A DNA stretch of 64,000 nucleotides from Psammoneis japonica (lineage: Eukaryota). A model generated the notes under the pieces. That model did no database searches, was not told where the DNA came from, and saw only the letters and a list, made by a program, of their open reading frames with translations. The position numbers and the translations under genes are program-made. This document shows, piece by piece, positions 1 through 64,000 of the stretch; the first letter of the stretch is position 1, and each line of letters opens with the position of its first letter. Where the stretch lies: positions 62,001-126,000 of the forward strand of contig QPGO01000192.1 in the NCBI GenBank assembly GCA_008632985.1, read 5' to 3'.

Positions 1-251
1 TCTGAAGGTCTGGGTTGACTCTTCTGGCTCCCTTTCAGTTTGTGGCCTGGAAAAAATGGGGGTTTTGGAATTACACGTGGAAGCACGGCGTTAGCAGCTG
101 GCCAGACACATTGAACATCTCGAGACTCATTAGACACTGACACGGCAATGGACAACTTGCCGTACAGTATGCCGTTCCTTCTTTAACTTCTTTTACGGCG
201 TCGTTCCCCGAATACTGCATTAGCTTGTCGCTGCATTTGTTAGTCATCAAA

Positions 252-797
252 ATGCCTCCACAAAGAAACCAGTCAAGCAACGAAAAAATCGTTTTGCCGG
301 AGCGAGAATACGGCTACGCAACAAAACCTTACGAATGGAGCGAATTGATTGACATTATTGAACGACAACAAAATCTAGCAAAACTTGCAAGGAGCGTGAA
401 GCAAGAAGAAGAATACCAGCTTTACCGACGGCAGATCCATAAAGAATGGAAATCGATGTTTGATCACGTTTTGCATTCCAAATTCTCATTTGAGAAACGC
501 CGAACCCAACAAGACGTGTGGGAGGCCTTTCCGCCGCTATCACAAGTCACGGCAATACGAAAAATACTTGTTCCAAACGATTTCCCATACTATAATTCTC
601 CAGGCATTGAGCACTGGGTACTATGGCAAATCAATCAGGATATTCGGAAGGAGGATATTATTCAGGCCAAGGCCGATTTACGTAAAATGCTCGGAGATGT
701 GAAGGACCTGCTTCATTGGGTCAATCCGCCTCATTTAAAGAGCTTGCCAGAGATTGATCATGTTCACATTCTGTGCCTGCGAAGTGATTCAGAATAG
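252..797 (+). CDS. DUF3605 / GIG1-like protein (HIT-like fold)
   Basis: ATG at 252 within ORF 225..797; family motifs 'PNDFPY', 'IEHWVLW' and 'WVNPPHLKSLPEIDHVH'. Confidence 0.8.
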   Translation: MPPQRNQSSNEKIVLPEREYGYATKPYEWSELIDIIERQQNLAKLARSVKQEEEYQLYRRQIHKEWKSMFDHVLHSKFSFEKRRTQQDVWEAFPPLSQVTAIRKILVPNDFPYYNSPGIEHWVLWQINQDIRKEDIIQAKADLRKMLGDVKDLLHWVNPPHLKSLPEIDHVHILCLRSDSE

Positions 798-880
798 GCT
801 CTCTATTGTGCTTGAGATTAAAGGAAGACGAAAGTAGTAGCATATTGTAAAGACGCAAGTCTGCCGTGCGTAGCTTGTCC

Positions 881-3800
881 TTACGCGTCGATTGGCACTC
901 TTGCACCACTAGCACCGGCTTGCATTGGTGACGCCGAACCATTTCTAAGAAACTCTTTGGCGATGATTGTAGGTACTGATTCGACAAGTCCACAACAAGA
1001 TTCTGCAATCTGCGCGAGAAATGAGCCTTCCATATCCAGAGCCGTTGCCAACACTTGATCAGTCTCGTCGTCACCGTCGTTGGGCCAAAGAAGTGCACGG
1101 GTCAAGGCCGCACATGCTAGCCGCTTTCGGCTGACTGTTCTGCCTTTTATCCCTAGCCGCTCTTTAAGCCAAGAGACGAGCCAAGGCGTTCCGGAGTGAG
1201 ACTCATCGAGGCGGAGCCAAGTCCGGAAACACGACCGAGCTGCAAACACAGGATCCACCCTTCCACGCTTGTGGGAACTGTCGAATTCGCCATACGTTTT
1301 GACACTCAGGACATGCTCATCCAAAAGCCAGAGAATGTGACGGTGGCCATCCTTTAAAGTGAAACCGTCTTGAGCTTCCTTGCCGTTTGAGGAGTTCAGC
1401 GTTGTACTAGAATCAGACGACAGCCGGTGGCCCAAAAGGAAGGCTTCAGCATCGTCCATGTTCATACCCGCTCCCTTGATTAACACATCGCAACACTTTA
1501 GCACCAATCCATCGCGCCCTCCAATTAAATTTGCTCCCGCTGACACGTTGCCAGACACGACGCAAAGCCTCATTATTGTCTTGCCATCAAATGCAAAAAC
1601 AGGCTCCTCCGCTTCCTTTCGTCCTGCCAGATAGCATGCAGCATCCAGTAAGGACTGGGAGGAAACGCGAGAATCATCTCGCCATGCTTCGTTTCTCTGT
1701 TTCAAAAGGAGTAGCGAAGAAATGAACAAATCGTAATCGAGCCCCCCGCGTTCTGGTTCCGCGATAAGCGCTCCTTGGAGATTTCGGACTTCCTCCAAAT
1801 GCTTCTGGACGCCATCACTGTCGTTAGCAACTATTGTCGAGTCTGCATGAAACCCTTCCATTTGACAGCCTGTATTGTCCAGGCAAGCAGTACAAAGCTG
1901 CTTTAAGAAGAGAGTAGGAACCGCTACAGTCGATCCTTGAGCCTCGATAGAGTGGCGAACGCATTTTAATATCCAAGAGCGCACTTCAGCCTCCCGTATT
2001 AGCGGGTAACGTCCATCGATTTCAATGAGAGACAGAGCCAGCTGCGTTTCGAGCTCAAGAGACGACCAATATCGATTACGAGATTCGTCGTCAATTAGGT
2101 TCAAGAGGATCTTGGCTGCGTCGTTCGATGACGAAAGTATTGTCTTTACGAGCACTGTACAAAGCATAAGGGGAGGTGGTGATGAACCTGATGTTTGCTC
2201 TGAGCGGGGGCTGCTTCTTAATTCGTCAGGGATTGCTTCATTTAGAAGTAGTAATGAGTTCAATAGGTAATCTCGACTTGTCGCCACTTGAAGCAAACAT
2301 CTCACTGGCCACAGAAGATCCATCGTTTTTTCGGCATCGCTGTCGCTCTCTTGGTACTTATGACCCATGACGGACTTTAAAACGACCTTGTCCCCTGAAA
2401 GCGAGCATGCGGCAGTGGCAGCAAGCATCAAACTGGTGCGTGCGGGATCGTATGCTTCGTTCCGTTCTAAGAAACCCTCTAGAGTCGTGGACATCATTAA
2501 CCCGCCCTTGACTAAGCATCCCACTGTCATATCTGCAAGCTGTGTTACTGTTGAAATCGCCCGTCTGGAGAGCTGGTGAGTCTGTGAATCTGCTTCTGCA
2601 TCCAGATCAAGAGGGGTGATACCATCTAGCAAGCCCTCAAGGTTCAAGCGAATGTCTGCAACGTCGATACTATCCATTGTTTGGCGTAAATTTCTCAGGG
2701 AGTCGACGTCTCCAAGCAAGTCCAAAGCAATGCTGGACGCGGTGAAATAGTCCTGATCTTGACAGAGCCATGACAAGACTTGATCGAACGGAGTAGATTG
2801 GCCGTTTTCAATAAATATTTTCCGAAGACTGAGCAAGAATAAATCACCAGGTTGCGACCCAAGTCGAACAGTCAATTCTGGAGCTGTATATTATGAGAAG
2901 TGTAGAAATCGCATGAAACAATAGGCAGCTTAGAAAAGCACTTAACAGATCGAAATGATAATCGCACCGCAGATAATCATTAGGATTCCGCACCTTGTCT
3001 CCCGAGCTTTGACCGATTCTCCACGGTGTTCTCCAGCTTCTCCCAACTAGCGCAGTGGCGGTAGAGGCGTCTAGATTTTTCTTTGTGAGAAAGAGACATG
3101 GCTCGGTGTCGCCGTGGTGGAATCGATTCATTCAGTATTCCACCAGCTTCGCCGTAGGGCAGACTCGATATGCTTTCTAAAGCGTGAACAAGAGTATTGT
3201 CTACACCAGAATCCTCGACTGGATGCCCCTCTTCCTCTTCGTGTATATTTTCTTCGATCATGTTGTCGTACTCAGATGTAAAAGGCAATCCCAGATTCAC
3301 TGATTTGTTCAGATTGTGGTCTTCTGACGCATCCTGTATTCCAACATGGGACGTGTGGAACGGATAGAGCGACAACATACCGCTACATGCGGGCATACCA
3401 CCTAGGTGATTCTTGTTGGCGTGGATTTCCGAAATGAACGCGCCACTTGATTCTGTAGTTCCATCCCAACAAACAAAGTAAAGCTGCTTCGTGGATCCAA
3501 CGAGTGACCAACCCTGTGCATTCAAAAGCAATTTGCACCAGAAAAAAATCAAAGGGCGAACCAAAGCAAAACAAGCGTTCGCAACCAAGCGTCTCTCCCC
3601 GGCAAACGTACCTGGCCAATGTGACAAAATAATGACTTTGAGTTTGGTTCCGCTCGAGGTAGCAATCTAGCAACATGACCTGGATGATGCATGGTTTGAA
3701 TTGTCAATGTCCGATCGTTGCTGCTTCCTTTTCCAGGAAAGCCCCGGGTCGAGCCGATGTAATTCGCTGCGAACTCAAGGGCACGCAGAGAGTAGAGAGC

Positions 3801-5984
3801 AATTGAGGCACTACCGCTGTCATCCATCTGGGTATCATACATGACAGCAATGCTTGGAGGGGTTGTATGTGTAGATGATACCGCAATGGGAGTAACACGT
3901 GAAGTGGAAGAACTGTATTCCTCGAGGATTGGAATCTCAATCGGTAACAGGTGAAACCGTCTCACGGTGCACAGCTGCTTTCGTTTGCGTTTGGCAGCGC
4001 CCCCGTCCACTCCCAAATCAGAGATAGGAGTCATCGTTAGCGTATCTTCCTCCTCTAGAAGCGTGCTGCTACTGTTTGTCTTTAGCAGTTGAGGGGACGT
4101 GAGGGAGGGAGCCTCTCCACATCTAGTGGTGACAATGTTGGACGAATCCACTCGAATGGCCACAGCCAAAGAGCCTGTGACAGTTTGGACTGGATCTCCA
4201 TCTCCCAGTACAAGAAGAAATGACATACCGCCCCAAACTACAGGAGAGAGCTTCTTGGGTACGAAGGGTAGGTACACAGTCCGAACCTCAGCATCATGCC
4301 TCAGGGAAAGAAAGGTGACAAATCCACCATTCTCCTTACGTTCTATCCACTTTGATGAAGATCTCTTAATAGATCTCACGGAGGTTGATGCTGGCTCCTT
4401 ATCCCACTCGCGGTTATTCATGGTCGGTTCTGGGTGTGCACCTTCGGCCCAATCTGGAGTTTCTTGAGCACTTTGCCGGGTGGTCGAGGGGCTAGAATCT
4501 TTCCACCAGTCGGCGCTCTCGCCACCTTCGCCTTTGCTTGTTGACTCCTCTAGAGAGAACTCTGTTGCCGTAGGTGTGTCACCTGTGGGCTGTGGTAGAG
4601 GTTCCTCTTCTTGAGGCGTGTCCCGAACCTGCTCCACCTCCGTCGTATTGCTCTGCTCTGTCCTCTTAGGTTTGTTTCGTCGCTTTCTTCGCCGTCGACG
4701 AATTCCTCGTCCACCGACTACTACATATTCAAAGACGTTTGCACATAATGAGGGCGAATTGTCCACGGTACGAAAGTGTGCAGATGACGGTTCCACATTT
4801 GAATCCCACACAGATCCATCCCACCAGTTCAGGTTCTTCGTGTGCTCCTTCTCATTCTCAACGTCCTGGATTCGCTCATCCTGTTCTTCCTGTGAAGATT
4901 CCTTCATATCCAATACGTTTTCTTGATGTTTCTTACTTTGCTTTTTCATTGGGACAGACAACGGAATGGTGGAAACTGGTTTGCTTAGCGGTAGTATGCT
5001 TGCCAACACTTGGTGGTACACATCTTCTCCCAAGAACAATGAAGCCAATGCACCCATCATTTGATCTTCTGGTTCTGACAGTGCTGTTTCAAAAAGAGGC
5101 GGTACATTGTAAAAGTAAACAGTTCCGTTGTTGGTGAGACAAACCAGGACAAGATCCGTCCGAATGTCGTCGGTGTAATTTTCCTGCGCGTCGGGTGATG
5201 GTGAATCCTCGATTATTGTGTCTCGTTCATCGGTTTGTGGCAAAGAAAACGACGATGATACAGTAGTAGAAGGCCCACCTAATCCCAACGACATCATGGA
5301 TACAACATCCAAAGCATCTACAGCCGTGTTGCTTGTAGAGGGTGGTGGACGCCGACACAATGCGATCGATACAAGTCCATCCTGCAACTTCACCTGTGCT
5401 CGCTTTGGTGTTTGTTTTTTCTTTGGAAAGAAGGCATACCATGGCTTATCGCTTGTTTCATTCGATGATTCCTCATGTTGCCTGCTATTCTGCTTATGGG
5501 TGGGGTCGTCGCTTTCGTGCTCATGTTGTTCACTCAAGGCAGCTCCTGGCCATCGCAACGTTCGGGTACTAATTCGCTCCAACAAGTTGTCATGATTGCT
5601 GCTGTTTTCGATATCATTATAACTGCTTTCACTTTCACTGTCGCTTTCTCCTTTAGACTGATATTTCATCAATTCCATTAACAGAACATCACCCACAGAA
5701 TCGTCACAAGTTTTAGATGAAAACAGAGATACAGTCAGAAAAAAGGTAGTTGAATTTTCGTCGTTGCCGGGACTTGTGTACGACAAGAAATTTTGAAACT
5801 CTTCCAGTACAACTTCTGCCGAAGTGCTACAAAGAGGAGCGCCGAGGGAAGGCTTGTTTTCGTTAGCTTGAGAAGCATCTATTGGTGCCTGCCATTGAGG
5901 ACGTTTCCACTCGTACTGCCACGGTCGCCGGGTCGTCATGGTCAAGGATTTGACAAGACTTGTATCCTTTGCGTCATGGCGCAT
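881..5984 (-). CDS. Large 3-exon protein of unknown function (~1630 aa); exons 5984-3612, 3513-2994, 2877-881
   Basis: Three long minus-strand ORFs join in frame through GT..AG introns 3611-3514 (CAG|GTACGT ... GCACAG|GGT) and 2993-2878 (G|GTGCGG ... TCCAG|AA). Start may instead be the MTTRRPW ATG at ~5939. Confidence 0.75.
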
Positions 5985-6000
5985 GTGGTTCGTTCATGGA

Positions 6001-6316
6001 CACTCTCCATCGTGAGTCTATGCGTCGACCGTTGTCGTGTGCGCGCACACCCGAAGTCTCCTCATGGACTCTCGCGGAAGTAAGACGGACGATGTACCAG
6101 GGTCGTATGTAGGCGATTTGTTACCGTGCCCTCCTGGTATGTTTCGTGTAGAATTCTCCGTAGAAAAGTTTTTTGCGTATGTAGAAACATACGGGGATTC
6201 CGGAGGCATCGTAACAAACCGTCCGTCTGACTTCCGCGAGAGTCTATGAGGAGACCTTCGTGTGCGTGCGAGCGCGCGCGAAGAACGGTCGACGCATAGA
6301 CTCACGATGGAGAGTG
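6001..6316. mobile_element. MITE, 316 bp, ~100-bp TIRs, 9-bp TSD
   Basis: Left end CACTCTCCATCGTGAGTCTATGCGTCGACCGTT is the exact reverse complement of 6284-6316; perfect direct repeat GTTCATGGA at 5992-6000 and 6317-6325. Confidence 0.92.
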
Positions 6317-6458
6317 GTTCATGGAGGCGCACCCCTGTGGTAGGGGAGAATATGGTGATGTCATGGTTACGTGGCAGTTTATATCTTATTCATTATATTT
6401 TTGTGTAAATGTCCTCACATTTATTTATGCATTTGTACACAAATGCTAACAGCAGCAG

Positions 6459-8610
6459 GAAAAATCCTGAACCACATTCTCCCCTGAAACTCCAACCACC
6501 AAAAACCGAGGGGTCGGAAGCGCACTTTTGGGAGCTCTTTTTCTCCGCACAAAAAACACGCGTCGACTCGACCATGACGACCTCCCATTCTTCGTCCCCC
6601 ACACCACCTGATGCATCCCCGCCTGCCATGTCTGATGCGGCAGTCCCTCCTGCATTGGCCGGTGCCGTCACACCCGCTGTCGTCACCCAAACACAGCCGA
6701 TTTGCCATCCGGAGGATTTGGGCTTCTGTTCGCCGGATCCTGTGCCTAAAACACAAACACAGCGCCGTGATTGGTCTGCTCCTGTCATTGCGTCCCCGGA
6801 GAAACTGGATTCTCGTTCGCATCGCCGTGTTGTGGAAGGTGCTGATGAGCCTTCTCTCAAACGGTCTGGGGTGCAGCTCCGAAACCAGGTCAAAAAACAA
6901 AAGCAACAAACCGACGTCAAGGTTCAGTGGGTGTGGCAGAGGAGCATCTATGACAGGAGGTGTGGTGATGACCTTTCTCAGGATGATTGTTCCTGAGCAG
7001 AACCTTGTCCATCTGGAGGTGATTGAGACTCACCCAGAGCCCAGCGGAACCAATCGGAGCCAACAACAAGTGTCAAGATGAACCGCAGCAACATGTGAAG
7101 GAGGACGCAGCTGATGGAGTGCGGGCAGAGAAGGTGCCGGCATGCAAAGTGGCAGCATGGCTGTCGACAAGGCACTGGTTTTGAAGGTCCAACAGTGACA
7201 AACACAGTGAGCATTTGCCAAAAGCACGTTGCTGTCTGCCTCCATTTTGGCAACATGCAAAAACAGCATGTTGCACATCACATGCAGAATTCAAACGGCG
7301 AGAGTGGCCTCTTGTGGAATTGCACACAATGACCTGGTCCTGGAAAACAGAGCAGTGTCCAAGTCACATGCACCATTTGAAACCTTGCCAAGTCGCCTGC
7401 AAACAAATGCCAGTTCGCTGACCTCTCCAACTTGAAACTAAAAAACTGTGAAAGCATGCCTGCCACCCAATTGTTGTCAGGTTTCTAATTTACAGAGAGC
7501 TGCATGATGTGTCTGTGTGTTCTAAAGATCAGACTGCACTCGAGAGCTGACCAAGAGGCACCATTCATGTCCATTGATGTGTCGTCCATCAGCAGGCCGT
7601 GGTTGCGTGGGTTTCCTGGTCCGCTGTCATCCGTCATCCATTGTGTTCCTTCCAAAGCAAAAACAACAACAGCATCAACAGCAACTGCAGCAGCAAGGGC
7701 AGGATCAACAGTGTCGGGCATGCCAGGGGGCCGAAATGCAGGTGCGGCGTTGGAATTCGTGACAGCATCTGTGGGAGGCGGTGGGGCGAGAATGAAAGAA
7801 GTGTGAGTTACAAGCATTTCGTTGTGGACGTCATTGGCAAAAGACAACAACAGTGTCAACAGCACCTGCGGCAGTGAGGGTGGGAGTGACAGCATCGGGC
7901 ATGCCAGGGGGCCGAAACGCAGGTGCGGCATTGGAATTCGTGATGGCATCTGTGGGAGGCGGTGGGGCGAGAATGAAAGAAGTGTGAGTTGTTGGCATTT
8001 CATTGTGGACGTTGTTGGCAAAACACAATGACAGCATCAACAGCACCTGCGGCAGCAAGGGCAGGAGCAACAGTGTCGGGCATGCTGGGGGGCCGAAACG
8101 CAGGTGCGGCGTTGGAATTCGTGACAGCATCTGTGGGAGGCGGTGGGGCGAGAATGAAAGAAGTGTGAGTCATTGGCATTTCATTGTGGACGTCATTGGC
8201 AAAATGCAATAACAGCATCAACAGTGCCTGCGGCAGCAAGGGCAGGAGCAACAGCATCGGGCATGCTGGGGGCCCGAAATGCAGGTGCGGCGTTGGAATT
8301 CGTGATGGCATCTGTGGGAGGCGGTGGAGCGTGCAAACAACAGTGTGAGTTTGTAGCATCTTATTTTGTACGTGTCACACCCACGAGAACCGGAACAATG
8401 ACATCACCTGTTGCATCAGTGTTGTTGGCAACGGTGTCAGCAGGATCGGCATCCTGGGAAGGCGATGGGGAAGAACCACGAGGCATCATCATGGTCGAGT
8501 CGACGAAACGCGTGTTTTTTGTGCGGAGAAAAAGAGCTCCCGAAAGGCGCTTCCGACCCCTCAGTTTTTGGTGGTTAGAGTTTTAGGGGAGCTGTGGAAC
8601 AGGAATTTTC
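6459..8610. mobile_element. Degenerate long-TIR DNA transposon (Mutator-like organisation), non-autonomous
   Basis: ~130-bp imperfect inverted repeats (6459-~6590 vs ~8480-8610) starting GAAAA(A/T)TCCTG; each TIR ends in an inward-facing ...GTCGACTCGACCATG; no TSD found. Confidence 0.75.
7650..8330. repeat. Tandem repeat, 181-bp unit, ~3.7 copies
   Basis: GTGGGAGGCGGTGG recurs at 7771, 7952, 8133 and 8314. Confidence 0.92.
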
Positions 8611-9030
8611 ACTTGTGGAACATGCACATCCGTGTGGACATTGACATTAAAACTCAACGCACGGCGAAGCCGTGCACGCACAACCACGCACACACACAGC
8701 TCCCCCACCACAGGGGTGATGGAGGCGTGGTCTGCAGCAGAGGTGAGATGCAAGATGCCCGAAGCATCACAAGCAGCAGGCGGAGGCCAGACGTTGTTTC
8801 CGCGGCAAAGTCGGTCTCGCTCTACCAGCCACACACGCGCAGCCAGGATTTCAGCCACCTCCAACAATCAACAGCTCCGGCCATTTGACATCTGCTTTGC
8901 ACCGACATGGAATCTCCTGCAGAAGTGCATGACCTTGCATGTGGTGCACAAGCATTTTGATGATCCTTGTGTTTGTAGAGTGCAAATGAGCTGATTGCAA
9001 GTGCACCGCCTCTGCAGGGGATGGTGAGAG

Positions 9031-9592
9031 AGTCCAGCGAGAAAGTTTGCATGACCCCCCAGGAACGCAAGGGAAACAAGTTGTGTGGTCAGCAGAAATG
9101 CAGTGAAAATGTTTGCACCCCCAAGGAACCCCCGCGAAAAGTTTGCATTCCCCCAGGAACGAACCCCCGTGAAAGTTTGCATTCCCCCAGGAACGCAGTC
9201 GCGGAGGAACCACCGAGAAAGTTTGCAGCCCCTGCCCAGGAATGCAGTCGCAAGGAAAACTTTGTGCAGCAACCCCCAACCCCGCCCAAAAATTTTCATC
9301 CCCCAAGGAACTCCGGTGAGAAGTTTGCAGCCCCCCAGGAACGCATTCGCGAGAAATGGCATCAGGGTCACAGTGGAAAACTTTGTGTCCCCCCAGGAAC
9401 CCCGTGAGAAAGTTGGTGTCCCTCGAGGAACCCCGGCGAGAAAGTTTGTAGCCCCCCATGAATGCAACCGCAAGAAGTTTGTCATCAGGAATCACAGTGG
9501 CACTCTCCATCGTCCGTCACGATGGAGAGTGTCACAATGGAGAATTTGGCATCCCCCCGCCCAGGACCCCCGCGAGAAAGTTGGCATCCCGT
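9031..9592. repeat. Array of degenerate ~30-bp units (CGCGAGAAAGTTTGCA...CCCCCAGGAAC), probably transposon subterminal repeats
   Basis: More than a dozen same-orientation copies of GAAAGTTTGCA / CCCCCAGGAAC. Confidence 0.75.
9501..9531. mobile_element. 31-bp minimal derivative of the 6001-6316 MITE family
   Basis: CACTCTCCATCGT-CCGTC-ACGATGGAGAGTG; flanks TCACAGTGG / TCACAATGG form a 9-bp TSD with one mismatch. Confidence 0.8.
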
Positions 9593-10825
9593 GAATGGCA
9601 CTGCTGGCAACCACCAGACTACAGAGCTGAATGTTGCATGTGGGATTCAATGGATGTGATGCAACTGTGTGCATGTGCTCTTTAATTGGTGTCTAAAAAT
9701 CTTGTTCAAAAATGAGAATGACCCTCACCAAAAATTCGACGCGAAAAACGACACGGCCGTGGCGACAAAAGCTGCTCGAGTTGATCCCACAGTTTGACAT
9801 GCTAGAAAACCAAGGCATGAATTGATGCATCTTGTCAATTGGTTGTTGCACTTGCACAGTGCACATGACAAAAACAATCCCCTGCAGAAACCCATGCAAA
9901 TTCTGCACAAAAATGAAATCTCCAATCAACGACCCTGTCACAAACGGTGACCGGCAATGCTGCACAAACAACCTCAACAATCAACCAACATGTCACAAGG
10001 TTTGACAGACAATGAATGAGATGACCACACATCAACAAAAGTGCCACACCACACAAACGACAATGACGGTGAGCGGGTCATTGTCGACACAGCAGATTTG
10101 TGTGACTCTGATGGACACAGATTGAGAATTTCATGCTGTGGGGTAAAAGTGAAGACACACGGGCAGACAAAAAAAGCACGACCTTCAGTCATGCATGTCA
10201 GAGCATGCTTGGAAGAGAATGTCCAGGGAGAGCAAAGTGACAAAAGAAGCAAAAGCGGCTTTGCAAGAACAGCTCAAAAAGTGGTCGATTTTTGGTCCAA
10301 AAAAGACGGGGGGTTGGCTGCCCCGCAACAGACAACCATTGCAATCTCTGTGTGAAACAAGGAAAGAAACCTGATTTGGTGTTCCTCCAGCAAATTTTCT
10401 GGAGGGTGGCATTTTTCTCTGCATGCGGTTCTGTGGGGCATGAGACTCCTCATGAAAGAAAGGAACAACCTTGAGCAAATCATGCTGCAGTTGCTAAGAA
10501 TTGACAAAGTGCAACAGAAAAGTGTTGTTGTGGCAATCAACAGGAATCTAGAAATTGTGAGGGTTGCTCTGCACCACCCACCAATTGGGCAACAGTGGTG
10601 GTCTTCACCAAATGGTCCCAAAGCTTGTTTTTTGGTGACAGCATGGCCAGAATCACTCAGTCCCCTTGAGCTGACACCAGCCCCAGTTGGGTCAGTTCAA
10701 CATGTCCTTTGCCTTCTTCATTGCCGCCCTGTTCCAGGTGCAATCCAAAATGTCAAATCGGGGTGGGCAAAACCCCTCCATTTTGGAGAGGACAATCCCG
10801 GCTTGTCCATTTTGGACAGGCCAAC

Positions 10826-13800
10826 TCACCACAGCATGTGGCAAGTCAGTTCTCGGAGCTTTGGTCCAGGCACAAGTTTGGTCAAGACATCCACTAGATT
10901 TGTGCGTCTGTCCTCCCAAGCAATCTGCACAACACCTGCAGTGCCTGTGCCTCACGCGTCCAGTGACAAGCAATGACACTGTGCTTCTTTTTGAAAGTTG
11001 ACTCTGGTCATGTCAAGTTCTTGAACACAGCCTCATTGTCACAGAAAACATTGGCAGGTCCCTTGACTGGGGTTCCTCCCATCATTCAAAGCTTGTGATG
11101 CAAGGCTTCAATTTGCTCCACCGCAGCTTTCATTGCAACAAATTCCAGCCAAACATGGATGACTCCATGGCATTCTGCCATTTGGAGCACCACAGAATTG
11201 GCGCCCATTGCATGAAGATGATGATCCCCATGTGGGATTGTTGCATCACACAACAACCAGCATGATCTGCATCAAAGAAGCGTGTGGCAGTGACACCATT
11301 GCTCCATGCCTCAGGGACATCCCTCGGGACAGCTTCAGCTGCCCCAGGACAATGTTCCAACCAGCCACACTTCTGAAAGGGAGATGGGTCAAAGGTGGGC
11401 TCAGTGTCATCAAACACCATGTCACAAACTTTGCATGTGCTTTCAGATGCGCAAAGATGTGAAGCACCTCATCCAAGTGACTGACCCTTGGTGCCGCCAG
11501 GTGCAAGGACATGAGGGACATGGCAACTGTCACATCAACCCGGCCCAATTCCACCATCCAGCACAAGACACTGGTGAGCCCCTCATGATGACTTGCCCTC
11601 TGGGCATCCAATTCAGAGAAATGTCAAGTTCTGGTCTGTGTCCCGAGCTCAATGGAGTTGAAGCCTTTGACCTGAGGCTTCAGCCTGCTTGGCCAAGCTT
11701 GAATTCAACATTGGCAGTTGCCCTCTTGACATGCAAGTCTGAGGACAATGCCCAATGTGTCTCACCATCTGAGTCAGACAGCTGGCATTTGCAGATCTGT
11801 GTGCCAAGGTGCTCTTCCAGTTCCTTGACACTTCCTTCCTCAAGCCCACAATGAGATGCCATGTGGTCCACAAACATCTGAGGGTCATGAGAGACTGCTG
11901 ACAAGTCATCAATGCAAACAAGTGCACATTCCCAGCACTTGAAGCCATCCAGCTTGACCGCCTTGTGCATCCACACATTGGGGTCTCCCTTGCTAGATTG
12001 GAAGCCCACCTTGCATGGGGTTGCCACCATGTGGTCTTGAAACCCAGCACCTGAGCTGTTGAGTCCATGTGGCACTGGCTGCTCCTCATTCTGCTTTCCA
12101 AATTCCAGACCAGCAGCAGCACAGCAGCATTCCTTGGTCTTGGCATTTAAATGCACATTCTGGACATCTGCTGCACACATGACATCCAAATTGTTCAAAG
12201 CCACGATCGCAAAGGCTGTCCTGACACCATCATGTGTCACAATGCCAGAGCAAGTTGACTCTTTGGGCGGCTCCATCTGATGACCTCCAGCTGCACAGCA
12301 GGCTTTCCTGGTCAAGTCGGTCTTGATGTCAAATGCCATGTGCTGGCACTTGATGTGTTTGAACCTGACTGGGATGGAGTCATCATCTGAGAATTTGAGC
12401 GCAGGGATGAGGTTCTTCATCTCTTTCTTGACTGCCTTCATCCAAAGGTCTGGCCTGTTTTCTGGTCAATGGCCAGAGCTTGCTGCACAGTCTTTGGGAG
12501 TTCAATCCCAAACTTGAGGGTGCACTTCCAGCACCTGGTCTTGACCTTCATGACCATCCTGGCATGTCGACATGACACGACATGCACCCACCAGTTAAAG
12601 GCTGGTTCACTTGCAATCTTGTTTGAGACCACACATTCAGCCACCTGTGTGGGAAAGGATTCCTTCACCTTGGCCAGTGGCATCCAGTCCATGGTGCTGT
12701 CCTTCTGCTCCACTTGCAGGTCCCATCCAAAAGTCATTCGTCTGGGCCTGCGAGTGCTGTTGAAGGTGGCGAAGCAGCCATCATCCATCTTGATGGCTCG
12801 TGCATCACTTCAATGACCTGTTCTTGTCACCTTGACAATTTGGCAAGTCCTGTCTTTGTCATCAATCTGAGAAAAGATGTTCTCAGCCACAGTGTTGGCT
12901 GCAAAGGCATCTGTGGATCCATCCGGGAACTCCGCTTCACACAACCTGGAATCCAACATGGGATTGGAACTCCCAGCCGCAATCGGCACTCTGTCTGAAT
13001 CTTGTTTGCAACTCTTGACCTTCACATGTTTTAGCTCCCCACCCCTTGGAAGCATTGTCTCAGCTGTGATGCATTCATCCATCTCCTTGGGTGTCTGTTC
13101 ATCTGCCTTGATGCAAGACAAGTCCGGTTCAAATGGTTCTCCATTCTCACGCCATCCTCAAAGAGATCGTCAGGAGGACTTGGGAGCATGGCATCATCCC
13201 TGTCCTTGTCCTCACCCAGCTTGAGGGAGAGCACCGCGTCCACAAGCTCCAAGCAATTCCGCTTTGCGTTGATGTTTAAGAGTCATCCTTGGCAAGAGCC
13301 CACACATCCTTGTGAATGATGGGTCCACCTGACTCAGGCAGGATTGCAAACGCCATGTCATCTGCACAGCTTTCTGCAACATCTGACCAGCACCCGATGC
13401 ACTTCCTCCTTTCAAAGGGAAATTCTGCCACAGGCATCATAAAGTGCACTGGCTGGTGCCAGTCAAAGAGGGCATGAGCTGAGACGTCTGGCGTCAAACC
13501 CATGACATCCTCTTTTCTGGGACCCTGCCATGTGTTTCTGGATGATCAGAGGCATTGAGCCTCCCAGCTGCCATTGCCCAGCACTTGGCACAGCAGGACC
13601 AACAGTGTCTGGGCGCATTCGTGCGCCGCACCACAACTCTGACCTTCCTTTTGAGTTCTCGAACAGAAGCTTTGACCAAGTTCTGCCATGGACTGCAAGG
13701 TCCAGTTGTGCCTTGCTTGATCTTATGCTCCTTCACAATTTCCTCAGTGTGCCCATCAGGGGAATTCCTGCATCATGGATGAATGACATCATTGCATCTG

Positions 13801-16795
13801 GATGATCCACCTTTGAGTTCCAGGGGCAAAAGTGATCACAACCTTTTTCATTCATGAAAATTGATCCACCAAAATGTCCCCGTGAGAATTGACTTGACCT
13901 TAGAAAACATCTGGTCAGTGTAAAACCTGTCCTTCACACCAGGGAACTCAAGCCAAGGAGCCTTCTTTTGCACCTTTGTTTTGGACAGTGCGCAGACGTT
14001 CCTGACTCCAGCTTCAGTGATCACCTTCAAGGTGTTTTTTGTGGCAGTTGGGCCCATGCCCCATCTCCTGGATAAAATCTCGGGAGTCAGTGTGGACTTG
14101 CTCTTAGAAGTGGGTGGTGCAAACATGCACACACGCTCTTTGCCATCATTGTGCTCATCATTTTTGCATTTGTTGTGTGGCCCGCCCCCTTTCACATCAA
14201 GGTGGGAAACAGTTGCCACAGATGCCATGCGTTTGTGCAATGCAGAGCCGTTGCCAGCAGCGGCGATCTCTTCCGGGCAGTCAAACCCATCACTGTGCAG
14301 CCGGATTGCAGAAAAGCATTGTGCCTCATTCGTCCACCCATGCTCCCCCTTTGGGCCAAGCCCCAAGGATTGAGATGAACCAGCAATGGTGTTGAACTTT
14401 GACTCAACAACATCTTCCTGCTGGGGAAACAGGTCTGATTGTGGGCTCCATTGCATGGTTGATGTCAGCTCTAGATGTGGCAGTTCCTCCAGGTCTTTGT
14501 CAGTGGGTTTGCAGTTTCAAAACCAGACATGATCCCTTTCAGTCAGAGTGGGTTTGGACATTTGAAGTCTGGGAATGACATGGAGTGGGAGCTTGTGCTC
14601 TCAAATTGTTTTGGGGTGTCATCCACAGTTGGGTCATTGGCGCGCAATTGGCTGGGACACATCAGCAAATTTTTTGCATGGTCCCCAAAACACATGTGGC
14701 CTCATGTCTGATCAGCAGGTGTGGTTGACCTGTGGATGGGTCAGTCCAAGCAGTGGCAACTGATTGGATTGGGACATTGCGGGGCTGGTTTGTTGCACTT
14801 GTCTGAGCATGGTCACATGGCAACAGTGTGACTTGGGTCCAAGAAAGGTGCACAGGCTGAGCCAGCAATGCATGTGTCCATGTGCAAGTCAAGCTCACTG
14901 CACAATGTCTCATAAAAAGATCCAGCAGCAACTGGAGCTGAGGCACACATCAGCGCGCTGGCAAAGGACATTGATGTGAAACCAATGGGAGTGGTGCCGA
15001 CAGCATTGCCAGATGAGTCAGATGAGTTTGGGCTGTCATTGTCATCAGATTGCACTGCAAGAGTCCTCTTGCTCATTGGTGCAACCAACCACTCCTGTCT
15101 GGATTGCTCCTTCAAAGGTTTGCATTCAATCATGCCCTGCTCAACCAAAGGTTTGGGCTTGTGGACCACCCTTCTGAACAGCTGCCTTCACACCCTGCTC
15201 CTTGGGTGCAGGTTTGCCATCAGCAACAGGCTTGTCAGGCTCAGGAGGGTTGCTGGTGGAGACCTTGCTGACTTTCCTGGTGGCACTGTCCTCCTCCTCG
15301 GTGTCAAGGGCTGCAGCCTTGCACTTCCATTTGGCCTTCTCCTTCTTCTTTTTTTGCAAAGCTCGTTGACCTTAGCATGTTCTTCTGGCTCAAAGGCAAG
15401 CCATTCCTCCTTGGGATGGTGACCAGCCCCAATCCTGGGCTTGTCCTGCTTCTTTTTTCTTTGAGGGTTGCCCCTCTTCTTGGGGTCCATTTCGCATTCG
15501 TTCCAAACTGCACCAATGTGGTGCACTGTCACTCCAAGTGGTTCTTGGAATTTTCCGCCAAGGTCTTCATGTGCTTCTGGCAGAGCTCAAAGCTAGAGAG
15601 CTTGGCGTCATCACCATCCACAACTCTCTTGCCAGTTTCCAATCGGGGGTCAGCAATCCCCTTCAGGAAGTCGGAGACCTTCTTGGTCTCAGCCACCAGC
15701 TCTCCCATGTCAAGGAGGTCATCATGAGCCCTCTGGCCTCTGGTGTTGTTGGACACACCAGCTGAAGGTGCAGCAACCTTGTCCAGTGCACTTTGTGGCA
15801 GCCATCTGAGCATGCATGCAATTCTTCCAAGCAGCAGTGGCAGAAAGGCGTCGCGACCATTCTGGGCACAGTTGAGTGGTTTGACAAAGGCCCACCTGGG
15901 TCCTTTAACAATGAGCTCCTTAAGCCCATCATGTGTGCATTGATCATCTGTCATGCATGCTTGTCTGTTGTGCTTGGCCGTTGCAATCAAGTCCTTGTCA
16001 ATGGCATCACAGTCAGCTGCACAGATCTCATCAGTGACACCCGACACTTCGCGAACGATGCACAGCAGCAGCACCCCAGTCACAGCATTGTGGTGGTGAT
16101 GCAACTCTGTCTGGAACAATTCCTCCCACTTGACAAAGTCATGAACCTGGGAAAGAGGTGTGGCCTTGGGAGTGTCGTCCTGCTGCTCCTGGTTGTCCTC
16201 CTGCTCCTGCCTGCGAACATCGTCAAACTCAGCAAGACGGTCCGTCCAAGTCTTGACAATGTGCCCCCAGCAAACATTTGGGCCTGCAGCTTTCCCTCCC
16301 CCCTTGCTTTCCTGTGGCACAACCACGCATGCAGGGCCTTGAACTTCCCAACCGAGAGACATGGGAAATTGACGTCATCATTGTTGGAACTGTCCTTCCT
16401 GAGTTCTTTGATCATTTTTCATCAATCTCAGATGACAGCGGCACTTGGTGCAAATCGGCGGTGGCAGTGAAACCTTGGGTGCTGCACAAACCCTGGTGCA
16501 TTTCCTGCACAGTTTTAAAGAGTTGCCTCTGGAGGGCCACAGCTGGAGAGAGACAGATCGCGGAAGCCAAGCAAATCCTTGGTGGATGGGACAACCCCCC
16601 ACTTGCTCGTGCAGAGACGGGGGAGAGGCACGAGGCACAGACCACGGCTGCGCCGAAATTTCTGGCTGTCACGTTGTGTTGTGTAGTCCACCTGCATGTG
16701 TTGTGTGAAGGGCCAGACGAAGTGCAAACTCTAGAGCAGATTCCACTCTAGCAGCTAGAGTCCTGCCCAACGCGAGCACAACATCACGTCGAACA
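10826..16795 (-). mobile_element. Ty1/Copia (CoDi-type) LTR retrotransposon, heavily mutated gag-PR-IN-RT-RNaseH
   Basis: Minus-strand order: gag-like (16362-15529); PR 'ELDLHMDTCIAG' (~14890); IN 'YTDQMFSKVKS' and 'GPCSPWQNL..RELKR' (13930-13640); RT 'DVQNVHLNA' and 'VCIDDL' (CIDD at 11905-11916); RNaseH 'DADHAG..SHMGII..ILWCSKWQN' and 'KKKHSVIACH..RE'; stop at 10826-10828. No LTR pair identified; the 16795 boundary is tentative. Confidence 0.92.
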
Positions 16796-16897
16796 AGCTT
16801 CATCTGGAAACTGGCGCCGCGCGAAGCGGTTCCGTCTGGACTTCGTCAGGGTGCTGCAAAAAACACTTTTTGGAAAACATAAAAAAAAACGCACACC

Positions 16898-18270
16898 ATG
16901 ACGAGCGCCGTCGACGCGTCGTCTTGCAGCTCCACTGAAATGACGCTTGCAGCTCTCACACATGACACACATGATCCAAGAGTGTTCAAGTGACTGTTGA
17001 ACTTCCAAGATTGTTGAGAGATGGCACCGTCATCCAATGGTGCACAGTTGAATGGGGTCACCCGATGCGACGCACCAAATGCTGTTCCATCGTACAATCG
17101 CACCAAAGAGAGGCAAACAATGCTGATTGATGCCACAGACACCTTGTCAATCGTTGCTGTGCTCAAGTTGGAATGTGATGGAGGCGCAACACCACGCCAT
17201 GTGGCTGGTTGTGACACGAGTTGGCGCACCGTTTTCAAGAAGGTTCAAAGTTTTGTTGAGACGGATGCCGCCAAGCAGAAGCTGGAGAAAAAACACTGGA
17301 GTGAGATGCCGCGATGGGAGAAAAACACACATGAGCAACAACTTTGTATTTTGATGGATCAAAAGGCTGCAATTGAAGTCAAGCTTGCTCCAGTTGACAA
17401 CGGAGCTACGGCATTGCCGCGAGCAGTTTCACCCATGCCGGGTGCCACTTCGGAACAAACCACACGTGTTGGAGGAAGTCAATTGGCTAGAGAGTCGCCA
17501 CAAGAACCTTCTTTGAATGACACTCCACCCAATGAAAAGCTCACATCACCCACTTCATCGGAATCATCCAGAAATTTTTTTAGAGGCACTGCGAACAAGA
17601 AGCGTCGCATCACACCCCCAGCGCCAGATTCCGAAGAGCAGGCAAGTGCCGCCGCCGATGATGGTGTGGTGCAAGTTTCAATCTGAAGGCCACATCACTT
17701 CTTTCTCCAGAAGAGGAGCGCATGGCACCAGCAAAAAAGGCTGAGAATGTGAAAAAATCAACCGTCAAACCGCACCCAGTTGGAACGAATGCTGCCACGC
17801 TGTGTCAACAGGCAGACAGACACGTCATTGAATCGATCCACGGATTGTTGAGGAAAGTGAGGACTGCCATTGACACTTCACATTGTCCAGATCAGCTTGA
17901 TGATGAGCCTTGTGTGCACACTGCATGCTTGGTGCTGAATGAAATTGAACCAACCGACATTGACAGTGGACGATGCAATCCCGCTGACCTTCCGGCAAAG
18001 AAACCTGAGTTGTTGGCACTGACGCATTCGAAGCATGACACAAAGCCAGTCATGACAGCATTCAAGACAGTCACTGGGAGTGAAAGCCAGTGCAATGACT
18101 CTTTTCATTTTCACCCACCAGTTGCGGGTGAAGACGGTTTGGTTTCGCCTGCCATCGAAGACTGCATTGAATCTTTCAAGAAGAGTCATGCGAAACCGTC
18201 CAAAACGCCTGGAGACTGCTCTGAAGTTGTCGAAGAGCTGCGGCTAGACTGTGTGACTAGTCTGTGCTAG
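16898..18270 (+). pseudogene. Element ORF A, unknown protein, probable intron 17664-17710
   Basis: ATG 16898 is in frame with ORF 17021..17686 across two TGA codons (likely former CGA); a 47-nt GT..TTTCTCCAG intron joins it in frame to ORF 17722..18270. Confidence 0.55.
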
Positions 18271-18339
18271 CCACTGCTTTACGCACACCACATGTGAAGA
18301 ACATTTCAACAAACAAAGCATCACACCACTGACTTAGAA

Positions 18340-19806
18340 TCAAAACCATGCTGGAGACTGAGAAAATCCCGTCAATCCATGCACAGTGGATTGATTGGAC
18401 TGAACAGAGAAAGCTGCTGAACTCTCTCGGGATGCAGGCGAGGGTGGCACAGCCGCAGCATGATCAGCAGTTTGCCGCTTGCGTGTGATCGCATGCTTGC
18501 GAGCAAATTTAGATCGGACACATTCATTTGCGGATGGGATGTCTTGGTCAATCTCTGCTTTCAGTCTTGCTTCGAATTTGGCAAATTCGCCAGCTCTCTC
18601 CGACTGTCGTTTCGCCTTAAACTCCTCCTTTCGAGACTCCGGCCATTCTGGATCCATCTTGCGCATTGCTTGCCTCACCAAAACAATTCTGTGGACTTTT
18701 GGGGGCTTGTTCAAACCCCCTTTGACAGGTTTCGGGTGCGCCGCCACAATTCCTTGCCACTCCGACGGCTCAAGCTTTGCTGCCAGATGTGCTGGCTCCT
18801 TGTCAAGCTCTGGCACTGTGCAGACAAATTGCTTCATCAAGAAGCTGCAGTCCTCTGAGCAGCATCGCTTCAGCTCATCCTTGAGTGCTGTGTCCTTCTT
18901 GCCTGCTTCTGGCGGCATCAGTGAAAGATCAACTCCGTCTTCACCTGTCTCTGGACGTGCACAATCAGATGGATCGCCATTTGCAATGAATTTCTCAAAG
19001 TGGTCCACGAATCGTGCAGGCATGCCATCGTCCAGCATTTCTCCACACCCAAGAGCATGGAGACATCTGAGGAGAATGAACTCCTGATTGCATGCAAGCT
19101 TTGTTAAAGTTGACCGATTCAACAGCTCTAATGAATCAAACTTTTTCGTCGGGCAAAGGGTGATCAGGATGGTGTGAAAAAACTTGAAGATTTTCTCGAG
19201 CGCTTCTTTCATTTCGCTCGTCCAATCATCCTGCGAGCAAGTGGGTAGAGCCATTGAAACAACCGCAACATCACCATCCTCTTTGCATCCAGCAAAGGTC
19301 AGTGAAGAATAATCCTGAATCCTTGATGACGCGATGTGAGTGTTGTCTCCGAAGAGTTGGTCCAGTGTTTCCTTGTTTCAGATGAAATGATGCACCGGAT
19401 CCATCTTGGAATTGAAAGGAGTGATTTTGTGACAGCTGGGTTGTTGAATTGGTTTGACAGTGCCATTGTGACGTTCAAAACGGACTGCATGTATTGCACG
19501 TTCCGTTGTTTGGCTGTTGCATGCCCCGCAGCACAGCGTTGCGTCACAACCTCTCAGTGCGACAGTGCTGCCGAAGCAACTGATGCATGTTGCACATTTG
19601 TCAGCACAACCCAGCTCATGATGGCTTTCAATTGAAGCACATGTTGCATTCTCACAACATGCACACGTCTTCTCTGACGAATAAAGCGATCCGAGCTCAC
19701 ATTCGACAGTCACCGCGTTTGACCGAGACGAACCACCGCACACTCTCCGAGCTCTTTTCTTTGCTGACAGTGACATCCTGTGAAAAATTTGAAGATGCAG
19801 CATCAC
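18340..19806 (-). pseudogene. Element ORF B, possible transposase remnant
   Basis: ORFs 19378..19806 and 18340..19254 are one frame interrupted only by TGA at 19378-19380 (likely CGA); contains 'NSQTTERAI', reminiscent of the S/T-x-x-x-ER motif around the catalytic Glu of DDE transposases. Confidence 0.5.
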
Positions 19807-20028
19807 TTGAGTGTAGAAGAAGAAACGGTTCCTTTAGTATGACTGTGATAAGCCTTGTAGTTATTGTGAAATAAACGTCCGCAAGACGGCTCTCGTCATG
19901 GCGTGCGTTTTTTTGATGTTTTTCAAAAAGTGCTTTTTTGCTTTTTGCAGTACCCCGACGAAGTCCAGACGGAACCGCTGCGCGCGGCGCGCGCTAGTTT
20001 CCAGATGAAGCTGATAGGCCTTATCATA

Positions 20029-20334
20029 CTACAAATTGCAAGACAATTGCGCGATTCACGTGCCCGAAGGTGGAATATCGTTGCCCGAAGCAACATTCTC
20101 CCTTCGCGCAGATGTCATTTCTACGTATGATGTGGTATCAAAATTTTCATTTTGGTCGTCTAAATCGTCCCAGTCATTTCATCAAATGACCTTGTGGTAC
20201 TCTCCTACGTGATCTACGCAAATCGGAGCTTCGGGCTGGCTGGTACATTTTCTACAGGCTCTACGTGCGCGAAGCTCGAATTCAACAATCACCCTTCGGG
20301 CACGTGAATCGCGCAATTGTCTTGCAATTCGTAG
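20029..20334. mobile_element. MITE with ~42-bp TIRs and TA TSD (Tc1/mariner-like)
   Basis: CTAC(A/G)AATTGCAAGACAATTGCGCGATTCACGTGCCCGAAGG at the left end and inverted at the right end; TA at 20027-28 and 20335-36. Confidence 0.8.
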
Positions 20335-20421
20335 TACGACGTGTTGATTGAACAGCCAGAACAAAAAGCAAAGCGAGTCGTCCACAACGTTGGGCAACAA
20401 AAAAATTCTCCCATCAAAACC

Positions 20422-23400
20422 ATGAATGAAAATTTTGGCCCAGTCACGCCACAACGGGCCAACGGTCGGCCGATAAACGCGGTCAGTGGACACAAGCGAA
20501 ATGCTGAAGCAGCGATACTCGATGATGCGCAGCTGTGTGCTTCTCCCGGTGCTCAGCCTCGCAGTCCTGGCATGACGGATCTCATTCATTATGAAAGAAA
20601 GAGATCACAAGACGAAGCAACGAACGCTGCTCCTCATTTTGAGTCCGACAGTAGTAGTGCTCGTCGTGAATCCGGGTTTTCGGGGGGAGTTGACGAAGCG
20701 TCGAGCGTTCAAAGAGACAGTGTCGATGGGGTCGCGTTGACTGAGGAATTTTCGACGCCGCTTGTTGGGAAACACGGCCACTATTGGTGGACGAGGTACC
20801 GTGCAGTATTGAACGCGGATAATTGGAGCAAACTCGCAAATGAGTTGAAGGTCACGCCCCATATGAGGGACGTCGTGGTGCCGGAGCCACCTCCTTTTAT
20901 TGAAGAGAGAGCTACAATCGACGAGGTTCCGTTGCCGGGGGCAGCTGTGAATGAAAGTTTTGACGAAGATGCGCTGCTTACTACTGACAATCTCAGTTCT
21001 GACGACAAAGTTTTCTACGATTCTCTACCGAATGAAGAGATGAAGAATTACTACCTGCGCGGCAAGCTGCGAGCGACGATTGAAGAGCGAAAAGCTGAGA
21101 TTGCAGAGCGAAAAGCTGAGATTGCAGAGCGAAAAGCTGAGATTGCAGAGCATCAAAGGAAGGTTGCAGAGCGAAAAGCTGAGCGAGAGTTGCACCAAAG
21201 GAAGATTGAGAAGCACCTCGTTGAAATCACGGTGGTAGCAACTAGTGTTGAGACGTCGCTACTTGCATTGTCATCCCTTTCACAAGCCGAAGGGACAGTG
21301 GCCAGAGATACAAAGGATGCAGAAGAAACACTCAAGAAACGGAGAATGAAGGAAAGTCAAGCTGAGGAGTTTGTGAAGGATGCTGACCCAATCGTACAGG
21401 AGCCAGCATCGCTCTCCGAAACGTACAATTCGGTTTTGGAAAATGAAAGAGAGTTCTCAAGCACTTTTGACCGAGAATCATTGAAGCACTTTGATGACGA
21501 AAAACAAAACCCGCTGCTTCGACTGAGCAATGCTTATGCTGCGGCTGTAAAGTCGACTGCGAATTTCACGAAACGACAGGAGTTACATGGCGATTTGGAA
21601 GGATACAAGATGCGCATTGAGAAGACTGTCAACAAGCTGCAGACTGAATTCAAAAAAGCAAGAGAAAATTCTGAACATGATCCTTCCTTCGAAGCGGATC
21701 TCGTGTTCCCTGGTCCAACCAGCCAAGAAGTTCATGGCGTCCAGCCAGTTTTCAAAGCGCTCCTCGAAGCCATCGGTGACTGTTGTCAAGTGGCATATGA
21801 TGGTAAGACGCATCCGTCCTCGCCACCGAACATTGGTGTATCGGAACAAAAGGAGTTGTATGGAAATGAGAAGCGACGAGGGCGTCGCTGTGATATTGCG
21901 GTTTGGAAACGTGGGAGACACGTTGTTGCACTGCTGGATGGTTTCATGGAGGTGACGTTCGAGATCAAGCCGGGACAGCGCATTGACAAGACAGTGCTAG
22001 ACATGCTGTGCGAAGGAAAATTCCAGGGTCTCAGCCACGTAGCTAAGGCGCTACTACATTGCTTGCGCTTCGCGGATGGTGCAGGTGTTCCGTCGCATGC
22101 AACGTCCATAACTGGTTCGCTAAGTCACGTCGAGATCATCCAACTCTGTGTAGTTGATCCAGGGAAACCAACCTCTCGCGTCGAGTTACGCTCATCCGGA
22201 CCATTGCCACTTTTGCCAAAAGATTGTTTTCGCAAATGGTTTGATTCAGACAATTCGCGGCACTCAGAGGCCGTTGACACCATGGCGAACCTTTTGTACG
22301 GAAAGGACGACAACGGCATGGACGAGAAAGGTATTCCACTTGGCATCAAGGGTCTCTATACAATGATGATGTGCCCTCGTCGTGAGCTCATTGGTCCCAA
22401 TTGGGAAAAAGTCTCGGGTTCGCTTGGCGAACTACTTGGTGTCGGTACGTTTGGCATGGTTTTTGCTGTCAACGGAAGTGATGATGCTGTAGTCAAATTG
22501 TCCAAGACCTCCCTGTCTCGCTACATCAAACGGGAAGCCGCAATTTTGAAGCTGTTATCGTCATGTGACGATAGACCAAATAGTGTAGGGCTACCTCACT
22601 TCATTGCATGTGGGCTAATGGAGGTAAATGTTGGGGGCGTGGCGTTTCAGTTACCCGCACTTGCAATGCAACCACGGTGTCAAAACATCTACAGTGTGTG
22701 CTCCGGTTGGTCAGACGAAAAGCGCTTTAGTGTCCTGAAGAAAATCCATAATGGCATTTTGAGTGCTCTGTGCTTTATCCACAAGCAGCATAATATTTGC
22801 CACCGTGACGTCAATGACACAAACATACTTTTGCGTTATCACACGGAGACTGATGAATGGAGTGCTGTACTGATTGACTTCAGCGTTGCCGGCCCGATGT
22901 ACGAGAATGTCAAGGGCTTTGTAGGCACTCCGACGTTCACTCATCGTGAAGTGCATAAGAATTCCGAATGGATATCTGCCCCACAGTATGACGATACAAA
23001 CCTTGGTTTCACATTAGTTGTGATTCTTGAGGGTGGCGTCGTTCCTTGGAAGGGTTTGAGTGACAAGGGCCCACAGAAGGGCACTGATGTGTATGATAAG
23101 CGAATTGAACAGGCGAACCTTTGTTTACGGGAGAATGTACAGAACAAGAAACTGGACGCCGATCTAGCGAAGTGCATCAAGGATCTGTTCCTGAAGGATA
23201 AGGAAAAGTTTCGAAGTGCTTGTGGCTGCAAAAAAACACAATGCAGAGGCGGCCGTTGCAGTTGCAGTAATACCGAAAACGGTAGCTCCATTTTGTGCGC
23301 ATGTTGTTATGACAAGCAAAAGGCGGCTTTCTCCTGTTTAGGCAAGCACAATGGTCCGCAGAAGGGGAGCGTCGACGACGTCAAGTTTGATGCCCCTATC

Positions 23401-23433
23401 GGAAGGATTACAGCTGTTGACCAGCAAATTTAG
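20422..23433 (+). CDS. Crinkler/RHS-like protein: coiled-coil + PD-(D/E)xK REase-like domain + protein kinase + Cys-rich tail
   Basis: Intact intronless ORF; heptad repeats AEIAERK; 'RRCDIAVW...TFEIK'; kinase motifs GVGTFG, VVK, HRDVNDTNIL, LIDF, GT; C-terminal CGCKKTQCRGGRCSC..CACC. Confidence 0.8.
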   Translation: MNENFGPVTPQRANGRPINAVSGHKRNAEAAILDDAQLCASPGAQPRSPGMTDLIHYERKRSQDEATNAAPHFESDSSSARRESGFSGGVDEASSVQRDSVDGVALTEEFSTPLVGKHGHYWWTRYRAVLNADNWSKLANELKVTPHMRDVVVPEPPPFIEERATIDEVPLPGAAVNESFDEDALLTTDNLSSDDKVFYDSLPNEEMKNYYLRGKLRATIEERKAEIAERKAEIAERKAEIAEHQRKVAERKAERELHQRKIEKHLVEITVVATSVETSLLALSSLSQAEGTVARDTKDAEETLKKRRMKESQAEEFVKDADPIVQEPASLSETYNSVLENEREFSSTFDRESLKHFDDEKQNPLLRLSNAYAAAVKSTANFTKRQELHGDLEGYKMRIEKTVNKLQTEFKKARENSEHDPSFEADLVFPGPTSQEVHGVQPVFKALLEAIGDCCQVAYDGKTHPSSPPNIGVSEQKELYGNEKRRGRRCDIAVWKRGRHVVALLDGFMEVTFEIKPGQRIDKTVLDMLCEGKFQGLSHVAKALLHCLRFADGAGVPSHATSITGSLSHVEIIQLCVVDPGKPTSRVELRSSGPLPLLPKDCFRKWFDSDNSRHSEAVDTMANLLYGKDDNGMDEKGIPLGIKGLYTMMMCPRRELIGPNWEKVSGSLGELLGVGTFGMVFAVNGSDDAVVKLSKTSLSRYIKREAAILKLLSSCDDRPNSVGLPHFIACGLMEVNVGGVAFQLPALAMQPRCQNIYSVCSGWSDEKRFSVLKKIHNGILSALCFIHKQHNICHRDVNDTNILLRYHTETDEWSAVLIDFSVAGPMYENVKGFVGTPTFTHREVHKNSEWISAPQYDDTNLGFTLVVILEGGVVPWKGLSDKGPQKGTDVYDKRIEQANLCLRENVQNKKLDADLAKCIKDLFLKDKEKFRSACGCKKTQCRGGRCSCSNTENGSSILCACCYDKQKAAFSCLGKHNGPQKGSVDDVKFDAPIGRITAVDQQI

Positions 23434-23876
23434 GTCCGCGAACTTTACGGTAGACATACTCGTAGTATAGTGACAATTACAACAAGAACTGCGACATGAC
23501 TCTGTGCCATTGTGACGATCTTATGTCTTCAAAGATGTAATGCTTATTACTATGACTTTTCTCAAGTTGCCTTTGTGCCCTAAATGGGGTAAACTGGTCA
23601 CGCTGTCAGAGACTAGATAGTCACTCGATGTGTTAGTGAATAATTGTTTTCTTCTTGCAGCGCCCCGTTCTGCGAGAAAGTAGAAGTAGCTGATGACACA
23701 GTGCTGCTATCGGCCCGCCGTGGTACTGTCACACGTGTAATTCTAAAATCAACTTTTTCACTAAACCTCCCCACCGACCTTTTGCAGTAATAATAACTGT
23801 ACAAAGAACAGTACAGTACCGGCAAGCCAGGAGAAAAAGCGGTGAAGTCTACTGTATAGCTCCTCTTATTTTTGAT

Positions 23877-24430
23877 CTATTTCTTTTTGTTTCTGCTCTT
23901 GAGCTCTTGAGCTTTCTTCTTGACAGCATTGAGCTGACCCAAAAGAGTATTGGCCTTTACAAATCGGCCCCTGCGATCATGCAGATGTCGTTGCTTGTTG
24001 TTTGCTGTGTGATTGATTAAATGTTTGAAAAGGTGCTCTGGCTCCAAGACAAGGATTCTTTGCAAACCACACGAATACTTGATTGTGCCAACTGAAGACC
24101 TCCGGACCACCACTCTACATTTCGTAAATCTAAACCGTCTTACCCATAGTGTGGTGCATCATACGGTGTTCATGATGATTGTATGGGGTTGCAATCATGC
24201 TTCTCACGCCTTCGGTCAAAACTGGAAGAGCCACATTCATAAGTCTATCTGATCCTCTTGAAGTGGCGCGTCTACCAGTATCATACTCGGAAAGAGTTGT
24301 TACAATGTAGAGTAGGCGGAGTGGACCATCGTCGGCTTGATTTTGTGTTGTGCTCCTCGAGTTTGTGGTGTTTGCACTTGGAGCGACTTGCCCGCATTGA
24401 AGAAGTATCACTGACACAGAAATCCATAGT
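23877..24430 (-). pseudogene. Internally deleted, frameshifted paralog of the 25476-26924 gene
   Basis: 5' part 'LYIVTTLSEYDTGRRATSRGSDRLMNVALPVL' is fused almost directly to 3' part 'NVEWWSGG...HTANNKQR..VKANTLLGQLNAVKKKA'; roughly 0.9 kb of the middle is missing. Confidence 0.88.
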
Positions 24431-25475
24431 CTGAGGAGCACATTTTTCTCAACTAGAGATTTGTGACGTTCCCACCCTGCTGACATGAGTGGTAAGCGAC
24501 AGCGGTTGCGCCGAGCCGTCATCCCATTGCCGAAAACTCTGAGACTCTGAGTTGGAGAGTCCCAGCAGTCCCAAGTCATCAGTCACAGACAGCAATTAGA
24601 GAGTTGCTACTTTAGAGAGTAGCCTACCTTATTACTGTAGCTGCTCTCTAGAGTCATAGCTCTGTGGATCGTCTGATACCTGGTACCGGTAGCGAGCAGG
24701 ATTAACTGTCAACTGTTTGTCGGCGAAGTTATGCAAAGAAACAGGAGCTAGAGAAGGCCGCAAGAGACGCGGCATGGGGTTCTAGCATCCGTGGGTTTGT
24801 ACGAAAAGCCTGGCATGACAAGTGCTTGTCAGACTCCGTTTTGCAAAATTAGGACTGATCACAGGCAACAGCGCTGAAGCAGAGGAGTCGCGAGGCTCGT
24901 GAAATTGATTTCCCTTTCATCACGGGCATTGGCACACTGTCCCACCGCACCAAATACTCCATGCTCATGCTTCATCCCTTGCGATACACCTACAGGTATG
25001 ATCCCAAAAGTAGAAACTGAGAACATTTCTCAAGGTGAGCTTGATACATCAAACCGGTCTCAGGTCAGAAAACTAGCACGTTGAAATTGATCCGCTGGAT
25101 GTTGTCATTCGCCAGAGGTGCTTGATGCTTGTTCTGTACAGTACGTCGTGCCAGTGGTTTCAGTTTTACTCCTTCTTCTGCCCTGCAAGAACTCTGAAAG
25201 CACCATCTCGCCACACCTCCTCTCCGACATGATTTGCATCATGAACAGGCGAACCAAAGCGCTTGGCAGGTTTTCACCAACCTCCTTTCAAGAGAGTCAA
25301 ACTTAAAAGACGTTCTTTTCCGTCAAGCGTCTTTGTGATTTGGGTTGACAGCAACAACGCAATTCTGCAACTCAGTAGTGTGTTGCTCCCGCACGAATCT
25401 CTAGTGGTTGCAATATGTTCGTTCGAAGGATCTGTCGTCGCGCAAACGTTGGTAGCGCGCCTTGTTCGGATATGC

Positions 25476-26924
25476 TCATTTTTGTGCCTGTTCCTTCAAT
25501 TTTTGTTCCTCGGCCTTCTTCTTTACAGCATTCAATTGACCCAACAGAGTATTGGCCTTGACAAATCTATACTTTCGGTCCTGTAACTGCCTTTGCTTGT
25601 TATTCGCCGTATGGTATATCAAATGTTTGGAAAAGTGCTCCGGCTCCAAGAGAAGGATTCTTTGTAAGCCACACGAGTTCTTTGATTGTGCCAACTGAAG
25701 TCCACCGGACCACCACTCTACATTTCGATAATCCAACCCGTCATGGTTGTAATGCGGCGGGTTGTATGGGGGGAGAAAGCCTCCAAAACATTCTTCAGTG
25801 TGCCATCTCCATATTTGGTCTCGACTAGCCATCCAACCACCTTGGTTGTTTATAAACTTTGGCGTATCACTCTGTGGCCTTTTTTCGAGTTCTGGAAAGG
25901 CTTTGCCTGCCCAGTAGTCTCGCATGATTTTGTCTCGCTCAATCTCCATCAAATGTGGGCCGGTCTGAAAGGCAACCCAATCAAGCCACGATGGCTTGGG
26001 CATTTCTCTGACACCCAACGCAATGATATCTGTCTCCCACAAAAAGATCTTGTCAGATTCTGAGCGTTCTGGTAAATGCGGTTTTGTAGTGATATTCGAC
26101 ACGTGGCAGCATGTTTTAGGACTGACACGCTTTGAAACAAGTGTGCCATTCGCAGTAAAATTCAAATCGACTGGTACTGGTGCTAGTTGGTCTTGTGTAC
26201 CATACTTTGCTTCATCCAAGAGCGATTCGACACGAATAAAGCCAGGGATCAAGCGACCCAGTTGTTGTTTCCGCATTGGCCCGTAAAACACTCGGTCGAC
26301 ATTCCACTTGGCACCTCCGGGAGGTGCGGGTTCGCCTGAGGCCTCCTCTCGCAGTCTTGCAATTTCGTTGCTTACTTTCATAAAGTGTGCTACATGCTCT
26401 CCCTTAATGAGCATGTCATCTTCAAACGCCACAAAGAAATCGTAATCCAGAAACTTGTCCTTGACGACAAATCGATGCTGACGTGCCAACGCTCGAGATA
26501 GCGGTACCACCCTCTCGTTATTTCGTCCCCAATCTCGCGCCAATGGCATTGCATCGTTCCACACTTCCAATCCTACAGTGGGTGGAAGTTGTTCTCGAAT
26601 GATTGCAAGTCGTTCTGGTTTCAGAGTATATCCGAGGACCATGTAGACATCGACATGATAATTGTATGGGTGTGCAATCATGCTTCTCACGCCCTCACTT
26701 AAAACGGGTAAAGCCACATTCATAAGCCTATCCGACCCTCGACGCGTTGCGCGTCTACCTGTATCGTACTCGGCAAGGGTTGTTACAATGTAGAGTATGC
26801 GCATGGAACTCCAGGTCGGTTCTCGCTGGAAAGTACTGGTAGAGTTTGTGGCGTTGGTGAAAGAAGCGACTTGCTGAAACTGAAGAAGTATCACAAAGAG
26901 AAAAGCACAAAGGAAGGCTTGCAT
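25476..26924 (-). CDS. Secretory-pathway protein, putative glycosyltransferase
   Basis: Intact ~482-aa ORF from MQAFL; N-terminal signal/anchor; 'DFFVAFEDD' DxD-like motif typical of GT-A fold enzymes. Confidence 0.7.
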   Translation of the reverse strand: MQAFLCAFLFVILLQFQQVASFTNATNSTSTFQREPTWSSMRILYIVTTLAEYDTGRRATRRGSDRLMNVALPVLSEGVRSMIAHPYNYHVDVYMVLGYTLKPERLAIIREQLPPTVGLEVWNDAMPLARDWGRNNERVVPLSRALARQHRFVVKDKFLDYDFFVAFEDDMLIKGEHVAHFMKVSNEIARLREEASGEPAPPGGAKWNVDRVFYGPMRKQQLGRLIPGFIRVESLLDEAKYGTQDQLAPVPVDLNFTANGTLVSKRVSPKTCCHVSNITTKPHLPERSESDKIFLWETDIIALGVREMPKPSWLDWVAFQTGPHLMEIERDKIMRDYWAGKAFPELEKRPQSDTPKFINNQGGWMASRDQIWRWHTEECFGGFLPPYNPPHYNHDGLDYRNVEWWSGGLQLAQSKNSCGLQRILLLEPEHFSKHLIYHTANNKQRQLQDRKYRFVKANTLLGQLNAVKKKAEEQKLKEQAQK

Positions 26925-28140
26925 AGTGTTTCCTATTAGAAATGCGCAACTTGTATCAACCAATAGCATAGTGCGGAAGGAACGCCATTGTCAACAAGTC
27001 AAAACACAGAATCAATCATCCTCCGCCCTCGGCCCTCGCCCCTCGCCGCTCATCTGCTCGCGCTCGCTGCGCTGCGCTCGCCCAAATTTATCATTACGGT
27101 ATGCTAAAACTGGATATATATTTTTTAATAATTATCACAGCACAACAGCCTAAAGTAGAGGCTGAGCCCTGTGCGTTGTTGACCGCACGCCACGGCGATG
27201 GTCGCACTGCGTCGGTAGGCCTAGTTGAACCGGATGTTGCTCCTCTCTACTCTCTAGAGCTAGCTACTCTAGTAGTCGTAGTAGAGTAATAAGAGATCAA
27301 AGCTACTTTACTGTAGAGCTAGTCGCACCAACCGGCTCCCCGCTAGAGTTGCGAGTCGTCGTCGTCTCTAGCTACTAGCGGGGTAACACTTAGTAGAGCC
27401 TGAGCTTCACCAGAGTCATCATAACTGTGTAGACTGTAGATCGAATATTGTACCTCTATGGATACGGGATTACACTACTGTACTACCTGAGGAAATAAAC
27501 TGAAGGGAAAAGAAGAATTCTTGATCCGGACGGATTATCTTGGCGCCAAGAAAAGCCAGTGTTTTCGGATCTGGTGTTGGGATTCCAAAGTGTCTCAGCC
27601 CTATGACTTATGTCCTCGATATGTCGTACGAGAAAATATCCATTCTACGAAAGGTCGACGAAAATGCGCTTTTAAGTAAGAGTGTGGGAAAGACCCTCAC
27701 AACAGAACAACTTATGCCAGTTCCGGATCAGATCGCATAATCGTACACAACATTTATGTAGAAACTTCCTACACTCGATTCGATACAACATCACATCATC
27801 CCTACTCTAGCATTCGTAAATTATTAGAGCTAGTAGAGAGTATGGGAGTGCCCCAATCATGTTGGTTGAAATAAATGTTAGCAAAATTCTGGTCATTGGT
27901 TCATAAGACGAATGGTTCGATCTCCGAGAAATGCCACGGTCCCAAAATTCGTTAAATGGAAAAAGGGGAGAAGATCATTCTCCCGTAGAATTTTACGACT
28001 CACATTCGTTAAGACATTTTTCTCCTCCCATTGCCTCTCACAAAACAAAAAACAAGAATCGAGCCACAAACAGCTCGTTCGGCGAAGCATCCGTCAAATC
28101 TCACAAAAAGAGGCTCGAGTCAAATCTTGAGTGAGACAAG

Positions 28141-31100
28141 ATGAAAGTCGTTTGCAAGGGAGTTTCTCTCCTTCTTGCTCTTGCCTTCTGTGAGGCGTCA
28201 GGTAAGTGCAAACATTCCTGTAGTTAATCATGCTTGGACGACAGAGCTAACGAACCCTGCATTTCCTGCTATCCGATGCTCTTCATCAGACCTCACGACG
28301 GATTCGGGACCGAACGGTGGTACTAGTACCTTCCCAAACGTAAGAAAACGTGTGAAGTCTTCCGATCCTCGGTGTGGTCTTTCCTGTCTTGTTGGCCTCA
28401 CAACTTCCACTCTCTCCTGCCCCTTTTCGCGTGTTGGTCTCACAACTTCCACTCTCTCCTGCCCCTTTTCTGCTCGAACGCCAATCAGTACTACGATTAC
28501 TATAGTCCCACAGGAGCGTGTTGTGAATTTAAAGGCAGGCGGCCCACATGTTCTGTCATACAGCAAAGCGAGTGCCGAGGTCGGGGCGGTCACTATGTTG
28601 GAGACGGAAGCAATTGCAGACGTAACAGGTGTGCAAGCGTACCGCGTCCCACGCCAGCTCCGACGCCGCGTCCTACTCCTACGATGCTTGATAAGAGGCA
28701 GGGCGCATGCTGCTTGAAGTTCAGGTAAGTTTTGTCCAAAAGTGAACATGAACCAATGCTTCTCTATTAAATTTGCATTACCACGTCGCTTTGTACAAAT
28801 AACTGCCTTTTGGTTCTACAGAAACCGATGCGTCATTACGTCAGAGGCCTCGTGCAAACTTAAGTACGGAATTTACCACGGGGATGAAACGGTAAGAGTA
28901 GTTGCAATTGTGAGACCAGCACAAGATGTACGAATATATCAGGTGTTAAACCCACTTTTTGTTCTTACCTCGAATTGTACAGACCTGCATCCGAGGTGGG
29001 TGTGCGAATCGAGGAGCATGCTGCTTGCCTTCAGGTGAATGTCTTCCCTTTCAAAAGAAAAACGAGTGCCGAAAGTGGCTAGGTGGAGCATTCCAAGGCA
29101 TCGGCTCAACTTGTCAAGATGATGGGGCGTGCGGCGCGACTCCAACCACCGCGCCCGTTCCGACCCCGTCTCCGACTCCTCTACTAGACGAAAGAGAGGG
29201 AGCTTGTTGCTTGCCGTTCGGAAGCAACAAATGTTTAGTTCTTCCGAGGAAGACTGCGCCAAGGAACGAGGCGGATACAGAGGAGATGATACGTCGTGCG
29301 CTACCACTACTTGTCCACGTCTCGGAGCTTGTTGCAGTGATGGCGGATGTACCAGGACTACTCCGTTTAAATGCAACAATGGAGACTATCAGGGTCGCGG
29401 TACCGAATGCAGAGACGACGACGGCCTACCCATTTGTCCAACACCTTCTCCTACCCCGTCTCCCACTGCCTCTCCCACGGAACGCACCAGAGAAGGAGCT
29501 TGTTGCTTGCCGTTCGGAAGCAAAAAATGTTTAGTTCTTTCCGAGGAAGACTGCGCCAAGGAAGGAGGCGCATACAGAGGAGATGATACGTCGTGCGCTA
29601 CCACAACTTGTCCAAGACTCGGAGCTTGCTGCAGTGATGGCGGTTGCACCAGGACTACTCCGTTTGCATGCAACAATGGAGACTATCAGGGTCGCGGTAC
29701 CGAATGCAGAGATGACGACGGCATACCCATTTGTCCAACACCTTCTCCTACCCCGTCTCCCACTGCCTCTCCTACGGAACGCACCAGAGAAGGAGCTTGT
29801 TGCTTGCCGTTCGGAAGCAACAAATGTTTAGTGCTTTCCGAGGAAGACTGCGCCAAGGAAGGAGGCGCATACCGAGGAGATGATACGTCATGCGCTACCA
29901 CAACTTGTCCAAGACTAGGAGCTTGCTGCAGTGATGGCGGTTGCACCAGGACTACTCCGTTTGGATGCAACAATGGAGACTATCAGGGTCGCGGTACCGA
30001 ATGCAGAGACGACGATGGCCTACCCATTTGTCCAACACCTTCTCCTACCCCGTCTCCCACTGCCTCTCCTACAGAACGCACCAGAGAAGGAGCTTGCTGC
30101 TTGCCGTTCGGAAGCAACAAGTGTTTAGTTCTATCCGAGGAAGACTGCGCCAACGAAGGAGGCGCATACCGAGGAGATGATACGTCGTGCGCTACCACAA
30201 CTTGTCCAAGACTCGGAGCTTGTTGCAGTGATGGCGGTTGCACTAGGACTACTCCGTTTGGATGCAACAATGGAGACTATCAGGGTCGCGGTACCGAATG
30301 CAGAGACGACGGCGGCCTACCCATTTGTCCAACACCATCTCCTACCCCGTCTCCCACTGCCTCTCCTACGGAACGCACCCGAGAAGGAGCTTGCTGCTTG
30401 CCGTTCGGAAGCAACAAATGTTTAGTGCTTTCCGAGGAAGACTGTGCCAATGAAGGAGGCGCATACCGAGGAGATGATACGTCGTGCGCTACCACAACTT
30501 GTCCAAGACTCGGAGCTTGCTGCAGTGATGGCGGCTGTACCAGGACTACTCCGTTTGGATGCAACAATGGCGACTATAAGGGTCGCGGTACCGAATGCAA
30601 AGATGATGACGGCTTGCCCATTTGTCCAACACCTTCTCCCACCCCGTCTCCCACTGCCTCTCCTACGGAGCGCACCAGAGAAGGAGCTTGCTGCTTGCCG
30701 TTCGGAAGCAACAAATGTTTAGTTCTTTCCGAGGAAGACTGTGCCAATGAAGGAGGCGGATACCGAGGAGATGATACGTCGTGCGCTACCACAACTTGTC
30801 CAAGAGTCGGAGCTTGCTGCAGTGATGGCGGCTGTACCAGGACTACTCCGTTTGGATGCAACAATGGAGACTATAAGGGTCGCGGTACCGAATGCAGAGA
30901 TAATGATGGCTTACCCATTTGTCCAACACCTTCTCCCACCCCGTCTCCAACTGCCTCTCCTACGGAACGCACCCGAGAAGGAGCTTGCTGCTTGCCGTTC
31001 GGAAGCAACAAATGTTTAGTTCTTTCCGAGGAAGACTGTGCCAAGAAAGGAGGCGGATACCGAGGAGATGATACGTCGTGCGCTACCACAAATTGTCCAA

Positions 31101-31525
31101 GACTCGGAGCTTGCTGCAGTGATGGCGGTTGTACCAGGACTACTCCGTTTAAATGCAACAATGGAGACTATCAGGGTCGCGGTACCGAATGCCGAGACGA
31201 CGACGGCCTACCCATTTGTCCAACACCTTCTCCTACCCCGTCTCCGACCCCAAGCCCAACGGTTGAAGTGGGACGTTGTTGCCTTACCAACGGCGACTGT
31301 GCTGTAACCACCCCTGATAAATGCAATGATAAGTTCGGTGTGTACCAAGGAGCTGGGTCCACGTGTGACATTGACGATAAGCGTTGCAGCGATAAAGGAA
31401 GCTGCTGCATCGGTTTCTATCCCTTCTGCATTGACGTTAACGTTGCGGTCTGCAAGAAGAAACGCGGTGACTTCAGGGAAGATACCGTATGCTTTGATAC
31501 CCGTTGGTGTCCTGGTGAGACCTAG
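28141..31525 (+). CDS. Secreted Cys-rich 'GACC'-repeat protein with PT/PS linkers; exons 28141-28201, 28290-28339, 28489-28724, 28822-28891, 28983-31525 (1-nt frameshift at ~29242)
   Basis: Signal peptide MKVVCKGVSLLLALAFCEA; four GTAAG..AG introns preserve frame; repeated GACC..C..C..GG.Y.G...C modules. Confidence 0.85.
28390..28470. repeat. 42-bp tandem duplication in intron 2
   Basis: GTTGG(C/T)CTCACAACTTCCACTCTCTCCTGCCCCTTTTC at 28391 and 28433. Confidence 0.85.
29195..31255 (+). repeat. Coding tandem repeat, 297 bp (99 aa) x ~7
   Basis: GGAGCTTG(T/C)TGCTTGCCGTTCGG at 29199, 29495, 29792, 30089, 30386, 30683, 30980; the first period is 296. Confidence 0.95.
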
Positions 31526-32149
31526 GCTCGGCGTCCGAGATCCCATTGATTGTGCTCGTATTACGTATTTTAGCGAGGTGTGTGGCTCGAGGTCAAGTCA
31601 GCCAGCAATAAATTGAGTGCCACCATGATACCTCTGTATTACTTTAGATTCCCGATACCCGAAGGAAGAAGCAAACGGGGCTTGGGTCCATTAAAAAGAA
31701 AAATAGTGTCCATGTTCTGTGAATCTTGCGCAAGATTGTGTGTAGTGAGTAGTAGCGTCGAATCGATCAATCTCAAATCCCTCGTATTTCATGAGTCTCG
31801 CTGAAATTTCCCCGAGCTCTGAAATAATCCTCTCATGACAAAAGCTTGCGTAACATTCTTAAAAGCTGTCAGAATGTGGAGGAGATAAACACGTCGAGCT
31901 ATGAGCTATCTATTGCTGTCGAACGCATCCTCCATCATGCCTTGAAATAACGCGGCTTGATGCTTGATCGGCGACGGGGATAAAAAAAACTCGACTCGTT
32001 CGACTAGAAATTGAGATTGTGCCATGGTCGAGAGAGCACCATGAGAAACGGGTCATCCTCTGCTGTTTTTAACTGTTTCATAACCTTGAGATAAACAACT
32101 AATTTTGCAGCCAAAATGTGAATCTTCCCAACAAATGCAATCTGATTTT

Positions 32150-33560
32150 CCACCTTGGCCCTTGACCGCTGAGGCTCGCCAACTGAGTGCAGAAAAAGGC
32201 AAATTTCTTCTGACTTTTGCACAGTGTCAGAACTGCAAACAACGCCATCAGGAGTGCCAGTCTCCTTCATGCTGAGCATGTTGAGAGCCTGTGGGATTTC
32301 AGATCAAGCCTTGTTGGTGCAACACAGACAAAAGCCCTTGTCTCCAGCATCACAAACAGCTCTTAAGTGCACTGACACCCACACAAGGAGCAGAGACTTG
32401 CCAGCCTTCTTGGTTCTTGCCAAGAAGGTGTCCACAAAGAAGTGCTGGTCAATCTGCTGGCATTGCATCATCTGATCATTTGTTGAGCTGTTGCGTGACA
32501 GTGTTCATGAAGAAGAGCTCAGGAGACACACCTCTTTTGGGCTTGGATGCAGTCAACCCCCCTCCCCACTGCAAGGCTCAAGTTGAGCTCAAAGCACTCC
32601 ATCAGATCATCCACAATGTCATCAAGAAGTGGGTCATCTTCAAAAAGTTCATCACAGTTGAATGTGGCTCTCCATCCAGCAGTGTGTCTCAGGGTCTGGA
32701 GCAGTTGTGGAGCCAACCGATGCTGCAAAAACACCACAGCATCATGACAGCACCACAAGGACCCAGCAAGTTCAGTGGGTTCAAGAGTGGCAGAGAGATG
32801 TCAGGTGAGTTTGCATGCAAAAAGTCTGCCTCCCAAATTGCTCCCTTGCATCCACACAAATTGTTGTGCTCTCATAAAGTGGCTGACAACAGACAACTTG
32901 TGTCAACAGCATGTGATGCTCAACACTTGACATGACAGAGGAGAGCTGCAGCTCCTCATCCTCATCAGGCAGATCCGAGATCCCAGTCTGGCCATTGTGG
33001 TTGGCAACACCGCCTTCCCAGCTCAGCATGCTCTCCTCATTGCAAGTGCATGGCTCAATGGAGAGCAGATTCCAAGCATGCGTTGACAGAGTTGTGGGAC
33101 CAGCACACCATGGCATCCACCTTGTGCAACTCATGATTGGCAGTTGCCAGCACAGCAACAATGGAGTCTCCAGACCCTCACATCTGGGAACCAAACAGAG
33201 TGGTTCTCCTCATCATCCATCAGCTTTCATCCCCTTGAATCTGAACCTCATGGATGGACATCATTGTTGGCTGTCCCTGAATCATGCAGTGCAAACAATG
33301 GAAGTGCATTGTGCTGCACTGCAGGAATGTGTGGCAGGTTGTGAAAAACCAGCAGCAGGTGTGTCTTTGCTGAGCAAGGACAGTTGCAGACAAAAATGAC
33401 CACCACATCCTTCATGGACTCACAGCCAGGGCTGGGTGGGTTGACTTTAGCCATTTGTTTTGCATCACTCAGAGCATGCACATCTTTGCCCACAATGACC
33501 ATGCTGGCATGCAAGTCAAGTTTCTCTGTCTTGTTGCTTGTGTCCATCATTGCATGTTGC
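32150..33560 (-). mobile_element. Truncated, mutated Copia (CoDi-type) fragment: protease to N-terminal integrase
   Basis: 'KLDLHASMVIVG' (PR, ~33520); 'TNDQMMQCQQIDQHFFVDTF..KKAGKS' and 'DKGF..KETGTPDGVVC' resemble the diatom Copia integrase start. Confidence 0.8.
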
Positions 33561-34065
33561 ACCTAACTTCGCATCAGAGACCATGCACTCGGAGATGACT
33601 CCTTTTAAAACAGAGACAAGTTGTGAGCCAATGAATGCAATTCCTCAGCACAGAATGGACAGTGGCTCCCCTCGAGCAAAGAGACAGGAGATTCCAGGGT
33701 TTTCCCTCCACATCACTCAACCTTGCCAGAGCCCAGTCACTCGTGGTGCCAACACGCCAAAGGATCACAAGTCTGCCCGCCCAGCGCAGCGGCACTTAAC
33801 AAAACTCGACGTTAAATGAAATTGCTTTGTTCAACGATGAGAGGCCATTTCGATTATTTGTCAGTCAATAGCCCAAAAACTGACATTCTTCGATTTCGGA
33901 CTTTTTCAACTCACAAATCACTAAAATGCGAAGCGTACGACAAGACTAAAGGCAAAACACGAGCCTACAATCAAGTAGACGATAGTCTACATCAGCAAGA
34001 GTGATACAACCCAAAAAGTCTACAAATAGATTCAGCAACATACCGTACGACCGTGGAACAAAGGA

Positions 34066-35931
34066 ATGATGATCTTGTTTAGGTGCTGCACATTGGCATT
34101 CGTCATGGCATCCTTCACTTCTTCCTTAGCGCAAAAAGCGACAAAGCCTAATTTCATCCTCATCATGACAGATGATCAGGGTATGGATGATTATGGCTTT
34201 CGCCAGCCGCCGCTGGAGACACCAAACTTGGACAAACTAATGAAAGATGGGGTGCAATTCACCCGATTCTACACTGGAACCGCATGCGCTCCGACCCGGT
34301 CTCAGCTAATGACGGGAAGGAACTTTCTTCGCACGGGCACAGTCGGAGTAGGTTTCGGAGGAGATGCGCCACATCTCAACGAGTACATGCTTGGAGAGGC
34401 CCTACAGGATGCCGGCTATGTAACTGGCATGGTTGGCAAGTGGAATCTAGGCACCTCAGATGCTGAAGTACCTCATCGACGTGGTTTCAACGAAACATGG
34501 GAGGTGACAGGTGAAGAAGTTCGTGACCGCGGTAGATACGAACACTTTAACGCCCCTTTTGCTCACAACGGTGTGCCTCATGGCATTGAGCCAGGTTGGC
34601 AGGTGGAGCGCGTCACAGACAAAGCTCTCCGCTTCATCAGCCGCAACAAGGAAGAATCATTCTTTCTCTACATTCCCTATTCGCAGCCACATGAACCTTG
34701 GCTATGCCGAAAGGAACTCCAAGAGAAATATATTGAAAAAGGCATTGGAGAATCATATGCTATGATCCTTGGTATGCTGGAGCAAATGGACATCCAAGTT
34801 GGGCGAATTCTTGATGCACTGGTGCGGCATCGTCTCTCCAACAATACCATAGTCATCTTTTATGGTGATAACGGTCCCACTCCAAAAACAAGGCTCCTTG
34901 CTCAGGACTCTGATGGGAACTTCATTAAAACTGGCGAAGTATATGAAATGAACGAGACAGAATGGGAGGCACGCAATCCGACAGGTTTGCGATCCAAGAA
35001 GGCAACCTGTTGGGAGAACGCTGTTCGCAACCGGCTCTCCTTTTATTGGCCGGCAAGACTTAATGCTAAAGTTGTCCAAGACATGACCATTGTATACGAC
35101 ATTTTTCCAACGTTGCTCCACTTGGCCGGGCACTGCGAACAATACAAGAACAAAAGTGGTGTGCCACGCTTGGATGGCCAAAGTTTCCGTCGCTTGCTTT
35201 TTCAAGACAACCCCAGCTGGCCGCAAGACCGTGAGTACCTTCTTGCACAGACCGGAAAACCTCAGAAGCATCTAGCTCCCGATGGCTGGTACTACCGCTT
35301 CACTAAGGAGCATTCTTTTCAATTAGAGAAGGCGGAAAGCGCACTTGTTTCAGGTTACTGGGTGGTGGTCAACGAAAAAGGCACGTGGGGTTTGTATGAC
35401 CTTTCGAGTGATCCCGGTCAGGAGAACGACCTCAAAACGGTCCTGCCTGATAAATTTCGTCAAATGAAAAACAGAATCTATTCTGTGATGAACGATGTAA
35501 GGCAGGAACCACACGCGTGGTCAGACCCAGTCCAAGTTATTGGACTTCCAGGCATTGAACAGCCATACTTGGAGATGAGTTATGCGTATCGTTTCAAGGG
35601 TCGGAATAAAATCGATTGGTTTTATACGTTCTTCGAAGAGGTCGGGGCCAGTCAGGATATGAAAGTTCGTGTACTTGAGTCCGGTAGGTACAATGTTAGT
35701 CTTCGCGCAAATGGGCCTCCTGTAGGAACCAAGGTTATGTTTCGTGTCGGGGAACAAAGAAAGATTTCTCTTCTCCAATCTCGCGAAAAACTACATAACC
35801 TTGGTACGTTTGACTTTGAAAAGGGCAACTATTCCATTGGAATGACCATTGTTGAGTCGGGAGAGCTTACACGACTTCAAAGAATGAAGGTTTACAACCT
35901 GCTCTTGCACAAAGTGATCGAAGAGACGTAA
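34066..35931 (+). CDS. Secreted arylsulfatase-family (S1) sulfatase
   Basis: Signal peptide; PNFILIMTDDQG; formylglycine motif CAPTRSQLMTGR; GY.T..VGKWNLG; PH; GDNG; LYDLSSDPGQ. Confidence 0.95.
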   Translation: MMILFRCCTLAFVMASFTSSLAQKATKPNFILIMTDDQGMDDYGFRQPPLETPNLDKLMKDGVQFTRFYTGTACAPTRSQLMTGRNFLRTGTVGVGFGGDAPHLNEYMLGEALQDAGYVTGMVGKWNLGTSDAEVPHRRGFNETWEVTGEEVRDRGRYEHFNAPFAHNGVPHGIEPGWQVERVTDKALRFISRNKEESFFLYIPYSQPHEPWLCRKELQEKYIEKGIGESYAMILGMLEQMDIQVGRILDALVRHRLSNNTIVIFYGDNGPTPKTRLLAQDSDGNFIKTGEVYEMNETEWEARNPTGLRSKKATCWENAVRNRLSFYWPARLNAKVVQDMTIVYDIFPTLLHLAGHCEQYKNKSGVPRLDGQSFRRLLFQDNPSWPQDREYLLAQTGKPQKHLAPDGWYYRFTKEHSFQLEKAESALVSGYWVVVNEKGTWGLYDLSSDPGQENDLKTVLPDKFRQMKNRIYSVMNDVRQEPHAWSDPVQVIGLPGIEQPYLEMSYAYRFKGRNKIDWFYTFFEEVGASQDMKVRVLESGRYNVSLRANGPPVGTKVMFRVGEQRKISLLQSREKLHNLGTFDFEKGNYSIGMTIVESGELTRLQRMKVYNLLLHKVIEET

Positions 35932-35979
35932 TCATTTCGGGAGCAATGAATTTTCACATGCCATAAATCGGTGTAGCTA

Positions 35980-36330
35980 CGTGTAAACCTAGGAATTTTC
36001 GACGATTGAGTCATCAAAATCTTATGTGCTTTGTATCGATGCTTTGTATTGCACGTAGTAAGCTAGATAAATTACATATGTCCTACTTATATCTTCATGT
36101 TTCTTCTTCTCTGACAGCAACTAGAAACGAGTTGCATACCTGAGGTTGAACGGAGTCCAAGGAATACAGTATGGATAGTATTCTGGATCTCTAAGAAGTG
36201 ATGCCAGCACTTTCTCGCTCGGTCCAAACCATGTTTGTTAGAAAGGCCAAAATGACATGAAGTGCCGTATGTCTGTCCCCTTTGCCAAGTGCATTCTGAT
36301 ATTGTGAATCACTTCAGTGTTTTCATAATT
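35980..36330 (-). pseudogene. Duplicated 3' end and 3' flank of the 41627-42339 gene
   Basis: Co-linear high similarity with 41412-41762 (e.g. CGTGTAAACC.AGGAA..TTCGACGATTGA; AAGAAGTGATGCCAGCACTTTCTCG). Confidence 0.85.
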
Positions 36331-36650
36331 GGTCCACGAGCCACGAGCGAATGCGTTGAACCTTCACGTCTACTCGTATTGGAGAGCTATTCTCTCTGAC
36401 AACGACTGTGTAGTTATTGCTTCCCGCTGCCATCTATCAGAACTTTACATCATAGAGAATCGACCCAGCAAGACGCCGGAGAGCGGAGACGACACCCATC
36501 AATAATCGGCGTAAAACCAGGAAGAGCAAAAAGAGGAACGAAAGGTGCGAGGACGATGACAGCTTCTTCGCATGCAATCAAGAAGAACGAATCTCTTCAG
36601 CTTTATCCGGTAGTGCTACCCATGCTCGAAAACGCACTGTAAATCGCAAT

Positions 36651-37400
36651 ATGCAGGTTCAGTTTTCAGAGAGAGATGCAGGCGAAACCACCACGTACAA
36701 AGAAGAAATGGTGCACAAGGAAGAAGTCGCTCTCAACCTTTCAGATCGAACAAAACATGCTTTGTGTCGTGCCAATAAGGAGAAGAAGGAACGAAACTTG
36801 CAGGGAAAAGTTGATAGTAGCAACAATCCAACGCTTGTGGAGGGAGTTTCTGTACCCGAGAGAGGGGGTGAGTTCGAAACTATCGTCGTTCCGGATAATG
36901 TCGAGACTGGTCAGTCGAAACGTCACTATCCTAGACACAGACGTGCGAACCGCTACAACAAGATTTCGAATCGACAGGAAGCTGACCTCTTCGCAACATG
37001 TCATCGCTCAGTCACCGCTAGCAAGAGGAATCAAAAGCGCCTTTATTGCCGAAGTAAAAGCAAAGGCGCAAAACAGAAAGCCGTTTGGGAGCTTCGCAAA
37101 AGCAACAGCTGGCAGAAGAAACTCCTCTGCCAGCGGGTACTGTTCACGCGTCTCTCGCAAGCCAACATCATAATACTAAAGAATACGGTGATCCTGCCGC
37201 TCGAAAGAGGAACCGAAAGTACATTTTCATCAGAATGAGCTTAGACGTGAAGCGGAACAGCGAGAACAAACTGTGGGCGGGAGAAACAAACACATCAAGA
37301 AGGGCCGGAAGAGACGCCTCCAGGTGCTTTTCAAGAGCCTTTTGGAATTCATCAACAGCATGCTCGAGACGACGATGAAGAAGAAAACGAATCACTGTCA
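36651..37400 (+). pseudogene. Degenerate low-complexity K/R/E-rich coding remnant
   Basis: Overlapping + strand ORFs in shifting frames; ends at the edge of the TA-depleted block; no recognisable domain. Confidence 0.3.
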
Positions 37401-37409
37401 CTTACAATG

Positions 37410-40400
37410 AATGCACACAAAAATTGACACAGTGCAAGCAGGGCCAGAGACTCGTTGGCTTCTTCTTTGTCGTCTGGGGTGGTTGCTGCAGGCACAAAAG
37501 GTGGGTGCTGCACATTGCAGCTGCAGGGTAACCACATGACACAGAGTGGTGTGTGCTACCAAGCTGAGCACCCCAGACTGGCTTTGAGCCAAGCCCAGGG
37601 CACCAGCTGCCACCACCAGCTCCTTCTGCTCCCCAGATGCTCTCCTCTTGCAGCATGGTTTACCTGCTCAAGCTGCACCACATGTTGACTCAAAGGCTGC
37701 ACTTGGGAAGGGCCAGGGAGAAGAAAAACTTGCAGAGGCTGCCCTGCACTGCCAAGCAAGCTCTTGAGAAAAGAGATGCTGCAGCCACATGTGCAGAAGC
37801 ACAAAGCATAATTGCCGGTGCATCTCAGGTCACACACTTGGCATGCTCAATGCCTCTTGGACCCAACCTTGCCAAGAGCTTCTTCACTTTCAACCACACA
37901 ACAAGCAGGGCACGAGCTTTGTCAGCTCTTTGTTGCCAACAGTGGCTGTGCCTCAAAGATGTTGCCTTCTTTGCTGAGGGAAGCTTTCTGCTGCTCATGG
38001 ATCACACAAGCACTTTGGGGCACATCACTTGACTTGCAAACAGTGCCATGCTCTCCACCCACAACTCAAAAATGTGAAAGTGCCTTGGCTGGGTGCACAT
38101 CAAACTTTTGTGCTCCCCACTTTTTTTGACCACTGCTGTCAACATGTCACAGGCAAAGCTCAGCTCACCATGAGAAGTGGCTCCAATGGGTTGTTGTTTG
38201 GGAGCATGTGCTGTTGTTTCATGTCATGTGATGGCCAGAAAAAATGGGAGAGGCCTCTTGCTGTCACCACACAACAACAACTTCTGTGGTTGCATCTCCA
38301 ACAAGGGGTTGGCAGAGCCAAATGAGCTCTGTGGCAAACCAAGGGCAGGCAACTCACACATTTGAGTGTTGGTGACCGGCAGAGGCAATTTTGGACATGA
38401 GAGAATGGCCCATTTGACAGCATTTTTGTGCTTGTCATTCAAAGCAAGCAGCCCCACACAGCCTGTCAAACAAGCTTGGTGAGCAGGCTTGCACATTTTG
38501 CAGCCGCTGCAGCCCAGGGTGCCAACAGGAGCTCTTGCTGTCTCTTGCTTTGGCTTGGGATCATTGCGGCAGTGGTGATCCTCAACTGGCACTCTTGGTT
38601 GTGAGGGTTGTGGAGTGTGGGGTTGGCCAGTCCAGCCAGCTTGCCTGTGCTCTCCTGATGATGCAACAAAGTGCTGTCATGGCAGCAAGGAGGGCAACTT
38701 TTGTGAGTTGGGCTGGAACTCTGGAGGTCTGTGGATGCACCTCTGGGAAGCCATGCAGGAAGAGCTCAGTGCTGCCACAAGCATCAGAAAGATGGGCCTG
38801 CCTGTTGTCATGTGTCTTGTAATTCTGGGAGTGCCCACAACCCCTGGGTCCAATGTCTGAGCTGGCAGCTCAGAAAATGGCCTTGATGGCAGCCTGGCAT
38901 GTGGGTGGAACTGTTGCCAAGAGCCACTCTGTGGGGAGAAGGGAAACATGCAGAAAGGTTTTGCATGCACTGGTTTGTTGATGGTTGGGGCAATGGCCTG
39001 GACTCTGGACTTTTTTTAAGACAGAAGCAGCAGGCACAGCAACACAAAATGTCTTCTTCGTGACTGAAAGGTTGATGGACAAAGCCTGGGCACAGAGAAC
39101 TGTCCACTCCAGTCCCAGCAAGCAGCATGCTCTAAAGGTGACACTGCTTGTGTGTTCATGCTCCAACATGCCTCAAGCTGCAAGTCACAAAAAATGCCAT
39201 CAACCTCTCAACCAGCTGCGGGTTGGTCAAACAACGAATGCCACTTGAGGGTCCAAGGTTCAAAACGTCACTTTTTTTCTTTCTTCTGGTTGTCTTTTTT
39301 TTCAATTGGCAAGGATGGTGCCCATGGAGTGAAATGATGGCTTTGGCTTTTTTGCCATTTTAAAGAGTGCATTTGCACCCAGCAAAAGGTGCATTTTCTG
39401 TTTAAAAACACAGCTTGTTGCGTTTGTGCACAAATGTGTCACATGACACCCTTGTCGAAACCCCGCACTTGGGTTGTGCTAGAATTTGCCAGAACTCTTC
39501 TGTTCAGCAAAAGCCATGACATTTTGCAGAAGCAGAGCACAGCCAGCAGAAAGTTAAAATCTGCAACATCACAAGGCTCCAGGTTGTCAGGTCATTTGTG
39601 CTTGTGTTCAACCTCCCTGGTGCTTTGCACCACTGCAGTGCTTTTGCTCTCCTCTCATGCAAAAAGAGACAGGCTTGCTGGCATTTGGAACAGACTTTTC
39701 AGCACAAAAAAGGTGCCAAAATTGTTGTGCAGAAAGAGGCCACCTCTGCTGAGAAACAAGCTGTTGGGAGGGGGGGGCAATGACCATGGGCGCAGAGATG
39801 GAAAGGAGTGCACCACACCGCTGATCTGATGTCATGACATGTGCAGGGCCCAGAAAAACAAAACCAACAAAAATGAAAATGTGAGTGTGCAATTGGCCAT
39901 TGTGACAATTTTGCCATGCAGTGCTTGTGGGCAAAGGACACAGCACATTCTTGTGGCCAGAGCTCTTTTTTTTTTCCTTCAAATTGACAGCCAGCATTGC
40001 TCCCCACTGTGTGCTTTGAAGAAGGCCCAAGCCAGCCAGTGAGTTTTTTGCCAAAGTGCTCAGATGCATGCTGCCTTCATCTGCACATTTTTTTGAGTTG
40101 CTGGTGCAGCGACTGCATGCACACACACTTGCACAGAAGAAAAAAGCTTCTTTCAGGGTTGATGCTGGCTGGTCCCGGAGCTGCACAAAAAAAAAATCGA
40201 AAACATGTGCAGAATGAAAATGTGACAATGTGGACCTCATGTGCAAGGGGTGGCATTGTGGCACAATCTTCTTTTTGGCTTTGAGCCATTTGACATTGTC
40301 AAAGAACAACAGCGCCCTCTTGCCCCCTGCTGTGCCCGCACACTGCACCCCCCAATGTGGAGCTGATGGGGTGCTGCCCCGGAAGTTTGATGCTGGATCA

Positions 40401-40450
40401 CGATTCAACATTCACGACTCATTCACGATTCACACGACGGGCGATGATCA
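37410..40450. mobile_element. Unidentified hypermutated (TpA/CpG-depleted) block, presumably repeat-derived
   Basis: Same compositional signature as the Copia domains; no conserved motif recognised. Confidence 0.45.
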
Positions 40451-40635
40451 CGAAAAACGACGAGAGTGCGTGCGTATCGCGACGACCAACGACAAAGATA
40501 GATAGGTCTACAACTAACACGCCACAGCACGCATTCCCGGTTCTGACCAATCACCAGCTGACAAACCACAAACACTCTCACGATCAACCGATTGCTTTGT
40601 TTGACTTTGACATTTGGCAAACCGTCTTTGACATC

Positions 40636-41375
40636 ATGATTCGATTTTCTTTTGTCTCCTTGGCTGTGATTGCCTTACTTTCAACCGCTCATGGCGCAAT
40701 TCCAACCCAAAGCAGGACGGTGCGTTTGCTCGTTGCAAGCATCAATCAGGGTATTTCTCCGTTGACTCACACACTTTCCCTCTTTATGCAGTTTGGGGTT
40801 GTAATGAAAATTCACGGTGGCGGTTGGCGTGACAAATTATCTGATGCCACGGTAAGCCAAACTGTAGAAAGTCGTTTATGCTTTGTTGCAGCAGGGAACT
40901 CATCTTTTGCGACAGAATAAGGCAAAAGCAGAAGTTGACAAGCAGGTGGACAGTGCCAAAGAAGAAGCTGAAAAGTTAAAAAAGAAGGCAAAGGAAGAGG
41001 CTGAAAAGCAAAAGGAGAAGGTGAGAAAGGAAGCGGAAAGGTTGCAAGAGGAGGCGAAGAAGGAGGCTGAAAAGAAACAAGCTGAGGCTGAAAAGGCGCT
41101 AAAGGTAAGATTTTTGTGTTTGGCGAGTACGAGTAATAATCTTTGTGTTTCACAAAATAATGTACACTTACCGGTTTTTTCACGCTACACAGAAAGCTGC
41201 CGACAAGAAGCAGAAAGAACTTGAAGCTGCAGCGAAAAAAGAAGAAAAGGAAGCCAAAAAGCTAGCCAAAGAGGCAGAGAAACAGTCGCGTGAGGCTGTT
41301 GACTCGGTCGTGAGTAAACTGAAGAGCAGACTGGACAGTATCTCTAAAGTGTGGGGCTCTGGAAAAGAAGATTGA
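40636..41375 (+). CDS. Secreted K/E/A-rich coiled-coil (LEA-like) protein, ~171 aa; exons 40636-40719, 40792-40851, 40916-41104, 41193-41375
   Basis: Signal peptide MIRFSFVSLAVIALLSTAHG; three phase-0 GT..AG introns give a continuous frame. Confidence 0.85.
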
Positions 41376-41626
41376 GCTCCTTAATGCTACGCTGATCTAC
41401 TTGTGTCGCAACGTGTAAACCCAGGAAACTTCGACGATTGAATCATCGAAATCATACGTTCTTTGTATCGATGCTTTGTATTTCACGTGTAAGCTAGATA
41501 AGTTACATATATGCTATGCTTATCTCCTTGTTTCTTCTTGTCTGACAGCAACCTGAAATGAGTTGCATACCTGAGGTTGAACGGAGTCCAAGTAATACAA
41601 GGTGGATAGTACAGTATTATTGCTCG

Positions 41627-42339
41627 CTAAGAAGTGATGCCAGCACTTTCTCGTTCGGTCCGAACCATGTTTGTTAGAACGGCCAGAATGACATGAAGCG
41701 CCGTGTCTGTCCCTTTTGCCAAGTGCATTCTGATATTGTGAATCACTTCGGTGTTTTCATAAACCCAATGAGCCGCAAGCGGCGGGTGTGGAAGACCCAT
41801 GTTGAATGCCTTGGGCACAAAGCTCTGATATTGGGCTGCAATTGATCGAATCTCTTCCACCTTGAGGAGCGGCTGATCCTCCTGTAGGACTCCAGCCTTT
41901 CCATCATCTCCATAGAGACAGACATGACCGTGGTGCTTGTCCCACGTAATAACGACACGAGCTTTGCGATACAACGGTTCACTCACGCCCTTCGTAGCGT
42001 CCGTGTCTGGCTCCTGTCCGGGAAACGAGGCTTGCCAAAACAGAAAATATCCCAATTGGCTCGATCGGAATCCGTATGAACACGAAAGAGGGCCTTGTTG
42101 TCCTTGTACAAATCAAACCACTTGACCGTACCCTCCACCGCCTTTGTCGTGTAAATCAATTCACCAGAATCGTTGGTCACGTCATATTCGCGTTGATTGA
42201 CAATGTTCTTTTTCGATAGCGTCAGAATCGTGTAGCGTTTTGGTGGACTAGCTTTGTCAAGCGTCTCTGAAGACTCCTTGAGACCTCCGTCGGCCAAGCT
42301 CCAATCCGTATCGCCAAACTTTGATGCTGCTCCTCCCAT
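41627..42339 (-). CDS. LURP-one/Tubby-C-like protein with N-myristoylation motif; 1-nt frameshift at ~42029
   Basis: MGGAAS start; 'REYDVTNDSGELIYTT' pattern; frame switches at GGCAAGCCTCGTTTCCC. Confidence 0.65.
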
Positions 42340-42569
42340 GGTTGTTGTTGCTGTGATGATGTCTTTTGTTGTGAACGCGTTCCGTTGTCCGCTTTTGTGT
42401 TTGTTTGCCGCACATCCGCGCGCGTAGCGCGCAGGGTTCGCATCCATTGACACCACCAATCGAAAAAGATTCAAATGTTCGTATCCAGATTCGTATAATC
42501 ATCAGTGGGTTTACCTTAGCCACTTTACATCATCACATTCGTTGCCCCCGCGCTGGCGGCAGGGGTTAA

Positions 42570-45032
42570 GGTTCCGAACGGACCTTCTAACCGGCCAACT
42601 CTCAGTACTTATATACATTTGCTCACATACGACCCATTCTCGTGGCATCATACTGGAGAATGACGTCAGGGTAGAATGACCTCGCAAGCATCAAAATGAA
42701 AAGTGAACAGCACGAGACATCATCGTGGTTTTGACCATGGCGGTTCCGGACGACAATGCGGAAAATCCACACCCGTGAGTGTTGACATTTTTGATATATA
42801 TTGTCGTTTCTAATGTGCTTATTTCATATCCATTGGAATGTCCACACTCACCCACTTGTTTGCTATGATTTTACGGGGTTCTGGAAAAGTGACGATGATG
42901 CCGGCGATTACACGGCATAGCTGCAGCGTCGAGAACAAGGAGAGTCAGAGAAGCTCCTACAACGTTTAAATATGGCTCTTATGACTATTGGGACTTAATC
43001 TATTCCCTGGTTGAATGACAAGTTTGCACGGCTGAGACAGTTCGTGTGCACCGTGTCCCATCACCCTGAACGGCATCCACCATTGCGCCCCAGAGAAGCG
43101 GCGCAATTGCCATCCAACGCCGGATCAGAGACTTTTGCTTTGACCAAAGACATTGCAAAATGTCTGACAGCTCGAGAATCTTTATCTCCTGCCCCCATTG
43201 TTGTAAAAGTTCCCGTCAAGGACAAAAGAACAGAGCGACGACACAACAAGAAAGATTTTACAAAAGTGACACCCCACGCTTTGGACGGCAACAATGATAT
43301 TGTGACAATCAAACTCAGTGCTTTTCTCAATCCTTCTTCTTCTCTCATTCAGAGTGGTTCTGTATTGAAGCTGCTAGATTTTGGTCCAATTTATTTCAGC
43401 TTTAGCAATCTTACCGATCGACGTGTCGGGTTGCTGGTTTCCAAATTTGAAGTTATCGGATTGGAAGCGGTCGACAAGAAGTACATGTCTCGGTCAGAAG
43501 ACAGCTCAAGACAGGGGAGAAGGCAAGTAATGGATAGCTGTGATAGTGAGAAGTCTCAATATGGTGGTGATTCTGATGAAAAGGCGGATTTCAATCCAAT
43601 CTGTACTTGTACTAGCTTTTGGTTGGCAGTGGGTGCGCATTTGAGACGTGGGGTATCGATTCTCTTGTTATGAGAGAATTGGCTTTTGACCACCAATTGG
43701 TAGATAAAGAAGTATTCCACATGACTTTAGCTGAAAAGTGCTTTTTGCTTTATTGCTTGTATGCAATAAATGTCTTTCATGTGAATGGACCGAATAATCG
43801 AGCAAGGCTACGCCGGGCTGCATCATCTCTGCCGTCCCGAAACGATTCCCAATCTACAAAGGACACAAAGATACCGGGAACTTAGATCTAGCAGCAGGTA
43901 CAAATTATGAAGCTTTTCAACTGTCTAATTATCGAACATTCCAAATAGGCCTATATCGTCTTCTGTCCAATCGTCACTCGTCACCTACCTTGCTTCCTCG
44001 GTACCACTCGTGCACGGTCTGGCATTTTGATTCGGGACAGTCTCGTTTAAAGTGCTTTCAACCACATTGGACGCAAGGGCTCTTTGAAGTGTTTAGTAGC
44101 AGGTTTAAAATTAACAAGCTTTTCAACTGTCTAATTACCAAACATTATTCTAACTATGTCGTCCATCGCCAAACTTCTTTCGAGACGAATGATAGATTAT
44201 TGCTAGCCACCAAGCTCGTATCATGAATCATGACCGCACTTTCGATTATGATTGAATATATTTTGTATGCTGGACTTCTTATAGCCAGTCATGTTGTCAA
44301 ATAATGAGTGTCTGACGCGCAGCATAATTTTCTTTGTTGTCTGTAGTGGAACCGATTCTTCCACTCTCATGAGGAGTTGCAGGAGAGCTGTCACCCTCAT
44401 CCATTTCGTAGACACCCTCCTCCATATCATGGTTGAATCTAGAGTCATTCCCATTTGATGTACTTGTCACACTTGTCTTGGACACAGCATCTCCCGTCTT
44501 TCTATTTCGATTCGGGGCACGAGCAGTGCAGCCGACATTCTCCAACACTTTGTGAGCAAAAAGAAACAGCGTCTTGTTTCAAATAAAGTAGTTTGGCACA
44601 ATCTTTGGAATGGTGACAAACCCATCATACTGTTCTTCATAACACTTGAAACCATTTTCTCGAAATCCAAACTTACAGTGAGTATGATGAGCGTCGTGGT
44701 TGTTGAATCGGACTCGTTCAGCACGGCTGCATCACGCTTCCCACGCATTGCATTAACCACATCACAGAGGGGGGGGCAACCGTCAGCCATCACGCTTCAG
44801 AACTGTGTGTGTCATTGAGTTGTCCATCCAATACCCCTTAATATTGGGTGGAAGGTGAAGGAGCACTGTCGACACAGCGTTGCAAACGCCATTGTCATTC
44901 GTACTGATCCTGAGATTCTCACGATTTCTGAGAACCGTGGTATGTTTGTGTAGCTTTCAACGAGTTTCCCTTCACGTAGCGTCAGCACATTTTTCAACGG
45001 AGTATATCCGGGTTGCAGGTCCCATCGGAACC
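42570..45032. mobile_element. Kolobok-like DNA transposon, non-autonomous
   Basis: TTAA at 42566-69 and 45033-36; 16-bp TIRs GGTTCCGAACGGACCT / GGTTCCGATGGGACCT (14/16 match) starting with RR; convergent coding remnants inside. Confidence 0.75.
43011..43885 (+). pseudogene. Putative KolX-like accessory gene (OB-fold-like region + 'KCFLLYCLYAINVF..GPNNRARL' tail), frameshifted
   Basis: ORFs 43011..43673 and 43619..43885 inside the element; the tail resembles the R..AY..F....G...R..LP.C motif of KolX/P2X7-ballast domains (inference). Confidence 0.45.
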
Positions 45033-45772
45033 TTAATGCAATGATGTGGCTTCTGATCCGTTCGGCCCCGATGCAAGTCGTGATAATGTAGTCCTTCAGA
45101 CTGTTGATTTTGGCGCCCACGGAAAATTCTGCACAATCTTCGTCCACTGCTGGGCATCTGTCAATCGGCAGACCACCATTGTCGTGCTCCAATGGCACGA
45201 TCGTGATCGACACCATGGCTGCCATGCCGGGAAACAGGACGAGGAACAAATGAACAATCAAGAGACAAGGATGCCAAAGGCATGACATTTGCTTGTCATT
45301 GATGTTTTTCTGCTTTCTGCACCCACCTTTTTTTGGCTGACATTTGTTGTTGTTGCTGCCTTTGTTCTTGCTGCTTGTTCTTGACTGTGTCTCTTGTGTT
45401 GAGCCGCTGCTGTTGTTGTTCCCTCTGCTGGAGCTCTGTTGGCAGCGTCAAGGAGTTTCCATTTGGTCTGGGTCTGTTGTTGTGGTTGCTGCTTGTTGTG
45501 GTTCTTGCTGATTGCTGCCTCCCAGCAGCCACCTCCCACCGTGTTGTGGAGTGTCGTGCCAGGATGGGTGCCGGCACTTTGCAGGCAGCCGAGCTCTTGG
45601 AGGAGATGGCAGCAGTGCACTCGCACAGCACAGCAGAAGGCAGACAGACAGATGATGGACGAAGATGAGAGGCCACCCATGTTTTCTCTCATGGTGCTTG
45701 GTGAATCACCGGCGACACAATGGGTGCCGACAATGCTGAAAACATCATTTCTGCACGCTGGCGTGCCTTGCA

Positions 45773-45990
45773 CAATTTGGGGGAAGTCTCCAGCCAGCTG
45801 CTGGCTGAAAAAAGTCTGCTCGTCAGTGTGTTTGGGGGTTTTGCAAGTGCAATTTTTACGTGCGCAAAAGAAGACGAGTCTGTCCAGCGTTCACTGAAAC
45901 CCCCCAATGCACAGATTGACAGACTCTTTCAGTGCAATTTCCACACAAAATTCTTCAGCCAGCAGCTGGCTGGAGACTTCCCCCAAATTG
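45773..45990. mobile_element. MITE-like element with 37-bp perfect inverted repeats
   Basis: CAATTTGGGGGAAGTCTCCAGCCAGCTGCTGGCTGAA at 45773-45809 and inverted at 45954-45990; no clear TSD. Confidence 0.7.
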
Positions 45991-45999
45991 CCCATGGAA

Positions 46000-48900
46000 C
46001 TGCACACAGTGCCAATTGACTCATGGATTGGCTTGACCACTTGTTTCAATCAGCCTGCAAGAATGCCATGATGAGCCAGCCATCATCTTGAACCCAGATC
46101 CATTCTGCAAATCAAGCTGATTGTGCATGATGCCTGCACTGCTCTCGCCACTCTTGGTTTGTCTCATCAGAGTGCAAACAATGCAGTTCAGTGTTTTGTT
46201 TTTGTCAGGCTGAGAATGGCAGGCTGAGAATGCTTCCACAGCTGCAAACAACACTCTCTTAGATCACACTGGATCTGGACAATTTTCTGCAAGCCAGTTG
46301 ATCACCGTTTGGATCTCAGTCCACCTCGTTTTGTCTGATCTCAACATCAGAATGCAAGCACATCACAAACAATGCCTGATGCTGCGTGGGTTTGTTGCCC
46401 TGCAACATTCAGGCAACTAAAAAATTGGCATTTGTGCCGCATCTTCTCTCGCCCACCATTGTGGTCATCCTCAGACTTCGCAATTCATTCAACACATGCA
46501 CTCACATGGAGAACACATTCTGACCATTGCAAAGGTCTCACATGAAACAATTTTTTGTTGCATCATGCCCTGAACATGTGACATCTTTGAACATGCAGAG
46601 AAGGATTTTGTCTCCAAAACACCCTCAACGAAATGTCACACAAAATTTTTGGCACTCTTTCACACTGGTGTGATTGTGGTCTCCTTTGAATTTGCGACAG
46701 TTTTTGTTGGCCCAGACTTTTCAATGTGTTTGATGGTGTCATCCTGTCACAGTGAAACCTTTGAGTCTCTCAAGATCAAAAGGATTGTGCACCACTAAAA
46801 GCAACCATGGGAACTTTTGTCACACATGCTCAGCAAGCAAAAATGTGGCAAAATTCCCAGCTTCTAGGAGCTTTTTGGCCACAGCTCAGCCAGGTTGGCT
46901 CATTTCCACATGACATGTGACACAGGTCACAAAACCAAAAAAATGTTTTTAGCACTTTCTCTGTGGCCCCAGAAAGAGCTTGGGGAGTCTTTTGGTTGAC
47001 CAACTTGAGCAGAGCCAAACCATGCATGTTTCCACTTTTGGCGGTTCTGGCTGCTGCATTCTTCTGTCATCACAGCATGTGCAGAGTGATGTGTGCATTC
47101 CAACAGGCAAATGTTGGTCCATCAGTGGATCAAACACCAAGTCAGCACAGAAAACACTGCCACCACTGTTGTTGCTGTTGGAGCCACCCAATGCACCAAA
47201 AGCTCACATCAGAATGCTGCACATCATCAGCTTGTGGGGACCTGATGGGATGTCATGGTTGGCTGTCCATCAAACCAGAGAAAAGGGGATTTCCCTCACT
47301 TTGTCAGCATTGCATGCATGACAATGCCAAGCCAACTTGATCTCAGAGCCATGCTGGCATGGTGCCAGCCACTGTCATCTGTTTCAATGTCTTTGTTTGA
47401 AGGCTGCTGGGTGCACCATCGGTCTTCAAAGTCACAGTTGTCTTGGGCACAAAACAAGGGCAAAAAGGAGAGATGTGTGAGAATGCCTTCAGGTGGAAGG
47501 AACATTTCTTCAAAGAGACAATTGTCTCTTTGCAAGTGCAGGTGTTTTCAAATCCAGCATTCTCCAATTGGCTGTCAATGACAGCCATGTTGTGACTCTG
47601 TGCAAGGGATTCTGCTGCATCTGCAGGGGCACTGACAAGATGTCCAACCTTGCAAACATCATGTCAGCAGACAATCATCTCAACAAAGAAAAACAAGAGA
47701 AATCATTTGAACAATTGAAGAAATGCACGGTGCACACCCCCACAAAATGATCACATCCATTTTCTCATCATTTGGGAGATGCTTGGCATTGACAACACCA
47801 TCTTGAGAGCAAAATCCAGCAATGAACCATGCCAAGGCATCTTCCGCACAAGCACTCACATGCAGATCATCATCAAAACAGTGTGTGGCACTTCCAACGT
47901 TCTCCTCACACAAGCCCCAAAGAGGTGTCAAGGGCTCCACAGATGTCATCATCATGAGCTTCTTGTCAATTTCTGTCATTGCAATGGCTTCTCTTGCCAT
48001 GTTGTGTTTCAAGAAGAGGATGCCATGGCTGCAGCAACTGAAATGCTGTCTGCTCTGATCTGTGACAACAGATGACAGCTCCATCATGCAAGTCAACCAG
48101 AAACCTCCAATTTTTTGTTGTTCTCAACAGAGTTTCAAGCCAAACAGTGTGCCAATGTGATGACATGCATCTTGGCTGTCTTTGTCATTGTTGTTGGCTG
48201 CATGGCTTTTGCAGTCCAACACTTTGACGGCAAGATTGCAAGTGTGATGGGCGTGGATGGACTCAAGGCAGGATCCTTTGCTTGAACAAACCATGAATGA
48301 TTCACTCTTTCACTCTCAAGTTCTGCACTTCAATGTTGCCCTCACACAAACATTGGCTCCATCATGCTTTTGCTTTGTTGCTTTGTTTTAACTGACAAAC
48401 AAAAAATGGAACAGCCGCCATGCTCAGAGGAAAAAGAATTTGCCATCTCTTGTTCAATCAAGTTCAGCAGATGTTTTCATTGTCCTGTCATCTCCATGGA
48501 AGAATGCAAAGCTGGAGAAGAGGCAATCGTGCTGTGTTGTTGCATCAGATTGATTTGTGTTTAAAAAAAATGAACCACAGCAACACGCGGGTGTGGGGGT
48601 TGCCCCAGTGAGAAGCAGATCACCAAGCAAAAGAAACTTGGACTGCTCCTCTCATGTTTGCTTGCAAACAACTGATTTTGGTGTTGTTCAATGCATGACA
48701 TGTGTTGGGTGTTGTGCTGTTAGACTGCATGCTGGCAACACAAGCCTTGAATCCTGGCCAGCTTCCAAAGGCACAAACAGACATTTGATCCATTTGACCC
48801 TTCTTTGCCAATTCTTTGCATTTCTTCAACACTTCTTCAGAAGGAGACCAATTCAATGAAGATGACACAGGATCTCCTTGTGTCTCACACAAAAGCCAGG

Positions 48901-51900
48901 CCCATTGGTCTTCTGAAACAAAGCCATCTTTGCAGCACTTGTCAGTGTCACCGGCGGTTGCAATGATGACTTGCAGGCTCACCATTCCAAGCATTCTACC
49001 ATCCTCTTGAAGCCACTGCTTTTCAAGTCTCTTGCAGAGAAGATTTACAAAGTGGAGCACTTCCTTGGAGAGACAAGTGGACACTTGAGATGCCCCAACT
49101 TTCAAGTCAAGAATGAGCCCGGCGGTCAGCCCCAAGAGCAACTCTGCCAAAACCACAAACTCTGGTTGGGAAACAAACAATGCACTCAGATCCAAAGGAA
49201 AGAGTTCACATTGTTTGCCTGCACTTGGGATGACCAACAGTCTGTTCTGGGATTTGAGCTCCCTCATCACTTTTTTGGCTGGCTGGCTGCCCAGACCATT
49301 CTCTGGTGTTGACCCAGTCTTTGTCAATTCTGCCATTCTTTTTTTTCTGTGCCAACTTTTTCTCTTTCTTGAGTTGACTTTTGCTCTTGCCCTTGTTCTC
49401 CACTGGTGCTGTCTCAGATTGGGACACATGGTGCTTGCAATGACATCAGATTGGTTTGTTTGTGGGGTTCCAAAATGACCACCAAAACATGCCAGAAATG
49501 CTTCGACCACCTTTGCTGTGTTGCCTCTGAACCAAGCTCCCAGTTGTTTCACATTTGGGGAAAGGAACAGAGTTCATGCCACATCAAGCAGAGCTTCAAA
49601 TCCCTTTCCATTGAGAACCAAGACTTCCAAAATGTTAAGTTCAAAAGCAAGAAGTTCTCCCAGTTCTTCCAGCAGAGAACAAGAGGCAGAATCACCAGAG
49701 CTCTCCTTTTGCAAATGACACAGTGGCATTTCAAAAGAGGCAGTCTGCCAGGGCACATTCCTTTTTCATGCACCAAATTTCCTGGCTGCAACAGGACCCA
49801 CAGTGCTTTGACTTCAGCCTCCACTTGCATGTCACCAAACTGAACAAAGTCCAAAACCTTGGGCCACCTGGCAAAATGGACAGAGAAGCTTGCACCACCA
49901 CACCACGGTTTGCCATTTTCTGATTGTTTTGTCACTGTCAAACAAAGAAAGGTGCCAGAGGTGCCACAAGTTGACAAAGGACAAGCAGAGCTTCTCTCAC
50001 ATGGCCCACAAGCACGCGGTTTGAACCATGCAATCATCATTGGTTTTGCTCTTTGCATCTGGTCCACAATGGAAATGGACTCAGCTTGACCAAAGGCATG
50101 TTTCGCTGAGATCTTTGTTGACGAAATCCTCAAAACAAGTGACAGTCACGTGAAACTTGTCATCCTTGAAATGAACGTTGCACTCTTCAACCAAGCCTGC
50201 AAGGCAACTGAGCACCCATCAATCCAAGACACCAAGACCATGGTCCTTTTTGTCGATGCATCGCCTTCCTCAGAGAAGTTGTCTCCCTCTTGCAACTCAT
50301 CCCAGCAAGTCTCCCACCATTTTGCCACATTGTGCAACACACAAAAGAACTTTTGATTGGCCTTGCAAACTGCCATTTCATTGAATTTGCATTGTGACCA
50401 TGGGTGCACATCCCAAGCAGACACCATCTCAATGCATTGGCACCTTCATGGTTGAAATGCATCCGCGGGTCCACCAAATTGCCCATCCTTGATGAGAAGC
50501 AGCCCAACAATGAGGCAGTGTTTGCAGGCAGCCCACTCAAAAAGTGCACTCAGACTGCAAGCAGTGTGTGTGGAACCACCCTCAATGCCATTGATCTTGC
50601 CCCTCTGACACAAAATTGGCTGTTCATGTGCACTGCCATCACAGGCCAGCAGGGTTTCAGAGCTGTTTGGTTCCAACGAACCTTCATCAAAGGCAAATGG
50701 GTGATGCCATTGTGCAAAGGACACACAGTCTGAGTCAAGCCAACATCCACAAGCTCCCTTTGCATGGTCCCATCTTCTTTTCTGCACTCTGAACAATGTG
50801 GCTGGAGGGCATCAAGTCAGTCAGTGTGAAGGTCATTTGGTTCAAGTCGATGTCATCTGGTTGAGCCAAAAAAGACTGCAACTCAGAATGGCTGCCAACA
50901 CAATGGAGCTGCCCACAGCAGCTGTTGTCTCCACTTTGCTTTCCCATGTGGGGAGAGGACATCCCCAAGAAAGCTTGCAGCTGAGGCACCACTCTTTGCA
51001 TCCTCTGGCCAATTGGCAAATCTACCTTGTCTGACAGTCTTGGGTGAAAACTGGACTTGGGTTGCATTTAGATGCAGCACTCTTGATTGCACTTGATGCT
51101 CATCCATCAAGAGAAACCAAGCTTGCATGGCACAGCACAGACCAATCAATGGTTTTTGTTTCTCCAACAGTGGGGCACTCATGCTTGAATGTGTGTGCAC
51201 AACACAGCAGCCCTCATTCCTGGAGAAGCTCCAGGACCATCTCTTGGGTCTCAGGGCTTGTCACAAGCAGGCCGCAAAGATGCTTTGGGGAAAAGGCTTG
51301 ACGATCCTTGCCATCTCTTGCAGCAGCACAATCATCATCATCATCGGACGCTCCGAGGCAGTGCCATCTGACCCAACAACATGTTTGCTTCCCAGCGATC
51401 TGATCCAAACCAAGATCAACACACAACTTGTGGTCATCTGCACTGGACATGGGCGCAACATGCACAGCTCCTGCTCAGGTCTTGTTGATGACAAAATTGC
51501 CATGAACCACTTGCTGCAAATGTTGTCCTGTTGCTGGGACAGGGCACCATCATGGTTTCCAAGTGGTGCCTGCATCGTCATCCAGCAGGTCATCTCCTTT
51601 CACTTTCACACCCACCTCCAACTGGAGACTTCTGTCTTTTGTGGCAGACAAGACTCCAGCTCACAAAGCCTTTTTTGCCACCACCAGAGTCTCACCAGGT
51701 GCAAAATGGGCAGCACGGACATGGAATGGTTTGTTCTCACCCATGTCTGGATGCTGGTTTTCGTGGCGGGGCTGTCCATGTCCATTGACAGCCTTGACAA
51801 ATGCACAGGTTGCCGATTTGGCAACTGCTGCAAGCAAATTAGCCAGGAGCATCCACAGAGTGCTGGTCCACACCAAAAGGAGGCTTGTTGCACTTTCCTC

Positions 51901-52479
51901 TTCTCTGTCTTCTTTTCATGGAACAAGTGGAAATTTGGCAAAACAAGCCAGGTCAGTGACCTCTCTGCATCCTTCAGCCACATCACGGTTGGGACACGTG
52001 CAACCCGCAACCAGACCCACATGCACTTCTAAAAAAATGCAGGGTCCAGCAGGTGGGCATGCATGATTGAGCTTGTCCATTCACGTGATGATGTCAGCAC
52101 AGTGTGCTGGGCAATGCCAATGAAAACGGCTTGGGCACAAAGTCAGGAAACACATCCCATCAACACTCTTCTGCTGCAAACCCTTCCAAGGTGTTCACAC
52201 CTGGCACCTTTCATTGACATGAATGATTTGCAGTTTTGAAGTGCAGAAAGTGGTCTTTCACAAAACTTTGAGCAGCAACGGGTTTCTGACACTGTCATCA
52301 CTGCCGCCACTTGACTCGCTGAAGTGGCTTCAGGGATCCACCACCAATCACATGAGTGAGCTGCAAATTGGCTTGTTGATCCTGCCCAATTGTCCCAGAT
52401 GTCAATTGCATGCCCTTCCACTGGCCAATGAAATCTTTGAGGAAGCAGCCTTGGTGCTTCCCATGGCACTGGCAACAGC

Positions 52480-52513
<34 letters not shown>

Positions 52514-54320
52514 TTGACATCTTTGTCACGTTGATGGCATTTGAAAACTTTGAACACAACATGGCAGACTCTGCAAAGAAGCTTGCATGTGATGGAAAGC
52601 TTGCTGGGGTGTCCAAACAACATTGCTGAGAAGTGACCCCAGCCATTCCTGCCATGCCTGCAGTGCAAAAAATTGTTGTCAAAAAGTTGGGCATGCCTGA
52701 CAGTCTCCTCATGTGCGTGGCACTCAAGGCAACCAAGGACAATGCTCTTCAACAAATGCAAATGATGGTCCCTTCTGAAACACTGGAAGCAGCACTCAAT
52801 CAGGTGTGGGTCACAAGGCATCACCAGACAGCAAGTTGGCTCACATCTTTCATGCCATCAAGGCACCTGCTGGACCCCCCAGGTGGTTTGCCAGCACCAG
52901 AGATGACAGTCAGATTCCAGGTTGCAAGATTGGCCACATGAGCAAACACAAGAGCTTCTTTTCTGAATCGATCAACTCAAAAGGGGTCACAGCATTGTCT
53001 GGCAGAGTGATGCTGGAGTGCAGCACCCAGTGCCCAGCCAATGCCAACCTTGTTTGGCATTGCCAACTGTCAATGGTGGTTGATCCTCATCCAGTCTGAG
53101 TCCAGAAGTCAAAAAGGAATGGGCACAGAGTGCAGAAAAGCACCAGTCTGTGTTGCAGCATTCTTTGGGTTGTGTGTCCTTGGGACAGTCTTGTGCAATC
53201 AAATCCCATTGTTCTGCACACATGTCCTTCCATGCATTGGCAATCTTCAATGTGAAATTCCCACTCCACTTGTGGTGAAGGAAAAGTTTTCAAAGGCCCA
53301 CAACTTTTGGGCTTTGACCAATGCTGGACCAGCTGCTCCATTCCAGAAACACTTGTTGGCCAACTTTTGGCATTCTGCAACCATTTCCGCATGGGGAGCA
53401 GTTGCCAAAGAAAGACAGCCATTTGCACAATTCCATGACTGGCATCAAAGTCACCCACTCCATTTGCCATCCCAATGTCATCCTTTTCTGTGTGTCCATT
53501 GGGTGGGCAGGGGTGTTGACAGGCATCAGCATTGCCATTCTGGCCAACTGCACACCAAGGCCAAAAAAGGAACACACATGCATGGACCCCACTTTGCCCC
53601 ATGAACAAGAGGAAAAGGGGGCAAGACATGGGAATGGGGAATGCCCAACTTGCTTGAGAGAGAAAAACTGACTTGGACCAAGGCTCCTCCCATTTCCAAG
53701 ATGCTCCAAATGGGTGGCTTTCAAACACTTCCTTGAAGGTTGGGTCTGTTGACACTGGGATTCATTTGTTGTTCACAGAGGCAGTTGAGGGCCAACCAGC
53801 CGGACACTCCCTCTTTTTCTCCCAAAACAATCTGAGCATTGTCTTGGGATCAAGGCCAGATCCTTGGAGCATTGGCACGATGCTGTCCACAATGGACATG
53901 ACAGCATTGCCCTGTTTTTGTTGCAACAATCACATGCCCGCCATGGTCTGCAACACAATGGCTGGGCACATTTTTGATTTCTGCAGCTGGAGAGTGTTCC
54001 TCACTTGCCAAATGCCAGAAGCAGCTCAAGGGAGGCCCCCACCTCACTTGGTTTGTTGGCACTGGATGACAAGCCAGATTTGGCCTTCAAAGTTTCATGA
54101 ATGGTTTTGACCAGTTTCATTTTGCCACACATGGCGTGCCTGCTGCACATGTGCGCACACACAATCTCAAAGAACCCACACATCAATGACATGGAGGGCA
54201 TTGTGTTTGTTGTCGTTGACTCTTTTGGTTTTGCTGTCACTTCTGTTGATGTGCTCTTCAGTGCAGCAGGGGATGTCTGGAGCTCCAAGCAACTGCCCAG
54301 AGAATTAGAGACAAGGTGAA
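46000..54320 (-). pseudogene. Cluster of hypermutated, unidentified coding remnants (large TE or endogenous viral element?)
   Basis: Minus-strand frames read as protein-like once TGA->CGA and Cys/His->Tyr are reverted; 47745-48000 is homologous to 57685-57950. Confidence 0.4.
52479..52511 (+). repeat. (CAA)n microsatellite
   Basis: About 11 perfect CAA units. Confidence 0.95.
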
Positions 54321-55624
54321 CGAAGCTGTCCTGGGAACTCCAGGCAAAAATGAGACCCAGCAGCTCCATGAGACAGCACAAGAGGTGGTGTGCAGGTGCC
54401 AGCCTGTTCATGTCAGAGATGATTCCCAGTGCTCCCACAAGTTGAGAGTTCACAACAGTTGAGTTGGGAGGTGGAGCAGAGTGCACACAAGACAGTTGCT
54501 CAAGAACAAAGGAGTGTGATTGTCTGCTGTGAAGGCCTGATCCACAAGCCATGTGAAATGTGAGAGGATCAGCTCCAGGTTGTTCATGGAGATGCCAAGC
54601 TCTTGGGATCTGCACAGAGCTGAGAAAATCTGGAAGGGTGACAAGCAGGGCAAATGTGGGGACTGGTGCATGAGTCCAACATCCCTTGCACTGAGAGCAA
54701 AAAGGATCCAAATGAAAGGACAGTGTGCTGAAGGATGCATCCGCAGAGCTGGAGCTGCTCTTTTGCATGATGATCCTCCAGACAAGTGAGTGGCTGTGTC
54801 AGTGACTGATGCACCAAAGATGGTGTCCCTGAAGGCTTGGTTGATGCATTGTTCTGGAAACAGCTTGTGGGCATCCAAGACAACTGCAGCTGCCACACCT
54901 GTGGAGTGGCCTTGGAATGAGCAGTTCCAGAAGGCAAGCAAGCAAGCCAGTGCACTGTGGCTTTTGCTGCCTGGTGTCACAGGCCGCTGCCCCAAGAAGG
55001 GGGAAGGCCAGTCCTTGGGTGACAATGCAGAGGGGCAAGCATGACAATGGACTGGTCAGCGGGCTGTTGTGCCAGTGCTGCAGCCTGTGGCTTGGCAGGC
55101 ATGGGAGCTGCAGCATGAGGTGCTGGCTGTGAGAGGCCCACAACTGAAGCATCTGTGAAAACAGCAATTGGTTGGCAGCCTGCAAGAGACTGTGTGTCAC
55201 TGTGGTCAATGCATTGCCCTTCATGGCAAGCGCCATTGGCCAAGCATCATTGCGGTGTGCCAAGGGACCAATTCGCCAGCAAGGGAACAGGAGGTGGCTG
55301 GACAAAGCATGTTTTTGGTGGAGGCTGAATGTTGCGAGGCAGCGGTTGATGCACTGGCTGCTGGCAAGCAAACCGATCAGGTGGGGACAGGTGCCAGGCA
55401 GTTGCAGATGCAGCACTCAACAGGCCTTTGGCCCAAGTGGCACGTCAATGGACAGATGCCATTGAAGGCCTTGGATTTGCAACCCAGGCAAGTGGAGTGG
55501 CAATCATTGATGCTCGACTTGTTCCAGACTTGGGTGCACTCACGCGCGAAAAAATGACCCTTTTTGCATGAAACGCGCGGTCCACACTTGCGGTGCCATT
55601 TTTGATGCCGGTGGTAAAAACATG

Positions 55625-55865
55625 ACATGCGACGGACTCTTTGGCAAAGAAGCCAAGGCAATGCTCCGCAAGACAGCCTCAAGACTGTCAGACAAATGGC
55701 AAAAGCCATGCTCTGAAGCATGTGGCTACGTCAACGCGAGAATGAGTGTCACCACAGTCCGGGCGACTCACCGTTGCCTCCGGGGATCCCGCATTCCCGC
55801 CTCTCACATCAGCTCCAGATGACCCCAGTGGGAAGACGGCGCTGGCCTGTCCCCACACAGACACC
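55625..55865 (+). mobile_element. 3' end of a CRE-like non-LTR retrotransposon (restriction-like endonuclease C-terminus)
   Basis: 'DGLFGKEAKAMLRKTASRLSDKWQKPCSEACGYVNARMSVTTVRATHRCLRGSRIP..ISSR*PQWEDGAGL' matches the typical C-terminus of CRE-clade elements. Confidence 0.8.
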
Positions 55866-57684
55866 AAATGACCCCGCCCAACCGACTCGCACCCTTCCAG
55901 ACAACATGCCAACCGACCATCCACCTGCAACATCGACATCGTGCCTGGAAGTTAACAAAAACCCACCACCACCCCGAAAACGGCGCCACAACTATTTCAA
56001 ATTTCGCGCGCACAGCCCACAATCTTGCGCGCGACAACTGCCCCCTTGTTCGTACGACTGCATTAACTACACAATGCCCATTTTTCTCTAACAATTTACA
56101 AATGTGTTGTTATGGGTACATGCAGAATTGTCTTGTGCGTGTACCCATGTATTCGAAACTGTTGATGGACTCAGTTATTAGTCGCTAAATTGTACCGTAA
56201 GTTGAGAGGTCGAATTTTCCGATGAGGGGATTTATGTGTGCCTAAATGTAACAAGAAACATATAAAATATTATTAAGATGTATAAATTAAGTCTTTAACA
56301 TGGCATAATTAACATTTTGTTTATATACGCGAATGCGAGTTACACTCAACGGATCGAATAAAGCATTCGTTGATTAATAAGTTTAGGACGACGTGAGAAG
56401 AAGTGTAGCTCAGCCCACGCAATGGCGTCGACTTCGGACCATTTTTCACGGTTTAAAAGGCATGAACGATTGATGCACTTGAATCAGTCGAACACATTGA
56501 GGAAATGTACATGGCAATAGAAAAGAAATGGTCCTTAGAGGCAAATTGTGAGTGAATGGAGGCTCAATTGTTGTTGCTGACAGATTTGGCATCATTGTGC
56601 CGTGCTGCAGCCTTCAACAAGCATTTTCACTGTTTGTGTTGATGACACAGACTATGTCAAATATGGAGATCCTGGTCATGACATTCAATTTTCCACAAGG
56701 CTGAAAAAAGTGGGCCGTCATGGTCACTGAAAGCCATGGCCGGTTTGGCTGTTTGTTTGTTTTCGAGTTCACTCTGTTTTGCTTGGCCACCTGAGTCTGG
56801 AACAAGTCGCTCTTGCTGAGGATCCAATCAAAATGCAGTTGAAAGGCCAGATTGTGGTTCAACGCTGCTGGGTCCAATGAAGTTGGGATGAAAGAGGCAG
56901 AGCCTGGAGGATCTGAGCAACTGAGTGACATTGCAGATTGCAGCTGTGGAGCAAGATTGATGATGAAGTCCAAGGGATCGGTGGCTGCCACAGCAAACCT
57001 TTTGCACAGCAAGTGCTGGTGAGAGGTCCACACTTCACATGAGTTGATGGCATTGGCACTCATTTCAGAAAGGGTTGCTGTGAACCAATCAATGGCCACA
57101 TCAGGTGATCTGTCCCACAGGGAGATCAAAGCAGGGTGGGAGTTGAAACACATGTGGGGCCACACACCACACCTTTGCCACTTGCTGGTTTTGGGACAAG
57201 GGTGCTGGGTTGGGAAGAGCAGTGGCAATGCACCCATTGGCAAGGCAACAATGTGAACCAAGCAAGTGGAAGAGGTGATGGAAGGGACTGCAAGCCAGGA
57301 CATCACATGCAGCCTGTCAAAGGACCAAGCTGCTGATCAGGCCTGACAACAGTTGGCAGGTTTGGGGGCCACAAAGGCTTCCAAGAATCATGCACAAAAC
57401 TCATCGCTGCAGGAAAAAAGGGGTTGTGTGGCATGGGCATGTGGCCAGAGCCCAATGTGGGAGCCACTGGTCAGACCCACAGCTGTCTCAATGACTGGGT
57501 TGGAGCAGGTGCATGGGTCACCTTGTTTTTGAGGTGGCTGGTGAACACAAGCCAACACAAGGGACCCATTGGAGACTTGAGTGAATCTCCAGCAGGTTGC
57601 TGAGATGTTCAGTTGTGCGACCATTGTGTCAGGTGATGAGAGAAATCATTCAAAATTCAAAAAAACTCACATTGCACCCACAAG

Positions 57685-57950
57685 AATGATGACATCCATT
57701 TTCTCATCATTTGGAAGATGCTTGACATTCACAATGCCATCTTGAGAGCACAATCTGTCAATGAACTGCAGCAAACATGTTCTGCACAAATGCTCATGTG
57801 CAGATCATCAAAACAGCACATGCAGTGCTTCCAATGATTGCCTCCTCAAATGATGAGCTCCAAGTGGGCAAGAAGCACTTTTGAGGTGCCATCATCATGA
57901 GCTTGTCAATTTCTGCCATGATGGCTTCTTTGATTGTGTTGCATTTTAAG
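57685..57950. repeat. Diverged copy of 47745-48000
   Basis: Shared ACATCCATTTTCTCATCATTTGG.AGATGCTTG.CATT..CAA..CCATCTTGAGAGCA and CATCATGAGCTT..TGTCAATTTCTG. Confidence 0.75.
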
Positions 57951-60399
57951 ACCTCTTGGAGCACAGCTCCCTTGCCCCCACTGATGATGGCAACATGCTT
58001 TCTGGCCATTCATGAGCAGCACAAACATTGCAGGATGAACTGCCAATGCCTTGTGACAGTCAGCATCACCAGAGCAGGATGACCGCAACACACCATTTAA
58101 GAAACATGCTCCCTGGGTTGCACTTTCATGCAGTTGGGGGACTTTGGCAACACTCATGAATGTGAATCCTGCTGCACACAAATCTCTGGATTGAGGTGGC
58201 CTGAGGCAAGTGGGGTGCTGTTCAAGAAAACAAGACTGCTGCACAGCAGGTCAGACAAATTTGTTCTTCTGGGTTGCAGCACACAAGGAACAATGAAAGG
58301 CGGCACTCATGAGTTCCTTGGCCTCAGCTTTTAACCCAAAAACCTGTTTGTTGAGACATCAGATGGTTTTTCCCCGGGGCAAAAATTGCAGCATTCCCCA
58401 CACCAAATCACATGTGGGCACTCATTGGCATCCTTTGGTCCAAAGAGCTCTTCAATGACACTCAAAAGTTCAATCAGCTCACCTCACAGCACACAACCAG
58501 GCCAGCACACTCCAGCAAGACAGAGCTGAGAAGAGCATGAGAAACTCTCTCACCAGGTCACTGGCCTCATCTGTTAGATGCAGCAGTCATGACATGAGAC
58601 ATGAGGGGGTCAATCAGAACAAACACACAAGTGTTCAAAAATGGAAAGGTGCTGGAAGCAGCACACAGTTGTGAGGTCAAAAGAAGAGAGCACTGTCAGC
58701 CAACAAATTTTGGAACAAGGCAAGAAGCCCTGCTTTTTGACAAGCTTTGTGTTGCCAGCAGCACCAGGACCAGCAAATTCAAAACTGCTGCTCTCCAAGC
58801 AACATTGGCAAACCTGAGCTGACCAAATTGGACACATGTGAAATTGCAGAAACCATCAAATCACAGCTCAAAAACAACAAGAAACAAGAAATGTGTTTCT
58901 TTTGTTGTTGGTGGTGGTGCTCTTGCATTTTTGGAACCTGCTGAGTTTGCAATCCCCACCCAAACAGTTTGACTGGCCAGAAAACAATTGACATTGCAGC
59001 TCATCTCACTGCAAGCAAATTTTAATGGGGTTGACATCTGGAGAGCCTGCAGCCTGCAGAGCAGTGCACTGCTGCACCAGCATGTTTGCTTGGACAGCAA
59101 AGCTTGAGTGGCAGTCAAAGAAACATTTGTGTCCCAGAAAGAGTTTGTTGAGGCCAGCGCACAATTAACATGTGGGGAGGGTGGCACAAAAGCTGTGTTG
59201 CTGCAGTGAGCTGGGGCAGGGCAGAGCACCCCACAACAGCCAAAGCTGGGTGGACAATTGTGACACCACATCACACAAGCCATCACATCAGCAGAAAGAA
59301 GTTGCAGCATGCCCATCAGGTTGTCTGGGGAGGTGGCGCTGACTGGGCATTCTCTTGCCCACAGCTTTTGTGCTGCATGAAAGAAGGATGGCTCTTGTTG
59401 AGGAGCCATTCTCCATGTTGTGGCAGGAAGATTCTTTCAAGAAAAGCAAGTGTGCAGTTGTTGAAAACTTTCCCAAGTGACGCCAACATTGACTTCCCTC
59501 CCTGTTGGTTTCCAGCATTGTGAGTGCTTTGTAAAATTTCAGCAACTCCACCTCTGTGGTGAGGGCAAAGGTGCCCAACATGTGACCCCAACTCAGTGTG
59601 CCCTGAGAGGAAGGTGGCTCTCTTTGTGCTCAAGAAGGGAAAGTTCTTTCATTCAAGACATTGACTTGCCAAGTGTGCAATCCCCACAAAGCTCCCAAAC
59701 AATGCTGATGACAGCTCAAAGCACTTTGCAAAAAATTGACCACCCCAGCACCTCAGTGCTGTCACACGTGTTTTGCGCACTCCAGTTTTGACTTGAAAGT
59801 CAGCTGCTGCCAGCCAGAAACCCAGCAAGATTTTTTGATCTCCTCACTTTCTCACTGCTGTCTCTCACACATGTGTGGGCACTCCTGTGTCAACCTGAAA
59901 GTTGGCTGCTGCAGCAAACCCGGCAATGTGTGGCAGATGGCGAGCCTTCCAAAGCTGCCAAAGAGTGTGCAGAGAGCACACAGCTTGTGTGCACATGTGG
60001 TGTGATGCCTGTGGAACATTTCTCCTGCAACAGACTTCCAACAAATGGATTTTTTTCTGTCTCCAAGGGAGTCATGGTCAACATCAGCGGTGGTGCACCC
60101 CTCTGCAAAAACGAGTCCAGCAAAAAAGGGAGGTGCGCAGAGACCATTTTGTTGTCTCCGAGACAACACATTGGCCAAGTGCAAACTGAAAGCAGCAGCA
60201 TTGCATTTTAGCAAACCAACTGCAAACTGGGGTGTGGGTGTTGTGACAGAGCTTGACAAGAAAAGGCTGCACCAACAGTGCCAGCAATCTCTCCCATCAC
60301 TCTTTTGAAGAGCAGCCACCCCCCTGAGGTGGCCAGCGGGCATTGTTGTTTTGTTCTCAGGGCTGCTGGAGGCTTTCATGTTCAAATGGTCCATCATTT

Positions 60400-60645
60400 C
60401 TGCACGTTGAAGGAGATTCGATGTTTTCTTGACAGGCAAACAATGAGCAGTGATGAGTGTGATGGAGCAGAAGAATTCGCCGAAAACCAACTCTTTGTCA
60501 CCAATGGTGCATCCCACGGAATTGAGCTGATTTGTTCAACCTTCACCTCTCCCGGAGACGTGGTGTTTGTAGAACGTCCCACCTGCTTTCTTGCAGCCGA
60601 CATCTTTCGAAGCCACGGGCTCAGAGTGAGTGGCCTGCCAATGAT
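60400..60645 (+). pseudogene. Fragment of a class I/II PLP-dependent aminotransferase
   Basis: 'LFVTNGASHGIELIC...PGDVVFVERPTCFLAADIF..HGL'; conserved PTY(F) reads PTC(F); both ends missing. Confidence 0.85.
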
Positions 60646-61293
60646 CCCAACCGAGAACAATCCATTCCTCCTCAAACATGATGGATTTTTGAAATGACAC
60701 AGCCCAAAGTGATCAATCAGTCGATGCGGGCCAATCGTTCGTCGCATGTCCGACATTCCGGGTGCTTGGCACGAATGAATCATCAATCACTCCGACTCAG
60801 GACTAAAAACCCTGTGCCCACGTAGAAAACTACGTGTTGAGATACCACGCAAAATTAAAATACACATGTGGCAATTTGTCGCGTGGCAGTCGTTGAAATA
60901 TTTATGTCCGAGAAAGAGTTCGTTATCCCCAGCAAACAACCTGACGGTACGGGGTATCTGGTACAATATCTACGCAAAAGCACCGGAACCCTTGAGAGGT
61001 TCGTTTCGTGTACAAATTCGAGCTCGTGGTGGGGTGGCATGTTGTTTCGGCAAAGTTGCTTTTTACGACAGTGTCAAGGTGATGTGTTTTACAGTGTATG
61101 GATGACCATGAACAGCAGCAGAAGAAGTAGTGTAGGGCCGCACATGAGTTAAAAAGAGACACTCTCTGTTTGAAATAGTCCTGCTTGAATCGGAATTGAT
61201 CATCCCCTCTGTGCCAGGTTTAGCGTCGAGCAGCAAAAACGCTGTCAATTTCAAGTGTCCATCAGTCGCAACTCGAAACTGAAAGAAACGGGA

Positions 61294-63300
61294 ATGGTGG
61301 TGGTGCATCGTCATGTCTCTGCACTCTTGTCGCTGCTTACTCTGCTTCATAGAGCAGTAGTCACAGCATACCGCTATGCAGTGATTCCGAAAAGAATCAA
61401 CAGTCCTTTTTTCGAGGCGGTCCGCCAGGGATGCGAGCATCAAGCACGGCAATACGACAATGTTGAATGCGTGTACACTGGACCTGCCGACACTACCAAT
61501 TTGACAGAACGACAAGTGGAAATATTGACAGAGCTACTACCCACAATTGATGGGTTTGCCATTGCCGTCAAGGACGCTACCGTTATTGGAGATTTGATTG
61601 ATTCTGCCGTGGAAACAGGCAAGTTTGCTCTAACTTTTGACAGTGATGCAGAGGACAGCATGCGAAACGCATACGTGGGGACCGACAATTACAAGTTTGG
61701 GAGGGAGCTTGCGCATGTCCTATTGCAGCTCGCACCAGAGGGCGGGTCGTATGGTATAATAACGGGAAGCTTTACGTCTCCAAACCTTGTTGCAAGGGTC
61801 AATGGAGTCCGTGATGGTTTGAAAAGGAGCGAGTGGGTCGAAGTGGCAAGCTCACCACGCAATGGTCTCGGAAAACCTTTGGTCGCGGTTCAAGAAATGG
61901 AAGATCTTGCGCAGCTATATCCTGACATACGGGCCATTATCCCCGTTGGGGGTTGGCCCATGTACGATGAGGAAGCTTGGCAGTCGTTTGTAGGAAAGTA
62001 CCCACGTATTGTCACGGTTTGCGCAGATGCGCTTGACATTCAAATTCAATTAATGAATCGAGGAATGGTCAATGGACTTGTTGGACAGCTTCCGTTTCAA
62101 TTTGGGCAGTTTGCGATTGAAAAGCTACACCTTCTCAAGACTAGTCAAGTCCAGGGCTTACCGGCCCCTTTTCCAAATGGCAGCATCTTCCCGACGGCAG
62201 TCCTTAATGTGTTACAGATTCCACAGAATCTTCCGCCTTTGACGGAGGATATGAATTACATTGGATCCTTGGCCATACTTGGTTATGTGCTCTTTGGTAT
62301 CATCGTAGCGTCATGCTTTGTGTTTGCGGGATGGACCTATGTCAATCGCAACTCTCCCGTGGTGCTACTCTCTCAACCGCCATTTCTTTATATGATTCTC
62401 GCTGGGGTTTTGATTATGGGGGCAGCAATCATTCCTTTATCGATTGATGATGAGAAGCATTCTACAAGAGGATGTAGCATTGCTTGTATGTGCGTTCCTT
62501 GGTTAATTACCATTGGCTTTGTTACTACATTTTCGGCCCTCTTTAGCAAGACGTGGCGTCTCAACAGAATCCATAGGAACGCTCAGAACTTTCGACGCGT
62601 CCAGGTAACTGTGGCGGACGTCCTCGTACCGTTTGCTTTGCTATTGACGTTGAACGTCATTGTCTTGCTTTGCTGGACTCTGATTGCACCTTTGCAATAC
62701 GAACGAAGAGCATCAGCGGGGACAGACAATTGGAATCGGGTGTCAAGAAGTTACTACGGTGCCTGCTTTGGACCAGACGATGTCAAGGGAGGAGCTACTC
62801 CATATGTCGTGCTGCTTGTGGTGATTAACTTTTCGGTCATTATTGTTGCAAACATCCAGGCCTACAAGGCGAGAAAGATCCAGAAGATCTACATGGATGA
62901 GTCCAAATACATTGGCTACATTATGCTCAGCATTCTCCAGGGGTGGATGGTGGGAATTCCGATACTGGCACTATCACGCGATGATCCTCAAGCATCCTTT
63001 GTCGTGTTGTCAGTCATCATTTTTGCCACTTCAATGGCGACGCTCCTTTTCCTTTTCGTGCCAAAAATTACTACTGACAAGGAAAGCTTAACAGATGGCC
63101 AGAGGCATTCATCAACGGTTGAAGCAATTCGAAACGCAGTGGCGGTGAGCGCCTTGGATAAAGAAAGCGAGATAGGAACGATACAAGAGGAAGATTCATC
63201 AAACATTGCTTCGAACGCTCCGATAAAGAGGTCGGAAAATGGTGGAGACGGGACTACCGCACTCGCTAACGTTGATGAAACGCACGTTGGGCTGCGATGA
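61294..63300 (+). CDS. Class C (GABA-B-like) GPCR with N-terminal periplasmic sugar-binding (RbsB-like) domain
   Basis: Signal peptide; 'NSPFF..V..G', 'TFDSD..YVGTDNY..G' sugar-binding domain; 7TM with SQPPFL, FSALFSKTWR, ESKYI, LFLFVPK. Confidence 0.92.
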   Translation: MVVVHRHVSALLSLLTLLHRAVVTAYRYAVIPKRINSPFFEAVRQGCEHQARQYDNVECVYTGPADTTNLTERQVEILTELLPTIDGFAIAVKDATVIGDLIDSAVETGKFALTFDSDAEDSMRNAYVGTDNYKFGRELAHVLLQLAPEGGSYGIITGSFTSPNLVARVNGVRDGLKRSEWVEVASSPRNGLGKPLVAVQEMEDLAQLYPDIRAIIPVGGWPMYDEEAWQSFVGKYPRIVTVCADALDIQIQLMNRGMVNGLVGQLPFQFGQFAIEKLHLLKTSQVQGLPAPFPNGSIFPTAVLNVLQIPQNLPPLTEDMNYIGSLAILGYVLFGIIVASCFVFAGWTYVNRNSPVVLLSQPPFLYMILAGVLIMGAAIIPLSIDDEKHSTRGCSIACMCVPWLITIGFVTTFSALFSKTWRLNRIHRNAQNFRRVQVTVADVLVPFALLLTLNVIVLLCWTLIAPLQYERRASAGTDNWNRVSRSYYGACFGPDDVKGGATPYVVLLVVINFSVIIVANIQAYKARKIQKIYMDESKYIGYIMLSILQGWMVGIPILALSRDDPQASFVVLSVIIFATSMATLLFLFVPKITTDKESLTDGQRHSSTVEAIRNAVAVSALDKESEIGTIQEEDSSNIASNAPIKRSENGGDGTTALANVDETHVGLR

Positions 63301-63596
63301 TCAGGTAGAGTAACAACCGAGAGTGGCACGCTCAATCTGGCAACAAAGCAACTTCGAAACAATCGTTGATCCGCGCCGCAATCAAAGGGGCACATGGTAG
63401 CTTTTGAATCATACGTTCTTCCGTGAGGAGAATCATAATTCCGATGGGAGGGTCGTGCAATTTCTGCACGGAATGATGTGCCAGCAGATTCGCCCGGAGG
63501 GGTGGGGGGAGCGGAAAAATCGGTTCTTAGTTAATGACAGCGTTGGCTGTGCTCTCTAGTAGAGTAGCTAGCAAGTAGTGGTCCTCTACTAGTAGC

Positions 63597-63682
63597 TAGT
63601 AGAGAGTAATGTCTATTCGAATCTGCCTGAGTACGTAGTAGTAGAGAGTAATGTCTATTCGAATCTGCCTGAGTACGTAGTA
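63597..63682. repeat. 42-bp tandem duplication in a TAG-rich island
   Basis: TAGTAGAGAGTAATGTCTATTCGAATCTGCCTGAGTACGTAG twice. Confidence 0.9.
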
Positions 63683-63798
63683 TGTAAGCATCAAGATTTC
63701 ACCCGGTTTCTCGTATCTTTCATGTACCTATAACGCTTTGCGTTTACCAAGACGCTCGATCTCCTCATGTTGAACAGTTTATATAACTCTTCTTGGGT

Positions 63799-64000
63799 TT
63801 ATGCGGCTTTTGAGGCAAAGAATTCCATTTTTCTCTTTGACGCTTTCGCGGACTTCACTTTTGGCATTTCAGGACGAAAAGCCTGCTCTGAAACGGTGCC
63901 TTCTCCCTCTGTTACACCCTCTCCTACCCAAAATGTGACCATATCCCCTTTGCCCTTGACCGGAACCTTACCACGCTTGGTCAGCGGCACGGACGGATCC
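63799..64000 (-). CDS. 3' end of a class III adenylate/guanylate cyclase (runs off window)
   Basis: 'RGKVPVKGKGDMVTFWV' is the canonical cyclase C-terminal motif. Confidence 0.88.
   Translation of the reverse strand, partial: DPSVPLTKRGKVPVKGKGDMVTFWVGEGVTEGEGTVSEQAFRPEMPKVKSAKASKRKMEFFASKAA

Follow-up and report, generated by a model that had tools for sequence, protein, structure and literature searches.

Mutation directed at TpA was reported in a 2026 preprint on the chlorarachniophyte Bigelowiella natans (Mettrop et al., bioRxiv 10.64898/2026.01.13.699255), the available text of which describes A-to-G and T-to-C changes confined to TpA that arise de novo in mutation-accumulation lines, where they make up 231 of 302 single-nucleotide mutations. 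According to the same text, the B. natans genome contains 124 clusters depleted of TpA and enriched in CpA and TpG, reverse-transcriptase and DDE domains are enriched among its TpA-depleted coding sequences, the process is restricted to foreign or mobile DNA, and an ADAT2-like protein is named as a candidate (bioRxiv 10.64898/2026.01.13.699255). Two better-known systems are related in effect. Fungal RIP resembles the process proposed below in that repeated or mobile DNA is permanently mutated, the mutations are confined to the repeat and coding capacity is destroyed; however, RIP is a C-to-T process that mainly turns CpA into TpA and so creates TpA and lowers GC, whereas at the present locus TpA is destroyed by A:T to G:C changes. 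The animal deaminases APOBEC3 (acting on cDNA) and ADAR (acting on dsRNA) likewise defend against mobile elements by hypermutation, but they mark one strand of replication intermediates, in contrast to the present case, in which both strands and a satellite are affected and the 3' neighbor is preferably a pyrimidine; ADAR also favors a 5' U, as stated in the B. natans preprint (bioRxiv 10.64898/2026.01.13.699255).

The window analyzed here is a 64,000-nt stretch of DNA from a probable diatom, in which an earlier note had marked five TpA-poor domains; all five are real, and the re-measured boundaries agree to about 100 bp. D1 (6449..19681; domains and repeats are given without strand) retains 65 TA in 13,233 nt (obs/exp 0.08), with CG at 0.47 and TG and CA both at 1.65, and has a mixed content: a satellite and other high-copy repeats, a Copia remnant and perhaps an element bounded by TIRs. 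D2 (32102..33447) has 2 TA and 8 CG in 1,346 nt, with TG and CA at obs/exp 1.85 and 1.88; D3 (37403..40474) has 12 TA and 33 CG in 3,072 nt; D4 (45091..55952) has 19 TA (obs/exp 0.03) and 136 CG (0.21) in 10,862 nt; and D5 (56664..60803) has 9 TA and 44 CG in 4,140 nt. Two stretches described earlier as free of TA, 10897-11993 and 52032-54305, indeed contain none, the latter being a run of 2,274 nt inside D4. Summed over their 32,653 nt, the domains hold 107 TA (obs/exp 0.05), 628 CG (0.31), 3381 TG (1.73) and 3743 CA (1.76), compared with 1312 TA (0.61), 1698 CG (0.96), 2313 TG (1.18) and 2232 CA (1.14) in the remaining 31,347 nt. At the non-domain frequency 1,367 TA would be expected in the domains, and the chance of finding no more than 107 is so small that its binomial log-probability underflows. 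The previous exclusion of RIP is borne out by these values, with TpA at 0.05, TG/CA at about 1.75 and GC at 0.50 in the domains versus 0.48 outside. The losses and gains balance: about 1,260 TA and 1,140 CG are missing (about 2,400 together), and about 2,390 TG and CA are in excess.

The change in composition occurs within about 20 bp at 7 of the 10 domain boundaries. At the abrupt left edge of D1, TA is spaced about 20 bp apart as far as position -2 and is then missing until +298; D2 is sharp at its left edge and D5 at both. Host ORFs (kinase, sulfatase, GPCR) sit in sequence with normal TA, and the depleted sequence holds the Copia element, the 3' end of a probable non-LTR element and the satellite. 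No Pfam match was found in D2 or D3, identity could be assigned in D4 at its right end only, and an aminotransferase-like fragment near the right end is the sole identified content of D5; across D2, D3 and most of D4 and D5, Pfam and protein searches identified no transposon protein, which leaves about 18 kb of depleted sequence without an assigned origin.

The most informative element is a decayed Ty1/Copia polyprotein on the minus strand (10829..14899), delineated by tblastn with P0121-P0158, which covers approximately residues 41-1398 of intact relatives in at least nine frame pieces. It is collinear with proteins carrying PF07727 and shows the Ty1/Copia order, with integrase preceding RT-RNase H and an RVT_2-type polymerase; its intact relative P0122 matches RVT_2 and, weakly, rve, the remnant itself falls below Pfam detection, and self-comparison of the window found no LTR pair. 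We defined conserved columns as those with Tyr in at least 70% of at least 10 homologs, which gave 27 such columns in the Copia alignment. Tyr survives in one of these, Cys is found in 14 and His in 10, so that 24 of the 27 have become Cys or His, including YVDD to CIDD at 11916, which confirms statistically the examples given in the earlier note. At the same columns the 38 intact homologs show no Tyr to Cys change and at most two Tyr to His changes each. Of 52 columns with conserved Arg, 19 still have it and 23 now have His (8), Cys (6), Gln (6) or Trp (3), while other conserved residues are mostly kept (53-94%), with the exception of Ile (33%), lost chiefly to Val, Met and Thr. With 80 related loci as the reference, the remnant has 13 TA where 190 are expected, 60 CG for 230, 433 TG for 304 and 472 CA for 269, a balance of 347 lost and 332 gained.

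The window contains further repeats. Self-BLAST revealed a satellite (7657..8373) in which four copies of a unit of roughly 180 bp, 82-87% identical, stand in tandem; its summed k-mer depth in DNA run X1 is 6,300-7,500, where single-copy contigs have about 58. The units contain 13 YR-alternation sites, with both CA and TG present at 9, TA left at 2 and CG at 4; in addition to the 9, one site reads CA, CA, TG and TA across the four units. A dispersed repeat pair of 72% identity (47696..47992 in D4 and 57639-57929 in D5) differs mainly by CA/TG double changes, with 13 alternation sites per 303 columns, compared with 1 per 834 columns in three duplicates outside the domains and none in a host 297-bp tandem. 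At the right end of D4, 55622..55864 (plus strand) gives a tblastn match, the only one in the window, to the C-terminal domain of reverse-transcriptase proteins of 1,000-1,127 aa and is probably what is left, at the 3' end, of a non-LTR retrotransposon that has been truncated; phmmer returned 523 proteins at E<=1e-3, the listed matches all lay within query residues 1048-1139, and RVT_1 was present in 4 of the 9 long matches scanned. The KPYS to KPCS change, which the earlier note assigned to a CRE element, is present at 55703, where 9 of 12 homologs have Tyr. A weaker call is a candidate TIR-bounded element at 16796..20012, based on inverted copies at 16796-16912 and 20012-19885 (117-129 bp, 83% identity); in one X1 contig 16799 is followed directly by 20365, with 3,565 nt left out, and Pfam and protein searches found no protein family in the element.

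Both strands are affected about equally, as seen from the 14 Cys and 10 His outcomes in the Copia remnant, and together with the mutated satellite this argues for a process acting at the DNA level. The survival of TA depends strongly on its neighbors: 1% in RTAY (4 observed, 399 expected), 5% in mixed contexts (36 of 717) and 27% in YTAR (66 of 242), with a chi-square of 122 (P = 3.5e-27), a gradient consistent with a preference, on each strand, for T-A-pyrimidine. A multiplicative model of two strands predicts a survival of 0.052 for the mixed classes, for which 0.043 and 0.058 were observed, and the same gradient is found when the Copia relatives serve as baseline (0 of 61, 4 of 94 and 9 of 34, respectively). 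Residual CpG has no such context effect, being 0.34-0.37 in all four classes. The predicted asymmetry of the products (RCAR+YTGY over RTGR+YCAY) is weak, at 1.35 in the domains versus 1.23 outside (P = 0.07), and the Copia replacements show no more than a trend toward the predicted context, 8 of 10 His outcomes following a purine against 6 of 14 for Cys. As TpA is palindromic, A-to-G on one strand is indistinguishable from T-to-C on the other.

Most of the TpA-poor domains have a strong deficit of CpG as well, a point that the earlier note did not stress. The loss of TpA is uniform, whereas that of CpG is patchy, with obs/exp values of 0.4-0.8 in 6500-10000 and 16500-19500 and with CpG kept for 150-450 bp at several domain edges. 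The domains thus carry heavy CpG to TpG/CpA decay, so their TG/CA enrichment has two sources. Loss of CpG with a matching gain of TpG/CpA in repeats is the pattern of 5-methylcytosine-driven decay, and it is seen here in composition, in the Arg replacements and among paralogs, all of them evidence from sequence. We take the decay of CpG to be a separate process, slower, spatially less complete and superimposed on the loss of TpA, and attribute it to deamination of 5-methylcytosine in silenced transposons, its usual source. Such decay would explain why CpG is missing from the domains and where roughly half of their extra TG/CA comes from, but it cannot remove TpA.

Could the scarcity of TpA be something other than mutation of the DNA in place? 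That the elements were natively poor in TpA, through selection against TA or descent from a TA-poor donor, has nothing to recommend it beyond the composition itself and carries a negligible chance: every Tyr codon contains TA, the 38 intact Copia relatives have 3.0-4.6% Tyr, the 80 related loci from environmental metagenomes show a normal TA obs/exp of 0.48-0.94 (median 0.68) with no 1-kb window below 0.25, and the copy in the window has lost catalytic Tyr residues. On this comparison the scarcity is evidently real mutation and no native composition. A misreading of modified bases in heterochromatin, at TpA and as 5-methylcytosine at CpG, or an assembly error, is very unlikely. Run X1, which stems from a single sample and has no recorded library type, may have supplied the data for the assembly itself and is hence not a fully independent witness; yet its k-mer contigs, at a depth of about 55-59, match 12087-13480 inside D1 with 7 differing letters in 1,396 (about 99.5% agreement), and others match 14334-16020 and 16022-16514. 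Other copies within the same run show TA or CG at sites where the window has TG or CA: 5 and 19 sites, respectively, among the 40 differences listed of 858, a biased sample. Moreover, strand-conflicting miscalls should also make CG at TA sites, yet CG is depleted in the domains, and the Copia remnant has the frameshifts and the non-TA, non-CG changes typical of dead elements.

Editing of RNA or cDNA during retrotransposition by ADAR-like or APOBEC-like enzymes, with mutated copies then integrating, would account for the sharp edges (7 of 10 within about 20 bp) and suits the fact that two identified pieces are retroelements. Such editing, and in particular ADAR-type hyper-editing fixed by reverse transcription, should mark one strand of retroelements only, but Cys and His outcomes are about equal (14 and 10) and neighboring satellite units acquired CA or TG independently. 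ADAR prefers a 3' G, unlike the pyrimidine preferred here, and the loss of the catalytic YVDD together with about 93% of TA (13 left of 190 expected) would be hard to achieve in one replication cycle. ADAR-like RNA editing is accordingly disfavored, and we consider RNA or cDNA editing highly improbable. The Pol eta candidate of the earlier note, error-prone synthesis (WA to WG) during heterochromatin repair, fares worse and deserves almost no credence: the WA signature does include A-to-G at TA, but AA/TT are undepleted (obs/exp 1.20/1.24 in the domains versus 1.14/1.14 outside) and AG/CT unenriched (1.04/0.99 versus 1.00/0.98). A different chemistry within the same targeted hypermutation of TpA has somewhat more to offer, though we regard it as unlikely. 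The T of (R)TpA might be modified, for instance to 5-hydroxymethyluracil or to a base-J-like derivative made by a TET/JBP dioxygenase, and then mispair or be repaired to C; T-to-C with an R-T-A preference fits the mass balance, the strand symmetry and the context classes equally well, and thymine hypermodification occurs in some protists. Against this, 5hmU:A pairs are not known to be strongly mutagenic, nothing in the sequence favors a modified T, and the sole experimental study of the signature argues in its available text, as a proposal, for adenine deamination.

We return to mutation at the DNA level and propose, at a probability of roughly 75%, that transposon and repeat sequences in what is probably the nuclear genome of a diatom were hit by TpA hypermutation, with a separate decay of CpG. 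The core of the earlier note, A:T to G:C transitions at TpA near saturation in transposon and repeat DNA, is upheld by the mass balance, the Tyr to Cys/His replacements, the CA/TG alternation and the TA-keeping paralogs; the comparisons show the direction, site, strand symmetry, DNA-level timing and context preference. Transposon- and repeat-derived sequence would have been present as DNA at or before these loci and then hypermutated, TpA becoming TpG or CpA by A to G on either strand until near saturation. The process would act strand by strand, with the A of 5'-T-A-pyrimidine-3' preferred about 3.5-fold over T-A-purine, and, at 7 of the 10 boundaries, would come to a halt no more than about 20 bp from the repeat edge. 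The slower, patchier decay of CpG to TpG/CpA would be added on top, and together the two would remove Tyr and Arg codons as well as TAA and TAG stops, leaving the elements dead and invisible to Pfam.

As judged from the window, the conversion of TpA to TpG/CpA by A:T to G:C change is of the B. natans type, with the same target and products on either strand and, as the available text of that preprint describes, the same lasting footprint of TpA-poor, TpG- and CpA-rich sequence that includes reverse-transcriptase domains. The hosts are a rhizarian in that case and a probable stramenopile in this one, and the targets are giant-virus and virophage insertions there versus a Copia element, a non-LTR fragment and a satellite here. 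TpA obs/exp is 0.45 in the NCLDV region of B. natans and 0.05, near-complete loss, in our domains; de novo events were demonstrated there, the B. natans type being marked by a mutation rate in its target regions that exceeds that of the genome by orders of magnitude, whereas a saturated end state is visible here. CpG decay accompanies the loss of TpA here and is never mentioned in the available B. natans text, and relative to that text the T-A-Y context and the base-pair-sharp edges are described only here. The earlier note knew of no such system in diatoms, and for diatoms we found no report of TpA-erasing hypermutation in the literature; the phenomenon itself is no longer undescribed. The signature has likely been reported before only in that one preprint on an unrelated alga and is here extended to a likely diatom.

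As to the chemistry, the leading candidate, at slightly less than even odds, is a TadA/ADAT-type DNA adenine deaminase that is specific for TpA and directed against foreign or repeated DNA; this agrees with what the available B. natans text proposes for the same signature. The natural substrate of TadA/ADAT2 is U33-A34 of the tRNA anticodon loop, U-A-C-G for bacterial TadA, and this U-A-C matches the 5'-T, 3'-pyrimidine context found here. Natural TadA/ADAT2 act on tRNA, whereas the present process acts on DNA, an activity that to our knowledge is known for these enzymes only from engineered editors and from reports cited in the B. natans preprint. More speculatively, and with considerable doubt, diatoms and chlorarachniophytes, perhaps much of the SAR supergroup, may share a dedicated defense DNA adenine deaminase of TadA/ADAT ancestry that would recognize mobile or repeated DNA with a precision of a few bp, guided by homology or small RNAs rather than by spreading chromatin and independent of cytosine methylation, and would remove the adenine from every T-A-Y of either strand. 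If true, such an enzyme would mirror fungal RIP with A:T-to-G:C changes and would be the first counterpart in nature to the adenine base editors made in the laboratory.

The near-absence of TpA that the earlier note had claimed for five transposon domains of the window was confirmed. Block bounds, defined from the gaps between successive TA dinucleotides, place the domains at 6449-19681 (D1), 32102-33447 (D2), 37403-40474 (D3), 45091-55952 (D4) and 56664-60803 (D5); two stretches described as TA-free, 10897-11993 and 52032-54305, are exactly so. In 500-nt windows the observed/expected ratio of TpA falls from 0.3-0.9 outside to 0.00-0.2 within the five blocks, which together hold 107 TA in 32,653 nt (obs/exp 0.05), whereas the 31,347 nt outside hold 1,312 (obs/exp 0.61), predicting 1,367 TA for the blocks. 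CpG numbers 628 in the blocks (obs/exp 0.31) versus 1,698 outside (0.96), TpG and CpA are raised in the blocks (1.73 and 1.76, respectively), and the remaining dinucleotides shift little. Scaled to length, the blocks have lost about 1,260 TA and about 1,140 CG and gained about 2,390 TG plus CA; this match of deficit and surplus indicates that palindromic pyrimidine-purine steps were turned into TG or CA. The GC content is nearly constant (0.50 in the blocks versus 0.48 outside), so GC-based scans overlook such blocks.

A nearly full Ty1/Copia polyprotein lies inside D1 at 10829-14899 (-), recovered by tblastn with 38 relatives in at least nine frame pieces. When the ORF 11680-12465 (-) was searched with phmmer, 38 longer RVT_2-carrying proteins were returned with identity up to 52%, the only named Copia relative among them being from Fragilaria crotonensis; an intact Copia relative, P0122, itself scores just 60 bits against RVT_2. 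The comparison covered 688 conserved codons, those with 10 or more homologues of which 70% or more agree. The 27 conserved Tyr columns of the remnant retain Tyr once, 14 now reading Cys and 10 His; these are precisely the residues that TAY yields as TGY or CAY, and the change of the catalytic YVDD to CIDD is borne out. The 52 conserved Arg columns hold Arg 19, His 8, Cys 6, Gln 6 and Trp 3, replacements that correspond to CGN to CAN/TGN products. Most other conserved residues are retained in 53-94% of columns, with the exception of Ile (8/24, 33%), which was lost mostly to Val, Met and Thr. In a leave-one-out control with the 38 homologues on the same 27 columns, Tyr-to-Cys was found in none and Tyr-to-His in at most two; their Tyr content is 3.0-4.6%. 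Native TA-poverty of the Copia family is rejected, since the relatives are TA-normal and this copy is without its catalytic YVDD: 80 related metagenome Copia loci, the best 80 of 477 confirmed matches and thus a sample leaning towards intact copies, have TA obs/exp of 0.48-0.94 (median 0.68), a CG median of 0.96 and no 1-kb window with TA below 0.25. Against the expectation from the relatives, the 4,068-nt remnant contains 13 TA (190 expected), 60 CG (230), 433 TG (304) and 472 CA (269). Judged from these alignments, the block changes are mutations of an ancestor that contained TA.

Repeated copies within the blocks record how the changes arose. In a satellite of four 180-bp units (7657-8373), which has very high k-mer depth in the coded sequencing run X1, 13 dinucleotide sites vary among CA, TG, TA and CG; nine of them carry both CA and TG across the units, and one reads CA, CA, TG, TA. 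This array has kept much of its CpG, so the majority of the alternating sites were formerly TA. A dispersed repeat with one copy in D4 (47696-47992) and a second in D5 (57639-57929) shows 13 CA/TG double differences in 303 columns, compared with one in 834 columns for three duplicated control pairs outside the blocks and none in a host tandem array at 29159-31248. The array consists of seven 297-bp units of 92-94% identity within the ORF 29123-31525 (+), whose 800-aa product matches no Pfam family; the controls also include a pair of short, diverged duplications, 23911-24411 versus 25513-26894 (76-81% identity), around the ORF 25476-26990. Adjacent CA/TG double substitutions are unexpected from single-base mutation and are what a palindromic ancestor would give when one strand or the other is hit. 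The strand outcomes in the Copia remnant are about equal (Cys 14, His 10). Copy by copy, these comparisons show that the events struck DNA separately in each copy, on both strands and after duplication.

Survival of TA depends on its neighbours. Relative to host NTAN counts scaled to domain length, RTAY survives at 4 of 399 expected sites (1%), the mixed classes at about 5% (RTAR 20/345, YTAY 16/372) and YTAR at 66/242 (27%), a departure from the host distribution with a chi-square of 122 (P = 3.5e-27). A strand-independent model with per-strand survival of 0.10 for A before a pyrimidine and 0.52 before a purine predicts 0.052 for the mixed classes, where 0.043 and 0.058 are observed. With the Copia relatives as baseline, the same TA pattern is obtained (0/61, 4/94 and 9/34), and residual CpG has no context dependence (0.34-0.37 in all four classes). 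The prediction for the products is weakly borne out, with 8 of 10 His outcomes after a purine versus 6 of 14 for Cys, and a weak product-asymmetry test gives 1.35 for the favoured class in the domains versus 1.23 outside (P = 0.07). We read this as a three-base preference for 5'-T-A-Y or, equally, for R-T-A with thymine as the target.

The TA density shifts within about 20 bp at seven of the ten block edges (D1 left, D2 left, D3 right, and both edges of D4 and D5), and at several edges CpG is kept for 150-450 bp inward where TA is already lost. CpG loss is patchy, with obs/exp of 0.4-0.8 in 6500-10000 and 16500-19500, whereas TA loss is uniform. From this uniform TA loss and uneven CpG loss we infer two processes: CpG decay of the ordinary kind, slower and acting in the interior of silenced elements, and a faster loss of TA whose limits are those of the element. 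A 710-nt island between depleted blocks (55953-56663; GC 0.40, TA obs/exp 0.83, CG 1.48), with sharp edges on both flanks, is host sequence left between two insertions or else a recent insertion.

At its right end, D4 encodes (55622-55864, +) the domain that forms the C-terminus of reverse-transcriptase proteins 1,000-1,127 aa long, and RVT_1 was present in four of the nine long hits scanned. A D4 read-through query (52403-55819, stops as X) matched in its last ~90 residues only (best stretches 1048-1139); the lack of a match upstream of the domain is as expected for a 5'-truncated non-LTR element. Pfam returned no family at E<=0.01 for 24 ORFs or for 12 read-through frames of D1, and none at E<=0.1 for nine further ORFs, the only rows being at chance level (E 0.18 and 0.27). 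Neither Pfam nor the D4 read-through search matched an element in the rest of D2-D5 (~18 kb), and self-BLAST of the window gave no LTR pair and few internal repeats. A direct repeat of ~360 bp (35971-36328 and 41403-41762; 87% identity, 5.4 kb apart) brackets D3; its TA content is normal and its substitutions follow an ordinary spectrum. It may represent LTRs or a host duplication, and spared LTRs around a mutated interior would be odd. Host-type ORFs lie in normal-TA sequence, namely a kinase, a sulfatase, a class-C GPCR with a periplasmic-binding domain and a DUF3605 protein. The nearest database proteins are 73% identical for the GPCR and 58% for the sulfatase; at least seven of 101 GPCR hits are diatom-named (Cyclotella cryptica, Amphora coffeaeformis in three rows, Bacillariaceae sp., Thalassiosira profunda and Seminavis robusta), and the sulfatase hits carry no eukaryote names. 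The most likely source of the window is therefore a diatom with a proteome missing from the database, and the window appears not to come from Bigelowiella natans. Within D5, the ORF fragment 60257-60694 (+) is similar to aminotransferases of class I/II (1x0m is the best match in the PDB, E = 3e-4; of the 14 hits listed, 10 belong to the aminotransferases or to related PLP-dependent C-S lyases), and its conserved P-T-Y is now P-T-C. Capture of a fragment, a pseudogene or spill-over of the process could each explain this host-type sequence within a depleted block.

Miscalling or misassembly at TpA as the source of the signature was considered and rejected as very improbable. Strand-conflicting miscalls would add CG at TA sites; CG is instead depleted. 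Contigs from three coded runs of one sample were compared with positions 6001-26000. K-mer contigs of X1 (depth ~55-59) match the window inside D1, with seven other letters and two gaps in 1,396 at 12087-13480, seven other letters at 14334-16020 and four at 16022-16514. X1 may be the assembly's own sample, with library type unrecorded, so this agreement is supporting evidence and not independent proof. Many further X1 contigs are paralogues; among the 40 of 858 differences listed, contigs have CG in 19 and TA in five where the window has TG/CA, TG in one where the window has TA and in two where it has CG, and 13 are other. Contigs of X2, a second run of the same sample, cover the genes at 20-24.6 kb with little or no repeat cover, which is not read as expression; the third run, X3, gave no contig on this stretch. 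A long X2 contig over the kinase region (20379-24511) departs from the window at ~3-5% of letters and by several indels, and X1 depth in this region is roughly double that of a single contig. This points to two diverged haplotypes or to a close paralogue; an X1 contig joining 16799 to 20365 fits presence/absence of the element at 16.8-20.0 kb.

The main inference of the earlier note, a transposon-targeted A:T to G:C change at TpA to near saturation, proved right. Its Pol eta (WA to WG) candidate fails, since AA/TT are untouched in the domains; fungal RIP is excluded because it makes TpA. Strand symmetry and the affected satellite argue against editing of retrotransposon RNA, and ADAR-type editing is rejected on the same grounds. 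The sequence shows the site, products, strand symmetry, DNA-level timing and context, and the process appears confined to repeat-derived blocks; for the chemistry, adenine deamination by a TadA/ADAT-type enzyme, at a probability of roughly 0.45, is our first choice. In this scheme A would be deaminated to hypoxanthine and read as G. The T-A-Y preference matches the natural target of TadA/ADAT enzymes, U33-A34 in the anticodon loop, where bacterial TadA meets U-A-C-G. A thymine-directed modification is unlikely, even though the R-T-A context fits the data equally well. The sharp edges prompt the speculation that the element is recognised through homology or small RNA and not by spreading chromatin. 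Deaminase families that are specific to stramenopiles and carry SAM and Tudor domains have been described (PMC3239186) and offer further enzyme leads; the classes given for stramenopiles in that work include CDD/CDA-SAM-Tudor and LmjF36.5940-like deaminases.

The earlier note knew of no such diatom system, and a full-text literature search indeed found no diatom report of TpA hypermutation and otherwise fungal RIP papers; however, there is one precedent for this kind of process, very recent and from a different lineage. Mutation-accumulation lines of Bigelowiella natans are described as carrying 302 single-nucleotide mutations, of which 231 lie in two integrated viral regions (bioRxiv 10.64898/2026.01.13.699255). 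All but one of these 231 are A to G or T to C, and every one of those falls on TpA, with a rate some 1000 times the background (Mettrop et al. 2026). That genome contains 124 TpA-depleted, CpA+TpG-enriched clusters, TpA-depleted CDS are enriched in reverse-transcriptase and DDE domains, and an ADAT2-like deaminase is proposed as a candidate; the main text is silent on CpG, diatoms and flanking context (Mettrop et al. 2026). The two systems share the TpA to TpG/CpA signature and differ in host lineage, and the present case adds retrotransposon and satellite targets, near-saturation, a preference for T-A-Y, abrupt edges and accompanying CpG decay.

TAA and TAG need TA, so its loss leaves long stop-free frames and spurious ORFs: of the 73 ORFs with at least 150 aa, 43 begin within depleted domains, and gene finders would likely call spurious Cys/His-rich proteins there. 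Hypermutated transposons are missed by Pfam, and diatom repeat content may thus be underestimated. The T-A-Y context and the strand-wise kinetics provide a concrete test substrate for enzymology, and a natural DNA-directed A-to-G mutator would be of interest to genome defence and base-editing technology. With the signature now seen in a second lineage, and a distant one, what had been a curiosity of one species can be approached by comparison, in which gene families common to B. natans and this diatom and absent in signature-free diatoms would be the enzyme candidates.

Follow-up and report, generated by a model that had tools for sequence, protein, structure and literature searches.

Repeat blocks and a dead Copia element

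The window, by which we mean the whole 64-kb stretch of DNA that was analysed, contains host genes together with five repeat blocks, amounting to 32.5 kb, in which the dinucleotide TpA is nearly absent (observed/expected 0.04–0.11) and CpA and TpG are enriched. The first of these blocks (6601..19800) is a composite: its outer parts (6601-9700 and 16601-19800) have normal CpG, and the Copia core is CpG-poor. Three further blocks are depleted in both TpA and CpG, namely 32101..33550 with 3 TpA, 37451..40450 with 11, and 56551..60500 with 10. The largest TpA-depleted block (45001..55900) retains 24 TpA in 10.9 kb. All five blocks have sharp borders, TpA density shifting over at most a few hundred bases; at the left border of the composite block, dense TpA ends at 6447 and the next TpA stands at 6747. 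The host genes are unaffected, as is a 600-bp island of ordinary composition (55950..56540, about 40 TpA), which sits between two hypermutated blocks and illustrates how tightly the process was confined. Repeats at 35971-36328 and 41403-41762 were spared, with a TA observed/expected ratio of 0.8.

The core of the composite block (9800..16600, minus strand) is a dead, hypermutated Copia-type LTR retrotransposon, depleted of CpG as well and bearing 23 surviving TpA. Its homologues (67 and 117), nearly all of which carry PF07727, reach a best E of 4e-115, and the few that are named come from Epithemia and Fragilaria. In a tblastn comparison of 117 polyproteins with the window, matches span 10500-14700 on the minus strand. 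Membership in Copia is indicated by an RVT_2-family reverse transcriptase (RT), an integrase upstream and relatives in diatom lineages, the RT having been identified by eye and by homologue search only. Pfam gave no match in the blocks for nine open reading frames, for all 149 open reading frames of at least 110 residues or for six read-through frames of 9000-17499, and no LTR pair was found by self-BLAST, sensitive pairwise BLAST or a repeat search.

Tyrosine has vanished from the frame encoding RT and RNase H (10822..12465, minus strand, with stops read as X). None of its 548 residues is tyrosine, while cysteine makes up 6.2% and histidine 5.8%; the homologue medians are 3.8%, 1.4% and 2.5%, respectively. 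The frame is broken by 15 TGA and one TAG, and the tyrosine of its YxDD motif has become cysteine. Across the element, 29 conserved tyrosine positions now read Cys (13), His (11), Tyr (1) or another residue (4), such that tyrosine codons, which are TAY contexts, have been lost at 24 of the 25 positions still reading Cys, His or Tyr. The sole surviving conserved codon is a TAC at 13920..13922 (minus strand), where the plus strand reads gtgTAaaac, a TAAA context, and where Y stands in 68 of 93 homologue HSPs. Two observations hint indirectly at a raised de novo mutation rate. A contig 99% alike has CA where the window has TG (11572-11573), and two Tyr-free proteins, 95% alike, show Cys/His differences at three homologue-conserved tyrosine positions, two of them recognized by motif recall. 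Public data also include a Tyr-free "protein" of 1377 residues. Sequencing of the source comprises three runs of one sample in one study, none of them listed as RNA. When contigs of two of the runs were aligned to 6001-20500 at 80% likeness, transitions prevailed among the 1487 copy differences (A>G 285, G>A 295, C>T 300, T>C 244), each transversion numbering 31-49.

Two further elements, each bounded by terminal inverted repeats (TIRs), overlap the composite block. The one at 6459..8610 has arms of about 120 bp and an internal 181-bp tandem repeat (7657-8373), and is covered at a contig depth of 3800-8700 versus about 50-60 for single pieces; its arms mismatch as TA versus TG and TA versus CA. 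The second (16796..20012) has arms of about 115 bp that differ at two places, TG versus TA, and is TpA-depleted to about 19800 with normal CpG. Neither Pfam nor the Copia homologues revealed a gene, RT included, in these TIR-bounded repeats, which are nevertheless TpA-depleted.

Loss of TpA on both strands

In the deep blocks, TA (observed/expected 0.04) and CG (0.16) are the sole depleted dinucleotides, CA rises to 1.86 and TG to 1.76, and AA and AT stay at ordinary levels. Expressed as density, 23 TpA remain in the 6.8 kb of 9800-16600, against about 42 per kb in undepleted parts; the CpG-normal blocks retain 6.1 TpA per kb and the deep cores 2.4. The change runs from A:T to G:C and is restricted to TpA, with no loss of AA, CA or GA in the blocks. 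The depletion of CG in the deep blocks is separate from the loss of TpA. Two general explanations were rejected, GC-biased conversion since specificity for TpA is not expected from it, and CpG methylation alone since three TpA-depleted parts have normal CpG.

Both strands took part. Each block holds CA and TG in roughly equal amounts, and strand-coordinated runs of CA versus TG, when sought, were absent from the deep blocks; the CpG-normal blocks show a weak excess of such runs at lag 1-2 (z=2.9 and 2.3). This symmetry bears directly on the nature of the substrate. Were retrotransposon transcripts edited by an ADAR- or ADAT-like enzyme before reverse transcription, the fingerprint would be that of an RNA editor, and U at −1 is described as a hallmark of such editing (PMC9600606; 10.64898/2026.01.13.699255). 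One Tyr-free metagenomic polyprotein, with 22 Cys versus 2 His at tyrosine positions, displays the sense-strand bias that RNA editing would predict. In the window, however, the strands are equally affected, as the near parity of Cys and His and of CA and TG attests, and TpA has also gone from the inverted-repeat-bounded elements, where the searches turned up no RT. Furthermore, a purine at +1, which fungal Tad2/Tad3 favours, is the protected context here. We accord RNA editing a very slim chance and infer that the agent acts on DNA.

Sequence context of the surviving TpA

An earlier note on this DNA had assigned the surviving TpA of the Copia region, and a handful of distant ones, to a few purine-rich contexts. 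Its tetramers are right at all 21 listed positions: eight TAGA, eight TAAA and five distant TAGA, the latter at 46260, 48721, 51069 and 54306 in the largest block and at 58575 in the last. The similar bias it reported at the distant sites proves general, in that seven of seven sub-blocks are biased individually, with YTAR at 45-74%. Survivor contexts were assessed against a baseline of 21,202 TpA from 80 intact related Copia loci in metagenomes, taken as ancestral-like frequencies, of which 38.6% are TARR on either strand, 18.3% YTAR and 31.9% RTAY. The survivors, 114 TpA across the five depleted blocks, comprise 68 YTAR, 22 RTAR, 17 YTAY and 7 RTAY, where the baseline predicts 20.9, 21.5, 35.3 and 36.4 (chi-square p=5e-30). 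YTAR thus accounts for 68/114 survivors versus 18% of baseline TpA (p=1e-22), and RTAY for 7/114 versus 32%. The same contrast is obtained with the undepleted regions of the window itself (n=1198; YTAR 206, RTAR 303, YTAY 334, RTAY 355). At hexamer resolution, 85 of 136 classes are empty, although 70 survivors are expected in them. Survival of TpA is therefore strongly dependent on context when measured against ancestral-like frequencies, contradicting context-independent survival, the outcome that the earlier note had set against its own reading. Within 9800-16600, every one of the 23 TpA is TARR on at least one strand (binomial p=3e-10), 17 are YTAR (p=9e-9) and none is RTAY, so that GTAC, ATAT and ATAC/GTAT are absent there, as had been noticed at the outset.

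The half-sites refine this picture. At +1, survivors are enriched 1.85-fold for A and 1.69-fold for G, with C at 0.54 and T at 0.30. Next in importance comes an A at +2 (2.0×, p=4e-17), followed by a weak preference for A at +3 (p=0.0035) and none at +4. Half-site survival is 3.6× for TAAA and 3.3× for TAGA, 0.3× for TAGG (3 among the survivors versus 9.5 expected), and a mere 0.06× for TACT. From these +1 and +2 data, the rule reads "R then A", required on each of the two strands, and a purine pair as such does not suffice. The initial proposal that TA followed by a purine pair is a poor substrate consequently stands for TARA, is weaker for TAAG, and fails for TAGG, which is a good target. 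A per-strand additive model reproduces the observed RR/RY/YY counts of 68/39/7 closely (66.9/41.3/5.9 expected), with p=3e-24 for its +1 term and p=6e-14 for the +2 term on top of it. A point against is that a per-strand model with +1 only predicts about 11 ATAG/CTAT survivors, versus 2 observed. The purity of the motif grows with the depth of TpA depletion: YTAR makes up 42/54 survivors in the deep cores, which hold no RTAY, and 22/44 in the CpG-normal blocks. The bias is symmetric across strands and is present too in the TIR-bounded repeats, where Pfam and the Copia homologues revealed no gene. Selection on codons, against which the earlier note had argued, is indeed excluded, because the Copia frame is dead, with its many stops and altered YxDD motif.

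Could the survivors have acquired these contexts by a route other than escape? One such route is inheritance, in which the elements always had TpA chiefly in YTAR/TARA contexts. Its chance is close to nil: no supporting point was found, the intact relatives have the low YTAR and high RTAY shares given above, and among them lower TpA goes with fewer YTAR (Spearman +0.37, p=9e-4), a trend opposite to that of the window. The near-complete loss of conserved TAY codons in the element points the same way. Alternatively, the remaining TpA could be new, created at CpA/TpG by C-to-T or G-to-A changes after hypermutation, such that context reflects origin. At 6748, all seven other-copy contigs read G and the window reads A, so the TpA at 6747/6748 may be new in the window copy. 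As an account of the survivors in general, this route has a slim chance. Y..R flanks occur at 24% of the 7112 in-block CpA/TpG versus 60% YTAR among survivors (p=8e-16), and TARA-type flanks at 25% versus 79/114 (p=2e-23). Moreover, homologues cover 12 of the Copia survivors, and about 10 of these agree with them in the class of residue encoded (Leu by CTA/TTA, Ser-Lys, Tyr); an equilibrium of creation and destruction would likewise show context-dependent destruction. In these computational comparisons, then, new mutation and ancestral composition both fail to explain the survivor bias.

The rule may also have a strand-specific form, in which an A before a pyrimidine would be mutated on its own strand, and the products hint weakly at this. 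For the products, the ratio (YTGY+RCAR)/(YCAY+RTGR) comes to 1.14 for the Copia (369 vs 325) and 0.98 for the intact relatives (p ~0.05). The other blocks reach 1.33-1.41, but a value of 1.24 is found even in normal DNA of the window. Where a pyrimidine precedes the tyrosine codon, the Cys:His outcome is 7:4, and where a purine precedes it, 6:7, a difference that lacks significance. Seven Tyr-free public proteins together give a Cys:His ratio of 46:28, but 22:2 of this comes from a single protein.

A proposed TpA-specific process

We consider it probable that the dead Copia and the other repeat blocks underwent a TpA-specific A:T-to-G:C process on both strands, and that the survivors are mostly ancestral sites spared by their context. 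In such a process, TpA in integrated DNA would be converted to TpG or CpA on both strands until almost exhausted. The A of T-A would be lost fastest when a pyrimidine comes next (TACT, TATC, TATA, TATT) and slowest ahead of R-A (TAAA, TAGA), with TAGC and TAAG spared to a lesser degree, ancestral TpA escaping through a net mutation rate that depends on their neighbours. As either strand could destroy a site, YTAR sites protected on both (TCTAGA, TTTAAA, GCTAGA) would be the ones to persist in the deepest blocks. The agent is presumably an enzyme that modifies bases, the simplest candidate being an adenine deaminase such as the one proposed for Bigelowiella natans, and the context rule would then be the substrate preference of that candidate enzyme itself.

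The rule might instead be imposed after or around a mutator that is blind to context beyond TpA, either by context-dependent repair, such as excision of hypoxanthine, or by modification or a protein that protects TARA/YTAR. Survivors report the net rate only, and the weak asymmetry of products at mixed sites is what duplex-level protection would also give. Against this, the protected set is degenerate and graded (TAAA, TAGA, TAGC, TAAG) instead of a single discrete motif, and the sequence bears no sign of modification or of a binding site. We regard repair or protection as unlikely and retain an intrinsic preference of the enzyme as the preferred reading. Extending it further, and with somewhat less than even confidence, we propose a RIP-like diatom defence of opposite chemistry, in which a DNA-acting adenine deaminase, or an equivalent, would recognize T-A-pyrimidine and be blocked by T-A-R-A; the same or a convergent system in Rhizaria (B. 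natans) would make it common across the SAR supergroup.

The window appears to present the end state of TpA hypermutation in the transposons of a probable diatom, and what is gained from it is a quantitative motif: quick loss of TAY, protection of TARA, and a reach to +2 or +3. This motif offers a concrete test for candidate enzymes, since +1 already conflicts with Tad2/Tad3-type editing. A natural DNA enzyme that converts A, if real, would be relevant to base editing, where the adenine editors in use could be obtained only by evolving a tRNA enzyme. There is a practical side as well. By the codon logic of TpA to TpG or CpA, the process adds no in-frame stop by itself; hypermutated elements become Tyr-free without process-made stops, Pfam misses them, and gene callers may report long Tyr-free "proteins."

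Comparison with known systems

RIP of ascomycete fungi converts CpA to TpA, thereby enriching TpA and creating stop codons. Like RIP, the process described here is sharply bounded and inactivates repeated or mobile DNA through transitions that target one dinucleotide on both strands. Unlike RIP, it erases TpA, makes no in-frame stop on its own, and leaves some repeats of the window unaffected. RIP itself is rejected as the cause because the direction is opposite, with TpA depleted and CpA enriched. Pol eta makes A-to-G errors at WA and should deplete AA as well; its signature is also rejected, as AA observed/expected is 1.18 in the blocks versus 1.15 in normal DNA. TadA is a tRNA enzyme that naturally acts on U-A-C in the anticodon loop and whose DNA activity was engineered; its natural site agrees only loosely with the fast loss of TAC and TAT. 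ADARs act on double-stranded RNA, one strand at a time, accept a 5′ U or A and prefer a 3′ G, and they are not known outside animals. The A-to-G clusters in repeats and the favoured 5′ U recall ADAR activity, while the protection of TAG, the intact AA and the lack of strand runs in the deep blocks do not. Of the spectra that the earlier note had named for comparison, those of ADAR and Pol eta are at odds with the fingerprint.

Fungi are described as having no ADARs (PMC4817773), and their A-to-I editing of mRNA in the sexual stage is attributed to Tad2/Tad3 (ADAT2/3), which acts on RNA and favours hairpin loops (PMC9600606; see also PMC11087585). As reported there, this editing shows a strong U at −1, prefers A/G at +1, +3 and +4, and disfavours A at +2 (PMC9600606). 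The A-to-G change and the T/U at −1 are found in the window too, and the A at +2 that is disfavoured in fungi is protective here. The +1 position separates the two systems: A/G is preferred in the fungal account, whereas in the window survival is 1.7-1.85× with A/G and 0.3-0.54× with C/T at +1.

The closest known case is that of the chlorarachniophyte B. natans, in which measurements of de novo mutation revealed A:T-to-G:C hypermutation confined to TpA within integrated DNA of giant viruses and virophages (Mettrop et al., bioRxiv 10.64898/2026.01.13.699255). Our literature search found no report of TpA-specific A:T-to-G:C hypermutation in diatoms, and this 2026 preprint is so far the only report of TpA-specific hypermutation. 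The hosts differ, a probable diatom (a stramenopile) here versus a chlorarachniophyte there, as do the targets, which are a Copia and TIR-bounded repeats in the window and integrated viral DNA in B. natans. The TpA-poor gene set of B. natans is also stated to be enriched in RT and DDE domains (10.64898/2026.01.13.699255). Depletion is near saturation in the window, whereas the virus region of B. natans is given an observed/expected ratio of 0.45; in B. natans a greatly raised de novo rate was measured directly, the window preserving the end state. As far as the preprint's text describes them, the two cases have in common TpA as the sole target, TpG and CpA as products on either strand, confinement to foreign or mobile segments, and low TpA with high CpA+TpG as the long-term trace. 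The main text of the preprint gives no flanking context, for which its figures or supplements may hold a logo, and the motif obtained here can be compared with the 231 de novo mutations of that experiment (10.64898/2026.01.13.699255).

TpA loss is concentrated in blocks that only partly coincide with CpG loss

Over the window as a whole TpA stands at 0.34 of expectation, and the shortage lies mainly within five blocks, 32.5 kb in all, situated at 6601–19800, 32101–33550, 37451–40450, 45001–55900 and 56551–60500. A 500-bp bin holds 0–6 TpA inside the blocks versus mostly 10–30 outside, and CA plus TG per bin rises from ~70 outside to ~115 within. TA and CG are the only dinucleotides depleted there: TA obs/exp is 0.04 in deep block parts and 0.11 in the remaining parts, CA and TG climb to 1.55–1.86, and AA, AT and the others keep the values of normal DNA. 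The boundaries are abrupt. TpA is dense until 6447 at the sharp left edge of the first block, the next being at 6747, and a 600-bp stretch of ordinary composition separates two blocks. CpG is kept despite TpA loss at 6601–9700, 16601–19800 and 45101–46000 (CpG obs/exp 0.66), and is lost as well at 10001–16500, 32201–33500, 37901–40000, 46001–55500 and 56801–60000 (0.16). CpG loss, presumably driven by methylation, is a process separate from TpA loss, and the existence of these two classes implies that the two choose overlapping but different targets.

The first block includes parts of two elements bounded by inverted repeats, at 6459–8610 and 16796–20012, with arms of 115–125 bp; arm-to-arm differences include TA versus TG and TA versus CA. 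The former contains internal 181-bp tandem repeats (7657–8373) and has a contig depth of 3800–8700 versus about 50–60. Around the latter, one contig skips 16800–20364, and dense TpA resumes at 19814, to the left of the right arm. Host ORFs in the window are long and uninterrupted, encoding a DUF3605 protein, a protein kinase, a sulfatase and a class-C GPCR, whose named relatives are all diatom proteins (Cyclotella, Amphora, Corethron, Thalassiosira, Seminavis, Bacillariaceae) and whose best unnamed matches are 71–73% identical. With Bacillariophyta also the phylum most frequent in the Atlas, the host is taken to be a probable diatom. Within an 800-residue ORF at 29123–31522 (+), a 297-bp unit is repeated in tandem seven to eight times, its copies being 91–94% alike; this ORF has normal TpA and no Pfam match. 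A direct repeat of ~360 bp (35971–36328 and 41403–41762, 87% alike) flanks the hypermutated block 37451–40450; since its own TpA obs/exp is an ordinary 0.8, local repetition is insufficient for targeting.

Tyrosine codons record the direction of change

The dead Copia-type LTR retrotransposon at 9800–16600 (−) gave no Pfam match over that interval, and over 9000–17499 no Pfam model, RVT_2 included, matched the hypermutated reverse transcriptase (RT), with E-values as high as 1 allowed. The element's read-through translation at 10822–12465 (−) matches 67 Copia-type RT proteins that resemble it in length, plus 117 polyproteins that are longer (best E-values 1e-104 to 4e-115), nearly all with PF07727; the few named ones come from the diatoms Epithemia and Fragilaria. 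Hypermutated elements of this sort would escape domain-based TE annotation. The RT–RNase H translation has no Tyr among 548 residues, with 6.2% Cys and 5.8% His, against medians of 3.8% Tyr, 1.4% Cys and 2.5% His in the 184 homologues, the lowest of which still has 2.7% Tyr. A tblastn comparison of the 117 polyproteins with the window yielded 29 conserved-Tyr codons (Tyr in at least 60% of at least eight homologues), now read as Cys in 13, His in 11, Tyr in one and other residues in four. TAY has thus turned into TGY roughly as often as into CAY, which means that TpA has changed to TpG or CpA and that both strands are affected. By codon logic, such a change is unable to make an in-frame stop; it removes all tyrosines and leaves frames open. 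Of the stops in the RT frame (15 TGA, one TAG), the TGA codons must stem from other changes, for example at CGA or TGG. The TG at 11572–11573 of the window is replaced by CA in a 458-bp contig that is 99% alike and comes from the same sample, a pattern that would be expected if two copies or alleles had independently converted one ancestral TpA (or CpG).

Public data hold similar proteins. Among the best 150 of 2225 matches in a 50%-representative library, six, from Logan, ENA and JGI assemblies, have 0–0.4% Tyr with raised Cys and His, and a cluster member is an open Copia polyprotein of 1377 residues with zero Tyr and an intact ORF. Conserved-Tyr columns in these seven hold Cys 46, His 28, Tyr 1 and other residues 23. 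One of them, P0437 from a public metagenome, has 22 Cys and 2 His at such columns, a strong sense-strand bias that the Copia element in the window (13:11) does not share. P0421 and P0437, 95% alike, show His versus Cys at three positions corresponding to conserved Tyr, two of which we take to lie in conserved Tyr motifs; these differences imply that TAY was still present there when the two copies diverged.

Surviving TpA share a flanking context

The five blocks retain 114 TpA. An earlier note had proposed that TA followed by a purine pair is a poor mutator substrate, and its 21 listed coordinates were all exact. Ancestral frequencies were approximated by those of 80 related Copia loci, intact and taken from metagenomes (TpA obs/exp 0.38–0.91); of their 21,202 TpA, 18.3% are YTAR, 31.9% RTAY and 38.6% TARR on either strand (R, purine; Y, pyrimidine). 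Against this last figure, all 23 TpA at 9800–16600 have two purines after TA on at least one strand (p = 3e-10); 17 are YTAR and none RTAY. The full set comprises 68 YTAR (20.9 expected), 22 RTAR (21.5), 17 YTAY (35.3) and 7 RTAY (36.4), so that survival independent of context is rejected relative to the intact relatives (p = 5e-30). The same contrast appears against the window's own normal DNA, and the bias is present in seven of seven sub-blocks: it is genuine and strong, and it recurs from block to block. It also follows a dose–response. The deepest blocks, which span 22.6 kb, keep 54 TpA, of which 42 are YTAR, 12 mixed and none RTAY; 51 of them have TAAA, TAGA or TAAG on at least one strand. 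YTAR makes up 22 of 44 in the less depleted, CpG-normal parts.

Splitting every TpA into two half-sites, one per strand, and pooling what lies 3′ of the A resolves the preference by position. Enrichment among survivors at +1 is 1.85 for A, 1.69 for G, 0.54 for C and 0.30 for T; at +2, A is enriched 2.0× and T reduced to 0.5×; at +3, A is enriched 1.4× (p = 0.0035); and +4 shows no preference. TAAA (3.55×), TAGA (3.31×), TAGC (1.98×) and TAAG (1.56×) are commoner among survivors, and TAGG (0.31×; 3 observed vs. 9.5 expected), TATC (0.16×), TATA (0.16×) and TACT (0.06×) rarer. Protection by G at +1 requires A or C at +2. A model of independent loss per strand fits the YTAR, mixed and RTAY classes (68/39/7 observed vs. 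66.9/41.3/5.9 expected), with terms for +1 (p = 3e-24) and added +2 (p = 6e-14). ATAG/CTAT survivors number 2, against about 11 predicted by a +1-only per-strand model. The hexamers GCTAGA (8), TCTAAA (7), GTTAAA (6), TTTAAA (5) and TCTAGA (3) are enriched 7–11×, and no survivor falls in 85 of the 136 hexamer classes, for which 70 were expected. The proposed context effect therefore holds, but not for any purine pair: what protects is a purine followed by A, and both strands count.

Origin of the bias

Against an origin of the survivors as new TpA by back-mutation, Y..R flanks surround 24% of the blocks' 7112 CA/TG sites versus 60% of survivors (p = 8e-16), and of the 12 Copia survivors that homologues cover, about 10 encode residues common to homologues. 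A single survivor, 6747, may be new, as seven contigs of other copies read G. Inherited composition is contradicted by the baseline contexts of intact relatives, by the opposite trend among those relatives, in which lower TpA content goes with fewer YTAR, and by Cys and His at conserved-Tyr codons. RNA editing before integration fits poorly: the strands are equally affected, strand runs of changes are absent, and the TIR-bounded repeats, where neither Pfam nor Copia homologues detect an RT, are also depleted.

If A before a pyrimidine mutates on its own strand, YTAY should become mostly YTGY, and a 4:1 rate ratio predicts (YTGY+RCAR)/(YCAY+RTGR) of about 1.27. Intact relatives have a ratio of 0.98 and the Copia element one of 1.14; for all deep blocks together it is 1.33 and for CpG-normal blocks 1.41, but the window's normal DNA is already at 1.24. 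Cys:His is 7:4 at Tyr codons preceded by a pyrimidine and 6:7 at those preceded by a purine. Together these lean in the predicted direction but are not significant. A-centred and T-centred chemistry are inseparable because TpA is its own complement. Context-dependent repair or protection suits the sequence as well as enzyme preference does. We regard the context preference of a TpA mutator as the best reading and a fairly probable one, within which we infer the enzyme and its level of action.

Comparison with known systems

Fungal Tad2/Tad3 mRNA editing is described as needing U at −1, preferring A/G at +1, +3 and +4, and disfavouring A at +2 (PMC9600606); the +1 preference in the window is the opposite. 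Undepleted AA in the blocks argues against a WA-type signature. A full-text literature search found a single report of such a process, a 2026 preprint on Bigelowiella natans (10.64898/2026.01.13.699255). There, two integrated viral regions accounted for 231 of 302 de novo mutations; with one exception these 231 were A-to-G or T-to-C changes, every one of which was on TpA, and the authors proposed an ADAT2-like deaminase; flanking context is not mentioned in the main text. The process in the window is of a kind described once before, and the new and useful part is the measured motif.

Follow-up and report, generated by a model that had tools for sequence, protein, structure and literature searches.

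Sequence evidence for TpA-directed transitions in repeat blocks of a diatom-like genome, as sampled by two elements with terminal inverted repeats

The closest described system for hypermutation at TpA is found in Bigelowiella natans, in which TpA changed de novo to TpG/CpA in mutation-accumulation lines (Mettrop et al., bioRxiv 10.64898/2026.01.13.699255). As stated in the accessible parts of that preprint, 231 of 302 mutations fell within two integrated viral regions, and the hypermutation was active only in some lines. Fungal RIP turns CpA/TpG into TpA, leading to an enrichment of TA, as is also set out in the Discussion of the same preprint. Regarding the chromosomal setting, sections of a study on Cyclotella cryptica describe CpG-methylated repeat blocks of up to 30 kb, which alternate with unmethylated gene-rich blocks (PMC5124317). 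No report of the TpA signature other than the B. natans preprint was found in open-access papers and bioRxiv preprints. Judged from sequence, the locus described here would represent this known type of process, formerly described only in one unrelated alga, as its signature matches.

In the window (the whole 64-kb stretch of DNA that was analysed), five TpA-poor, repeat-derived blocks of 1.3-13 kb, all sharply bordered, occupy ~32 kb, half of the window, with gene-rich DNA in between. Block 1 (6460..19800), in which TpA is nearly gone throughout, carries elements with terminal inverted repeats (TIRs) at both ends. The TpA scan also delimited block 2 (32100..33450), block 3 (37560..40470) and block 5 (56540..60560), the last of which has a repeat in common with block 4 (45090..55600; TA 0.16%, CG 1.09%). 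TpA amounts to 0.33% in the blocks vs 4.12% outside, and CpG to 1.87% vs 5.42%, with values for CpG down to 1.1-1.9% in the blocks. TG (10.40% vs 7.38%) and CA (11.45% vs 7.21%) are together up by 7.3 points in the blocks, and the YpR sum is even (24.05% in the blocks, 24.12% outside). The observed/expected ratios in the blocks are 0.01-0.17 for TA and 1.5-2.0 for TG/CA. At the left border of block 1, 16 TAs in 6200-6447 are followed by two in 6459-7438, and at the right border TA is back from 19814. The core of this block (10000-16500) is also CpG-poor (1.6%); the flanking TIR elements retain CpG at 4.6-4.7%. Pfam families were sought in 174 ORFs of at least 90 aa, comprising 126 in-block ORFs and 48 ORFs spanning the window. 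Host genes with Pfam domains lie outside the blocks only, according to the 48 ORFs scanned across the whole window, and no in-block ORF among the 174 scanned matched a Pfam family above the cut-off. All six frames are open in the blocks owing to the erasure of TAA and TAG, and genuine genes there lose tyrosine; gene callers and homology searches are misled by open frames and tyrosine loss in such blocks. The best named relatives of a GPCR encoded at 61189-63297 are from diatoms, led by C. cryptica (42%) and followed by Amphora, Thalassiosira and Seminavis, and its Atlas cluster consists mostly of Bacillariophyta. Two host genes gave no match above 73% and 58%, respectively, in sources including MMETSP and EukProt.

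TIR element 1 (16796..20012), detected as an inverted-repeat pair by self-BLAST, is a multi-copy, non-autonomous derivative. Its left arm (16796..16912, + strand) lies in the block and its right arm (19885..20012, - strand) in a spared end of ~210 nt (19801..20012); the arms are 117-128 nt long and 83% identical over 129 nt (E 4e-31). An earlier note on this DNA had placed the right TIR at the edge of the domain, and the TA counts agree with it: nine TAs in the 212 nt of 19801-20012 (4.2%, the level outside) vs 19 in 16796-19800 (0.63%). All the letters that it quoted for the two pairs are present in the sequence. Of the three pair 1 sites that it listed, two are TA sites, with TG at 16812-13 and 16852-53 in the left arm and TA at 19951-52 and 19995-96 in the right arm; the third, CA at 16847-48 against CG at 19956-57, is a CpG-type difference without a TA site. 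All four YpR differences of the pair (4/4) have TG/CA in the in-block arm. Beyond the sites listed earlier, the pair contains one more CA/CG site, indels of 4 nt and 8 nt, and four changes that are transversions or of other kinds. The only TA of the left arm, at 16880, is opposed by TC in the right arm. The right arm possesses private insertions of 4 nt and 7/8 nt, which are absent in most other copies covering them; among the matches listed, contigs of sequencing run X1 show the deletion form at 19987 in at least three cases and at 19935 in at least two.

TIR element 2 (6459..8610) begins within 12 nt of the left border of block 1. Its arms, 122-125 nt in length (left, 6459..6580, +; right, 8486..8610, -), were also recovered as a genuine inverted-repeat pair by self-BLAST (87% identity over 127 nt, E 1.5e-36). 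The left arm contains no TA; its TG at 6485-86 faces TA at 8584-85, and its CA at 6493-94 faces TA at 8576-77, both TAs being in CTAA, a slow context. The pair also holds three CG/TG sites, which occur in both directions, and at 8546 the family state is carried by at least seven X1 contigs among the matches listed. The designation of such elements as DNA transposons is partly supported, by the TIRs, a high copy number and the internal deletion of a gene, but no recognised transposase was found, and the target-site duplication depends on one contig. That of element 1, AAGCT (5 bp), holds only if a single X1 contig represents the empty site, one in which 16799 is directly followed by 20013 and the shorter flank of the junction measures just 30 letters; were this site allelic, element 1 would be a recent insertion and its 85% loss of TA would yield a rate. 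No duplication is evident at the ends of element 2.

The earlier note had taken the TIR pairs as a record of the change from TA to TG/CA. A comparison of two arms has no polarity, and thus the cited TIR letters alone give no direction; as a proof they fail, and TA-type differences account for 4 of the 18 substitutions in the TIR pairs vs 19/208 in ordinary repeats, without clear excess. The direction itself is sustained by double differences, protein outgroups and other copies. When all YpR-to-YpR single-step differences are counted, the TIR pairs show 9/18, one of which adjoins a gap and was counted from the arm alignment, vs 46/208 in the eight repeat comparisons that serve as the outside-block reference (Fisher p = 0.018). 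No third copy of the TIRs was detected in the window by sensitive BLAST, and searches of viral_contigs, metagenome_contigs and genome_contigs with the TIR cores gave 0 matches. An inverse reading takes TG/CA as the consensus state and attributes TA in the right arms to ordinary or RIP-like C-to-T/G-to-A transitions; it would draw on this directionless character and on the TA/TG and TA/CA differences that out-of-block repeats show as well. It appears very improbable considering that the TG/CA arms sit in DNA that is ~90% TA-depleted and that the TA arm of pair 1 sits in TA-normal DNA. In addition, comparisons between repeat copies show 32 CA-vs-TG double differences over 1239 nt in the blocks vs one over 1890 nt outside (Fisher p = 2e-12); such differences require TA or CG as an ancestor or intermediate. 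Ten double differences separate the copies of the repeat shared by blocks 4 and 5 (47696-47992 vs 57639-57929, 72% identical).

CA and TG are also mixed in a 181-nt tandem repeat of four copies within element 2 (7657..8373, +): the alignment of the copies revealed 10 such columns, TA being kept in one of these and CG in none. Two columns, one detected by script and one by eye from the alignment, contain TA, TG and CA together, and such three-state columns, like the double differences, require that TA was the source. CpG is conserved in seven columns, and column 164, with CG, CA and TA side by side, requires a step beyond the model proposed below. Since such differences separate tandem copies within a single locus, and likewise the paired arms of an element, the change occurred after duplication or insertion, which agrees with the post-insertion chromosomal process postulated earlier.

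Other copies of these families were compared through run X1, in which 1044 contigs resemble 12.6 kb of the window at a likeness of at least 80%; this read evidence comes from one sample (X1-X3), the only one containing the stretch and possibly the source of the assembly, and so is not independent. Among the best-supported 40 of 1485 matches, TG/CA of the window is faced by TA in the other contigs at 6 places and by CG at 13, and CG of the window by TG/CA at 5; no window TA faces another state, so that for TA the inverse reading finds no case in its favour among these matches. One example lies within element 1, where the window has CA at 17446 and 3/3 X1 contigs among the matches listed have TA. 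Taken block-wide, these comparisons, which concern sites other than those named in the TIRs, support TA as the ancestral state, TG and CA as both derived, and a change that took place on the chromosome after insertion.

A remnant gene of element 1 (18343..19614, - strand) provides outgroups at the protein level. It matches the N-terminal and C-terminal parts of relatives of ~1000-1130 aa and lacks the centre; without the central ~650 aa of the 1014-1130-aa relatives, it is a deletion derivative. An exhaustive search yielded 21 relatives of the element 1 ORF; a word-indexed homologue search with the ORF at 18343-19377(-) yielded nothing. Tyrosine accounts for 1 of the 345 residues of the ORF (0.3%) vs 0.9-4.5% in the 21 relatives. 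In an alignment with 12 of them, a His codon (CAC, 19000-19002) stands opposite Tyr in 10 of the 11 relatives with a residue there, and a Cys codon (TGC, 18820-18822) opposite Tyr in 5/12, including the two closest. Overall, the residues of the element 1 product opposite the tyrosines of its relatives are H (16), F (15), C (9) and Y (1). Changes from Tyr to both His and Cys, judged against outgroups and within the same element, likewise speak against TA as the derived state. As to the nature of the protein, no Pfam family scored above the cut-off for the in-block ORFs and the long relatives. One long relative shows a sub-threshold match to DUF6589 (E 1.3e-4, 21.3 bits, cut-off 27), and, as no more than a lead, look-alikes in the Atlas point to DUF6589 (0.83). 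The family has no match in the PDB by sequence or by profile search, AF2 models of three family sequences (mean pLDDT 33) were unusable, and a literature search for DUF6589 gave a single, unrelated paper.

The same data bear on the possibility of an assembly or base-calling artefact, in which a long-read assembly would show TG/CA in place of modified bases of silenced DNA, namely 5mC in CpG and some modified base in TpA. TpA and CpG are both palindromic and both give TG/CA with random strand, as miscalls at symmetric modifications would. This explanation is nevertheless very improbable, as contigs of run X1 built from exact 31-letter words give the same TA-free core and have other letters at only 7/1396 nt, 7/1712 nt and 4/493 nt, whereas TA at ~4% would mean ~57 differences per 1396 nt. 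Furthermore, other copies in the same run, although it may be the assembly source, keep TA at homologous places, the loss of Tyr in the ORF is paired with coherent His and Cys codons, and, as far as the accessible parts of the preprint go, the same signature arose de novo in Illumina-sequenced B. natans lines (bioRxiv 10.64898/2026.01.13.699255). A block composition poor in TA and CpG before arrival, due to a foreign donor or to selection against TA and without mutation in situ, would accord with the lack of any Pfam family in the in-block ORFs of at least 90 aa. It can be given very little credence, given that it is precisely at these dinucleotides that tandem copies and the arms of one element diverge, that the depletion ends within element 1, ~210 nt short of its end and not at the element border, and that TA is retained in other copies of these families.

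Both strand outcomes occur, as the earlier note had proposed: TG (6485) and CA (6493) lie 8 nt apart within one arm, and TG and CA number 3343:3679 in the blocks. Strand clustering of TG/CA was not observed (overdispersion 1.04 in the blocks vs 1.09 outside, autocorrelation <=0.015), and strand-coordinated (processive) editing is ruled out by these values; a run of TG in copy r2 of the tandem repeat, considered as a possible case of such editing, is not significant. ADAR-like A-to-I editing of a transcript that was then reverse-transcribed and reinserted would suit the 5' U favoured by ADAR (as quoted in the accessible text of bioRxiv 10.64898/2026.01.13.699255) but is extremely improbable in view of the two outcomes within one arm, the block-wide ratio near 1:1 without strand runs, the differences between arms and tandem copies of one inserted element, a depletion border inside an element, and the lack of a reverse transcriptase in the Pfam scan of 174 ORFs.

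The surviving TAs indicate a sequence preference. They occur as YTAR at 68/106 in the blocks vs 235/1313 outside and as RTAY at 5/106 vs 384/1313. An additive per-strand model fits TA survival (deviance 3.3 on 6 df), with a likelihood-ratio test value of 123 vs a uniform rate. The products predicted by a TAY preference (YTGY+RCAR) are up by 704 vs 406 for the opposite class, which is true of each of the five blocks. From these values, we infer that 5'-TAY-3' may be favoured ~3-4 fold over 5'-TAR-3', on the premise that the original composition of the blocks equalled that of their flanks. Individually polarised asymmetric sites carry the predicted product at 2/4 (polarised by other copies) and 1/2 (protein sites), and the polymorphic CA/TG columns give one of each class per pair by design and thus no discrimination.

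The preferred reading is that context-specific transitions occur within the blocks on the chromosome of a diatom-like genome, TpA being converted to TpG/CpA near completion and CpG to TpG/CpA more slowly; its probability can be put at roughly four in five. Under this reading, the differences between the TIRs are in all likelihood ordinary samples of the block-wide process from TA (and CG) to TG/CA. The TpA step, from A:T to G:C on either strand, would be adenine deamination, in which A becomes inosine and is read as G, by a predicted enzyme that reads a single strand at a time and favours 5'-TAY-3'. The process may be confined by chromatin to a probably CpG-methylated repeat block, in which the CpG step would be deamination of 5-methylcytosine; in the single-copy core, 8 of the 11 differences between the window and a contig are CG against TG/CA. 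The left arm of element 1, within the block, would have lost its TAs and two CpGs, and the right arm, in the last ~210 nt that escaped, would have kept them. In element 2, both arms would have been exposed within the block, different sites being lost in each and the two surviving TAs remaining in the slow CTAA context. TadA/ADAT enzymes have U33-A34 in tRNA as their natural substrate context. As a tentative extension, somewhat under an even chance, a diatom-like stramenopile, on another supergroup branch than B. natans, may run a TpA-directed 'reverse RIP' of A to G in DNA, which would act per strand with a preference for TAY in methylated blocks that are delimited to within tens or a few hundred bases, proceed about ten-fold faster than CpG decay, employ a TadA/ADAT-like deaminase, and constitute an ancient or convergent defence across SAR.

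Among known systems, these elements resemble TIR (class II) transposons in their terminal inverted repeats, many dispersed copies and deletion derivatives. The process resembles fungal RIP in its dense, context-specific transitions limited to repeated or mobile DNA and in a likely role in genome defence, but its chemistry and direction are opposite, as TA is erased and TG/CA enriched here. APOBEC and ADAR, which target single-stranded cDNA or RNA ahead of integration and whose tracks show a strand bias, share the deaminase type and the motif-specific hypermutation of mobile DNA; in contrast, both strands of resident chromosomal DNA have been changed independently here. Decay of CpG in the methylated repeat blocks of diatoms likewise combines a loss of CpG with a gain of TG/CA and alternation with gene-rich DNA, yet it accounts for the CpG half only and not for TpA, and the blocks here would be methylated by analogy with C. 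cryptica. The nearest counterpart is B. natans, as described in the accessible parts of the preprint: TpA becomes TpG or CpA depending on the strand through A:T to G:C transitions; the affected DNA is foreign or mobile and lies in discrete regions, here five blocks, the first with two multi-copy TIR elements; and the lasting trace consists of TpA-poor clusters rich in CpA+TpG, in which most affected ORFs cannot be annotated. On the other hand, TA at 0.33% is near saturation here vs 3.3% in the NCLDV region of B. natans, CpG is co-depleted here while the accessible preprint text never mentions CpG, the borders here are sharp, and the TAY preference inferred here is not stated in the preprint main text. 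The host genes here are diatom-like, unlike those of B. natans (Chlorarachniophyta), and the process is known here from standing sequence, de novo events being recorded only in the B. natans lines. If the host is a diatom, TpA hypermutation of mobile DNA would not be a peculiarity of one chlorarachniophyte but a defence shared more widely by ecologically dominant algae. Beyond the published main text, the near-saturated blocks would offer a clean end-state, the co-occurring CpG decay would tie the process to silenced chromatin and provide two clocks that can be compared within one element, and the quantitative per-strand preference for TAY over TAR would serve as a fingerprint of the enzyme.

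Dinucleotide profiling of the window revealed five repeat-derived, TpA-poor blocks with sharp borders, at 6460-19800 (block 1), 32100-33450 (block 2), 37560-40470 (block 3), 45090-55600 (block 4) and 56540-60560 (block 5), which together cover about 32 kb of the 64 kb. Inside the blocks, TA, CG, TG and CA amount to 0.33%, 1.87%, 10.40% and 11.45%, versus 4.12%, 5.42%, 7.38% and 7.21% outside. As the sum of these four YpR dinucleotides is equal inside and outside (24.05% and 24.12%), while TA and CG are lowered and TG and CA raised, transitions have swapped TA and CG for TG and CA. The border on the left of block 1 is at most 12 nt away from the outer end of element 2, a terminal inverted repeat (TIR) element at 6459-8610; dense TA runs up to 6447, and the first position of the TIR is 6459. 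A near-palindrome of nested inverted repeats (33 nt at 100% and 36 nt at 94%) with normal TA density occupies 6001-6316, directly outside this border. The right border falls inside element 1, a TIR element at 16796-20012, with 19 TA in 16796-19800 and 9 in 19801-20012; therefore, the right arm of its TIR pair (pair 1) escaped depletion and the left arm is in-block. Both elements have lost about 85% of TA and only about 13% of CpG, whereas the core of block 1 (10000-16500) is depleted in both, with 1.6% CpG against 4.6-4.7% in the TIR elements (6460-8610 and 16796-19800). Loss of TpA has therefore proceeded much faster than that of CpG, and the TIR elements look younger than the core. Single-copy contigs assembled by exact 31-letter words from X1, a read set carrying the window sequence, reproduce the TA-free core, with other letters at 7 of 1396 nt, 7 of 1712 nt and 4 of 493 nt. 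The TA-free core is thus probably real and not an artefact, although X1-X3 are one sample, from which the assembly itself may derive, and the match is therefore support rather than independent proof. Across the single-copy core at 12087-16514, about 0.5% of positions differ between these contigs and the window, and 8 of the 11 differences listed are CG versus TG/CA, in both directions, suggesting that CpG decay may still be segregating as allelic variation.

Every letter quoted in the earlier note for the two TIR pairs was found at its stated coordinates. In pair 1 (16796-16912 and 19885-20012; self-BLAST identity 83%, 129 nt, E 4e-31), TA at 19995-96, TA at 19951-52 and CG at 19956-57 in the right arm face TG, TG and CA in the left arm; the first two are TA versus TG differences as described, whereas the third (16847-48 versus 19956-57) is of the CpG type and involves no TA. 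In pair 2, the TIRs of element 2 (6459-6580 and 8486-8610; 87%, 127 nt, E 1.5e-36), TG at 6485-86 faces TA at 8584-85 and CA at 6493-94 faces TA at 8576-77. Further differences went unlisted in that description: pair 1 also has another CA/CG site, transversions, two indels and a TA retained at 16880 in its left arm, and pair 2 has CG/TG differences of both directions at three sites. The proposal that the direction of mutation can be read from the TIR pairs themselves fails, because comparing two sequences carries no polarity. By themselves, the pairs are only weakly informative: of their 18 substitutions, 9 are YpR-to-YpR single-step differences, versus 46 of 208 in eight out-of-block repeat comparisons (p = 0.018), and TA-type differences alone account for 4 of 18 versus 19 of 208. 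No third copy of the TIRs was found within the 64-kb window, and the TIR cores had zero matches in viral, metagenome and prokaryote contig collections.

The claim that TA is ancestral stands on other grounds: five independent lines of sequence comparison (double differences, tandem columns, the in-block arm of pair 1, protein outgroups and other genomic copies) indicate that the changes started from TA, and from CG. CA facing TG between repeat copies is impossible in one step; it requires TA or CG, either as ancestor or as intermediate. In-block comparisons contain 32 such double differences per 1239 aligned nt, a count that takes in three adjacent, non-independent comparisons of one tandem array and leaves out the r1-r3 comparison, versus 1 per 1890 nt outside (p = 2e-12). 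In the tandem repeat inside element 2, which has four copies of 181 nt, CA and TG are mixed in ten columns, with TA in one copy of one column and CG in none; at seven CpG columns, all copies agree. Around column 153, one more column with TA, TG and CA was recognized by eye, and misalignment of the fourth copy at this point kept it out of the script count; column 164, where CG, CA and TA are all present, counts against a simple model. In pair 1, TG or CA occupies the in-block arm at 4/4 YpR differences. For the element 1 ORF at 18343-19377(-), 21 relatives were found at E ≤1e-3 (best 1.4e-27); Tyr makes up 0.9-4.5% of their residues, versus 1 of 345 in the ORF, where Cys reaches 3.5%. In an outgroup alignment of 12 of the 21 relatives, His CAC at 19000-19002 stands opposite Tyr in 10 of the 11 sequences that are not gapped at this column, and Cys TGC at 18820-18822 opposite Tyr in 5/12, the two closest included; read on the + strand, the two replacements amount to one change of TA to TG and one of TA to CA. 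As for other copies, 1044 X1 contigs match 8400-21000 at ≥80% likeness. In the best-supported 40 of 1485 variant rows, a non-random set to which the eight named TIR sites do not belong, other contigs have TA (6 places) or CG (13 places) opposite window TG/CA and have TG/CA opposite window CG (5 places), and window TA meets another state at 0. At 17446 inside element 1, the window has CA and 3/3 other contigs have TA. The conclusion that change followed insertion, on the chromosome, is borne out.

That the elements are DNA transposons is plausible, not proven. Relatives of the element 1 ORF include proteins of 1014-1136 aa, and only their N-part (~aa 38-234) and C-part (~aa 856-1115) match the window; element 1 is therefore an internally deleted, non-autonomous copy. 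The TIRs, the many copies and this deleted gene favor the assignment made in the earlier note. No Pfam family lies above cut-off in any in-block ORF ≥90 aa (174 ORFs scanned, 126 of them in-block and 48 from across the whole window), and a target-site duplication would be indicated by one contig. This X1 contig (depth 69, single-copy-like) joins 16770-16799 to 20013-20020 and then 20335 onward, its left side anchored by 30 letters, and lacks both element 1 and the adjoining small inverted-repeat element. It could represent an allele with an empty site, which would imply the 5-bp duplication AAGCT, or a paralogous locus. For the element 1 protein family, there was one sub-threshold DUF6589 match, Atlas look-alikes gave DUF6589 at 0.83 as a lead only, no PDB match was found, and the AF2 model was unusable (pLDDT 33). 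The small element (20024-20339), just outside the block, has 47-nt inverted ends (96% alike) whose arms differ only at two CA/CG sites, is TA-flanked in one reading (20027-28, 20335-36) and has very many look-alike contigs.

Both strand outcomes occur, as had been proposed: TG:CA in the blocks is 3343:3679 with no autocorrelation (overdispersion 1.04 inside vs 1.09 outside), and therefore the strands are hit site by site, not in runs. Surviving TA lies in YTAR at 68/106 sites inside versus 235/1313 outside, and in RTAY at 5/106 versus 384/1313. An additive per-strand model of four parameters, in which the adenine loss rate of each strand is set by its own 3′ neighbor, accounts for all ten tetranucleotide classes (deviance 3.3, 6 df; likelihood-ratio test versus a uniform rate, 123). 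Fitted exposures are 0.51 for A, 0.78 for G, 2.24 for C and 2.45 for T, so that TAY would be lost about 3-4 times faster than TAR, presuming that the former block composition equaled that of the flanks. Alternatively, new TAs may arise preferentially in YTAR. The model predicts that YTAY/RTAR sites yield YTGY/RCAR at about 78:22; observed gains are +704 for YTGY+RCAR versus +406 for YCAY+RTGR, and an even split of CpG loss among these classes leaves 417:119 (78:22) for TA. The former gain exceeds the latter in 5/5 blocks. As a caution, the few individually polarized asymmetric sites agree with the model in only about half of cases.

Inside the blocks, 126 stop-to-stop ORFs of 90-179 aa were found; long frames are open in all six frames because TAA and TAG have been erased. 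Together with the loss of Tyr from real block genes, this would mislead gene prediction. On the minus strand of block 4, collinear sub-threshold matches to GDA1/CD39 nucleoside phosphatase at 52990-53289(-) (profile positions 332-392, E 4.7e-4) and 53724-53849(-) (124-147, E 0.021), with consistent spacing, may represent a decayed NTPDase-like gene. Host genes with Pfam domains lie only outside the blocks and include a kinase, a sulfatase, a class-C GPCR and a DUF3605 protein; the long uninterrupted ORFs fit an intron-poor genome. The best named relatives of the GPCR are from diatoms (Cyclotella cryptica 42%, then Amphora, Thalassiosira and Seminavis), other matches reach 73%, and Bacillariophyta are most frequent in its Atlas cluster. 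Also outside the blocks, the ORF at 29123-31522(+) (800 aa, no Pfam match) consists of seven 297-nt tandem repeats (92-95% alike) with zero CA/TG double differences.

Mechanistically, the TpA step would be adenine deamination, the CpG step would be 5mC deamination, and the process may be targeted by chromatin. In C. cryptica, CpG-methylated repeat blocks of up to 30 kb are described as alternating with unmethylated gene-rich blocks (PMC5124317). Among open-access papers and bioRxiv preprints, no report of the signature was found beyond one on Bigelowiella natans (10.64898/2026.01.13.699255), and none in diatoms. According to that preprint, the same mutational signature accounts for nearly all of the de novo mutations in two integrated viral regions (231/302 of the total), as TpA to TpG/CpA; 124 TpA-depleted clusters are reported and an ADAT2-like deaminase is proposed. 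Its text contains zero mention of CpG or the 3′ neighbor. The present feature belongs to this recently described kind of hypermutation, apparently in a different lineage, with further traits of its own: CpG is co-depleted, one border falls within an element, and TAY would be the preferred target.
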